A stretch of 45,674 bases of DNA, taken from sequence record SRR31156797_5180; one strand, written 5' to 3'. A model generated the notes under the pieces. That model was not told the origin of the DNA. It made no database searches and saw only the letters and a program-made list of their open reading frames with translations. Positions within the stretch are counted from its first letter, which is position 1; every line of letters begins with the position of its first letter. Both the position numbers and the translations under genes were made by a program. This document shows, in pieces, positions 1 through 45,674 of the stretch.

Positions 1-1
1 A

Positions 2-1252
2 TTTGGCAACAACCTGATCGAAGCCAAAAGCACGGATGCCCAGTCGCTGGAATCAGAATTGGCTGCGATAACGATCCAGGCAAACGTACAGGAAGTAACC
101 TTCATTTCCGGGTGGAATCACATTTCAGCCTATCTGGAACCCCAGAATCCTAACCTTGAAGCCATCATGACAGAACCGGTAAATGCAAACCTGGTGAACA
201 TCATGAATGATATGCACGGGAAAATATACTGGCCATCACAAAATATTAACACCATTGGCCAATGGAATATATGGGAAGCCTACCAGGCCAAACTAACCGG
301 TGCTGCCAGCGTACTGGTCAGCGGTGATATGCTGGATGATCAGAGCCTTGACCTGGAAGCAGGCTTTACCTATTTGCCGGTGCTGACCAACATTCCTTCA
401 CCCATAGAAGACGTATTTACAAATCCACAAACAGATGTGAAACTGATCTTTCACCACCAGACTGTAGGAATTTACTGGCCTGATGGAGGTTTATACACAC
501 TCAATGAGCTGGATCCCGGCATGGGCTACCTGGCCTTGCTAAACAACCCGGCCACAGCCACCTTCCCGCCATACGATCTGGATGCCTTGCAAACCAAGTC
601 ATCAGGCATTACGCCACCCGAATCCGGCCCATGGCCAGTGGTCAGGACCAAACCGGTACATATGATTTCCGTAAGCAATGAAGCCATACAACAACTGGAG
701 TCGGCATCATATATCGGTGCCTTTGATGGAAACGGCTATTGCATAGGATATACCGATATCACCATCAACGATGAAAACAAGTTACTGGTAGTTTATGGAG
801 ATGACGGCCACACCCAAACCAGGGATGGTGCACAGGAAGGTGAAACCATCCAATTCAGATCGTGGAATGCAGCCATTGGCGAAGAAACCGACCTCACGCC
901 TGTTTACAACAACATGATGCCCAACAGCGATGGCAGGTTCACAAACAATGGCCTGTCGATGATCACGGGCTTCAAAACGTCTTCAACCGGTATGGAATAC
1001 CAGGATATGGTTTCGCAAATTGAGATTTATCCCAATCCTGCGACTGATGAAATAATGATAGCAATTCATGATGTGGGTTTGGCTGCTGATGCTTTTATTT
1101 CGGTGATCGATAGTAAAGGAACAACTGTGAGGCAGATTGAGATCATCGGAGACAAAGTTTTTGTTGATGTATCAGAAATGCTTACCGGCCTTTATGTTAT
1201 TAGGGTGCCAACGCTTAATGGCCCTGTAATGAAGAAATTGATCATCAAGTAA
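2..1252 (+). CDS. T9SS C-terminal sorting domain protein, 5'-truncated by the window edge
   Basis: Frame is open from position 2 (FGNNLIEAKS...), so 59 is not the real start. Ends in a type A CTD (IEIYPNPATDEI...GLYVIRV...KKLIIK). Confidence 0.85.
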   Translation, partial: FGNNLIEAKSTDAQSLESELAAITIQANVQEVTFISGWNHISAYLEPQNPNLEAIMTEPVNANLVNIMNDMHGKIYWPSQNINTIGQWNIWEAYQAKLTGAASVLVSGDMLDDQSLDLEAGFTYLPVLTNIPSPIEDVFTNPQTDVKLIFHHQTVGIYWPDGGLYTLNELDPGMGYLALLNNPATATFPPYDLDALQTKSSGITPPESGPWPVVRTKPVHMISVSNEAIQQLESASYIGAFDGNGYCIGYTDITINDENKLLVVYGDDGHTQTRDGAQEGETIQFRSWNAAIGEETDLTPVYNNMMPNSDGRFTNNGLSMITGFKTSSTGMEYQDMVSQIEIYPNPATDEIMIAIHDVGLAADAFISVIDSKGTTVRQIEIIGDKVFVDVSEMLTGLYVIRVPTLNGPVMKKLIIK

Positions 1253-1269
1253 CATATAATTTTCCAATT

Positions 1270-1307
1270 AAAAATCCCGGGCACCGACGTGTTCCGGGAT
1301 TTTTTTT
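1270..1307 (+). terminator. Intrinsic terminator, possibly bidirectional
   Basis: aaaaATCCCGGgcac-cgac-gtgttCCGGGATttttttt just after the stop at 1252. Confidence 0.8.
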
Positions 1308-1488
1308 GCTCATTCAATACATAAACTGTTGAAAAACAAAAGATTTAATGGTGGTTTTTCCTCATCATGTTCATAAAACTGAAACCCGCCAAAAAATTTT
1401 CTAATGGTTTTCAGCTATGCTTCCAAATAGCGTGCGATGTAGTTTTGCTTTCATAATCATAAGTAGTAAAACTAAAAAAACACAAGTC

Positions 1489-1995
1489 ATGAAAACATTA
1501 GCTTCAATCATCGCAATTTTTATGCTGGCAACAACAGCATTTGCACAGCAAAATCAACTTCCTGATGTAAAACTTAAAAACCTGGATGGTCACGCGGTTT
1601 CGTTGAGCGAAATTGCTGATACAGGCGCTTCTACAGTTATTGTATTTTGGAAAACCACCGACATCAAATGTTGTGACAACCTGGAAAGTTTACAGGAAGT
1701 TTATGAAGAAACAATCGATGGTGCTGATGTGAATATAATCAGTATTTGTGTTGATGCTACCGGAACATGGACACATATAAAGCCATATGTAAACGCCAAA
1801 GGTTACGACTTTGAAACTTATGTGGATACCAATGGTGAACTGAAAAGAGCAATGAATGTAGGAAATATGCCCTGCACCATCGTCTACGATCAGATGAACA
1901 ACCAACTTTGCCGGTACGATGATTTCTGTTCCGGATATACCGACATGCTTTGCGGAAAAATATACGGCCAGGCCATGGCTGCAGCCGGAGAATAG
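1489..1995 (+). CDS. Exported thioredoxin-fold protein (TlpA/AhpC-TSA family) with a non-canonical active site
   Basis: Signal peptide MKTLASII...AFA-Q; LPDVKLKNLDGHAVSL; VIVFW; cis-Pro region NMPCTIVYD. The expected CxxC reads DIKCC. Start moved from 1417 to the ATG at 1489. Confidence 0.75.
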   Translation: MKTLASIIAIFMLATTAFAQQNQLPDVKLKNLDGHAVSLSEIADTGASTVIVFWKTTDIKCCDNLESLQEVYEETIDGADVNIISICVDATGTWTHIKPYVNAKGYDFETYVDTNGELKRAMNVGNMPCTIVYDQMNNQLCRYDDFCSGYTDMLCGKIYGQAMAAAGE

Positions 1996-2087
1996 GACAA
2001 GTAGCAAATAATCCCAATCCCTGAATTAAAAAAACCCTTACAAAATTGCCCGCCTGTACAGAGGTATTTTTTCATAAACGTTGATTG

Positions 2088-2117
2088 ATCCCCATCTGAA
2101 AAAGGTGGGGATTTTTT
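2088..2117 (+). terminator. Intrinsic terminator
   Basis: ATCCCCatct-gaaaa-aggtGGGGAT followed by a T tract. Confidence 0.7.
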
Positions 2118-2159
2118 GTCCTCAGTATAACACTCCTCACCCCAAAATTACCTCCTTCA

Positions 2160-2293
2160 AATTACACCGAACGCAGTAAGGTAAATTACCAATTACGCAA
2201 CGCTAATTAACACCTCATAAACACCTTCCTACGCTATGCGCTCTGCACCACACCCACCCTCCCAACACTCCAATCTTCCAATCCCCCAACCAG
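2160..2293. repeat. Intergenic repeat mosaic: one REP-like 24-mer plus degenerate 8-mer tandem repeats
   Basis: 2160-2183 aattacaccgaacgcagtaaggta matches 33861-33884 at 20/24. 2254-2293 is five CCA-led octamers (ccaccctc ccaacact ccaatctt ccaatccc ccaaccag). Confidence 0.6.
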
Positions 2294-2320
2294 TTCCTCT
2301 CTTAATTGCTCAAACTTCCA

Positions 2321-2328
2321 TATATTTG
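2321..2328 (+). promoter_or_regulatory. Bacteroidota sigma-A -7 box
   Basis: TATATTTG fits TAnnTTTG, 36 nt before the ATG at 2365. Confidence 0.55.
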
Positions 2329-2364
2329 CACCAACCTATTTCTTAACCACAAAACAAAAAAGCT

Positions 2365-3822
2365 ATGAAACGAAAACCACTCGTTCTCTCATTGTTGGTT
2401 GTGCTCGTGTGCACAAATCTTTTCTCACAGCAGGTTGATCAAAACCTTGCAAAAACCATTTCAAAAAACTTCATCCATTACCATCAAAAAAGTCATGAGT
2501 TAGAATCCGTCCAAAGCCTAGATAGTGAATCTAAGGTATTGGCATGGGTTGTAGCACTTTCACCTGATGGTTTTTTATTGGTATCAGCTGATGAAACCCT
2601 CAGGCCGGTGCTGGCCTATTCATTTCAGGATAACCTGACTGAGAATCCGGAGGAGTGGCAGATTTTCCAAACAATCGTGAGGTCAGACATCGAATCCCGG
2701 TTGGCTTTTCCGGCTGAAGATTCAAAAACAATCCAAAAAATCCATCAAGAATGGGATGCCCTGATTTCAGGAACAAAATCAAAAACCCTTTATGAGCAGT
2801 GGCCTCCGGAAGGAACCACGCCCACAGGAGGCTGGCTTTTCGAAAACTGGACACAGGGTTCGCCCTACAACCAGATGTGCCCTATTGATGGGAATACACA
2901 CCAGCGCAGCCTTGCCGGATGCCCGGCCACAGCCATGTCGATGATAATTGATTGTCTCATGGAAATCAACGATACCCGGCTGGATGACACGGATGATTAC
3001 TATCACAGCTTTGGCGCAGGAAACCAGTTTTGGATAGACGACGACTGGCAACAGTTTGGGTTTCCCAATTTCGACTCCCTCAATCTTTATCTCGATACCA
3101 TCCAAATGAATTATCTCAGCCACAAGCCCCTGGAAAATATTCACAAAGCGGCATTAAATTTCGCCTGTGGAGTGGCACTCAAAGAAGTATTCAGTTCATC
3201 CATTTCAGGAACTTATGGTATCGAGCAGGCCGCCGATGCTTTTCAGCGGTTTGGCTACCTGGAGTCGCGTTTGGTTTATGATTCGGATACCTCCCTTCAA
3301 TCTGATTTGGCCGAAAACATCAAAAACGGCTGGCCTGCACAATTGGGATTGGTCGATCCTCCGCCCACCACAGTTGGGCACAACGTGGTGGTTGATGGCT
3401 ATAATTCTGATGAATATTACCATTTCAACTTTGGCTGGGGTGGCAATTCCAACGGCTGGTACACCATGCCTCCTACAAGTATTCCCTACAATCTCACAGT
3501 TATAGAAGGCATAGTGATGGATATTATGGGGAATAATCCCCATGTTGGCATTGATGAAACCGCAGATGTTTTATCCAATAAAGTCAAAATGACCTGGGTT
3601 GCTGGGTTAAACGCTGTTATCATTTCTCAGGATAACGGTGGACAAATCAATGGAATGCTATCCGTTTATGGTATTGACGGACGGCTCATGGAACGTCGGG
3701 TTGTTACAGTAGATAGAGGCTGTACAAAAACGTGCATACTCGAAATCTATCCAAAAGGTATTTACCTGATACATCTGACTGACGGGAAAAAATTGAATGA
3801 GGTATTGAAAATAAATCGTTAG
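2365..3822 (+). CDS. C10 (streptopain) family cysteine peptidase with Spi-like propeptide and T9SS CTD
   Basis: Propeptide GFLLVSADETLRPVLAYS; WTQGSPYN; catalytic AGCPATAM; GHNVVVDGY; HFNFGWGG; C-terminal PKGIYLIHL...LKINR. Confidence 0.92.
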   Translation: MKRKPLVLSLLVVLVCTNLFSQQVDQNLAKTISKNFIHYHQKSHELESVQSLDSESKVLAWVVALSPDGFLLVSADETLRPVLAYSFQDNLTENPEEWQIFQTIVRSDIESRLAFPAEDSKTIQKIHQEWDALISGTKSKTLYEQWPPEGTTPTGGWLFENWTQGSPYNQMCPIDGNTHQRSLAGCPATAMSMIIDCLMEINDTRLDDTDDYYHSFGAGNQFWIDDDWQQFGFPNFDSLNLYLDTIQMNYLSHKPLENIHKAALNFACGVALKEVFSSSISGTYGIEQAADAFQRFGYLESRLVYDSDTSLQSDLAENIKNGWPAQLGLVDPPPTTVGHNVVVDGYNSDEYYHFNFGWGGNSNGWYTMPPTSIPYNLTVIEGIVMDIMGNNPHVGIDETADVLSNKVKMTWVAGLNAVIISQDNGGQINGMLSVYGIDGRLMERRVVTVDRGCTKTCILEIYPKGIYLIHLTDGKKLNEVLKINR

Positions 3823-3890
3823 GACACTAGTGGGACAAAACCAGTTGGCGCAAAATATTATTTTCATAATCTGGTTATAGTCTGCCAAAG

Positions 3891-3898
3891 TAATTTTG
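3891..3898 (+). promoter_or_regulatory. Bacteroidota -7 box
   Basis: TAATTTTG, 17 nt before the ATG at 3916. Confidence 0.5.
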
Positions 3899-3915
3899 AA
3901 TAAATTAAACTGAAG

Positions 3916-4368
3916 ATGAAGAAATTTGCATTGTTTGTAATTGTGATGTTGGTTATCGCACCTGTATTTTCGCAGAGTGCTGCACCGCTTTCAAAAGGCA
4001 GCAAACAACTGAACTTTGGCCTGGGCTCCAGTAGCTATGGCCTGCCCGTTTATGCAGGTATTGATTTTGCTTTTCACAACGACTGGACCGCAGGCCCTGT
4101 GGTGAAACTGGTTATTGATGACGACAAAACAGGAATTGGAGCATTGGGAAGGGTAGATTATCACTGGAACAGGTTGCTTGAAATACCCTCAAACTGGGAT
4201 TTTTACCTTGGAGCAAACGTCGGGGTGATCTCTGGCGATGAGGTAGATGTGGACCTTGGACTGCAAATTGGCGGTCGCTGGTACTGGAGCGAAAAATGGG
4301 GCTTAAACCTGGAAGCCGGCGGAGGTACCGGTTATAATACTTCGCTGGGTGTTAGCATGAAATTTTAA
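3916..4368 (+). CDS. Small outer-membrane beta-barrel protein
   Basis: Signal peptide, alternating Gly/aromatic strands, C-terminal GVSMKF. Confidence 0.8.
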   Translation: MKKFALFVIVMLVIAPVFSQSAAPLSKGSKQLNFGLGSSSYGLPVYAGIDFAFHNDWTAGPVVKLVIDDDKTGIGALGRVDYHWNRLLEIPSNWDFYLGANVGVISGDEVDVDLGLQIGGRWYWSEKWGLNLEAGGGTGYNTSLGVSMKF

Positions 4369-4509
4369 ACAATCTTCAATTGTGATATTTTCGAGCTTTC
4401 CATTCGGCATAATCATAAGAAAATTTTTTACTGAAACACCTGATTACAATCAACCATTGCATCGTACGTTTGTTATAAGACCAACAAACTCAATTACGCT
4501 AAAACAACG

Positions 4510-5106
4510 ATGATAACCAGGCTACTCATTACAATTTTTGTGTTATGCTCCTTATCGCTTTTTTCCCAAACGCCACATCCCATCCTTCGTTATTTCAACG
4601 CAACCATCAATGGTAGTGAAGTGCGGCTGAATTGGGTGATCACCGGTGGTGAAACTTGTTCGGGTATCGTGATTCAACGATCTTTGGATGGCCAGATTTT
4701 CGAAACCATCGGTAAGATTGATGGTATTTGCGGTTCTCCTGATGTAGATGTGCCGTATGTTTTTGTAGACACTGATCCGGCTGAGCATGAGCAGAACATA
4801 TACCGCCTTGAACTGGGCACCCAGGGATATTCGGATGTCCGGTCGGTTGAATTCGTTCCGCTGAATGATGACGGTTTTAATGTCCGGTATGATATGGTTT
4901 CAAGGTCGGCAACAATTTATTTTCAAAACGATCTGAACGACCGGATTGACTTTGTGCTTTATGCCATCAACGGTGCAAAAGTGGCCGAGGGTTTTACCAA
5001 CAGCAACAGTATCGCCCTGGAAGTGTCATCCTATGCCCGCCAGGTTTTTGTTTGCAGAGTCCAAAAAAAGAACACCATCATACCTGTTAAAGTACCTGCC
5101 TTTTAG
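4510..5106 (+). CDS. Secreted hypothetical protein with Fn3-like domain and degenerate T9SS-like tail
   Basis: Signal peptide; VRLNW...IQRSLDGQIFETIG...YVFVD...YRL pattern typical of the domain preceding T9SS CTDs; LYAINGAKV tail. Confidence 0.65.
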   Translation: MITRLLITIFVLCSLSLFSQTPHPILRYFNATINGSEVRLNWVITGGETCSGIVIQRSLDGQIFETIGKIDGICGSPDVDVPYVFVDTDPAEHEQNIYRLELGTQGYSDVRSVEFVPLNDDGFNVRYDMVSRSATIYFQNDLNDRIDFVLYAINGAKVAEGFTNSNSIALEVSSYARQVFVCRVQKKNTIIPVKVPAF

Positions 5107-5170
5107 ATTTCCAATCTCCGGGATTTCAGGTAATTTGTTTTCTGTAAAAAACAGGAATACAAAAATGGAT

Positions 5171-5178
5171 TACATTTG
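5171..5178 (+). promoter_or_regulatory. Bacteroidota -7 box
   Basis: TACATTTG, 17 nt before the pdxA start. Confidence 0.55.
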
Positions 5179-5195
5179 CAAAAAATCGGAAGGAG

Positions 5196-6293
5196 ATGAC
5201 AAATAAAAGTGAACAGAAGGAAATAAAAGACCAGGTGAGAATTGGTTTTACACATGGCGATGTGAATGGAATCGGATATGAAATTATCATCAAAACCCTC
5301 ATGGACAAACGTATCATGGACTTGATTACGCCAGTTGTGTTTGGCCATTCAAAAGTTGCCTCATACCACCGCAAAACGATTAATGCCAAAGATTTCAACT
5401 TTAACCTGATCAAAAAGGTAGATGCAGCCAACCCAAAACGCCCGAATATTTATAATATCGATGAGCGTGAAGTAAAAATCGAATTGGGAATCCCCACAAA
5501 GATAAGTGGTGAAATGGCATACCTATCCCTGAAATCCGCAGTTGAATCCATTGAGATTGAGGAGATTGATGCAATCGTTACTGCACCCATAAACAAAAAA
5601 AGTATTCAGTCGGATGATTTCAAATCACCAGGGCATACAGAGTATCTGGCTGAACGTCATCATGTAGTGGATTACCTGATGATGATGGTAAGCAGCAATT
5701 TCAGGATTGGTGTTATTACCGGGCATATTCCATTGCGCGAGGTTCCGGATGCCGTGAACCAGGATCTGGTTATCAATAAGATCCAGATCATGCATGACTC
5801 ACTTCGTCGGGATTTTGCCATTCCAAAACCACGGATAGCTGTGTTAGGAATGAATCCACATGCCGGCGACGACGGCCTGCTGGGAAAGGAGGAGATCGAG
5901 ACCATCACTCCGGCCATTCAAAAGGCTTTTGATGATGGGATCATGGTATATGGACCTTATCCTGCTGACGGCTTTTTTGCAGCCGGACAGCATCAAAAAT
6001 TTGACGGTGTACTGGCAATGTACCACGACCAGGGGCTGATTCCTTTTAAAACGCTGGCTTTTGACGATGGTGTAAATTATACTGCCGGTTTGCCGATTGT
6101 CCGCACATCTCCTGCACATGGAACTGCTTATGATATTGCCGGGAAAAACCAGGCCAGTGAAAGTTCTATGCGCGCTGCCGTTTACCTTGCTTGTGATATT
6201 TTCAGGAACCGCAGGGATTTTGACGAAGTGAATGCAAATCCTTTGGATTCTGATGAGGATGATGACGACGACAACAACGGTACAAACCAATAA
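5196..6293 (+). CDS. pdxA: 4-hydroxythreonine-4-phosphate dehydrogenase
   Basis: GDVNGIGYE, VTAPINK, PGHTEYL, NPHAGD, GPYPADG, AMYHDQGL, RTSPAHGTAYDIAG. Confidence 0.95.
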   Translation: MTNKSEQKEIKDQVRIGFTHGDVNGIGYEIIIKTLMDKRIMDLITPVVFGHSKVASYHRKTINAKDFNFNLIKKVDAANPKRPNIYNIDEREVKIELGIPTKISGEMAYLSLKSAVESIEIEEIDAIVTAPINKKSIQSDDFKSPGHTEYLAERHHVVDYLMMMVSSNFRIGVITGHIPLREVPDAVNQDLVINKIQIMHDSLRRDFAIPKPRIAVLGMNPHAGDDGLLGKEEIETITPAIQKAFDDGIMVYGPYPADGFFAAGQHQKFDGVLAMYHDQGLIPFKTLAFDDGVNYTAGLPIVRTSPAHGTAYDIAGKNQASESSMRAAVYLACDIFRNRRDFDEVNANPLDSDEDDDDDNNGTNQ

Positions 6294-6328
6294 GCCATCT
6301 GGCTGAAACCACTTACCTCTGCTATGTT

Positions 6329-8824
6329 ATGTTCTCACAAAGATTCCTGATTTCTGAAATACCCGGTATTGTTGGCGGAAAGTTTATCCCCAGGATGGTC
6401 GCAGATATGCCTGTTCACGACATCCTTATCGACAGCCGCCGCCTTTTTAAGGCTGTTAATACGCTGTTTTTTGCACTTTCAAGCAAGCGCAATGATGGCC
6501 ATAAATACATCAGCGAATTGTACGCTCGTGGATTGCGAAACTTTGTAGTATCCAATTCAAATATTGATTTATCAAAATATCCCGAGGGTAATTTTATCCT
6601 GGTAAACAACACACTAAATGCACTCCAGTCGCTGGCTGCTGCGCACCGTAAAAAATTTGATATTCCGGTGATCGGAATCACGGGTAGTAACGGAAAAACC
6701 ATTATCAAGGAGTGGCTTTACCAATTAATCTCCCCTGAAAAAAAAGTAATTCGCAGTCCAAAAAGTTATAATTCTCAAATTGGAGTACCACTCTCGGTAT
6801 GGCAGATGGAGCCGGATTTTGACATGGCGATATTTGAAGCAGGTATTTCCGAACCCGAGGAAATGGGAAGCCTGCAGAAGATCATCAACCCGACCATTGG
6901 TATTTTTACCAATATTGGAGAGGCACATAGTGAGAACTTCATTAACAGGGTGCAAAAGGTAGGTGAGAAGCTTAAATTGTTTACCAAAGTAAAAACACTG
7001 ATCTATTGCCCTGACCATAAAGAAATTCAACAGGTTATCATCCGCTCGCAGATTTTGGAAGGTATCGAGGCTTTTACCTGGAGCCGTACCCAGGATGCCG
7101 ATTTGAGGATTATCAATGTTGAGCAGGAAAAGCATGTAAACTCCCGCATCAAAGCGCTATATAAAAATGCCGGGATTGAGATAACCATTCCATTTGTTGA
7201 TGATGCCTCCCTTGAAAATGCCATCCATTGCTGGGCCCTTATGCTCAGGCTAGGATTTGAAAATGATGTAATTGCCGATCGGATGAAACGATTGAATCCG
7301 ATTGCCATGCGGCTTGAACTGATAGAGGGTATCAACAATTGTACAGTAGTAAACGATAGCTATAATTCAGATATCAACTCCCTGTCGATCGCGCTTGATT
7401 TTTTAAACCAGCAGTCACGACAGGAAAATAAAACCGTTATCCTTTCGGATATTCTGCAAAGTGGCAAGAGCGATGTTTACCTGTATGGTAAGATCGCTGA
7501 ATTACTTAAAAATAAGCACGTAACCCGGCTCATTGGTGTCGGAAATGCCATCTCACGGCAGGCCGATCAGTTTGAACTGGAAAAGGATTTTTATCCATCA
7601 ACAGATGAGTTTCTCAAGGCATTTTCATACACACGTTTTCAAAATGAGAGCATCCTACTGAAAGGTGCACGGTTTTTTGAGTTCGAGCGCATTGGGCAGG
7701 CATTGCAGCACAAGGCTCACGAAACGATGATGGAGATCAATCTGGATGCGCTGGTCCATAACCTGAATTATTATCGCAGTAAGCTCGACAACGGCACTCG
7801 GCTGATGGCTATGGTAAAGGCGGGTTCGTACGGGGTAGGCAGTTTTGAAGTGGCCAATGCGTTGCAGTTTCATAAGGTAAATTACCTGGCGGTGGCTTAT
7901 GCCGATGAAGGTGTTGAATTGCGCAAAGCCGGCATCAAAACACCCATCATGGTGATGAACCCTGATGAGGAAAGCTTCGACGGGATTATTGGCTATAATC
8001 TGGAACCGGAGATATATAATTTCAGGGTGTTGGAAATGCTTGAAAAGGCCATCCGTCGGAACATCATCCCACGCAATAAACCGGTAAAAATTCACCTGAA
8101 GGTGGACACCGGCATGCATCGTCTTGGTTTTGAAGAAGAAGATATTGCAGCAATTGCAATACGGATAAAAGAAAATCCCAGGATGTACCTGCAAAGCGTT
8201 TTTTCACACCTGGCATCCAGCGACCATCCGGATCACCAGGATTTTACGCAGCATCAAATCGGAGTTTTCAACCGGATGGCCGGCCAGGTAACCGAAATTG
8301 CCGGGCACCAGGTTTTGCGCCATATCCTCAACACGGCAGGAATTACCGCCTTTCCCGAAGCCCATTTTGATATGGTTCGGCTGGGGATTGGCTTATACGG
8401 TGTTTCACCGTTCGACGAAGAACAGCAGGAACTCCGGTGTGTGGGGAAACTCAAATCCACCATCTCCCAATTGAAAAAAATACCTGCCGGCGAAACCATT
8501 GGTTATGGCAGGGCCGGTGTTGCCGAAAAAGATATGTCGTTGGCAACCATTCCCATTGGGTATGCTGACGGACTGAACCGAATCCTGAGCAATGGGCGCG
8601 GACATTTATTCATCAACGATCGGTTGGTGCCCATCATTGGCAATGTGTGTATGGACATGACCATGGTGGATGTTACCGGCCTGGATGTGAAAGAGGGCGA
8701 TCCGGTTGAGATCTTTGGCGAAAACCGCAGCATCAAACAACTGGCCGAAGAAATGGGGACCATCCCTTATGAAATTCTCACTGGGATTTCAAAGCGTGTT
8801 AAAAGAGTATATTTCCAGGAGTAG
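6329..8824 (+). CDS. alr: Bifunctional MurF-like ligase / alanine racemase
   Basis: N-terminal Mur ligase domain (DSR, ITGSNGKT, SYNSQIGVP, NDSYNSD) fused to Alr (MVKAGSYG PLP lysine, KVDTGMHRLG, VRLGIGLYG, IGYADG, VCMD, TIPYE). Confidence 0.95.
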   Translation: MFSQRFLISEIPGIVGGKFIPRMVADMPVHDILIDSRRLFKAVNTLFFALSSKRNDGHKYISELYARGLRNFVVSNSNIDLSKYPEGNFILVNNTLNALQSLAAAHRKKFDIPVIGITGSNGKTIIKEWLYQLISPEKKVIRSPKSYNSQIGVPLSVWQMEPDFDMAIFEAGISEPEEMGSLQKIINPTIGIFTNIGEAHSENFINRVQKVGEKLKLFTKVKTLIYCPDHKEIQQVIIRSQILEGIEAFTWSRTQDADLRIINVEQEKHVNSRIKALYKNAGIEITIPFVDDASLENAIHCWALMLRLGFENDVIADRMKRLNPIAMRLELIEGINNCTVVNDSYNSDINSLSIALDFLNQQSRQENKTVILSDILQSGKSDVYLYGKIAELLKNKHVTRLIGVGNAISRQADQFELEKDFYPSTDEFLKAFSYTRFQNESILLKGARFFEFERIGQALQHKAHETMMEINLDALVHNLNYYRSKLDNGTRLMAMVKAGSYGVGSFEVANALQFHKVNYLAVAYADEGVELRKAGIKTPIMVMNPDEESFDGIIGYNLEPEIYNFRVLEMLEKAIRRNIIPRNKPVKIHLKVDTGMHRLGFEEEDIAAIAIRIKENPRMYLQSVFSHLASSDHPDHQDFTQHQIGVFNRMAGQVTEIAGHQVLRHILNTAGITAFPEAHFDMVRLGIGLYGVSPFDEEQQELRCVGKLKSTISQLKKIPAGETIGYGRAGVAEKDMSLATIPIGYADGLNRILSNGRGHLFINDRLVPIIGNVCMDMTMVDVTGLDVKEGDPVEIFGENRSIKQLAEEMGTIPYEILTGISKRVKRVYFQE

Positions 8825-8990
8825 CTAAATATGTTAGGTTGTGGTATTGCTGTATGGTTCATCTACAACCTGCTAAGCAGATGTTGAATAACAGACCGCT
8901 GTTTTTTTTTAAATACAATTTCGGTATAAGGTTAAAAAAATACTTTAATTTAGGCGTGGTATATTGCTATGTTTGATAATAAAGCCAATC

Positions 8991-10265
8991 ATGAAAACCA
9001 CACTGTTTTTAATTTTGCTTTTGGTCTCTGTTTCATTAGTCTCCCAAGAAATTGATACAACCCATAAAAAGATCAAGGAGCTACAAATGGAATTGGATTC
9101 GCTGCACAGGACGATCGGACAGCTAGAGGAAGACTTGCAGGGGGTAAAACTTTTGATTGAGGATGAAGGATCTGATATGTCACGTTTGCTTTCTATATTT
9201 GAGGATGAGGATGTTGAATTGGCCAACTTTGAAAATCGTTCCCGCCGTAAGCGTGTTGATGCTTTTTTGGATGCTATTACCAAACAACCTGGCAGACTGG
9301 CTTTTAACGGAGATGTAACGGCCATTGCACAGGTAGTAGACGGCGGTGGCAATAGCAACTCTTACGCCACAGGTTCCTTTGATATTTTTGCGGCAACTTC
9401 TTTTGGGAAAGGAACCCTCCTTTTTATCGACCTTGAAGCCATTGGTGGTGACGGCCCGGATCAGCATTTTCCTACCTTCGGAGGATTGAACGGCGATGCC
9501 GGATCGTACCAGTCGTCAGACAGCCTCGACCGGGTGAATGTTTTAGAAGCATGGGGAGAATTTAATCTTTTAAAAGGCGCTTTTGTTGTAACTGCCGGAA
9601 AAATCGATATGACCAACTATTTTGATAACAATGCTTCAGCGAATGATGAAACCATGCAATTTATTAGCGGGTCATTTGTCAACAGCTCAGCATTTGCTGT
9701 CCCCTCCAATTCGCCTGGTTTTCGCATGCGAACAACAATTTTAAAGCGGTATCACTTCCAGTTCGGGATTTCAAGCTACGACAATGCTGGCGCTGAAATT
9801 TTTACTGATCTTTTTAAAATTGCAAGCCTTGGGTGGACTTTTGCACCAGATTCGGATTTTGAGGCTAACATCAGGATATACGGATTCCAGATTCCAAAAC
9901 CGGATAATGCCTATGGTTGGGGAGTGAGTTTCGATAAGTTGATCTTTGGCGCTTACAACATCTTCGGGCGATATGGACAAAACCTCGACAGTTTAGCCGG
10001 TTATTGGCCAGTTAAAAGTTCCTGGAGCGCCGGGACTCGTTTTGAGAAAACCATAGCTAAAAAGATATTTGCAATAGGCGCTGCATATGGCGAAAATACC
10101 CCTTTCGAAGCCGGCCTTATAAACGAGAAAATTCTGGAAATATTCATCCGCCGACAGCTCAATACCTGGGCACACATCTCTCCTCATTTTCAATATGTTT
10201 GGAATGCGGCAGGAAGTCAGGAAAAGATTCTCGCAGGTGGCTTGAGAATCCAGTTTAATTTTTAA
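8991..10265 (+). CDS. OprB-like carbohydrate-selective porin with N-terminal coiled coil
   Basis: Signal peptide from the ATG at 8991; heptad region IKELQMELDSLHRTIGQLEEDL; LEAW and GKIDMTNYFDNN..ANDETMQF; C-terminal RIQFNF. Confidence 0.7.
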   Translation: MKTTLFLILLLVSVSLVSQEIDTTHKKIKELQMELDSLHRTIGQLEEDLQGVKLLIEDEGSDMSRLLSIFEDEDVELANFENRSRRKRVDAFLDAITKQPGRLAFNGDVTAIAQVVDGGGNSNSYATGSFDIFAATSFGKGTLLFIDLEAIGGDGPDQHFPTFGGLNGDAGSYQSSDSLDRVNVLEAWGEFNLLKGAFVVTAGKIDMTNYFDNNASANDETMQFISGSFVNSSAFAVPSNSPGFRMRTTILKRYHFQFGISSYDNAGAEIFTDLFKIASLGWTFAPDSDFEANIRIYGFQIPKPDNAYGWGVSFDKLIFGAYNIFGRYGQNLDSLAGYWPVKSSWSAGTRFEKTIAKKIFAIGAAYGENTPFEAGLINEKILEIFIRRQLNTWAHISPHFQYVWNAAGSQEKILAGGLRIQFNF

Positions 10266-10589
10266 CAGTTATGGTATATTTGTGCGGGGTTTTTATAATT
10301 GCATGATTTTACAGATAGTACCAAAATACGGTGCTAACCAGTATCATTTTTTTAAATACAGTTTCAATTTTTTCTTCTTCTTATTTCCGGTTTAAAATCA
10401 TCACATTGTCTATAATTAGATGTCCGATAGTTATTTAGCTTGTCTTTGGATAATTTTACATTCGAAAGAATCGATGTACTGCCTGCAATTCATATTTTAT
10501 AAAATCAATCATTCAACTTTTAAGTCGAATCACTTTCATTTCAGGGTTGAAATCATTATCTTTATAGGCTCACAGAAAAATGAAATGTC

Positions 10590-11480
10590 ATGAAGTGTAA
10601 AATAGGTATACGCTATGTACTGCTTACCGGTATATTCGGCCTGATGAGCTTCGCAATTCAAGCACAAACCCATTATTCCGATTCGCTCATTTACAGTATT
10701 GAAGCTGTCGATGGCAATATTTATACAGGTAAAATTATCAATCAGGATGAAAACATGATCGTCCTCGATTCCGACCAACTGGGCGAAATCACAATTTACA
10801 AAAGAACAGTAAAACGCATTACGACCATTGATCCCGGTAAAATGATCGGTGATAAATATTGGGGTGAAAACCCCCAGGCTACACGGTATTTCTTTTCTCC
10901 CAATGGTTATGGGCTTAAAGGCGGTGAAGGATATTACCAGAATGTGTGGGTGCTTTTTAACTCTTTTGCTGTTGGAATAACAGATCATTTTTCTATGGGT
11001 GCAGGGATTGTGCCGCTATTTCTATTTGCGGGCACCGCTACTCCGGTTTGGATAACGCCTAAATTTTCAATTCCTGTTTCAGGAGATAAATTTAACCTGG
11101 GAGGAGGTGCACTTTTGGGAACCGTGATCGGAGAAGAGGGTACTGGATTTGGGATCTTATATGGAATCGGAACACTGGGCTCCAGGGATAATAATGTAAG
11201 CCTTGGACTGGGTTATGGGTACACTGGTGGCGAATGGGCTGAATCGCCCATGATTAATGTTAATGTGATGCTGCGAACAGGTGCTAAAGGTTATATCATA
11301 TCAGAAAACTACTATATCCAAACTGTTGATGCAAATGTTGCGATATTGTCCTTTGGCGGAAGGCAAATCATAAAAAAGGCCGGACTTGATTATGGTCTTA
11401 TTATTCCATTCAGTAGTGAGATGGATGAATTTATAGCTGTTCCCTGGCTCGGGATAACCATACCTTTTGGAAAGAATTAA
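10590..11480 (+). CDS. Hypothetical exported protein, probable outer-membrane beta-barrel
   Basis: Signal peptide, small N-terminal domain (DGNIYTGKII), Gly/aromatic strands, ends LGITIPFGKN. Confidence 0.65.
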   Translation: MKCKIGIRYVLLTGIFGLMSFAIQAQTHYSDSLIYSIEAVDGNIYTGKIINQDENMIVLDSDQLGEITIYKRTVKRITTIDPGKMIGDKYWGENPQATRYFFSPNGYGLKGGEGYYQNVWVLFNSFAVGITDHFSMGAGIVPLFLFAGTATPVWITPKFSIPVSGDKFNLGGGALLGTVIGEEGTGFGILYGIGTLGSRDNNVSLGLGYGYTGGEWAESPMINVNVMLRTGAKGYIISENYYIQTVDANVAILSFGGRQIIKKAGLDYGLIIPFSSEMDEFIAVPWLGITIPFGKN

Positions 11481-11724
11481 TTTTAATTAACAGTGAGGAT
11501 CTTTTTGTATAACCTATTATCACAGTTTTAATATGATTATTGTATAAGCTTTGACACGCAATGAATTCATTTGGTCTGAATTATTTTATGAAAAAAAATA
11601 GGGGGTGAACGGAATTATTAAAATCCTTCGGTTCCACTCCTCAATAAAATTTCTTTCCGTGTTAGCTCCAGTCCTTTCTGTCGGCTCCCAAAAATTTCCT
11701 ACTTTCGAAGACAAAATGGTTACA

Positions 11725-12693
11725 ATGAAAATTCACAAATACATCGTTTTTTTTATTGCATTAGTGATTGGGTCTTCAGTCCGGGCACAGGAACCGGTTG
11801 GGGTCAGGTACCTGCCACACTGGCTGCACCAGGCACAGTTTGCCGGCTACTACATGGCCAAAGAAAAAGGCATCTACAAAAAATACGGGCTTGATGTGGA
11901 AATTCTTCCTGGCGGGCCCAATGCGCCAGCCATCGAAAAACTGGCGCTGGGAGAAACCGACATCACATCGATGTTCCTTTCGGGTGCCATTAAAGCCGAA
12001 ACCCGCGGACTTGATGTGGTGAACATTGGGCAGGTTTCGCAGCGGTCAGCGTTGATGTATATTGCCCGGAAATCAGACAGTATATTGAAGCCTGAGGATT
12101 TCAATAACAAAAAAATCGGGATATGGCGTTCTGATTTCAGGGAGTTGCCCTTGGCTTTTTTGGATAAGTATAATATTGAGGCCGAAATTTTCCCGATAAC
12201 AAGCACGGTAAACCTTTTCCTTCGGGGCGGTATTGACGTGATGTGCGTAATGTGGTATAACGAATATCACCAGGTGTTAAACTTTGGTATCAATGAGGAT
12301 GAACTGAGTGTATTTTATTTTCATGATCACGACCTTGATTTTCCTGAAGATGCCATTGTAACCCTACAGCCTTATTTCCAGGAAAACACCATGGTATGCC
12401 GTAAATTTATTAAAGCCACTTTTGAGGGATGGGATTATGCGTTTGACAATAAAAAAGAAACACTTGATGTTGTGATCCGTTACATGGAGCAGTACAACAT
12501 TCCGGCTAACCGTGCACACCAGGCCTGGATGCTAAACCGGATGGAAGATATTTTGCTGGCCGATGGCCCGGAAATGACAGGGGAACTCAGTCAGGCGGAT
12601 TACATAAAAACCGCAGGTGTACTCCTCGACTCTGAAGCTATCGAAAAGATTCCTGCTTTCCAGAAATTTAATAAAACACCATCGCAAAAATGA
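11725..12693 (+). CDS. NMT1/THI5-like solute-binding protein
   Basis: WLHQAQFAGYYMAKEKGIYKKYGLDVEI signature; KFIKATFEGWDYA; signal peptide from the ATG at 11725 (11716 also possible). Confidence 0.85.
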   Translation: MKIHKYIVFFIALVIGSSVRAQEPVGVRYLPHWLHQAQFAGYYMAKEKGIYKKYGLDVEILPGGPNAPAIEKLALGETDITSMFLSGAIKAETRGLDVVNIGQVSQRSALMYIARKSDSILKPEDFNNKKIGIWRSDFRELPLAFLDKYNIEAEIFPITSTVNLFLRGGIDVMCVMWYNEYHQVLNFGINEDELSVFYFHDHDLDFPEDAIVTLQPYFQENTMVCRKFIKATFEGWDYAFDNKKETLDVVIRYMEQYNIPANRAHQAWMLNRMEDILLADGPEMTGELSQADYIKTAGVLLDSEAIEKIPAFQKFNKTPSQK

Positions 12694-14618
12694 GAATTAG
12701 AGGACTTGGATTTAAACTCGCGCTTTATATTATTTCAACTACGTTGGTTATATCCGGTACCATGTTCTGGCTCAACCATACAACTTCGCGGGATTTATTG
12801 ATGAAAAATGTTCGCGAAAACGCCAGAAACCTGACACAGGCAAATGTGAACCAGATTGAAGGAAGACTTAACAAAGTAGCTAAAATTCCTGAAAATGAAT
12901 CGCATGTTCTTGAAAAATTTACGCTCGACCACCAGGGTTTAAAAGATTATGTGAAATTGATCGTTCGCAGCAACGAAGATATTTTTGGTTCATGTGTTGC
13001 GTGGGAACCATACCGTTTTTTTTCGGATTCATTGTATTTTGCACCTTATTATTATCGCGATGGCGATTCCCTGAGGTACGAAGTGCTTGGGGGTGTAGAC
13101 TACCAGTATTTTTATTGGGACTGGTACCAGATTCCCTCGATTATGCAAAAGCCGGTATGGTCAGAACCCTATTATGACGAGGGGGGCGGAAATATTATCA
13201 TGTGCACTTATTCGGTTCCATTTTATAAAGTTAATGATGGGAAAGAAATATTTAGCGGAGTAGTTACTGTTGATCTTTCGCTGGAATGGCTGGATGATTT
13301 ACTGGCATCAATGAAAATATACGAAACCGGTTATGCTTTTTTGATTTCATCTACCGGTACAATTATATCACACCCACAGGAAAATCTCGAGATGAACCAG
13401 ACCATTTTTAGTGTGGCCGAAGAATATGGCCGGCCCGAGTTACGGGAAGTTGGCCGTAAGATGATCAAGGGTGAAAGTGGCTTTTTACAATACGAGTCGC
13501 TGTTTACAGGAAAAGAAGGCTATATGCTTTATCAGCCTTTATCGTCAACTGGTTGGTCGTTGGTCATGGTGTTCCCCAGGGATGAACTCTTTGCCGATCT
13601 GAACGAATTGAACGAACGCCTGCTTGCCGTGGGGATTATAGGACTTGGATTTTTACTTTTTATGATCCTGTTGATTTCGCAACGTATCACCAGCCCGCTC
13701 ACAAGGCTTGCAAGGATTACCCAGAATATCGGTGGCGGTAATTTTAATGTGGATCTTCCGGATGTCAAAGGAAAAGACGAGATCGCGCAACTCAACCTTT
13801 CCATTGGCCAGATGCAGCATGAACTGAAAAATTATGTTGCCAACCTCAAAGAAACCACAGCTGCGAAGGAACGCATCGAGAGCGAACTCAAGATTGCCCA
13901 CGACATCCAGCAGGGTATTATACCAAAGATATTCCCGCCATTTCCTGATCGCGAAGATGTTGACCTGTATGCAATTCTTGATCCTGCCCGCGATGTGGGT
14001 GGCGACCTGTACGATTTCTTTTTTATTGATGATTATATGTTGTGTTTTGCCATTGGTGATGTGTCAGGAAAAGGGGTTCCTGCCTCACTGTTCATGGCCA
14101 TCACACGAACCTTACTGCGTGCCAAGGCACAGAAAAACATGCCAGTTGAAGATATTGTAAAAAGTATGAACGTGGAACTTTGCCAGGGCAACGAAAACAG
14201 CATGTTTGTTACATTTTTCCTGGGTATTATCGATTTAAAAACAGGGTATACTGATTATTGCAATGCGGGGCACAACCACCCGTATCTGCTCAATGATGAT
14301 GGTACAATTGAAGAAATAAAAGGCACCCATGGAACACCACTTGGAATATTTGATGATGTTGAATATAAATCTGACCACCTGGTTTTGAAAAAGCACGATT
14401 CTATAGTGATGTATACCGACGGGATTACCGAAGCCATGGATAAAAAAGATGAGCTTTTCACAGACCAGCGATTGGCAGATTTCCTTGAGTCTTATCCGGG
14501 TAAAAGCCCGAAAATCATCACCATGGATCTACTTAACGAAGTAAAGGAATTTGCCAAAGATGCTGTTCAGTCCGATGATATCACCATATTATCCTTGACC
14601 TATTATCTCGAAAAATAG
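12690..14618 (+). CDS. Membrane sensor phosphatase: Cache domain, HAMP, SpoIIE/PP2C (RsbU-like)
   Basis: Two TM helices flank WYQIP...WSEPYYDEGG (dCache); ITSPL...DEIAQL (HAMP); ELKIAHDIQ, VGGDLYD, GDVSGKG, MFVT, CNAGH, YTDGITEA, SDDIT. Confidence 0.92.
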   Translation: MRIRGLGFKLALYIISTTLVISGTMFWLNHTTSRDLLMKNVRENARNLTQANVNQIEGRLNKVAKIPENESHVLEKFTLDHQGLKDYVKLIVRSNEDIFGSCVAWEPYRFFSDSLYFAPYYYRDGDSLRYEVLGGVDYQYFYWDWYQIPSIMQKPVWSEPYYDEGGGNIIMCTYSVPFYKVNDGKEIFSGVVTVDLSLEWLDDLLASMKIYETGYAFLISSTGTIISHPQENLEMNQTIFSVAEEYGRPELREVGRKMIKGESGFLQYESLFTGKEGYMLYQPLSSTGWSLVMVFPRDELFADLNELNERLLAVGIIGLGFLLFMILLISQRITSPLTRLARITQNIGGGNFNVDLPDVKGKDEIAQLNLSIGQMQHELKNYVANLKETTAAKERIESELKIAHDIQQGIIPKIFPPFPDREDVDLYAILDPARDVGGDLYDFFFIDDYMLCFAIGDVSGKGVPASLFMAITRTLLRAKAQKNMPVEDIVKSMNVELCQGNENSMFVTFFLGIIDLKTGYTDYCNAGHNHPYLLNDDGTIEEIKGTHGTPLGIFDDVEYKSDHLVLKKHDSIVMYTDGITEAMDKKDELFTDQRLADFLESYPGKSPKIITMDLLNEVKEFAKDAVQSDDITILSLTYYLEK

Positions 14619-14625
14619 TTGGATC

Positions 14626-15042
14626 ATGAAAAAACGTAACCTTAAACTGATCAATAACATAGAGGAACTTCAAAAAGTAAATGCTGTATTAGAGGAGTTG
14701 GAATCAGCATGGGAGATACCTGTTAAGGTGGTGATGAATTTAAATCTGGCTCTTGAAGAGGTGGTTTCCAATGTAATTTTTTATGCATTTGATGAAGGAT
14801 CCACGCATGAGATTGATTTGGGTTTTGAAATGAAAGATCAGAAAATTTATGTGCAGATCACTGACGACGGTGTGGCTTTTAATCCATTGCAAACACCACC
14901 ACCCGACGATCTGGCCAAAAAAGCCGAGGATCGGAAAATTGGCGGACTGGGGATTTATTTTGTAAAAAACTTTATGGACGACCTTGCTTATAAGCGTGAG
15001 CAGGATAAAAACATTTTAACCCTTATAAAAAGCATAAATTAA
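14626..15042 (+). CDS. RsbW/SpoIIAB-like anti-sigma factor Ser kinase
   Basis: LALEEVVSNVIFYA, ITDDGVAFNP, IGGLGIYFVKNFMD. Confidence 0.9.
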   Translation: MKKRNLKLINNIEELQKVNAVLEELESAWEIPVKVVMNLNLALEEVVSNVIFYAFDEGSTHEIDLGFEMKDQKIYVQITDDGVAFNPLQTPPPDDLAKKAEDRKIGGLGIYFVKNFMDDLAYKREQDKNILTLIKSIN

Positions 15043-15068
15043 CCAAAATATGAAAGGTATTTAATTGT

Positions 15069-15719
15069 ATGGCTGAATATATACATTATAGAGATCCAAA
15101 TTCAAAGGAAATTGGAAAGATGCTCCAGAGAATCCCGAAATCCCCGGGAACCTGCTTTTTTATCGATATTGTAGGTTCTACCCAGATCAAATATAAATCT
15201 GATTTTATGACTTGGGGGAGGATGCTCAATAATACATTTAACTTTATATCGCTCCTGAACGAATTTCCCCAAAATGTTGTAAAAGGGATCGGAGATGAAA
15301 TGATGCTTTATATACCCGATGTAGAACTGGAACACAAACCTTCGTTTAACGATTATTTTTCGTTATTGGTGGAGATATACGCTACATTGGATAATATCCG
15401 CAATTTTCCGGTTGAAGGCCTCTTTTTGCCTTGTAAAGTCGCCATACACTATTGTATTGATGCCTACAATATCACTTTCCTCGAAGGGGCAAACGATTAC
15501 TACGGTAAAGACATAGATCTAACAGCACGGCTTACTTCAAAGGCCAAAGCAAACCGTATTGTGCTAAGTGAAGCATTCTACAAAAAGGCCATCGCAGATT
15601 ATAATGAAAAATACAGCGAAACCATGCACCGTGCCATGGATCAAATTTCCGGGAAATATATGGAAGATTTTAAAGGGGTCCCACATGCTACTGAGTATCG
15701 GGTAATTGATGTTTCTTAA
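15069..15719 (+). CDS. Stand-alone class III nucleotidyl cyclase-like protein
   Basis: FFIDIVGST (D33), KGIGDEMM (K72, D76), KVAIH, DYYGKDIDLTARL, C-terminal FKG. Confidence 0.75.
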   Translation: MAEYIHYRDPNSKEIGKMLQRIPKSPGTCFFIDIVGSTQIKYKSDFMTWGRMLNNTFNFISLLNEFPQNVVKGIGDEMMLYIPDVELEHKPSFNDYFSLLVEIYATLDNIRNFPVEGLFLPCKVAIHYCIDAYNITFLEGANDYYGKDIDLTARLTSKAKANRIVLSEAFYKKAIADYNEKYSETMHRAMDQISGKYMEDFKGVPHATEYRVIDVS

Positions 15720-15720
15720 A

Positions 15721-16488
15721 ATGAACCGGATCATAACAATAGACGAGGTTATTACAGAACTTGGGTTGATCGTTGATGAATGCGAAAAAAGCCTGAACCC
15801 ACTTGGTTATTTTGCTGCGCTTTACCAGAAGGTTACCATCAAAGTAAAAGAAGGTATTCAACAGAACTATTTTGATGACGGCCCCCGGATGGAAAAACTG
15901 GATGTGATTTTTGCACTGCGGTATATCGATGCTTATCATGCCTGGAGACTTGGGAAACCGATTACTGGTTCGTGGCGTTGCGCATTTGAGTTATCAGAAA
16001 AATTCCGGCCCATTGTCTTCCAGCATTTGCTTATCGGGATGAATGCCCACATCAATCTGGATTTGGGGATTGCCGCCGCAGAAATTTCACAAGGAAAGAA
16101 TATCCTGGGCCTTGAGGATGATTTCAACCGGATCAACGAAATCCTGTCCGGGCTGGTAAAGGAAGTGCAGGAAAACCTTGCAGCCATTTGGCCAACCCTG
16201 AAATTCCTGCTCAAACTTAGCGGCAAGGTTGATGATTTTATGGTAGATTTCAGCATGAAACTTGCCCGCAACGGTGCCTGGAAGTTTGCCACCCAATGTG
16301 CTGCCTGTTCAGCGGATGAGTTGGAACAAACCATCAAAAAGCGCGATGCGAAAGTTGCAAGGAAGGCTGGCCTGGTTACGAATCCCGGACTTTTTGCTTC
16401 CACAATATTTTTTCTCATCCGTTTGGGTGAGCGCGGTTCGGTCGCCAAAACGATCAGCCATTTGATGGTTGCTCTGGAACCTGCGTAA
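15721..16488 (+). CDS. DUF5995-like helical protein
   Basis: GYFAALYQKVT, MEKLDVIFALRY, GMNAHINLDL, DFNRIN. Likely start ATG at 15721, 1 nt after the cyclase stop. Confidence 0.7.
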   Translation: MNRIITIDEVITELGLIVDECEKSLNPLGYFAALYQKVTIKVKEGIQQNYFDDGPRMEKLDVIFALRYIDAYHAWRLGKPITGSWRCAFELSEKFRPIVFQHLLIGMNAHINLDLGIAAAEISQGKNILGLEDDFNRINEILSGLVKEVQENLAAIWPTLKFLLKLSGKVDDFMVDFSMKLARNGAWKFATQCAACSADELEQTIKKRDAKVARKAGLVTNPGLFASTIFFLIRLGERGSVAKTISHLMVALEPA

Positions 16489-16591
16489 TGGGTTTTTGAT
16501 ATCAATTTATTCGACAGTATTGTCGACATTTGTTCAAAACATCCATTCGTGAATTCCTGGCACAGAAGTCATTATTTGAGGTGATTTGGTG

Positions 16592-16599
16592 TAACTTTG
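16592..16599 (+). promoter_or_regulatory. Bacteroidota -7 box
   Basis: TAACTTTG, 22 nt before the ATG at 16622. Confidence 0.5.
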
Positions 16600-16621
16600 T
16601 ACTGGACATAAACTTGATATT

Positions 16622-17314
16622 ATGGATTTCGTCAATTTTTTAAGCTATGGTGCCATCGGAATATCACTGGCGCTGGCCATCCTCTCATACAGATTGCTAA
16701 CAAAGGAGCAGAATTCAGAAACCGAAAGGCCGGCCATGCTGAAGCAAATCAAAAACTTCCTGGGTGTGGCGGTTTTTTTGTCGGTATTTTTTGGGTTAAT
16801 GGAATTCGCAAGCCAGGTTTTTATCAGCAAGGACGACGCTTCGGCAGCTGAACTGGGAATGATATGGGACAGGCATTTCAGCCAGTATCCCGATTCAACG
16901 GTTGATCAGAAAGCTGACAGGATTTCGGAATTTTTGGCTCACCCACCTGAACAGGTTGATACTGCAATGATTTGTGATGCGTACATCGATGAACTAGATC
17001 AGCTGAAATTGAAACTGGCAAAATACGATATCGGATTTTACGAAAATATTGTAAAGCTTAAAAACCAGCTAAAACTCGACCCCGATGGATGGTCGAACCT
17101 GGAGCATGATACGGAACTCAAAACAGAAATCTTCAGCGCCCTCCGAAATATTTTCAGAAGCCTGGGATATAACTACGAAGATTTGACAAACCAGGAAATC
17201 GTGAGAAAATGGAAATCTTATAAAAGTACCTGGGAAACAGAACAACTCAGTTATATATTCAATTCTGATATCACCCATCTGGTGAAGAATTACCTCGATA
17301 CTTTTGGGGAATAA
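16622..17314 (+). CDS. Hypothetical membrane protein with two N-terminal TM helices
   Basis: Hydrophobic segments at about aa 5-26 and 46-68, then a helical soluble domain. Confidence 0.75.
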   Translation: MDFVNFLSYGAIGISLALAILSYRLLTKEQNSETERPAMLKQIKNFLGVAVFLSVFFGLMEFASQVFISKDDASAAELGMIWDRHFSQYPDSTVDQKADRISEFLAHPPEQVDTAMICDAYIDELDQLKLKLAKYDIGFYENIVKLKNQLKLDPDGWSNLEHDTELKTEIFSALRNIFRSLGYNYEDLTNQEIVRKWKSYKSTWETEQLSYIFNSDITHLVKNYLDTFGE

Positions 17315-17339
17315 GCCACTGTGAAGCATCCGGGAACGA

Positions 17340-18413
17340 TCACTCCCAAAACCCAAACGCCCCGGGAATAATTCCAACCCGCAAAGTATCCATAGGAATT
17401 CCATTTGGATGATAACGATAAACCAGTCCCCGTTGTACGTGGTCGATGGCATCAGCGATGTAGATTTCGGAGGTCGCCGGATCGATACCCAGGCCATAGA
17501 ATCCGCCAATAGTTCCGGAGTATGGGCTTTCGATCAATAGCTCAGGTTCAGTGGTTGAAGCTACAGCATACCTGAAAAGATGGCGGTTCAGGAAAAAGAG
17601 GGTGTCGCCACTGTGGTTGATGGCTAGTTCGGTGGGATTTTCTTCAGGTGAGAAAAGGAATGTCGTTTCAATTTGTAATGTAGCAGCATCAATCCTGGTA
17701 ATACCGGGAGTTTCGGTGCCGGTCTGTCCACCATCACTGAGCACCCAGAGTTTGTTGTATTTGTCCAGAACCAGCGAGTTCGGCTGGGCCATCACCCGGA
17801 TAGAATCCACTAGCCGGTCTGTATCGCTATCGATTACCAGCACATGTTCACCATAACTCCAGTGGGTTGTGAATACAAACTGCCCGAATTGCACAAACTG
17901 CTCCGAGGAATAGGCAATTTTATTTGCGGAATCGGTGAGTGGAATATAGCCGGTGATTTCAAAAGTTTGGGGGTTTACTATTGTGATGGCTCCACTGTAA
18001 ATATCGCTGATGTAAGCTTTGGTGTCGCTTAAAAAGTGCATGTAGCGTGGGGAGGTCAGTCCGGTGATTTTTCCGGCGAGGGAAAAGTCGTTGAGGTTTA
18101 TGGCATAAACTTTTCCGCTGTTGTTCATCACCACCCAGGCCAAGTTTCCGTTTATGGCTGCTGATTGTGCCACATCACCGAGAGGCAATCCATTGGCATG
18201 GTAGAAAACATCATTCTCCACTGTTTTGGTTTCAGGATCATAAAATGAGAGGGAGGCGTTCTGGTAGGTGAAGTTTCCTTCGCAAACCACAAACATGCCG
18301 CTGGTGGTAATGGGTCGGGTGTTGGATTCAAAATCCCACAGCTCATCATCCTTCATGCAGGACGAAAGCGCAATTAATAAAATCAGCCATATGTAGAATT
18401 GTGGTTTTCTCAT
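17340..18413 (-). CDS. btuG: BtuG-like surface lipoprotein (beta-propeller, B12 capture)
   Basis: Lipobox LSSC followed by MKDDE (export-signal-like); EGNFTYQNASLSFYDP...LGDVAQS...TSPRYMHFLSDTKAY resembles Bacteroides BtuG; directly downstream of btuB. Confidence 0.85.
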   Translation of the reverse strand: MRKPQFYIWLILLIALSSCMKDDELWDFESNTRPITTSGMFVVCEGNFTYQNASLSFYDPETKTVENDVFYHANGLPLGDVAQSAAINGNLAWVVMNNSGKVYAINLNDFSLAGKITGLTSPRYMHFLSDTKAYISDIYSGAITIVNPQTFEITGYIPLTDSANKIAYSSEQFVQFGQFVFTTHWSYGEHVLVIDSDTDRLVDSIRVMAQPNSLVLDKYNKLWVLSDGGQTGTETPGITRIDAATLQIETTFLFSPEENPTELAINHSGDTLFFLNRHLFRYAVASTTEPELLIESPYSGTIGGFYGLGIDPATSEIYIADAIDHVQRGLVYRYHPNGIPMDTLRVGIIPGAFGFWE

Positions 18414-18414
18414 T

Positions 18415-20412
18415 TTAAATCTCTACCATCAACACAAACATAAAATTACGCCCGGGCATGGGGCGATACAACACCGAGTGATAGGTTTCATCAAAAAGGT
18501 TGTAAATCTTGATTTCACCGTTTAGTTGAACACTCCCCAATTTGAAAGACTTCCCGGCCAACAGGTCGTTCATAAAATAGGGGTAAAGCCTGTCGCGCTG
18601 CGATACATCATTGCTCGAAGTGGTATAGCGCTCGCTGTAACTGCTGTGTTGCCAGGTTAGATAAAATCCCTTCCATCGCACATTGGCCATCAGGTTACCA
18701 GAATGCGCTGGGATATATGGCAATTGTTTCCCGTAACTTTCATCTCCCCAAATCAACGGGTCACCATAATTCACCGAACTGGTGTATGCATAATTCCCCG
18801 AAAGTTTATAATCCACCGGCCCGATTTTCCCATCCAGCGAAAGCGAAAATTCCACACCCCGGGAAAGCACACTTTTTACATTGCGTGGTTCCCAGTACCC
18901 CTTAAAAGTGGGTACCCACAAAATCCAGTTATCGATATCGGAGCGGAAAGCGGTAATTTCAACTTTGAGATTTTGGTCTGATATTGCGTATTCATCTTCC
19001 AGCCCCAGCTCAAAACTAAAGCCTTCTTCGGGGCGTAAACCGGGATTGCCGCCGGGCTGCCAATACAGATCATTGAGCGTAGGCTGGTGGTAATTCCTGG
19101 CGATATTGCCTTTCAGGATTACATTCCTGGCTTCCCAAAGCTTCAAATCAAAACCCAGAAAGGGAATGATTGGGGCGGTTTCAAAATCTAACCAATCCTG
19201 GCGCAGCATCAGCTTGATGTTGAGAATGCCTGCAAAATTCTTCTGCACCGAAATAAGCCATGACAATTCACTGCGGTTTTTTTCGTATCCCGTTTGTTTC
19301 ACCGAATCTCGTGTCACTACATCATGATAATCAAAATCTATGGTAGTGGAAATCGAAAAGTCTTGCCGAAAATCATAGTTATAATCCAGTCGGTTCAGTG
19401 AACTTTTTTGTGTGCTTTTGGAATGAACTGCCGGAACAATGCCTAAACCATAAACCCTGTTTTTTAGGGTGTAGTCCAGTTGTTTTTCTGAATATCCTGA
19501 ACGCAATAGCAATCTTGATTTTTCACCATAATGCTTCCAGTCAAACATCAGTTTGTTGTCCCGATCCTCCCGGTTGTTCAGGTTTGCATTGTCGGGGCCT
19601 TCATAGCTTGTGGCCTGCGGAATGGTGCGATCGGCATGCTGCCACCACCATTTTGCCGATAAAATATTTTTGTTGTCAGGCCTGAAATAGAACTCCTGCA
19701 GCAGGCCATAACGCGTATAATCAGCATTATGGTTTGTGTCCAATGGGTTTGTGATCTTCCCGTTGTCGGGATCGATATTTGCAATGCCACGATTTATGAA
19801 AGTAAAATCATTTTTGGAGTAATTGTGATAAACCCGCGTTTTGGACTGGAGCTTCCGGTTTCCTATTTGTACCTGCAAAAATTCGTCAAATGTGCTGTAG
19901 CTGCCAACTCCCTGCACGTACTTTATATTCTGATTTTTATCCCAGTTTATGGTATTGTTGATATTGACTGAACCGCCCAGCCCACCACTTTGGTCAGCGA
20001 TGGAGGCCGTTCCGAATTTCAGGCTCATTTCATCGATGATATAAACCGGGATCAGCGAAAAATCTACTATCCCCGACATGGGAGTGTTGATGCTCATGCC
20101 GTTCCAGTTAACCTGAGTATGCGAAGGAGCCGTGCCGCGAAATGAAGCCGTTGCCAGTGCTCCCCGGCCATAATCTTTGATAAACACAGGTGTGTTCTCC
20201 GCCAATACAGTCGAAAGCGACAAATTGATTTTTTGCATCAGCACCAGCGAGTCCACTTTAGTTTCCTTCATGCCGGCTTCATCTTTTTTAAAAATTTCCG
20301 AGGATGAAATTTCCACCTGGTTCAGGCTGATCACCGTGTCGATCATCATCTGTGCCGGCAATGCCTGCGCAAGTACAATCAGTAAAAAGCCGATGGTCAG
20401 CCGGATATGCAT
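18415..20412 (-). CDS. btuB: TonB-dependent receptor, cobalamin importer
   Basis: Plug motif ASFRGTAPSHTQVNWNG; PTLNDLYW..GGNPGLRPE; NLFDETY...PMPGRNF; lies in a riboswitch-controlled operon. Confidence 0.88.
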   Translation of the reverse strand: MHIRLTIGFLLIVLAQALPAQMMIDTVISLNQVEISSSEIFKKDEAGMKETKVDSLVLMQKINLSLSTVLAENTPVFIKDYGRGALATASFRGTAPSHTQVNWNGMSINTPMSGIVDFSLIPVYIIDEMSLKFGTASIADQSGGLGGSVNINNTINWDKNQNIKYVQGVGSYSTFDEFLQVQIGNRKLQSKTRVYHNYSKNDFTFINRGIANIDPDNGKITNPLDTNHNADYTRYGLLQEFYFRPDNKNILSAKWWWQHADRTIPQATSYEGPDNANLNNREDRDNKLMFDWKHYGEKSRLLLRSGYSEKQLDYTLKNRVYGLGIVPAVHSKSTQKSSLNRLDYNYDFRQDFSISTTIDFDYHDVVTRDSVKQTGYEKNRSELSWLISVQKNFAGILNIKLMLRQDWLDFETAPIIPFLGFDLKLWEARNVILKGNIARNYHQPTLNDLYWQPGGNPGLRPEEGFSFELGLEDEYAISDQNLKVEITAFRSDIDNWILWVPTFKGYWEPRNVKSVLSRGVEFSLSLDGKIGPVDYKLSGNYAYTSSVNYGDPLIWGDESYGKQLPYIPAHSGNLMANVRWKGFYLTWQHSSYSERYTTSSNDVSQRDRLYPYFMNDLLAGKSFKLGSVQLNGEIKIYNLFDETYHSVLYRPMPGRNFMFVLMVEI

Positions 20413-20413
20413 T

Positions 20414-21826
20414 TTATTTTACAAGGAGTTTGCGTGAGCCGGATGTATTTTCATTGCCAAATTGCAACAGATAAAATCCAACAGGAAAGTTGTTAATGAT
20501 GATGGTTTCACCATTGTATCTCATGACAGATTTTACAAGGTTCCCAGTGGCGTTGTAAATAAAAACGTTGGCATTTTCAAGTCCTTCAATCCGGATATGA
20601 TCCTTTGCGGGATTTGGTGTTATGACAATGTTTTTCTGCTTAATCTGAGCGGGGTTGACTGAGGAACTCAATTCGATAATTGCTGTAATCGTCGTGGAAA
20701 TCTCGGGATAGTTTTCCAGGCTTGCGGTTATTTCCACATCACCATTTTGAGAAGTTGTCAAAACCCGGTTTTCATCCACTGCCGCCCATGGCTGGTCGGT
20801 TGTCCAGGTGATGGGTTCATCAGGATGAAGTTGCCCTAAAAAGAAAGCAAAAGCTTCAAGCTGATAAGCCTCTTGCCGGATAACCTGTGGCACGTCTTTT
20901 ATCACAATCAATTTATCAGGACCGGTAATTCCCTGATCTGGCTCTGCAAGACAGGCACCTGTAATCTCGGTAGAAATTTCTCCCAGCCAACCGCCATGGC
21001 CCATCATCGCCGATTGTACTTTTACAAAATGGGCCTCATCCAAGTCAACATAATTTCCTGCATCGTCAACAGCCCAGCTCAAGTCAAGGGCATCACCTCC
21101 GGCATTTTCTGTTTCAGGGGTGTAAGGATTGTCGGGCACAGTGTAGGGCGTTACACCCCGGGAATTATTATCGGCATAGCCAAAGGCCCGGGTATATGAT
21201 TTTACAAATCCGGGATTGGTAGAATCGATCGAACCCAGCAAATGTGTTCCACCTAACTGATATTGATTTGATGGAATTTCTGGAAAGGAATCTGGCAGCG
21301 GGTAATAAGCATGGTTGTGGAAGCCATTGGCAAAAATGTATCCTGACTGCTCCTGGTTATCTGTCCATGGCACATCGGCGGCCTCCGTTCCACCAGGGTT
21401 TGAATAGGTAACTATGTAATCCGGGATTGTTGTTGAAAACCACCGATCACTTCCGGCCAGTTCGTGCCAGGTATCGTCAGGTAGTCCGTTTTCATTTTCA
21501 TCCTTCATTACCCAAACCACACCGGGCTCTGCCCAGGTTGGATTGGGATTCCCGAAAAGGGTAAAATCAACGCCATAGGGATTGTCAGGATGGTTCTGTA
21601 TGGGTTGATCAAACGAAAAAACCACATATCCGCCAAAGGCACCCAGGCAAAGTGACCCGTTTACATCACCAATAATCGAATTTTGTGAGGATGGGTTTCC
21701 CCAGGGGTCCTCATTGATCAACTGCCCCGGCGCCGGCACATATTCGTGTACTTCAGCAATGTACTGTGCATTCAGCAATTGCGTCAGTGATACGAGGAAG
21801 GCTAATATCGAGATGTGGATTTTCAT
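20414..21826 (-). CDS. BtuH-like putative B12-binding protein with Ig-like domain and T9SS CTD
   Basis: Signal peptide from the ATG at 21826; EYVPAPGQLIN, LGAFGGYVVFSFD, EPGVVWVMKDENENGLPDDTWHELAGS, GWLGEISTE recall the cell-surface domain of Bacteroides btu loci; CTD ITPNPAKD...GFYLL...KLLVK. Confidence 0.7.
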   Translation of the reverse strand: MKIHISILAFLVSLTQLLNAQYIAEVHEYVPAPGQLINEDPWGNPSSQNSIIGDVNGSLCLGAFGGYVVFSFDQPIQNHPDNPYGVDFTLFGNPNPTWAEPGVVWVMKDENENGLPDDTWHELAGSDRWFSTTIPDYIVTYSNPGGTEAADVPWTDNQEQSGYIFANGFHNHAYYPLPDSFPEIPSNQYQLGGTHLLGSIDSTNPGFVKSYTRAFGYADNNSRGVTPYTVPDNPYTPETENAGGDALDLSWAVDDAGNYVDLDEAHFVKVQSAMMGHGGWLGEISTEITGACLAEPDQGITGPDKLIVIKDVPQVIRQEAYQLEAFAFFLGQLHPDEPITWTTDQPWAAVDENRVLTTSQNGDVEITASLENYPEISTTITAIIELSSSVNPAQIKQKNIVITPNPAKDHIRIEGLENANVFIYNATGNLVKSVMRYNGETIIINNFPVGFYLLQFGNENTSGSRKLLVK

Positions 21827-21913
21827 TGATAGATTTTTTGATATATGATTTTCGATGTTTGATCTGAGATTTCCCGGATTAAATCCCACAGATTCGGGAG
21901 GGTTCTCATATCG

Positions 21914-23110
21914 CTATTTCTTGACAAGTCTTCCCTGAAATTCACCTGCACGGATAAGATAAAATCCGTTTTGTAAATCCCGGATGTCGAAATTTGGATT
22001 ATCAAAATTTTCAAATGATTTAACCAGCCTTCCATTCAAATCATAAATTCCAACATCATTGAATGATGGAGTTGTGTTCGAAAATCTGACAAAATCACTT
22101 GCCGGGTTTGGATAAACCTGAAGCTGCAAAAGTTTTTGCGGGTTAAAAATACCTTGTGGGTCAACCGCATAAATCTCAGCCACCGGGCGGCCATAGGAGG
22201 ACGTGAAAATATGGTTGCCACCCGCCCAGCTGTTGATGGTGCCCAATGCTTTGATGTTGCGTAACCAATCGCTGTCGTCCGGCGCAGTGGCAACCACAGT
22301 ATAGTCATCACCGCCTGAAAATGCATTCCAAAATGCCATCACTTTATCGCCTGCAAAATCGTTGAAATTGAAAATTACATGTCCCTCCTCATCTACTTCA
22401 CAATCGTTGCCACCAGCCGGCATGTTGCATAACAAGGTAGCATCGGTAAGGGTTAAAAATGAAGCTCCGGTATTGTCGATCACGTTCATTACATCCGTAT
22501 TTTCCCATCGATAAAGGGCGTTTTGTGCGTCATAAAAACTGGTAATGGCGTACAGGTTTCCATTACTATCTGTGGCAATCCCGGCAGCATATCCGCCAAC
22601 CTCAATAATTTTACGATGTTCGTTGTTTCCTGTAACGTCCAGAAGGAAAATGGAGTTTGGATCACCAAAGTTTGTACTGTTCAATCCGGAAACCAAATGA
22701 TGTTCACCGAGGATTTCGTGATCAAAGTTTGCCTGAAATGTGGCCACCTGAGTCCATGTTCCGGTTTCTGCATCAATCTTATAAATCCGGTCGTCAACAT
22801 TTCCGGTGGTGGTGTAGCCGGCAAATATCGATTCACCATCCGTTGATACACTTAAAAAAGATACAAACCCTTCGTATCCCGTATCGTTGATGTAGGATTC
22901 GATCTCTTCCTGTGTTTCGGCATTATACACGTGGATGGTTTGTCCGTTGTTTCCGTAAAACATGCCGTCGTAAACATCAAAGGCCTGCATAATCTGGCCA
23001 TCGAAAAGGTCATTAGCGTAGTAGCCGGGAACAGGCTGAAGGAAGCTGCTTTGAGCGCTTATCCCGAGCGCAAGCAATAATGCCAGAATTAAAAAGTAAA
23101 CTTTTTTCAT
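21914..23110 (-). CDS. Riboswitch-proximal secreted protein (probable beta-propeller) with T9SS CTD
   Basis: Signal peptide MKKVYF...ISA-Q; GIATDSNGNLY blade-like motif; CTD VYPNPASD...IYDLNGRLV...GFYLIR...RLVKK. Confidence 0.8.
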   Translation of the reverse strand: MKKVYFLILALLLALGISAQSSFLQPVPGYYANDLFDGQIMQAFDVYDGMFYGNNGQTIHVYNAETQEEIESYINDTGYEGFVSFLSVSTDGESIFAGYTTTGNVDDRIYKIDAETGTWTQVATFQANFDHEILGEHHLVSGLNSTNFGDPNSIFLLDVTGNNEHRKIIEVGGYAAGIATDSNGNLYAITSFYDAQNALYRWENTDVMNVIDNTGASFLTLTDATLLCNMPAGGNDCEVDEEGHVIFNFNDFAGDKVMAFWNAFSGGDDYTVVATAPDDSDWLRNIKALGTINSWAGGNHIFTSSYGRPVAEIYAVDPQGIFNPQKLLQLQVYPNPASDFVRFSNTTPSFNDVGIYDLNGRLVKSFENFDNPNFDIRDLQNGFYLIRAGEFQGRLVKK

Positions 23111-23235
23111 GCTGCAAAAGATTTTTGCGTGTTAATAAATCAGTTTGTGATTTTGCAGCTGAAAATTGCAGGAGAGACATATTCTGTGAAATGTCAGCAT
23201 CCTGTTCACCGCAGACTGCAAAACCGTTTTTCAGT

Positions 23236-23416
23236 GGCAGGTTTTCTGACTTACTCCCCTTTTCAACGCCTTCCCATTTGCCCACCGGCAAAAAGTGGCC
23301 CTTTGTTAAAAAGCATTGGAGCTTACAGCAGCGGGAACTGTTGCCGAATTGCACGACATTCCCTTTTAATCCTCATCTACCGGGTGTGTGGTTGGTAAAT
23401 TTACGGACACCAATGA
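23236..23416 (-). ncRNA. Cobalamin riboswitch
   Basis: Minus strand reads GGT...TAAAAGGGAA-tgtc-GTGCAATTC...CAGTTCCCGCTGCTGTAA...GCCACT...GGGAAGG...AAGTCAGAAAACCTGCC (B12 box), upstream of a btuB operon. Confidence 0.95.
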
Positions 23417-23421
23417 TCTGG

Positions 23422-23429
23422 CAAAGATA
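23422..23429 (-). promoter_or_regulatory. Bacteroidota -7 box of the B12 operon
   Basis: TATCTTTG immediately 5' of the riboswitch. Confidence 0.7.
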
Positions 23430-23819
23430 GTATAACATTTGTGTAACAAACGGGAAAGATACCAACAGCCAGTTCAATTAGTCCAAGTTTGATAATCAGT
23501 TTTTGGAGGTGTTATACCGGATTGTACTATTTCCGCAGGCGAAATCATAGTAAATGGTTGCTCGTTAACGATTGTCCGTTGGTATTTAAATTAAATATAA
23601 ATTTGGTCATTATTAGAGGCTAACAATTTGATTAATAGAAATATTTAAATGTGGTTTAAACAATTAAAATTATGGTCTCAGTTTTTACCTTGGTTGCTTA
23701 TGCAACCTTTTACAGTTCAAGTAACCTTGATAGTGAATATCAGATAATATTTCAAAAGTAGCGAACTACTTTTTCTATACAAATGAAGTAGAAAAGCATA
23801 ACTAATTAACTCAATTGCT

Positions 23820-26800
23820 ATGAAAAACAGATACGTTCTTTTCCTGATTATGGTATCTTTTATGCCCCTTTTGCTAAATGCTGAGTGGCTGCCGGTAAAT
23901 CAAAACAGTAAAACTGCATCAGCTCCCAATGTAACCCTGATCAGTGATAACGCCTCCTCAACGGTTATAAAGGTTGAAGTGCCCGGGCTTGTGATGAAGG
24001 AATTAGTCACAGATGGTAAAACTTTTCAGAAATTTGACCTGTTAACTGATATTTGGACCATAGAACCTGGTTCTCCTGAAGTACCTCATATAGCAGAAAT
24101 TCTGGCCATTCCTGATAATTCGGGATTTACGGTAGAGGTAATTGAGATAGGTGATACGCATACTTTCAGCAATATTGATATACCTCCGGCACGCCCAACC
24201 TGGTGGGAAGGTGATGCCGAACCTGCTTATACAGAAGATACCAAAGCATACAGCAAGGATGCTTTTTATCCTGAGGCGATGGCACGAATGGATGATCCAA
24301 CCATTTTCAGGGATTTCCGTATTTCAAGGCTTTCGGTTTATCCTGTTCAGTATAACCCTGTTCGCCGGGAACTGAAAATAGCGACATCAGTTACAATAAG
24401 GGTAAATTATGGAAAAGGTGAAGTTATCAACCCGAAAACATCACCAAAGCGACCGATTGCGCCTTCATTTGCGGAACTCTACCGCAGCTCCATATTTAAC
24501 TACGATGAAGTGCTAAACCGCGTCTATGGCGGCAGGGAAGATGGTGAAGAACTGATGCTTTGTATCATGCCGGATGAGTTTGAGGAGAGTTTCGAACCCT
24601 ACGCTGAGTGGAATCGCAGAACCGGGACAAACATTCATGTGACTACTTTCAGCGATATTGGTGCCAATGCATACAATCCTGATATTATTAAAGAGCACTG
24701 TACAGATGCATATTATAACTGGGCAACCTGCCCGACCTATGTTTTGGTGATTGGCGATGATGGCGTTTTTCCCGCTAAAACCATTACATATCCTGATTAC
24801 TCTTTTGCCTACGACAACTATTTTGTAAATATTGCTGGAAATGATGAGGTGCCTGAGATGATGATTGGCCGTTTTACCAACCAGGGTGATTACCGGATGC
24901 GGGTTATGATCAATAAATATCAGCTTTACGAAGAGCATCCCTATGTTGAGGAAACAGATTGGTTTACCAGCGGAATTTGTTGTTCAAACAATGATTATGA
25001 ATCTCAGGTTGAAACCAAGCGTTTTGCATATGACTGCATGACAGAAGATGGTGGATTCACCCATGTTGATACCCTGATGAGCGATGGCTGGGGCTGGAAC
25101 TGTTCCATGGATGTTGATGATGTGGTTAATGCAATCGAAGATGGTAGAAGCTACCTGAACTATCGGGGCGAGGGCTGGTATTACGGTTGGTACGCCAACT
25201 GTTATGATTTTTATGAAGAACACGTTTCTGATTTGCAAAATGGCCAGAAATTCACTTTCGTGACAAGTATCGGCTGTGGTGTTGCCATGTGGGAAGCAAG
25301 TGGTGGAAACTGTTTTGGAGAACAATGGATACAGGTTGGAAGTATTTCGGAGCCCCGCGGAGGTATTGGTTTCATTGGACCTACTTCAAACACACACACA
25401 ACGTATAATAACAGGATTGATAAAGGTATTTACGTAGGTATGTTCCGAGAAGGGATGGATACTCCCGGACAAGCGATGACACGTGGTAAATTGTACATGT
25501 ATAATGTATTTGGAAATGAGTTCTGGGTATGGTATCATTACAATGTTTTCCATGTATTGGGCGATCCAAGCCTTCACATCTGGAAAGAAGTGCCACGTGA
25601 GGTCACCGTTGAGCATGTAGATATAATTCCGGTGGGATTTAATGATCTGGAGTTTCAGGTGAATTTTGCAGATAATGGCAACCCGGCCGATAGTGTAGAG
25701 GTTTGCCTGTATGGCGCTGATGTATTTGCAACTGCAATTTGTGATTCACTTGGAAAAGCAACAGTAACCATTGCTACTGCAGTTGAGGATACAATCAGTG
25801 TTGTTGTTAGAGGTGGTGATGTTTACCCATACCAGTCATACATGGTTGTTATTCAGCCCGACGAACTGGTTGAACCGGAGGGAGAACCTGAAATGATTGA
25901 CCTGGATGGAAATCAGGATGGCCTCATAAACCCCAATGAACATGCAGAAATTGCCTTCACACTCAAAAATTGGGGTAACCTGCCTGTAAATAATGTTCAG
26001 GCAACTTTGTCTTCATCAAATCCTGATGTTGAAGTGATTACAACTACACCAATAAGTTTTGGAAGTATTTTGCCTGGTGAAATGGCAACCGGAGACCCAT
26101 TCGAATTTTATGTGGCGGAATCCTGCCCTGTTGGTGATATGATCACATTGAACCTGCATGTAACAACCACAATCAGTAATTGGGACTATGACTATGATGT
26201 TGAGGTGATGGGTTGTGATTTGAGTTATGAAATGTATATGGTTGGCGATGAGATTTCAACCAATCCAAATTACAGGATGGATCCGGGTGAAAATGTGCGG
26301 TTATTTATGTCCATTATGAACCCCGGTCAGGATGTTGCCCCAAATGTTGGCGGAACGCTTTCAAGTTCAGACCCATATATTACCATAGTTGATGAGTCTG
26401 CAACTTTTGGCACTCTGGAAATAGAGGGTATGGCCATTAATGAAAATGATTATTTTGAAGTGAATGTTTCACCGGCTTGCCCCACGGGATACATGGCCGA
26501 CTTCGAACTGGAACTTTTTACACAGGATGGTAATTATCCTTTCGAAAAGATAATCGCTATTCAATTGCCTGTTGCACTTCCTGTGCCAACTGACTATACC
26601 GGCCCGGATGAATATGGCTATTATGCTTACGCCAGCACTGATGCCTTCTTTGATCAAACCCCTGATTTCGACTGGATGGAAATTCATGAACTCGGGGATG
26701 CCCTAAATATGTATGGCGAAACCGACTATACCGAAACTGTTGATCTGCCATTTACTTTTAAATACTATGGCATGGATTACGATAAGCTGCGTATCAGTAC

Positions 26801-27581
26801 GGATGGCTGGATGGCTCTTGGCAATGGTGTTCAAACCGCACCTGAAAATTATGCCATTCCACACAATGACAATGTGAATAATATGGTAGCCGTGTTCTGG
26901 GATGACCTTTACGATATTCAGTTTGAGGATGGTCAGATTTTCTATTATCATGATGCGGTCAATAACCGGTTTATTGTAGAATGGGACAGCATTACTCATA
27001 ACAATGCAGGCCCGGAACCCATCCGTGAAGAATTCCAGGCCATTCTGCTTGATCCGGCACATTATCCGACAAATACCGGCGATGGTGAAATTGTCGTTCA
27101 ATATCGCGATGTTAAAGATGCTTCTTCAAATACCATCGGCATCGAAAATAGCACTCAGGATATCGGCCTACAATATGTGTTTGACGAAGAATATGACCAA
27201 ACTGCCGGCAATATCGGCGGAGGAGTTGCCATAAAATTTACTACCGAAGCACCATTTGTTTCCATCATTGTTTCGGTAGAACAAGGTGCTGGCCTTGTGA
27301 ATACATCAGACGGACTGCTACAGAATAATCCAAACCCGTTTAGCAGCCAGACAACAATTAAGTATTTCGTTTCTAAAACTTGTGATGTAACCCTGAATAT
27401 TTTCGATATAACCGGAAAGCTGGTAAAAACAATCGAGCAGGGTAACGTTACCTCCGGTAGCCACCAGGCCAACTGGAATGGAACCGATAACCAGGGCAAT
27501 ATGCTTGGCTCAGGAATTTATATTGTCAGGCTACAGACTTCCGAATTTACCGATTCCATGAAGATGTTCATGCTGAAGTAG
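23820..27581 (+). CDS. Large C25 (gingipain-like) family protein with propeptide, repeated Ig-like domains and FlgD-Ig/T9SS-type CTD
   Basis: Propeptide PGSPEVP, YPVQYNP; PTYVLVIGD, YDNYF, MMIGRF, YLNYRGEG, FVTSIGC, LGDPSL; two (N/D)P(N/G)E...TLSSSxP domains; QNNPNPF...WNGTDNQG..LGSGIYIVRL. Confidence 0.88.
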   Translation: MKNRYVLFLIMVSFMPLLLNAEWLPVNQNSKTASAPNVTLISDNASSTVIKVEVPGLVMKELVTDGKTFQKFDLLTDIWTIEPGSPEVPHIAEILAIPDNSGFTVEVIEIGDTHTFSNIDIPPARPTWWEGDAEPAYTEDTKAYSKDAFYPEAMARMDDPTIFRDFRISRLSVYPVQYNPVRRELKIATSVTIRVNYGKGEVINPKTSPKRPIAPSFAELYRSSIFNYDEVLNRVYGGREDGEELMLCIMPDEFEESFEPYAEWNRRTGTNIHVTTFSDIGANAYNPDIIKEHCTDAYYNWATCPTYVLVIGDDGVFPAKTITYPDYSFAYDNYFVNIAGNDEVPEMMIGRFTNQGDYRMRVMINKYQLYEEHPYVEETDWFTSGICCSNNDYESQVETKRFAYDCMTEDGGFTHVDTLMSDGWGWNCSMDVDDVVNAIEDGRSYLNYRGEGWYYGWYANCYDFYEEHVSDLQNGQKFTFVTSIGCGVAMWEASGGNCFGEQWIQVGSISEPRGGIGFIGPTSNTHTTYNNRIDKGIYVGMFREGMDTPGQAMTRGKLYMYNVFGNEFWVWYHYNVFHVLGDPSLHIWKEVPREVTVEHVDIIPVGFNDLEFQVNFADNGNPADSVEVCLYGADVFATAICDSLGKATVTIATAVEDTISVVVRGGDVYPYQSYMVVIQPDELVEPEGEPEMIDLDGNQDGLINPNEHAEIAFTLKNWGNLPVNNVQATLSSSNPDVEVITTTPISFGSILPGEMATGDPFEFYVAESCPVGDMITLNLHVTTTISNWDYDYDVEVMGCDLSYEMYMVGDEISTNPNYRMDPGENVRLFMSIMNPGQDVAPNVGGTLSSSDPYITIVDESATFGTLEIEGMAINENDYFEVNVSPACPTGYMADFELELFTQDGNYPFEKIIAIQLPVALPVPTDYTGPDEYGYYAYASTDAFFDQTPDFDWMEIHELGDALNMYGETDYTETVDLPFTFKYYGMDYDKLRISTDGWMALGNGVQTAPENYAIPHNDNVNNMVAVFWDDLYDIQFEDGQIFYYHDAVNNRFIVEWDSITHNNAGPEPIREEFQAILLDPAHYPTNTGDGEIVVQYRDVKDASSNTIGIENSTQDIGLQYVFDEEYDQTAGNIGGGVAIKFTTEAPFVSIIVSVEQGAGLVNTSDGLLQNNPNPFSSQTTIKYFVSKTCDVTLNIFDITGKLVKTIEQGNVTSGSHQANWNGTDNQGNMLGSGIYIVRLQTSEFTDSMKMFMLK

Positions 27582-27595
27582 GGATTGGTTAATAT

Positions 27596-28774
27596 ATGTA
27601 TACCTTTTACATATTATTGGTGATCATCATCCTGTCGTCAATTGCGGGATTGATTGAGTATGCCCGCCATCAAAAGCGAATATACTCAATACCCCTGCGT
27701 ATCCATGTCAATGGAACGCGGGGAAAATCAAGCGTTACACGGCTCATTGGAGCCGGATTGCGCGCAGGTGGTATCCCTAATGTTGTGAAGGTTACAGGGA
27801 CTTTTCCCCGCCTCATCCTTGAAGACGGCACCGAAACATATATCCATCGCAGGTCTTCAGCAAATATTATCGAACAGCTTTCTATTGTAAAATTTGCTGC
27901 CAGGCGGCAAGTAAAAGCCCTGGTGATGGAATGTATGGCTTTGCAACCGCAATATCAAACCATTACCGAAAAGCACATGATCCATTCAAACCTGAGTGTG
28001 ATCACCAATGTGCGGCTCGATCATACAGATGTGATGGGATATTCGCTTCCTGAAATCGCATACACACTGGGGCGGACAATCCCCAGGAAGCAACAGTTTT
28101 TCTCAGCCGAAAATATCATCGATGCTGAGCTACAGAAGATTTGTGATCGCCGGAAAACGGAATCGCATTTTGTAACAGGTGACACGGTTTCATCCGAAGA
28201 AATGAAGGGGTTCAGTTATATCGAACATCGCGACAATGTGGCGCTTGCCCTGGAAATATGTAATCATCTTGGGATAGATCGTAATACCGCACTGAAGGGC
28301 ATGTATAAAGCCATTCCGGATGAAGGTGCTTTGCGTGCTTTCAGGATCCGGGCATTTAGCAAAAGCATGACGTTTTACAATGCTTTCGCTGCCAACGACC
28401 CTGATTCAACCATCATGATCTGGAAAAAAATCAGGGATGAAGTTGGAATGCTTGGTGCTAAAATAATATTACTCAACACCAGGCAGGACCGCCTCGACCG
28501 TGCCCGGCAGTTGGCTGAGATGTGCGGCAAATACCTATCGGAAGAGGCTGATAACCTGTTGCTGATTGGGCAGTCTACAGAAGTAGTAGAACAAATGTCC
28601 ACAAGTAATGGATTCTCAAAATCAAAAATCATCAACCTGGGATATACAACGCCGGCAAAGGTTTTCGAAACAGCCTTGTCGCTTTCCAATAATCAGTCTA
28701 CCATTGTTGCCATTGGAAATATGGGAGGAATGGGAGCTGAAACTGCAGCATATTTTGAAAACAGAAGTGCATAA
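27596..28774 (+). CDS. pgsB: Poly-gamma-glutamate synthase PgsB/CapB
   Basis: N-terminal TM; RIHVNGTRGKSSVTRLI, KVTGT, NIIEQ, ECMALQP, TNVRLDHTDVMG, NAFAANDPDST, RQDRLDR, GNMGG. Confidence 0.93.
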   Translation: MYTFYILLVIIILSSIAGLIEYARHQKRIYSIPLRIHVNGTRGKSSVTRLIGAGLRAGGIPNVVKVTGTFPRLILEDGTETYIHRRSSANIIEQLSIVKFAARRQVKALVMECMALQPQYQTITEKHMIHSNLSVITNVRLDHTDVMGYSLPEIAYTLGRTIPRKQQFFSAENIIDAELQKICDRRKTESHFVTGDTVSSEEMKGFSYIEHRDNVALALEICNHLGIDRNTALKGMYKAIPDEGALRAFRIRAFSKSMTFYNAFAANDPDSTIMIWKKIRDEVGMLGAKIILLNTRQDRLDRARQLAEMCGKYLSEEADNLLLIGQSTEVVEQMSTSNGFSKSKIINLGYTTPAKVFETALSLSNNQSTIVAIGNMGGMGAETAAYFENRSA

Positions 28775-28780
28775 TATGAA

Positions 28781-29230
28781 ATGATTGAATTAGCCATTAC
28801 GCTTGGATTAATTTTTAGCTTGTTGTCGTACGAAGTATTCGGACTAGCCGCCGGGGGTATTGTTGTGCCTGGATACATTGCGCTTCAGCTATCTCACCCC
28901 GACAGGTTGATTGGAATTTTTGTGGTGAGTTTCATCACCTTCCTTATCATCAAGGTTTTGGGAAATTACACTTTTCTGTATGGCCGCCGTCAAATGGTGC
29001 TCGCACTATTAATTGGATGCCTGCTTGCCAATTTTTCCCGTTACTTTCTTTCACTCGATATATCGGGAAATACTTTGGAACTGCAGGCTGTTGGCTGGGT
29101 GATTCCGGGGTTAATCGCACACTGGTTTAGTAAGCAGGGTGTATTAAAAACGGTAAGCGTACTATTTGTTACTTCGGTGCTTGTGCGTTTTATTTTGATT
29201 TTGTTTTTTGCGGGTACATTGTTGCCCTAA
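28781..29230 (+). CDS. pgsC: Poly-gamma-glutamate biosynthesis membrane protein PgsC/CapC
   Basis: GLAAGGIVVPGYIAL, LYGRR, VGWVIPGLIA...KQG; 149 aa. Confidence 0.93.
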   Translation: MIELAITLGLIFSLLSYEVFGLAAGGIVVPGYIALQLSHPDRLIGIFVVSFITFLIIKVLGNYTFLYGRRQMVLALLIGCLLANFSRYFLSLDISGNTLELQAVGWVIPGLIAHWFSKQGVLKTVSVLFVTSVLVRFILILFFAGTLLP

Positions 29231-29249
29231 TTTGAAATGAAAACTGAGC

Positions 29250-30407
29250 ATGTATAAATTCAGTGCGAAATCGAATCTTGTATTAGGTGTTTTATCAGCT
29301 CTGGCGCTATTGGCCCTGCTGGCTGTGGAACATGGTACTGTTGATGTGAAGCAGGATTGGTATGAAGAAAAACTTTCTGCTGCCGAGCTTTCGATGGAAG
29401 CTATGGAAGCCATCAAGGAGCACAGGTTGGAAAAAGGTGTTTTTATAGATGCAGTAAATGATCCCAACCAAACAGCGATGATCGGGCAGGAGTACACACT
29501 CGTTACTACCGACCGTGGTTACATCGACGCCAAACTCTCATCTACCAATCCCAATTTTGCAGCTGTTATTGTTCAGATGTTAAAGGATGCCGGACTTCAG
29601 GAAGGCGACAATGTTGCAATAGCATTCACCGGGTCCTTTCCTGCATTAAATATTTCAGTTTATGCCGCCCTGGAAGCTTTGAATCTAAACCCAATAGCCA
29701 TCACATCAGTGGGAGCTTCAAATTTTGGTGCCAACGATCCCTATTTCTCCTGGCTCGATATGGAGCGATTTCTATATGAAAATAAGATATTTAAGTTTAG
29801 GTCGATTGCTGCATCAGTAGGAGGCGGGCATGATGTTGGTCGTGGTTTAAGTCCGCAGGGGCGCGATCTGATCAAGGAATCTATCCGGCGAAATGAGATG
29901 GAGTTTATCGATGAAAATCATCTTGAAAACAGCATTTCACGACGTATGGAATTATACCGGGAGGCTGCAGGTGACGAAGGAATAGGTGCATTTATCAATG
30001 TTGGAGGTGGAATTGCAAGCCTCGGAAATACCATCAACGGGAAGCTGATACCACCAGGAGTAACAGAATTTTTACCCATGCGAAATTTCCCGGTGAAAGG
30101 GGTAATAATCCAAATGGGTCAAAAAGGTGTGCCAATTATTCACCTGCTCAATATAAGCAGGTTACTTCAAGAATATGGTTTGCCCGGTAGCCCGGTGCCT
30201 TTGCCCGAACCCGGCGATGGGGGCATATTTTCCGAAGAAAAATACAATGTTGTTTTAGCCGGTGTGGCAACTTTTGTGCTGGTGCTTATCATTGTGCTGG
30301 TCTATCTGGGCGAGCGCAGATATCACCGCCTGGGAACTGATGTTGTGCCGGTAGCTCAAAAAATTAGATCACAGATTGACAACCCGGAGGAAGACATTAC
30401 GCTATAA
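29250..30407 (+). CDS. pgsW: Poly-gamma-glutamate system protein PgsW
   Basis: DPNQTAMIG.EY..VTTD.G...AK...TNPNFAA, TGSFPALNI, SVGASNFGAN, FINVGG, GVPIIHLLNI; N- and C-terminal TM helices; follows pgsBC. Confidence 0.88.
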   Translation: MYKFSAKSNLVLGVLSALALLALLAVEHGTVDVKQDWYEEKLSAAELSMEAMEAIKEHRLEKGVFIDAVNDPNQTAMIGQEYTLVTTDRGYIDAKLSSTNPNFAAVIVQMLKDAGLQEGDNVAIAFTGSFPALNISVYAALEALNLNPIAITSVGASNFGANDPYFSWLDMERFLYENKIFKFRSIAASVGGGHDVGRGLSPQGRDLIKESIRRNEMEFIDENHLENSISRRMELYREAAGDEGIGAFINVGGGIASLGNTINGKLIPPGVTEFLPMRNFPVKGVIIQMGQKGVPIIHLLNISRLLQEYGLPGSPVPLPEPGDGGIFSEEKYNVVLAGVATFVLVLIIVLVYLGERRYHRLGTDVVPVAQKIRSQIDNPEEDITL

Positions 30408-30433
30408 TTATGAATGCAAACAAAAAATGAACG

Positions 30434-31345
30434 ATGAAAAAATTTACAATTTTAATGCTCATTTTCCTGGTTACGGGCTCGGGAGTAATTGCTCAGAGCA
30501 GCAAAAAAGCAAGGCGTCTGAAGCCAAAGAATCATACAAAAAGGGTAACCCATATCCTTTCCGGAAAATCCAGGAGCTATTACGCTCTCGATACTGAAAA
30601 GATATCATTAATCACCGTTGAAGGCCCCGGTAAATTGCGCGTGATCACCAGGGCACGTTATGAAAACATGTGGCAGGATGAATATGATTACTCGGTGAAG
30701 TATATTGTTGACGGTGGAGAGCAGTTATCCGAAAAATTTTATGGTGTGGAACCACTTGAAAATGGAAAATACCGCAATGAGGATTTGGGTAAGCCCGGGC
30801 ATAGCAAAGATTTTAAGATTGACCTGAGCCGTGGAGATCATTCCATCGAATTTACACTTGCTGATAAGCATGTTAAAGTAGCTGCCAGGTATTTATTTTA
30901 CCCGGCCAAAGCCAAAAAAATCGACTGGATTTCTTTTTCACCGGAACTGCCAGCCGAACCTGTGGATCTGGTATCACGCGAATCGATCATCCATTATTTC
31001 AGGTCATCGCAGGACCAACCTATAAAAGTTGAAGTCATTGGGCCGACCCAGGTTCGCATACTTACCAGGGTTGAAAATCATTACCAAATGCGCGGCCGGA
31101 TCAACTACCGTATGCAGGTAAAGGAAAATGGGAAAGTGATCAATACCTATCAACTGAGTAGCCTGAGGTCGCAGGTTACATTTTATAAAGATGATCCTGC
31201 ACTGGTTCCGGGCAAGGGTTGCGAATTTGTGATCAATGTTCCTGATGGTAAGCATACCTACGAGATTATGCCAATCGATAAGGATAAAAGTACAGTCCTG
31301 GCCAGGTTTATGATCCCCAAAAAAGATGTAAAGAATAAAGAATAG
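30434..31345 (+). CDS. Basic secreted hypothetical protein with two tandem beta-rich domains
   Basis: Signal peptide; repeats ITVEGPGKLRVITR...GDHSIEF and VEVIGPTQVRILTR...GKHTYEI; Lys/Arg-rich. Confidence 0.8.
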   Translation: MKKFTILMLIFLVTGSGVIAQSSKKARRLKPKNHTKRVTHILSGKSRSYYALDTEKISLITVEGPGKLRVITRARYENMWQDEYDYSVKYIVDGGEQLSEKFYGVEPLENGKYRNEDLGKPGHSKDFKIDLSRGDHSIEFTLADKHVKVAARYLFYPAKAKKIDWISFSPELPAEPVDLVSRESIIHYFRSSQDQPIKVEVIGPTQVRILTRVENHYQMRGRINYRMQVKENGKVINTYQLSSLRSQVTFYKDDPALVPGKGCEFVINVPDGKHTYEIMPIDKDKSTVLARFMIPKKDVKNKE

Positions 31346-31378
31346 CGTTTAAGCTTACTGTTTCTAAATAATTTGCCT

Positions 31379-32521
31379 ATGAGAATCAATCCTGTCAAAT
31401 ATAATTTAAAAAATCATCTGAATATCTTAATCATGGTCTTTCTGGCTTTTGGGGTATTCATGCCTGCTTCAGCTCAGAAAAAATCGAAAAAAGAAAAGCC
31501 GGAGTATGATGTTGATATCTCACTGCTAACTTTTTATGATGATAACATCCTGAAATACTCCGACAAGTATCTGGATCGATTTTTACACAACGAAGACCAG
31601 GGGCGTTTTCATATTGAAACATACGACGATATTATTTTTAATCCACAGGCAACAGTGAGCGGAACATTCCGGATTTTTGGCAAGCAGAAATCAGTTTTCG
31701 ATGTCAATGCCAGCTACAGTAAATATGTGGTGAACAATGTAAAAACGTGGAGCAATTTTGGGATTGGCTATCGTCAGTACATCAACAAAAAATTGAATTT
31801 CAAGTTGTTTTATGATTACATTCCTGAGTTTTATGTGCGCCATTTCAGGGATGATGACTGGACGGCCGTTTATGGCTTTTCTGACGACACCACATTCACA
31901 CCTTATATCTTTTCGAAGAACAATTACGGAGCCTGGGTGCAGTATTCATTGTTTAAGAATACCCGGTTCAGGCTTTACTACTACTATTCGCAGTATTATC
32001 ATAACAAACATTACACGGAGTATGACAGCAAAAATTCGTTGTACCGTTTTAAGCTGTGGCAGAATTTTTTAGATGATTTTACCTTCGAGTTTACCTACCA
32101 GTATGTTTATTCTGATGCAAAAGGTTATGATGAACCCGGCGAAGACAAGAAAACATCAGACGACGGTGATGCTACGTACGAAGAGGACGGCTTTATTTTT
32201 GGGTTGATGTACAGGTTGCCCCGAATTAAAAAGCGGTACCATACACTTGAGGTTGAAACTGTAATTTATAACAGATACTACAAAACCGAAAAACCGGTGA
32301 TCGTAGACCGCCTGCATGCCGGACGTGTTGACAATAACCTGCGGATTTATGTTACATACTACCTGAGTGCCAGTAAAAATTGGAAGTTCAAGGCATTCTA
32401 CCGTTGGCTGGGGCGCGATTCGGGAACAACCTCAATCTTAAACGAAGAATTTGTTTCTGACGAAAAAGACTATAAGCAAAACCAGGTAGGCCTGGAAGTG
32501 ATATATAGATTTGGTTTTTGA
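31379..32521 (+). CDS. Probable outer-membrane beta-barrel protein
   Basis: Signal peptide ending ASA-Q; N-terminal strand FYDDNI; Tyr-rich alternating strands; C-terminal VIYRFGF. Confidence 0.75.
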   Translation: MRINPVKYNLKNHLNILIMVFLAFGVFMPASAQKKSKKEKPEYDVDISLLTFYDDNILKYSDKYLDRFLHNEDQGRFHIETYDDIIFNPQATVSGTFRIFGKQKSVFDVNASYSKYVVNNVKTWSNFGIGYRQYINKKLNFKLFYDYIPEFYVRHFRDDDWTAVYGFSDDTTFTPYIFSKNNYGAWVQYSLFKNTRFRLYYYYSQYYHNKHYTEYDSKNSLYRFKLWQNFLDDFTFEFTYQYVYSDAKGYDEPGEDKKTSDDGDATYEEDGFIFGLMYRLPRIKKRYHTLEVETVIYNRYYKTEKPVIVDRLHAGRVDNNLRIYVTYYLSASKNWKFKAFYRWLGRDSGTTSILNEEFVSDEKDYKQNQVGLEVIYRFGF

Positions 32522-32539
32522 TATTTAAAAAATTGAGAT

Positions 32540-33583
32540 ATGTATATTGAAAAATTATTCAGATTATTTGTATTGATGACCGCCTTTTCATTATTGGTGG
32601 CCGGTTGTGGAAAACCAACCGATCCTGAAGATATTGAGCCTGATCCTGATGCTGGATCAGGTGGGTATAAAATTGAAGCCATTTTCCAAACCACGGGGTT
32701 TGCACAGGATGTGGTCATAAAGGGCGATCTGCTTTACGTGGCCCAGGGAGAAGCCGGGCTGTTGATCCTGGATGTTTCGAACCCACTGGATCCTCAAATC
32801 GTTTCTACGACAACTGAAGGCGTACGTGGATATTCATCCAAAGTTATTGTTGAAGAAAACGTGGCTTACCTGGCTGCCGGCACCTATGGTATTACACTCA
32901 TCGATGTGGAAGATCCTTATCAAACAAATGTAACAGGTTGGTATCTTGAAGTAGTTCAACCGTCCCGAAATTTGTTTATCATGGATAAATACCTGTTTAC
33001 TGCAATTAGCGAAAAAGGCGTTCAGATCGTGTTTGTAGAAAAACCAAATCAGCCACTCCCTGATGTCAGGGCTAATGTTCACACAACAGGTTATGCATAT
33101 TCAGTCGGGATCACTCCTGATACAACAAAAATGATGGTTGCTTGTGGTGAGTTGGGATTGTCCATTTTCGATATCTCCGATTTTCAGAATGGTTATGCGG
33201 ATTATCCGCTAATTTCAGAAACAGACACGCCAGGCTATGCCGAAGATGTGGTGATATCACCAACCGAATCACTGGCCTACATGGCTTGCGGAATTGAGGG
33301 GCTCCAGATTATTGATTATTCCGATACAACGAATATTCATATCGTGGGTAGCCTGGATGAAGGTGGTTATGCCAAAGAACTCAAATACGATGATAATAAA
33401 ATATTTATGGCTGTTGAGTTGGGTGGGCTCCAGGTAATCGATGTTGCAGATCCATCAGCTCCAAAATTGCTGGGTGAGGTTGATACCGAGTTTTCACTGG
33501 GAGTGGATTTTGATGATGATTTCATCTACATTGCTGATGAAGATCAGGGTGTTATTGTGATCTCCCGCCCGGATGAGAAGTAG
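32540..33583 (+). CDS. LVIVD-repeat beta-propeller lipoprotein
   Basis: Lipobox LVAGC; repeated YVA.G..GLLILDVSNP, GITLIDVEDP, GLQIIDYSD, GLQVIDVADP. Confidence 0.88.
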   Translation: MYIEKLFRLFVLMTAFSLLVAGCGKPTDPEDIEPDPDAGSGGYKIEAIFQTTGFAQDVVIKGDLLYVAQGEAGLLILDVSNPLDPQIVSTTTEGVRGYSSKVIVEENVAYLAAGTYGITLIDVEDPYQTNVTGWYLEVVQPSRNLFIMDKYLFTAISEKGVQIVFVEKPNQPLPDVRANVHTTGYAYSVGITPDTTKMMVACGELGLSIFDISDFQNGYADYPLISETDTPGYAEDVVISPTESLAYMACGIEGLQIIDYSDTTNIHIVGSLDEGGYAKELKYDDNKIFMAVELGGLQVIDVADPSAPKLLGEVDTEFSLGVDFDDDFIYIADEDQGVIVISRPDEK

Positions 33584-33605
33584 GGAAGAAGTTATTCCCT
33601 ACTTC
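33577..33605 (+). other. Perfect 11-bp stem-loop over the LVIVD gene stop codon
   Basis: GAAGTAGGGAA-gaagtta-TTCCCTACTTC; no T tract. Confidence 0.6.
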
Positions 33606-33699
33606 ACTAAGGTTCTGGAGGAGGAATAGTTATTTGTTAATTGTTTTTGCGTCGATTAAAGATTCATCAGCATTGCAGAAAGCCAAAAAGATGACATTC

Positions 33700-33902
33700 A
33701 ATAACACCGACCGCAGTGAGACCAATGGCACGAAGTAAATGACACTGAACGCAGTGAAGCCAATTACGCACGAAGTGCCAATTAGGCTGAGCGTAGCAAG
33801 GCCAATGACACGATGTAAATAGCGCTGAATGCAGTGAAGCCAATTACGCACGCAGTGCAAAATTACACCGAACCCGGCGAGGTAAAATACGCACGTAGCG
33901 CA
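33700..33902. repeat. REP/BIME-like array of alternating 24-bp and 14/18-bp units, 80-bp higher-order period
   Basis: A units start at 33700, 33738, 33780, 33818, 33861; B units at 33724, 33762, 33804, 33842, 33885; gcagtgaagccaattacgcacg occurs at 33751 and 33831. Confidence 0.85.
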
Positions 33903-33916
33903 AATGATAAGATTTT

Positions 33917-35029
33917 ATGAACCAAAAACCATCAGCCAAAAAACGTTTTGATTTTATCGACCGCTTCCGTGGTTTCATCGGTGTGTTGATGCTTTTGGGA
34001 CATAGTTCCTATTATTTCAATTCCATCTGGTTGCAGCTCGATCCGCTGGATCCGCTTTTTCCGTCATGGGGGCAGTTCATGTTGCGATATGTAGGGTACC
34101 TCTGCGCACCCGGGTTCCTGATGATGAATGGCGCCATGGTGTGGTGGTCGTTCAACAGAAGGATAGAAAAAGGGGGCAGGGCAGGAGAGGCACGCTGGCA
34201 TCTTATTCAACGCGGTCTTTTTCTGGTACTTGTCCAGGTTACATGGGTCAACTCATCATGGGGAGGCTTTGCCGAATTCAAACCGCTGCATCTGGGTATA
34301 ATATCTACAATTGGCATTTCAATGGTATTGCTCACCTTTATCATTCACTTTCACTGGCTTGCTCGAACTATTATTGCTGTTATAATATTGATCGCACATG
34401 CGATTCTTTTACAGGTTTCTTACAACCCCGAAATTATCTGGCAACAGGTGTTGATGCAGACTTTTATCGATTCCGGAAGTTTTAATAAGTACCCGGTTTT
34501 ACCCTGGTTTGCGCTCGGAATATTGGGTTCGGTGATGGCCAACGGCTGGCTGAAAATCTGGAAATCGGATAAGCAAAGGATCCTGTATGGCCTGATTATT
34601 TCGCTATCGGTTTTTGCACTGGCTGTCGTAGTTCGTATGGGACGCGATTTTGGAAATATTTTTCCCTACTCTGATTTTGGACATTACTCGTTTTTCATCG
34701 ATCAGAAATATCCGCCAAGCTTTTTTATGAACCTGTGGTCATTTGCGGCCGTCGTATTAGGTGTAACCCTATTTATTTTACTTGACCGGGTATTTCCGAA
34801 ATTGCTATCGGTTTTTAGTATTCCCGGCAAAGTACCGCTATTTTTCTATGCTGTACATCTTGCTATACTTGGCATTTTTGTAAAACGGATGGATATGTTT
34901 TATCGCGAGGGCGGGGTGGTGGTATCCCTCCTGGGCTTGCTGGTGATGTTACTGATTATGCTACCGTTCTGCCGTTGGTTTTACGGCATAAAGCGCAGAA
35001 GTAGCAATTATTTTATCCAAATGATATGA
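33917..35029 (+). CDS. DUF1624 / HGSNAT-like multi-pass membrane protein (putative acyltransferase)
   Basis: IDRFRGFIGVLMLLGH, CAPGF, RGLFL, YPVLPW, KYPPS, GKVPLFFYAVH; about 9-10 TM segments. Confidence 0.82.
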   Translation: MNQKPSAKKRFDFIDRFRGFIGVLMLLGHSSYYFNSIWLQLDPLDPLFPSWGQFMLRYVGYLCAPGFLMMNGAMVWWSFNRRIEKGGRAGEARWHLIQRGLFLVLVQVTWVNSSWGGFAEFKPLHLGIISTIGISMVLLTFIIHFHWLARTIIAVIILIAHAILLQVSYNPEIIWQQVLMQTFIDSGSFNKYPVLPWFALGILGSVMANGWLKIWKSDKQRILYGLIISLSVFALAVVVRMGRDFGNIFPYSDFGHYSFFIDQKYPPSFFMNLWSFAAVVLGVTLFILLDRVFPKLLSVFSIPGKVPLFFYAVHLAILGIFVKRMDMFYREGGVVVSLLGLLVMLLIMLPFCRWFYGIKRRSSNYFIQMI

Positions 35030-35892
35030 GCAGGGCCATTGAAAATATCATCTCAGGAATTGGCATTGGTTTATTGTTTTTAATGATGACCGGATGCGGC
35101 AGCCGTCATGGTGAATCTTTCAGGAGCAATGATGGAACAACGATTTTTAATCTGAATTCAAATCCCGGATTCAGGCCCGAAATTTCATTTTGTTGGGATT
35201 TTGATGAAAATACCGGTACTCCGGTTTGGCCGGATTCGGTATTTACAATTGACGATAAGGAGTGGCTGAATGCCATCATTCGACTTAACAATTTGCAGAA
35301 CGCTCCTGAGGTGGCTGTGTTTCATGTGGATTGGGTAGCCCCGGATGGTAACTCGATGTTCATCAAAGAAATTGATGTAGATTCAGCTGGTTATATCCAA
35401 AGCTCCATTTCAATTTCGCCTGAGCGGCGTAAACCCGGAAAATACACTTTAAAGTTGTATTATTTCAGGGAGTTGATTGCCATTAAAACTTTCGTCCTGC
35501 TACCGGAAAACTCGGTTAACTACAGCCTGGCTTCACGGATTCTTCCCCATTTATCATTTTGTTCAGAAACCACTAAAACAGGCGAATGTATTGATGCGGA
35601 TTCGGTTTTTACCATTCGAAAAAAAGGATGGGTAAAAGCTGTGGTGAAAATCCGTGGAGTGAGCGCTTTAACCAAAGGTCGCACTCGCTACCAACTGGAG
35701 TGGCATGGGTGGGATGGCCAGGTATTTTATACCAAAAACATTGATGTGGAACCCGAAGACCCCATGCAGCTCATTTTCAGTTCCATTTCCATCCCACCCG
35801 GCAAACGCGAGCCGGGCCAGTACGGGTTGAAAGTGTACTGTTTTGATGAACTTGTCTGCAGGGGCAGTTTTACACTTGTACAATCTGAATGA
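35026..35892 (+). CDS. Hypothetical lipoprotein with an internal tandem duplication
   Basis: Lipobox MTGC; two copies of SFC...TG....DSVFTI...W...DG..F.K.IDV...SSISI.P..R.PG.Y.LK.Y.F.EL. Confidence 0.8.
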   Translation: MSRAIENIISGIGIGLLFLMMTGCGSRHGESFRSNDGTTIFNLNSNPGFRPEISFCWDFDENTGTPVWPDSVFTIDDKEWLNAIIRLNNLQNAPEVAVFHVDWVAPDGNSMFIKEIDVDSAGYIQSSISISPERRKPGKYTLKLYYFRELIAIKTFVLLPENSVNYSLASRILPHLSFCSETTKTGECIDADSVFTIRKKGWVKAVVKIRGVSALTKGRTRYQLEWHGWDGQVFYTKNIDVEPEDPMQLIFSSISIPPGKREPGQYGLKVYCFDELVCRGSFTLVQSE

Positions 35893-36279
35893 TTAAAGGG
35901 AATGGTTTACCCAATCAAAGGCCTGGGTCATGTCTCTCAGGTGAAAATACCTTTCCTCCCGTCCTGCTGTCTTACTCCCAAAAAACAGGTTGTCTGCTTT
36001 CGTTAAAAATTCCTCCACTTTGCTTTCGCCTACGATGGCTATTTTTCCGCAGTATTTCAGGTGCTTCATGGCATACACGCCGTCTTTCAGCATGGCTTTC
36101 AGGCTGCTTTTCATCAGGTTCAGGTTATCAATTTTCACCAGCATATTCACTTTATCGATTCCCCGGTCAAGTTTTTCTTCAAAAAGCTTTTCCAGGCTTT
36201 TTTCATCGTCATGGGTGTAACCGTTAATGATTTCGATGCCAATGACGTGTTTGGCTGTACTGTCGAGTTGTTTTATCAT
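35893..36279 (-). CDS. SpoIIAA-like (STAS/SEC14) domain protein
   Basis: VIGIEIINGYTHDD, KIAIVG, ERYF......AFDWV. Confidence 0.8.
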   Translation of the reverse strand: MIKQLDSTAKHVIGIEIINGYTHDDEKSLEKLFEEKLDRGIDKVNMLVKIDNLNLMKSSLKAMLKDGVYAMKHLKYCGKIAIVGESKVEEFLTKADNLFFGSKTAGREERYFHLRDMTQAFDWVNHSL

Positions 36280-36407
36280 AATGCAAATTATTTTGATTGT
36301 CGATGCCGAAATATAATCAATCCCAGCCGAAATTCAAAAAAAAATCCTGCTGCGCAAATTTTTTCGTGAGTAATGAATCGACATACCTCATTCAATCACA
36401 GAATCAT

Positions 36408-36415
36408 TACCTTTG
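36408..36415 (+). promoter_or_regulatory. Bacteroidota -7 box
   Basis: TACCTTTG; implies the CotH start is 36448 or 36457 rather than 36373. Confidence 0.5.
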
Positions 36416-36447
36416 AAGCTTCCAAATATTTCTATAGCTGCGAACCT

Positions 36448-38370
36448 ATGCAATTCATGAAGCAACTGCAAATCATATTTTTAAGAAAGGGCCTGATAAT
36501 AATTTTGTTTTTCCTTTTGTTGATTGGCTCTTTTACTGTTTCAGGTCAGGTATTAGAGACAAATCTCCCCATTGTGATCATCAACACCAGTGGCCAGGAG
36601 ATCCCCGATGAACCAAAAATTGATGCTGATATGGGCATTATCGACAACGGCCCGGGAGCAATAAATCATCAGAACGATCCCTTTAACGATTATGATGGGT
36701 TTATCGGAATTGAGGTGCGCGGACAATCATCACAATTTTTCTATCCCAAAAAATCCTACAGTTTCGAAACCCGTGACGCGCAAGGTGAAAACCTGAATGT
36801 GCCTATCCTCGGTATGCCCGAGGAAAACGACTGGATTTTGTATGCGCCTTACGGAGATAAATCCATGCTGCGTAATATGATTTCGTTCTGGATTGCCAGG
36901 CATTTGGATGTTTATGCTTCCCGGACTGTGTTTTGCGAAGTAATTCTTAACGGCGAATATATGGGGGTGTATGTGATGATGGAGAAAATTAAAAAGGACG
37001 AGGAACGTGTAAACATTGCAAAACTCACTCCTGACGACAACTACGGAGATGAACTTACCGGAGGCTATATCATTCGTGTGGATAAAACTGATGATTTCCA
37101 GTGGGGAACAGATGGCTGGCAGTCTTTTCCAAACCCGCCATTCCCGAATGCCATGAACATCATTTATCAGTATTACTACCCCAAATCTGATGAAATAACC
37201 AGCTTTCAGAAAGATTACATCCAGGAATATATTGGCGATACAGAAGATGCCCTGATTGCTGAAGATTTTAATGATCCTGATGTTGGTTACAACCTGTATT
37301 TAAATACAGGTTCGTTTGTTGATTTCATGCTTGTGAGCGAGGTATCAAAAGAGGTGGATAAATACCGATACAGCACCTATTTTTATAAAGAAAAGGATAG
37401 TGACGGTGGGAAGCTGTTTGCCGGACCGGCATGGGATTTTAACCTGGGATACGCGAATGTGGATTATTGGCAGATGGGTGTTGATATTCCTGGATGGGTT
37501 TACGATGAAGTTGAACCCGTAGAATGGAGCATCATGTTTTGGTGGAAGCGCCTGATGCAGGATTACTACTTTAGAAACCTGGCAAAAACACGCTGGCAAC
37601 AACTGCGCGAAGATGAGTTAAGCAACGAGCGTTTTCAGTTTGTGATAGATTCGATCGTTACCTACATTGACGAGGCGCAGCAACGCAATTATGAGAAATG
37701 GCCAATCCTGGGTGAATACGTGTGGCCCAACTACGATTGGCAAAATAATACCTATGAAGATGAGGTTGAGTTTTTCGAAAACTGGCTTTTTGAGCGGTTG
37801 GACTGGATGGACTATAACTTGCCCGGAGTGGTACTCGAGCCCTCCGCCGACCTGTCGCTGATCTTCAACAATGATGTGATAGAACTTAAATTGAACAATG
37901 ATTACTTCAGCCGCACGATTCTGAAAAACAAGTATTTTGAGGCGAACGATCCACCGCCGGATTTCGAGATCGATACGGTGGTTTATGTGGATGCATCAAC
38001 AGCATATATTTATTTTGATAATCCGGCCAAAAAGCAGTTTTCCCTCTCCTTAACCATCGATAAAAAGGTGATCAACACCTTTGATGATTTAACTACTTCA
38101 TCAGTAGTTCTGGATCTGGAAGAAAATGATGATCTGAATGAAGAAATCAAAGTTTTCGCAACCCAATCCGGCTTAATGATCAAATGCATAAACCCGGAAA
38201 AGCTTGGTGAGGAATGTTTGATTTTTGATCTGCAGGGCAGGATAGTTGAGCAGCATCGAATGCAGCCAGTAACCGAAAACCTGATCCGGGTTAATCAGCC
38301 TGCCGGGATTTATATCTGTCACATTCATTTTGATGGTACCGCTATTGGCAGGAAGTTACGAGTTTGGTAA
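36448..38370 (+). CDS. CotH kinase family protein with T9SS CTD
   Basis: IEVRGQSS, PKKSYSFE, DWILYAPYGDKSMLRN, YMGVYVMMEKIK, AGPAWDFNLGY, ERLDWMD; tail IFDLQGR...PAGIYI...RKLRVW. Confidence 0.9.
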   Translation: MQFMKQLQIIFLRKGLIIILFFLLLIGSFTVSGQVLETNLPIVIINTSGQEIPDEPKIDADMGIIDNGPGAINHQNDPFNDYDGFIGIEVRGQSSQFFYPKKSYSFETRDAQGENLNVPILGMPEENDWILYAPYGDKSMLRNMISFWIARHLDVYASRTVFCEVILNGEYMGVYVMMEKIKKDEERVNIAKLTPDDNYGDELTGGYIIRVDKTDDFQWGTDGWQSFPNPPFPNAMNIIYQYYYPKSDEITSFQKDYIQEYIGDTEDALIAEDFNDPDVGYNLYLNTGSFVDFMLVSEVSKEVDKYRYSTYFYKEKDSDGGKLFAGPAWDFNLGYANVDYWQMGVDIPGWVYDEVEPVEWSIMFWWKRLMQDYYFRNLAKTRWQQLREDELSNERFQFVIDSIVTYIDEAQQRNYEKWPILGEYVWPNYDWQNNTYEDEVEFFENWLFERLDWMDYNLPGVVLEPSADLSLIFNNDVIELKLNNDYFSRTILKNKYFEANDPPPDFEIDTVVYVDASTAYIYFDNPAKKQFSLSLTIDKKVINTFDDLTTSSVVLDLEENDDLNEEIKVFATQSGLMIKCINPEKLGEECLIFDLQGRIVEQHRMQPVTENLIRVNQPAGIYICHIHFDGTAIGRKLRVW

Positions 38371-38398
38371 TGATGGTTTAAGGTGAATCCAAACCGAT

Positions 38399-39592
38399 TT
38401 AATATAAAAATCCAAGCATCCACAATGGGATCGTTTTTGCTGCCGGAAATTCTATATCATCTTTTACAACGAATGCATTTTCAATTCCTTCAATCTGTTT
38501 CATCCCTTTAGCTTTACCACCTATTTCCAGGATTATTTTTCCATCCAATTCAAAATCTCCGACTTTTGGTATGGTCACGTTATGGTTTACTGCCAGCTGA
38601 CTGACTGAGAAAATTTCGCGAATCGTACCTTTCAGTGGTAATTCTGATGCCAAGGCGAAAGCGAGGTTGGGATTATTGAAAAAGAGTTTTTCGGGTTTTT
38701 GCAAAATTGCAATGCTGCTAACAGAAGGGTAGAGTAGTTTTATTAATCGTGCTTCCTCCAAATACAGAAAGTAATTAACCAAAGAATTCCTGTGAATTTT
38801 GCTTCTTTCTGCCAACTTAATTAGGTTGGGTTTGAAAGGGACCTGTTGGGCAATCAGATATAAAAGCTGTAACATTTTTTTTGCATTCCGAATATCAAAG
38901 CCTTTAACTTCTGCCATGTCATATTCCACTACTAAACGAACAAGTTGTTTAAGCCGGTGGTGATATCCCTCCGCATCATCCATGAAAAAGGGGTAATATC
39001 CGATTTTTAGATAATCATGAAATAGTTCCAAAGGGCGAAAATCCTTTGGGAAATTATGCAGATACTTGTGGTTCGGATCAATTAAATTTTCCAATGTCAA
39101 TACCGATAGGCCTGTCATTCCTTTTATTTCAAGAAATTCACGATATGATAATCCAGGAAGCTCTTACATAAGTGCTCTTCTGCTCAGATCCCCGTCCTGA
39201 CGTGATATATCAATAATGGATGAACCTGTGAAAATCACTTTTAATTTCGGGTACCGATCATATAATATTTTTATTTCCTTCGATCACTGTGGGTATTTGT
39301 GCACTTCATCAAGCACCAAAATTTGCCCACCCTGTTGGTAAAAAGCCTTTGCTGAATCAACCAGGGTATTGGAAAGAAAATACAGTTCATCCATGGAAAA
39401 ATATGCGGCTTTCGCTGTCGGTAGTGCCTTTTCTTTAAGCCATTGCAACACCATTGTTGTTTTGCCTGTACCCCGTGCTCCTTTAATACCAATCAGGCGG
39501 TTATCCCAGTCTATCCGCTTAAAAAGGTATCTTTTAAAATTGGTTGGTGCTTCGCTTATTTGCCTTTCAGAATTGTTAAGTAGTTCTTCCAT
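38399..39592 (-). pseudogene. AAA_14/DUF4143-type ATPase interrupted by two in-frame stops
   Basis: One frame reads GARGTGKTT...LDEVHKYPQ*SKEIKIIYDRYPKLKVIFTGSS...DLSRRALM*ELPGLSYREFL...GYYPF...EIGGK...IPLWMLGFLY. TGA at 39284-39286 and TAA at 39164-39166. Confidence 0.9.
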
Positions 39593-39643
39593 TGCACATG
39601 CGATTGTGCAAAAAAAATAATAAAATGCACATCCGGATGTGCA
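39593..39643. promoter_or_regulatory. Pair of 18-bp palindromic operator-like sites (TGCACA-N6-TGTGCA)
   Basis: tgcacatgcgattgtgca at 39593-39610 and perfect palindrome tgcacatccggatgtgca at 39626-39643, abutting the ATPase start. Confidence 0.6.
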
Positions 39644-39794
39644 AAAAGTGATTTAGTATAAAAATCCAAACAACCACAAAGGAATGGTGTTGCAAGGCTG
39701 TTTTCGAGCCTGATAAAATTGAAAGGGATTACATAATATAACTGTAAAACGTGTATTGGGTTGCAAAAAATCAAGTGTTGATTAACTTTTTGCA

Positions 39795-41108
39795 TCATCC
39801 TACCAACCCCCTCACTGATTTCGAAATGGCCAGCTCACCATGTTGCACATATGCCTCGTGATTTTTCTCGATTTGTTTTAAATTGTACAGGTAATTTACC
39901 ATAAGCCCAAAAGATCTTTCCAAACCATATTTTGAAGTATTCGCCATCCAGTTTATTCTGTATAGCTGAGCTCCGTTCCCAAAATGGAATCGTGCAACTG
40001 CATCCAGTGGCTTGGCATACTTTTTTTCCTTTACAAGATAATGGGCACAAAAGCGAAGTAATGTTTTTTTAAGTTTTTGACTTTTTTCTTCATCGTTGGG
40101 CCAGGAATTATCCTTGAGAATGGAAAGAATTTCCCGGTCTTTTACTGTAAACGTGTTACTTTTTTCATGCTCCAATTCCTGATTGAGCCAATCTGCAAAA
40201 CCGGGAACCGGCGAGAGGGTACTAAAGGTCCTGATTTCCGGGAGTTCTGCTGCCAAATCATTCACCACCATTTTTATGAGAAAATTTCCAAGTGGTATCT
40301 TGCGAAGCCCTTTCTGGCAGTTGTTTATCGAGTAAAATATGGCCGTGTCAAAGTCTTTATCGTTGCCGGACTTTTCGTTGATAATAGACTGGATAGAACT
40401 GGAAATGCCTTTGGTGAGTGCAATTTCAACAAAAATCAACGGTTCATCCTCCAATGATGGATGGAAGTAGGCAAAACAACGGCGATTCGGAGCAAGCCGT
40501 TTTTTAAGGTCATTCCAGTTTCCGATATCATGAACTGTTTCATACCTGATGATTTTTTCGAGGATGGAGGCTTCAGTGTCCCAATCAATTTTTTTCAGTA
40601 TCAAAAATCCGGGATTGAACCATGAAGTAAGCAGGTCTCGAAGGTCATCATCCACTGGTTTCAATTCGGGATGTGTTTTGAGGAAATTCAACAAATCTTC
40701 ACGCATCGATACAATGGCCTGTGTTCCGCCAGGTGCCATGATCATTCGGTTGAACAGTTTCTTTCGAGCCGATGCCGTAGATTCAGAAAGCTCGCCAAGC
40801 AGCTTTTCGTTTGGGGATTTGGTGAATTTTTGAGCAACTGTTTTTACGGTTTCCAGGTTGGGGCCCATGGTTTTGTTGAGCCTGAGCATAAAATCCAGTT
40901 TTTCTTCACTGTTCAGGTTATTATATCGGTTAACAAGCTGTCTTGCCAGTGCCAGGCCCGATGCCACCCCTTTGTGCGATACCATGTCATGACAAAGGGC
41001 CAACAGATTTTGAGTGGAAGTACCTCGTATTCTCCGCAGGTCAAGGTATTTTTCGCCGGCATCGGCAATCGAATCCAAAAGGTTTTTTGCGAAACGTCCA
41101 ATATTCAT
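39795..41108 (-). CDS. Malonyl-CoA decarboxylase
   Basis: WFNPGFL, LEKIIRYETVH, RRCFAYFHP...EPLIFVEIAL, AIFYSINNCQKGL, LGNFLIK, TLSPVPGF, DAVARFHFGNGA, GLMVNYLY. Confidence 0.93.
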   Translation of the reverse strand: MNIGRFAKNLLDSIADAGEKYLDLRRIRGTSTQNLLALCHDMVSHKGVASGLALARQLVNRYNNLNSEEKLDFMLRLNKTMGPNLETVKTVAQKFTKSPNEKLLGELSESTASARKKLFNRMIMAPGGTQAIVSMREDLLNFLKTHPELKPVDDDLRDLLTSWFNPGFLILKKIDWDTEASILEKIIRYETVHDIGNWNDLKKRLAPNRRCFAYFHPSLEDEPLIFVEIALTKGISSSIQSIINEKSGNDKDFDTAIFYSINNCQKGLRKIPLGNFLIKMVVNDLAAELPEIRTFSTLSPVPGFADWLNQELEHEKSNTFTVKDREILSILKDNSWPNDEEKSQKLKKTLLRFCAHYLVKEKKYAKPLDAVARFHFGNGAQLYRINWMANTSKYGLERSFGLMVNYLYNLKQIEKNHEAYVQHGELAISKSVRGLVG

Positions 41109-41165
41109 AGATTGTTCAGGGTTTCAGTTTAGCTTTTTACAGGCTGTAAGATACGAAATGTTTAC

Positions 41166-41173
41166 CAAAATTA
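41166..41173 (-). promoter_or_regulatory. Bacteroidota -7 box
   Basis: TAATTTTG on the minus strand, 57 nt before the decarboxylase start. Confidence 0.45.
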
Positions 41174-41255
41174 CAAAACGAAATTATCGGGCTTAATATA
41201 GCATAAACCGGGCAAATTTGTATTTTCGCGTGGCAAATAAATAATCTTCCACAAT

Positions 41256-41591
41256 ATGAACCTGAAGGAAATTAAAAATGATAAGGCTGTGATCATCGAG
41301 ATTGATGGCCGGTTGGATACAACCAATTTTAGCATGTTGGAGCACGAAGTCAACAAACATATCGATAATGGGAAGACCAAATATGTGATTGATTGCAGCA
41401 GTATGGATTACGTGAGTAGTTCAGGACTGCGTGTATTCCTTATGGCGCTGAAAAAGGTTAAAGCACTCGATGGAAAGTTTCTGCTGTGTGGCCTGCAGGA
41501 GAATATCCTGGAAATATTTGAGATTTCAGGGTTTACTACGATTTTTAATATTTACAAAAACCAGGAAGAAGCCGTTGAAGCCCTGGATTAA
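41256..41591 (+). CDS. STAS-domain anti-sigma-factor antagonist (RsbV/SpoIIAA)
   Basis: GRLD, MDYVSSSGLRVFL (phospho-Ser motif), IFEISGF. Confidence 0.92.
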   Translation: MNLKEIKNDKAVIIEIDGRLDTTNFSMLEHEVNKHIDNGKTKYVIDCSSMDYVSSSGLRVFLMALKKVKALDGKFLLCGLQENILEIFEISGFTTIFNIYKNQEEAVEALD

Positions 41592-41995
41592 TCCACATAG
41601 TTTTTGCGAATTTCCATAAGCTGGTAATACATCTGGCGGGAGTGTCTTTTAAAGGATTCGAATTTCGCCATCAACTTTTCCGCCAGTTCATTTTGATCCT
41701 CTTCACTCATCTCATCAATTTTATTGTCGTCGAGTATTTTATGAGATTCTTCCAGGATTTCGTTGATCTCCTCGTAAGCCGTACATTCTGTTTCAAAATT
41801 TGCAATTACCCCTTTAAAAGCGTGTGTGCTTTTCTTTAATTCCTCAAAATTTTTAGTCTTCAACTGCCTGGTAATCTTTTCGATACGTTCGTCGTATTCT
41901 TCAATAAAAATATCGATGATCTCTACTACTGTTTCACGATCGAAATGAACATACGTTTCAGCGAATTTTACCTCATTTATCATATCATCCCACAT
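41588..41995 (-). CDS. Stand-alone Hpt (histidine phosphotransfer)-like protein
   Basis: EIIDIFIEE...ELKKSTHAFKGVIANF matches the Hpt HxLKG helix; acidic and all-helical. Confidence 0.72.
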   Translation of the reverse strand: MWDDMINEVKFAETYVHFDRETVVEIIDIFIEEYDERIEKITRQLKTKNFEELKKSTHAFKGVIANFETECTAYEEINEILEESHKILDDNKIDEMSEEDQNELAEKLMAKFESFKRHSRQMYYQLMEIRKNYVD

Positions 41996-42002
41996 TTTGG
42001 CG

Positions 42003-42010
42003 CAAAGATA
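42003..42010 (-). promoter_or_regulatory. Bacteroidota -7 box, very close to the Hpt start
   Basis: TATCTTTG-CGCCAAA-ATG. Confidence 0.6.
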
Positions 42011-42053
42011 ATTGATTTGAATTACTGCGTTACACCCAATGGTTTTAACTGTA

Positions 42054-42623
42054 TTATAGGGGTTTCCAGTTAAAACTGAGGCTGGTCGTTATGCCATAAC
42101 GTGCAGCACTGCCAGCTTTAAGCTCAATCACGTACTTGGCCTTGTCGCCTGAAGGTATGGTTTGTTGAGAGTAAGGTGGTGTGTTTTCGTGAATGCTCAC
42201 GATATTGAAATCTTCATCAGCATAAATGATATCAAGCGATGAGGGTGTATTTTTCATCCAAAAAAAACGATGGTCCTCCTTAGGGAAAATAAATAGCATG
42301 CCTACGGTATCGGGGATATAGTGCCTGTACATCATGCCCTTTTCACGGGTGTAAGGGTCATCGGCAACTTCAATGTAAAAATCGGCAACAACATTTTCCG
42401 CCTGATCCACAAATTGTAGTTTACCTTCAATGGTAAACGCCTGCTTTTGTGTAGCATTGGATTTTGGAATGGGCGGTTTTGCCTCATCACCCCACATCGA
42501 CCGGTTACTAATGATGTAAACAAAAATGAAGATCAGGATAACGACAATTGAAAAAATACCAATCCAGTTTGGCCCGGATTGTTTGTTTTTGCGAACAGGC
42601 TTCTTGCCTTTTTTAGTTGTCAT
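42054..42623 (-). CDS. DUF192 family protein with N-terminal TM anchor
   Basis: IEVAD...REKGMMYR, GMLFIF, FWMKNT..SLDIIY, YVIELKAG. Confidence 0.9.
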   Translation of the reverse strand: MTTKKGKKPVRKNKQSGPNWIGIFSIVVILIFIFVYIISNRSMWGDEAKPPIPKSNATQKQAFTIEGKLQFVDQAENVVADFYIEVADDPYTREKGMMYRHYIPDTVGMLFIFPKEDHRFFWMKNTPSSLDIIYADEDFNIVSIHENTPPYSQQTIPSGDKAKYVIELKAGSAARYGITTSLSFNWKPL

Positions 42624-43468
42624 GATTTGCTTTTGAGTTGATGTTTAATGCTTAACGAAGTTTTTATGGCCTTGATTATCCGGGCAAACACAAATAACAA
42701 CACCAACAGGAAAATAATGGCAGCACCCGAGGGGATATCGAAAAAATAGGATGACAGTAAGCCTGCAAAGCTTCCAATCATCCCTGTAAAGATGGAGATT
42801 ATGATAATATTTTTGAAATTGTTGGTAAAAACTCCGGCTATGGTTTGTGGAATTGTGAGCAACGAAAGAACGAGAATAATGCCTGCAACTCTTATGTTGA
42901 GTACAATGGTGATGGCAACAAGAGTAATCATGAGGTAGTTTATTGATTTTACCGGTAATTTGATTGCGCGGGCATACTCCTCATCGAAGGCCACAAAAAG
43001 AATGGCTTTGAAAATCAAACTGAAAATAAGAATCAACAATATTGCCAGCACCCATAACATTTGCAGGTTCAGGCTTGATACGGTAAGTATATTGCCAAAC
43101 AAAAAACTCATTAGGTTGGCTGAGTATCCTGGTGTGAGAAAAACAAAAATGATCCCAACCGCCATCCCGAGCGACCATAAAATAGCGATGACCGAATCTT
43201 CCCTTACATCTGTTTTTTTCGACATATACTCAATACCGAGTGCCGATAAAATCCCAAAAAACATGGCGCCAACTATCGGATTGAATCCAAAAAAATAGCC
43301 AATACCAATCCCGCCAAAAGAAGCATGTGTTATCCCTCCACTGATAAAAACAATACGCTTTGCAACAATGTAGGAGCCAATGATACCGCATGAAATGCTG
43401 GCCAGGACAGCCGCTAAAACAGCGTTGAGGAAAAAGTGGTAATTAAGGAGTTCGAGCAATTCGTGCAT
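42620..43468 (-). CDS. znuB: Zn/Mn ABC transporter permease
   Basis: GGITHASFGGIG, FLFGNIL, FDEEYA, VAGIILVLSLLTIP, PSGAAI. Confidence 0.9.
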   Translation of the reverse strand: MHELLELLNYHFFLNAVLAAVLASISCGIIGSYIVAKRIVFISGGITHASFGGIGIGYFFGFNPIVGAMFFGILSALGIEYMSKKTDVREDSVIAILWSLGMAVGIIFVFLTPGYSANLMSFLFGNILTVSSLNLQMLWVLAILLILIFSLIFKAILFVAFDEEYARAIKLPVKSINYLMITLVAITIVLNIRVAGIILVLSLLTIPQTIAGVFTNNFKNIIIISIFTGMIGSFAGLLSSYFFDIPSGAAIIFLLVLLFVFARIIKAIKTSLSIKHQLKSKS

Positions 43469-43570
43469 GGATAGTTGTGGTTTTATTATTGAGACGCGTT
43501 TTATCGCTTCTGTGCTAGTACAATCATTATCTTTTCACCTATCAGAAAGTTATTTTTTATGCCAATAATT

Positions 43571-44332
43571 TCAGTGTTCATGATCATGTTGATGTAGGAT
43601 GGTATGTGGCACGTCGCCGTGAGCAATGATCTGGATCGGGCAGTTGTAGGCGGCAAGCTGCTGTTCTGTAATTTTATTGGACGCATGGTAGTGTAACTCG
43701 CGATTTACGCAGGCAATGGTTTTTACGTAATAGGTTATGGTGCCTACGTCGTGCGAAACGATCATTATGGCCATTTTTTTATTCAGTTCCCTGAGTGTGT
43801 TGTAAAGGTCACTTTCAAATTTGTTATCCACAAATGTGTTGGGTTCATCAAGGATCAGTATTGTTGGATCGGAGATTATGGATCGGCACAAAAACACACG
43901 CTGCATCTGTCCGCCGGAAAGCTCCCCGATGTTTTTCTTTGCGAGGTGAGTTATTACCATCTGGTTGAGTAATTCACGTGCCTTACTGATATCCTGTTTC
44001 GAGAACCGCTTGAAAATATTGCGCGAACCCGCTAGTCCCGAAAGCACGACATCAAGCACGGTGATCGGAAATTTTCGGTCAGTCCTGTTTATCTGTGGTA
44101 GATAACCAATCGAATTATTCCCGTTTTCGCCATGTGCATCATGGATCAATACCTGCCCCGTCATGGGTTTGAGTAGTCCGAGAATTACTTTAACCAGCGT
44201 AGTTTTACCGCCGCCGTTTGGCCCGATCACGCCAATAAAATCCTTTTGATTAATGGCAAGGTTCACATTTTTCAGGACCACTTCATCTCCATACCCGGCC
44301 GTAATGCTTTTTAGCTCAACGATTGGGGCCAT
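43571..44332 (-). CDS. znuC: Zn/Mn ABC transporter ATP-binding protein
   Basis: GPNGGGKTT, IGYLPQ, LSGGQMQR, ILDEP, VSHD, His-rich tail. Confidence 0.92.
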   Translation of the reverse strand: MAPIVELKSITAGYGDEVVLKNVNLAINQKDFIGVIGPNGGGKTTLVKVILGLLKPMTGQVLIHDAHGENGNNSIGYLPQINRTDRKFPITVLDVVLSGLAGSRNIFKRFSKQDISKARELLNQMVITHLAKKNIGELSGGQMQRVFLCRSIISDPTILILDEPNTFVDNKFESDLYNTLRELNKKMAIMIVSHDVGTITYYVKTIACVNRELHYHASNKITEQQLAAYNCPIQIIAHGDVPHTILHQHDHEH

Positions 44333-44337
44333 GTGTT

Positions 44338-45531
44338 TTATCTTTCATTTATTGATGTGTCATTAATTTTTTGAGCCATATCCAGGAGGTTTGTTGCCCA
44401 ATCTTTCGACAGTGGGTCAATCTGAATAACCGTACCATCAATCTCATTGGCAATGATCCTGGCATTCTCCATGTCAAATTCTTTTTGGATGAGGATAGTT
44501 TTAATGCCTTCATTCAGGGCCAAATCGATGGATGCCCTGAGTTTAGATGGTGATGGTTCCTTGCCTTCAAATTCGATGGATATTTGTTCAAGGCCATAAT
44601 CCCTCGCAAAATAGGAAAGCGAAGGGTGGAAAATCATAAAAGTGTTGGTCGGTAAGGCTTCCAGTTCTTTTTTGATTTGGGTATCCAACACATTTATCTC
44701 ATCGATAAGTTGTAGATAATTCCTTTCGAAGGTTGTTTTAGAGTCCGGATACGCTGTAGCAATGGCGTTTAAAATGTGTTTTGCAATTATTTTTCCATTG
44801 GTGGTTGATAGCCAGGTATGTGGATCTGTGCCATGGTCGTGATGTTCGTGATTAGGGTCGGCGCATTCATGGCCGTTTAAAAGATCGATGCCCTGGTTTA
44901 AATTAACAAGCTCCAGGTTTGGATAGGACGTTTTTAGTTTGGTGAGCCAGGATTGTTCAAAACTGAGATTTCCGTTATAAAAATAGATATCAACCTTGCT
45001 GATATCAGCCATCTGGCGCGGTGTGGGATCATAAACATGAGGTGTGGTGCCGGGAGGTATTAACACCATGGGTTGGATTGTTTCTCCGGAAATTTTTTGA
45101 ATAAAATAGGCATAAGGTTGTATGCTCACCAAAACGGTATTCCCAGAATTTGCCTGTTCGGTTGTTGCATTTTTGCATGAAAACACCAAAACCATCGCTG
45201 GGATAAGTATCAATGTCATGACTTTGGATTTAAGTAGATCGTAATATTTCACGCCCTTTTTTTGCTTTTTACTGAGGTTAACTTTTTTGATCATGAATTT
45301 CGGGACAGGGTCAAAACCTTCCGTTCCCCATGGATGGCATCTCGAGATACGGTTAGCTGCAAGAGCTCCGCCAAGTATGGGCCCGTGTTCCTGAAGCGCC
45401 TGAACGGTGTATTCCGAACAAGTTGGTACATGCCTGCAGGATGCTGGTGTGAAAGGAGATATCGCATACTGGTATATCCTCACCGGAACAATCATTAATC
45501 TGCTTAATGTTTTATTTAATATCCCTGCCAC
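44338..45531 (-). CDS. In-frame fusion of YidD and a ZnuA-like metal-binding lipoprotein
   Basis: aa 1-77 are YidD (YQYAISP...[10 protein letters not shown]...[15 protein letters not shown]). After a lipobox VFSC (Cys119) comes ZnuA ([45 protein letters not shown]). No stop between them. Confidence 0.88.
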
Positions 45532-45542
45532 GGCCTGAGGTG

Positions 45543-45674
45543 GTTATTCGTTAATCGTTAATAGTTATCTGTTAATTGTTATTCAATCCATCGCCAGAGC
45601 TACGGAGGATGAAAAAGTATTGAATATTTAAACTCCACCTACATTCTAAATTCGTAACTCTAAATTCGTAACTC
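45543..45674. repeat. Heptamer tandem repeats
   Basis: Six GTTAnnn units at 45543-45584; (tctaaat tcgtaac)x2 from 45645 running off the window end. Confidence 0.8.

Follow-up and report, generated by a model that had tools for sequence, protein, structure and literature searches.

Seven co-oriented genes on the plus strand of a 45,674-nucleotide stretch of DNA (the window) encode what is, on a modest balance of the evidence, probably a trans-envelope system for a gamma-glutamyl polymer made by PgsB and PgsC. The host is an uncultured Bacteroidales or Lentimicrobiaceae-like bacterium, a T9SS-positive diderm. We infer export and anchoring by the module from its layout, its folds and its linkage, and the locus is a concrete candidate for how such a polymer exits bacteria with two membranes. 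We hold more tentatively, and rate at somewhat under an even chance, the fuller reading that this is a complete and undescribed two-membrane polyamide machine, in which a CapA-independent PgsBCW would be combined with a CBM-like adaptor, a 14-strand channel, and a propeller lipoprotein and a His-less gingipain-fold protein at the surface. If true, this would be the first link between synthase-dependent polymer export and T9SS surface display. Our literature searches found no description of such an operon. Loci of the capBC type are reported in most phyla, and the PGA model in passages of the same article lists no outer-membrane part (PMC5542703); a passage of a 2026 review calls chain export "incompletely understood" (PMC13721041).

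ORF calling placed the seven genes at positions 23820–33583 in the order C25-like T9SS cargo protein (23820–27581), PgsB (27596–28774), PgsC (28781–29230), PgsW (29250–30407), basic secreted protein (30434–31345), outer-membrane barrel (31379–32521, with a TTG at 31373 also open) and LVIVD lipoprotein (32540–33583). The successive gaps are 14, 6, 19, 26, 27 (33 from the ATG at 31379) and 18 nt. These coordinates and the HMM identities given below bear out the tightly spaced, co-oriented layout of the original prediction, but its operon range was too short, as the conserved unit usually takes in the next two genes and reaches 35892. No RNA run was found to contain the stretch. All of the accessory proteins carry envelope signals: signal peptides in the C25-like protein, the 30434 protein and the barrel, lipoboxes in the LVIVD protein and in the lipoprotein at 35026, and a T9SS tail on the C25-like protein.

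Each of the three synthase proteins scored above a curated equivalog or subfamily cut-off, confirming their earlier assignment. PgsB, the amide ligase of poly-gamma-glutamate synthase, matched TIGR04012 with 405.4 bits (equivalog cut-off 222.7) and contains a Mur-ligase central domain (Mur_ligase_M, PF08245; 26 bits against a cut-off of 24); a hydrophobic segment at residues 1–25 forms its N-terminal membrane anchor. The adjoining pgsC encodes a small polytopic membrane subunit with four hydrophobic segments, which matched TIGR04011 with 120.9 bits (cut-off 96.45) and PF14102 with 115.6 bits. PgsW, a poly-gamma-glutamate system protein encoded directly after pgsB-pgsC and 19 nt from pgsC, matched TIGR04332 with 329.1 bits (cut-off 100). 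Its two hydrophobic segments, at residues 4–33 and 330–357, lie either side of a domain of ~300 amino acids that is predicted to be periplasmic. Comparison of PgsW with PGA_cap by hhalign indicated no relation (probability 0.6%), a sequence search found no solved structural relative, and no study of the protein came up in literature searches for PgsW or for its NCBIfam name.

The window had been noted to lack capA/pgsA and capD, and this was borne out: none of the 38 ORFs scanned within its 45.7 kb matched PF09587 (CapA/PgsA, PGA_cap) or PF01019 (CapD/GGT), and when a relative's PGA_cap protein served as tblastn query against the window, the sole match was to the T9SS tail of the C25 gene. The stronger wording, that the module stands in place of CapA and CapD, is right only in part. 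Relatives encode large PGA_cap+PKD proteins, which lie within the cluster and carry a T9SS tail in two loci (L036 and L037), and PGA_cap genes occur outside the cluster in three of three related genomes. Similarly, GGT is located elsewhere in 3/5 related genomes, and it adjoins pgsBCW in three loci of another cluster type (L042, L044 and L046).

The genes flanking pgsBCW were conserved in every related locus with DNA to inspect. All 16 of the related genome loci seeded on pgsW keep every gene of the block, in the same order, wherever DNA exists. Among 80 metagenome loci seeded on the barrel, and counting by the DNA available, the 30434 gene was found in 58/59, pgsW in 42/43 and pgsC in 37/38; pgsB lay upstream in 33/33 and the LVIVD gene downstream in 46/46, and the C25 gene was present in all 23 loci with enough DNA. 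Across 401 sampled Bacteroidota genomes, pgsW occurred in 12 and the barrel in five. All five have pgsW, with the barrel about 1.1–1.3 kb beyond it, and no barrel was found away from pgsW in this sample. The other seven pgsW-bearing genomes lack the barrel, and most of them use another accessory set (GGT, DUF6305 and an AstE/AspA-like protein), indicating that the barrel module is not required by pgsBCW in general.

The loci examined come from one broad lineage, made up of related genomes of the Bacteroidales type, or from metagenome contigs that bear no label, and pgsW identity among the type-A loci is 42–84%. This would suit an explanation in which the neighbors are kept by shared ancestry in a single clade, with no functional tie to pgsBCW. 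We regard that explanation as already disfavored and extremely improbable, since the surroundings of the block are not conserved with it: of the genes around it in the window, those upstream recur in 1/10 loci and the CotH gene downstream recurs in 0/25. In addition, the gene set is kept while its order is permuted, with the C25 gene relocated to the 3' end of the block in L036 and the barrel and LVIVD genes placed ahead of pgsB in L128–L130. The absence of the barrel apart from pgsW in the 401 genomes and the fusion of the sandwich and barrel proteins in other lineages (described below) argue in the same direction. The block is a unit and not the product of shared ancestry alone, as seen in its permuted order, differing flanks and fusions.

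The protein encoded at 31379 (380 amino acids from the ATG, with a signal peptide) had been called a barrel, and modeling upheld this. Its AF2 model has 14 strands at a pLDDT of 89, and its best fold matches are CymA (Z 24.5, rmsd 3.4, 290 residues aligned) and OmpG (Z 21.2, rmsd 3.1, 244 residues aligned), at 12–13% sequence identity. The polysaccharide exporters scored lower against it (PgaA, Z 14.8; BcsC, Z 13.7; PelB, Z 12.7). No Pfam or NCBIfam family matched at E≤0.01, placing the protein outside the AlgE, PgaA, BcsC and PelB porin families by sequence. We collected 380 homologues, typically 380 amino acids long, and the best-conserved motifs sit in long inter-strand loops. By strand-phase counting, which gives a crude estimate, the lumen carries 19 K/R against 14 D/E. 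The modeled fold and the linkage make the barrel a candidate polymer channel.

The closest folds of the barrel, CymA, OmpG and FadL, are uptake channels, which we counted against export; fold alone gives no direction. These matches would equally suit a module that works inward, with the barrel as an importer of glutamate or of gamma-glutamyl oligomers, and with polymer turnover or recycling as the task of the LVIVD and C25-like proteins. A CBM-like protein could then capture the substrate, and a peptidase-family protein lies within the block. However, the C25-like protein lacks its catalytic His, the Pfam/NCBIfam scan found neither a hydrolase nor an importer of the inner membrane nor a catabolic gene in the conserved block, and the module is tied to synthase genes rather than to degradative genes. 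We therefore consider uptake very unlikely.

The basic secreted protein encoded at 30434 (303 amino acids, pI 9.6, with a signal peptide) has no Pfam or NCBIfam family match and 284 homologues. Its AF2 model (pLDDT 88) contains two CBM-like beta-sandwich domains of the jelly-roll type. Foldseek matched the model to tandem CBM51/CBM22 and to PNGase F, and VIA-align matched it to CBM35/36/6-type modules (Z 8–9.5, rmsd about 3 Å over 104–115 residues), so the resemblance to the CBM35/36/6/51 jelly roll is at the level of fold and brings no sequence family with it. Of the barrel family's 150 best representatives, 22 are fusion proteins with domains like those of 30434 N-terminal to the barrel; they comprise 11/16 proteins of 560 amino acids or more and 11/30 of 400–559 amino acids, and hhalign gave probabilities of 99.7 and 99.4 for two of them. 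The 30434 protein is a candidate periplasmic polymer-binding adaptor.

Several of these properties would also fit a polymer that stays in the envelope, either free in the periplasm or held on peptidoglycan or on the periplasmic side of the outer membrane, where it might, for instance, buffer cations or osmotic pressure, with the sandwich protein, barrel and lipoprotein anchoring or organizing it. PgsW and 30434 are both predicted to be periplasmic, lipoproteins face the periplasm by default, and with its 14 strands the barrel falls short of the 16–18 of the exporters PgaA and BcsC, which score below CymA and OmpG. Nevertheless, a dedicated family of open barrels found only beside pgsW is hard to see as a mere anchor, and the T9SS-exported surface protein present in 23/23 blocks, joined in two loci by a PGA_cap T9SS protein, points to an extracellular stage. 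Retention in the envelope thus appears unlikely.

Next to the barrel lies the gene for an LVIVD-repeat lipoprotein of the beta-propeller type, which matched PF08309 with 92.7 bits (cut-off 20.2) and has its lipobox Cys at residue 23. An alignment of 34 orthologues revealed an invariant C-G-K-P-x-x-P-E stretch at the lipidated N-terminus, with C23, P26 and P29 invariant. Such a stretch could be a recognition signal if the barrel were instead a protein translocon, Slam-like or other, that surfaces the lipoprotein or the sandwich protein while the polymer crosses the outer membrane by another route. Slam proteins consist of TPR repeats and a 14-strand barrel. The 14 strands found here, the lipoprotein that always follows the barrel (46/46 loci) and a single barrel-family member with TPR repeats ahead of the barrel and a weak, below-cut-off match to TPR_Slam are all compatible with this role. 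A translocon is nonetheless quite unlikely in our estimation: the barrel matched no Pfam family at E≤0.01, DUF560 included, the partner to which it is repeatedly fused is the sandwich module and not the lipoprotein, and TPR repeats ahead of a barrel are equally the architecture of PgaA and BcsC. The fold libraries searched are not known to contain a solved Slam chain, so the fold matches do not bear on this role.

The first gene of the block encodes a 1253-residue protein with a signal peptide, a C25 propeptide (Propeptide_C25, PF08126; 96 bits), a C25 domain of gingipain fold (Peptidase_C25, PF01364; 172 bits) and a type A T9SS C-terminal sorting domain (TIGR04183, 35.1 bits against a cut-off of 23; Por_Secre_tail PF18962, 28.5 bits against 27). 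Alignment to RgpB placed a Glu at the position of His211, while the catalytic Cys is kept (C486). The same holds across its orthologues, in which the His position is Glu in 14/15 and Gln in 1/15 and the Cys is invariant; the true PorU of two relatives retains both His and Cys. Because the catalytic His is missing, an enzymatic role for the C25-like protein is doubtful, and the active site does not support a CapD-like transpeptidase role. We also considered PorU itself as an identity for this protein and rejected it, as it matched NF033707 with only 78.1 bits (cut-off 420), mainly over the C-terminal tail, and the true PorU genes are located elsewhere in 5/5 relatives (919–1320 bits). Both the C25-like protein (pI 4.2) and the LVIVD lipoprotein (pI 4.1) are strongly acidic, which does not sit easily with binding a polyanion unless metal ions take part.

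Two further genes usually extend the block. After a 333-nt spacer with 38-nt repeats, the plus-strand gene at 33917–35029 encodes a polytopic membrane protein of the HGSNAT_cat (DUF1624) type (PF07786, 47 bits), possibly a transmembrane acyltransferase. It was found in 11/13 genome loci with downstream DNA and in 28/36 metagenome loci, and L036 has a 25%-identical homologue upstream of pgsB. The gene at 35026–35892 (plus strand), whose start overlaps the stop of the preceding gene by 4 nt, encodes a lipoprotein with a lipobox, repeated halves from an internal duplication and a weak MG2/Ig-like match (PF01835, 19 bits, below the cut-off); it was present in 24/30 metagenome loci with enough DNA.

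The frequency of an acyltransferase-like membrane protein bears on a different product. PgsB and PgsC might add gamma-glutamyl chains to an acceptor (a glycan, lipid or protein), giving surface polyglutamylation and no free homopolymer, and the module would then handle the conjugate. The T9SS normally attaches its cargo to a glycolipid at the cell surface, which would accord with such a product, as would the replacement of PgsA by the unrelated PgsW. Set against this, the scores of PgsB and PgsC mark them as equivalogs of their Bacillus counterparts, and the block conserves no enzyme specific to an acceptor, for instance a glycosyltransferase. We rate polyglutamylation as quite improbable.

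For the preferred reading, export of a PgsBC-made polymer, we propose the following path. PgsB, as an ATP-dependent amide ligase, would polymerize glutamate at the inner membrane together with PgsC and the bitopic PgsW, which may take the place of the unrelated PgsA/CapA, and the chain would be released on the periplasmic side. The basic 30434 protein would bind the polyanion through its two CBM-like sandwiches and sit on the periplasmic side at the barrel's N-terminus, to which it is covalently fused in other lineages, and the chain would exit through the 14-strand 31379 barrel. The polymer may then be held, trimmed or organized at the cell surface by the LVIVD lipoprotein and by the gingipain-fold protein, which lacks the catalytic His and is delivered by the T9SS; the membrane protein of HGSNAT type and the lipoprotein at 35026 would be optional accessories. 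The original prediction had proposed a Gram-negative polyglutamate capsule or surface polyglutamylation pathway; its gene identities, folds and linkage stood, export and anchoring keep the conditional form given here, and a CapD-like role for the C25-like protein gained no support from the active site.

Compared with the PgsBCA(E)/CapBCADE systems of monoderm Bacillus, the locus has PgsB and PgsC proteins that pass equivalog models built on the Bacillus enzymes, the same B-C gene order and membrane anchors. It differs in that PgsA/CapA and CapD are absent from the window, the third gene is pgsW, whose product is unrelated to PGA_cap, and the operon carries a further four to six genes for envelope proteins that Bacillus lacks, in a cell with an outer membrane and a T9SS. 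All three models of the NCBIfam pgsB-pgsC-pgsW cassette matched adjacent genes, but the cassette alone is silent on the outer membrane, and its accessory sets vary among the 12 pgsW-bearing genomes (the barrel module in five; GGT, DUF6305 and AstE/AspA-like proteins in most of the other seven). The C25-like protein shares with the gingipains and PorU its propeptide and C25 domain, its alignment to RgpB, the catalytic Cys and the T9SS C-terminal domain, and departs from them in the Glu or Gln at the catalytic His position and in a PorU score of 78 bits against 420. CymA and OmpG, monomeric 14-strand channels, are the best fold matches of the barrel; unlike it, they are sugar uptake channels whose genes share no operon with a polymer synthase and which lack a CBM-like adaptor, whether fused or adjacent.

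The exopolysaccharide porins AlgE (with AlgK), PgaA, BcsC and PelB have barrels of 16–18 strands, compared with 14 here. The 31379 barrel falls outside their sequence families and closer to CymA/OmpG, paired CBM-like sandwiches occur instead of TPR repeats, and the cargo would be a polyamide and not a polysaccharide. The likeness is one of logic: a synthase in the inner membrane, a part that binds polymer in the periplasm and is attached to the N-terminus of the barrel, and an operon-encoded outer-membrane barrel through which, in the present case, the polymer would pass. An operon-encoded barrel with an N-terminal periplasmic part is found in this family as well, given the conserved position of the barrel gene, the 22/150 sandwich fusions and the one member with TPR repeats.

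Seven co-oriented genes occupy positions 23820-33583, all on the + strand, where the original prediction had placed them. The first (23820-27581, +) encodes a C25-like protein with a C25 propeptide (96 bits), a C25 domain (172 bits) and a TIGR04183 T9SS sorting domain (35 bits; cut-off 23). It is followed by pgsB (27596-28774, +; TIGR04012, 405 bits with the cut-off at 223), pgsC (28781-29230, +; TIGR04011, 121 against 96) and pgsW (29250-30407, +; TIGR04332, 329 against 100), and the identities first proposed for these three genes therefore hold at the curated cut-offs. The next two genes, encoding a secreted sandwich protein (30434-31345, +) and a barrel (31373 or 31379 to 32521, +), match no Pfam or NCBIfam family, while the last (32540-33583, +) encodes a lipoprotein with a lipobox and LVIVD repeats (92.7 bits). 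The intergenic gaps are, in order, 14, 6, 19, 26, 27 (33 when counted from the 31379 ATG) and 18 nt. The sandwich protein and the barrel have pI values of 9.6 and 8.6, and the LVIVD and C25-like proteins of 4.1 and 4.2. As had been claimed, the window encodes no CapA/PgsA or CapD: PGA_cap and GGT domains are absent from the 38 window ORFs scanned, and tblastn with the PGA_cap protein of a relative matched a T9SS tail only. No RNA sequencing run was listed as containing this stretch, the sole match being one DNA run, possibly the source sample.

Upstream of the block, a cobalamin riboswitch (RF00174, 94 bits; 23219-23429, - strand) heads a divergent minus-strand operon, so that the pgs block is bounded on its 5' side and ~390 nt remain for its promoter. 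The operon behind the riboswitch encodes two T9SS-tail proteins, a BtuB-like TonB-dependent receptor (18415-20412) and a DUF5074 protein (17340-18413). A sigma-70 promoter and terminator scan returned 52 promoter-like sites where 39 were expected and is uninformative; Bacteroidota promoters are of another type. On the 3' side, a 333-nt spacer separates the LVIVD gene from the HGSNAT-like gene and contains a 38-nt tandem unit (33700-33844; 3.7 copies, 67% matches), an array that matches no Rfam family at the gathering score. Further downstream lie a 112-aa ORF (35889-36227; pI 10.5) of odd composition, with no family and a homologue in 0 of 25 loci, which is unlikely to be a gene, a CotH kinase-like protein (36373-38370; PF08757, 184 bits) that bears a T9SS sorting domain, and a STAS protein (41256-41591). 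Far upstream, a signalling set (12690-16488) comprises a Cache/HAMP SpoIIE-type phosphatase, an anti-sigma-type HATPase_c_2 kinase, a cyclase-domain protein and DUF5995. The window also encodes an 831-aa single ORF in which Mur-ligase (MurF-like) domains are joined to a full alanine racemase (6329-8824), and a peptidase C10 (streptopain-family) protein with an N-terminal Spi inhibitor-like domain (2365-3822).

The original prediction expected pgsW to travel with the sandwich, barrel, LVIVD and C25 genes, and this linkage is kept in surveys seeded from either end of the set. A PgsW-seeded survey of a species-genome collection yielded 16 loci, which carry the label Bacteroidales, Lentimicrobiaceae or Bacteroidetes, with one under the label Chlorobiota. 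In all 16, every block gene for which DNA was present was found in unchanged order; the complete seven-gene block is present in 12, the other four being cut by contig ends. Of the 13 loci with downstream DNA, 11 continue with the HGSNAT-like membrane protein and a second lipoprotein (together 33917-35892 in the window). For a barrel-seeded metagenome scan, the diverse 45-sequence barrel alignment was too variable and a narrower 18-sequence alignment was used. Among the best 80 of 122 confirmed relatives, counting loci with enough flanking DNA, the sandwich gene was found in 58/59, pgsW in 42/43, pgsC in 37/38, pgsB in 33/33, LVIVD in 46/46 and the C25-like gene in 23/23, with the HGSNAT-like gene in 28/36 and the second lipoprotein in 24/30. 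The flanks vary: one locus in 10 shares the genes upstream in the window, and none of 25 has the CotH gene beside the block. In one locus (L036) the C25 gene has moved to the 3' end, and in three others (L128-L130) the barrel and LVIVD genes precede pgsB, each time with the gene set kept. Differing flanks around a rearranged but intact set indicate that the linkage is more than synteny by descent. The operon is real and tightly conserved.

The same association is seen in the phyletic pattern. In 401 Bacteroidota genomes sampled evenly around a relative, PgsW (TIGR04332) was found in 12 and the barrel profile in 5, the remainder counting as not found in those searched rather than as proof of absence. 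All five barrel genomes are among the pgsW genomes, and each has one barrel match, ~1.1-1.3 kb beyond the pgsW match. The other seven carry a more distant pgsBCW (PgsW 27-35% identity by blastp) with other neighbours. This second type of pgsB-pgsC-pgsW cluster (L040-L046, in other Bacteroidota) lacks all four of the barrel, sandwich, LVIVD and C25 genes; its neighbours include a 660-aa GGT (L042, L044, L046), and DUF6305 and an AstE/AspA-like (zinc carboxypeptidase-type) protein (both in L040, L041 and L042), and L043 resembles L042 as judged by ORF sizes only. The differing neighbours show that at least two alternative accessory sets accompany the pgsBCW core. In two less probable readings, the product would stay periplasmic, or PgsBC would polyglutamylate an acceptor. 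An intermediate cluster (L039, genome G092; 9058-15437) carries pgsBCW followed by weak homologues of the sandwich protein (29% identity) and of the barrel (HMM E 1.8e-16); where LVIVD and C25 would stand there is a 1448-aa Sortilin/Flg_new T9SS protein, and a histidine kinase lies upstream.

The claim that 31379 encodes a barrel is borne out by structure prediction. Its product has 380 word-index homologues with a typical length of 380 aa, pointing to the ATG at 31379 rather than the TTG at 31373 as the start. An AlphaFold2 model built from a 44-sequence alignment (pLDDT 89) shows a signal peptide followed by 14 strands. In a structural search against representatives the best match was CymA (Z 24.5, rmsd 3.4, 290 residues aligned), followed by OmpG (Z 21.2) and then FadL-type barrels (Z ~17), and Foldseek agrees with this search. 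The polymer exporters PgaA, BcsC and PelB reach Z scores of 14.8, 13.7 and 12.7. On the side expected to face the periplasm the turns measure 2-4 residues, and the longest and most conserved stretches lie within the loops between strands 1-2, 7-8, 9-10 and 11-12, which by usual barrel topology would sit outside or fold into the lumen. The conserved loop motifs are Y-D-D-N-I-L, F-T-E-Y-D and D-P-L-H-A-G-R. Lumen charge was estimated from strand phase only, without coordinates, and is crude. A multi-chain prediction of the barrel and the sandwich protein with the LVIVD lipoprotein as partner, run without alignments or control folds, scored 0.00 and gave no answer. The N-terminus of the LVIVD lipoprotein may carry a surface-export signal. 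Less probably, the barrel would be a Slam-like protein translocon, or the outer-membrane module would serve uptake or turnover.

An exit channel working together with the sandwich protein is the reading we prefer. The sandwich protein has 284 homologues, and its predicted model (pLDDT 88) consists of a signal peptide and two beta-sandwich domains resembling tandem CBM51/CBM22 and PNGase F by Foldseek and CBM35/36/6-type modules by VIA-align (Z 8-9.5). A HMMER pass with the barrel profile over 1.84 billion representatives found 652 proteins at E<=0.001. The best 150 of these include 16 proteins of at least 560 aa and 30 of 400-559 aa, with the barrel C-terminal. The sandwich profile matches 22 of the same 150, 11 among the 16 long and 11 among the 30 middle-sized proteins, and in every case the match lies on the N-terminal side of the barrel. 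By hhalign, the sandwich protein matches two barrel-family representatives, P0284 (probability 99.7, 259 columns) and P0279 (99.4, 274 columns). No sandwich-like part was found in a third, P0320, which bears TPR repeats ahead of its barrel, a layout that is the architecture of PgaA and BcsC. A word-index search for longer, fused forms of the sandwich protein found none; the fusions emerged from the barrel-side searches. Such N-terminal fusions place the sandwich module at the N-terminus of the barrel, normally the periplasmic end. They are the strongest evidence suggesting that the sandwich protein and the barrel act as one device. Support for the module is genetic, comprising linkage, phyletic pattern and fusions, and is more than mere adjacency.

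The C25-like protein aligns with RgpB (phmmer E 1.6e-18) and retains the catalytic Cys, whereas the catalytic His of RgpB (G-H-G) is replaced by Glu451 (G-E-G). Of 15 orthologues, 14 have Glu at this position and one has Gln, while Cys486 and the nearby His526 are invariant. In contrast, the true PorU of two relatives keeps both His and Cys. PorU-model matches of 919-1320 bits occur elsewhere in 5/5 relatives, indicating that these bacteria are T9SS-positive and that the cluster C25-like gene is a separate paralogue. Because the catalytic His is replaced by Glu or Gln, we class the protein neither as an active C25 peptidase nor as a CapD analogue. Its role may be to bind or retain the polymer, or it may work by a different chemistry. 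As a conserved gingipain-fold protein without the catalytic His, it is a candidate case in which a peptidase fold has been turned to polymer handling.

CapA- and CapD-type domains do occur in relatives. PGA_cap proteins are present in 3/3 relatives searched, two of them as 1134-1136-aa PGA_cap+PKD proteins encoded elsewhere (L132:1594-5004 and L133:1358-4762), neither of which shows a T9SS tail in Pfam at E<=0.01. In two loci (L037:2627-5662 and L036:16145-19153) the cluster itself contains a 1011-aa PGA_cap+PKD protein, next to the C25 gene. The L037 protein has a T9SS tail by Pfam, and for the L036 copy the match is by tblastn only; a CapA-like domain exposed at the surface is unexpected. 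In 3/5 relatives GGT is encoded elsewhere. PgsW showed no relation to PGA_cap (hhalign probability 0.6%, with a PGA_cap profile of only 4 sequences) and no match to solved structures by sequence or profile at E<=1.

The analysis establishes the gene identities, predicted folds and envelope addresses, together with the linkage, the phyletic co-occurrence and the fusions. We regard the locus as a variant poly-gamma-glutamate system with a well-supported candidate outer-membrane module, whose function is a proposal. PgsBCW would make a gamma-glutamyl polymer at the inner membrane. The basic, CBM-like sandwich protein would bind the polymer at the periplasmic mouth of the barrel, through which the chain would exit. 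At the surface, the LVIVD lipoprotein and the T9SS-displayed C25-like protein could act on the polymer, and the HGSNAT-like protein and the second lipoprotein would be accessories.

Poly-gamma-glutamate is a polymer of capsules and biofilms that is also of industrial use, and almost all understanding of its synthesis comes from Bacillus. Candela 2009 is said to be the source for Fusobacterium nucleatum as the first Gram-negative producer. The full texts searched contained no account of what PgsW does and none of an outer-membrane module for poly-gamma-glutamate, and papers beyond these could contain one. Fusobacterium nucleatum appears as the Gram-negative producer, with Candela 2009 cited, in a listing in PMC3815933, and a 2026 review describes chain export, in the passage concerned, as "incompletely understood" (PMC13721041). 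The capBC-type loci are described as occurring in most phyla, diderms included, and the PGA model in the same paper comprises CapA-E and, in the passage describing it, no outer-membrane component (PMC5542703). The present locus supplies specific, testable genes for the missing steps, namely an adaptor, a channel and surface partners, and the barrel-less accessory set (GGT/DUF6305/AstE-like) is a second set defined for comparison.
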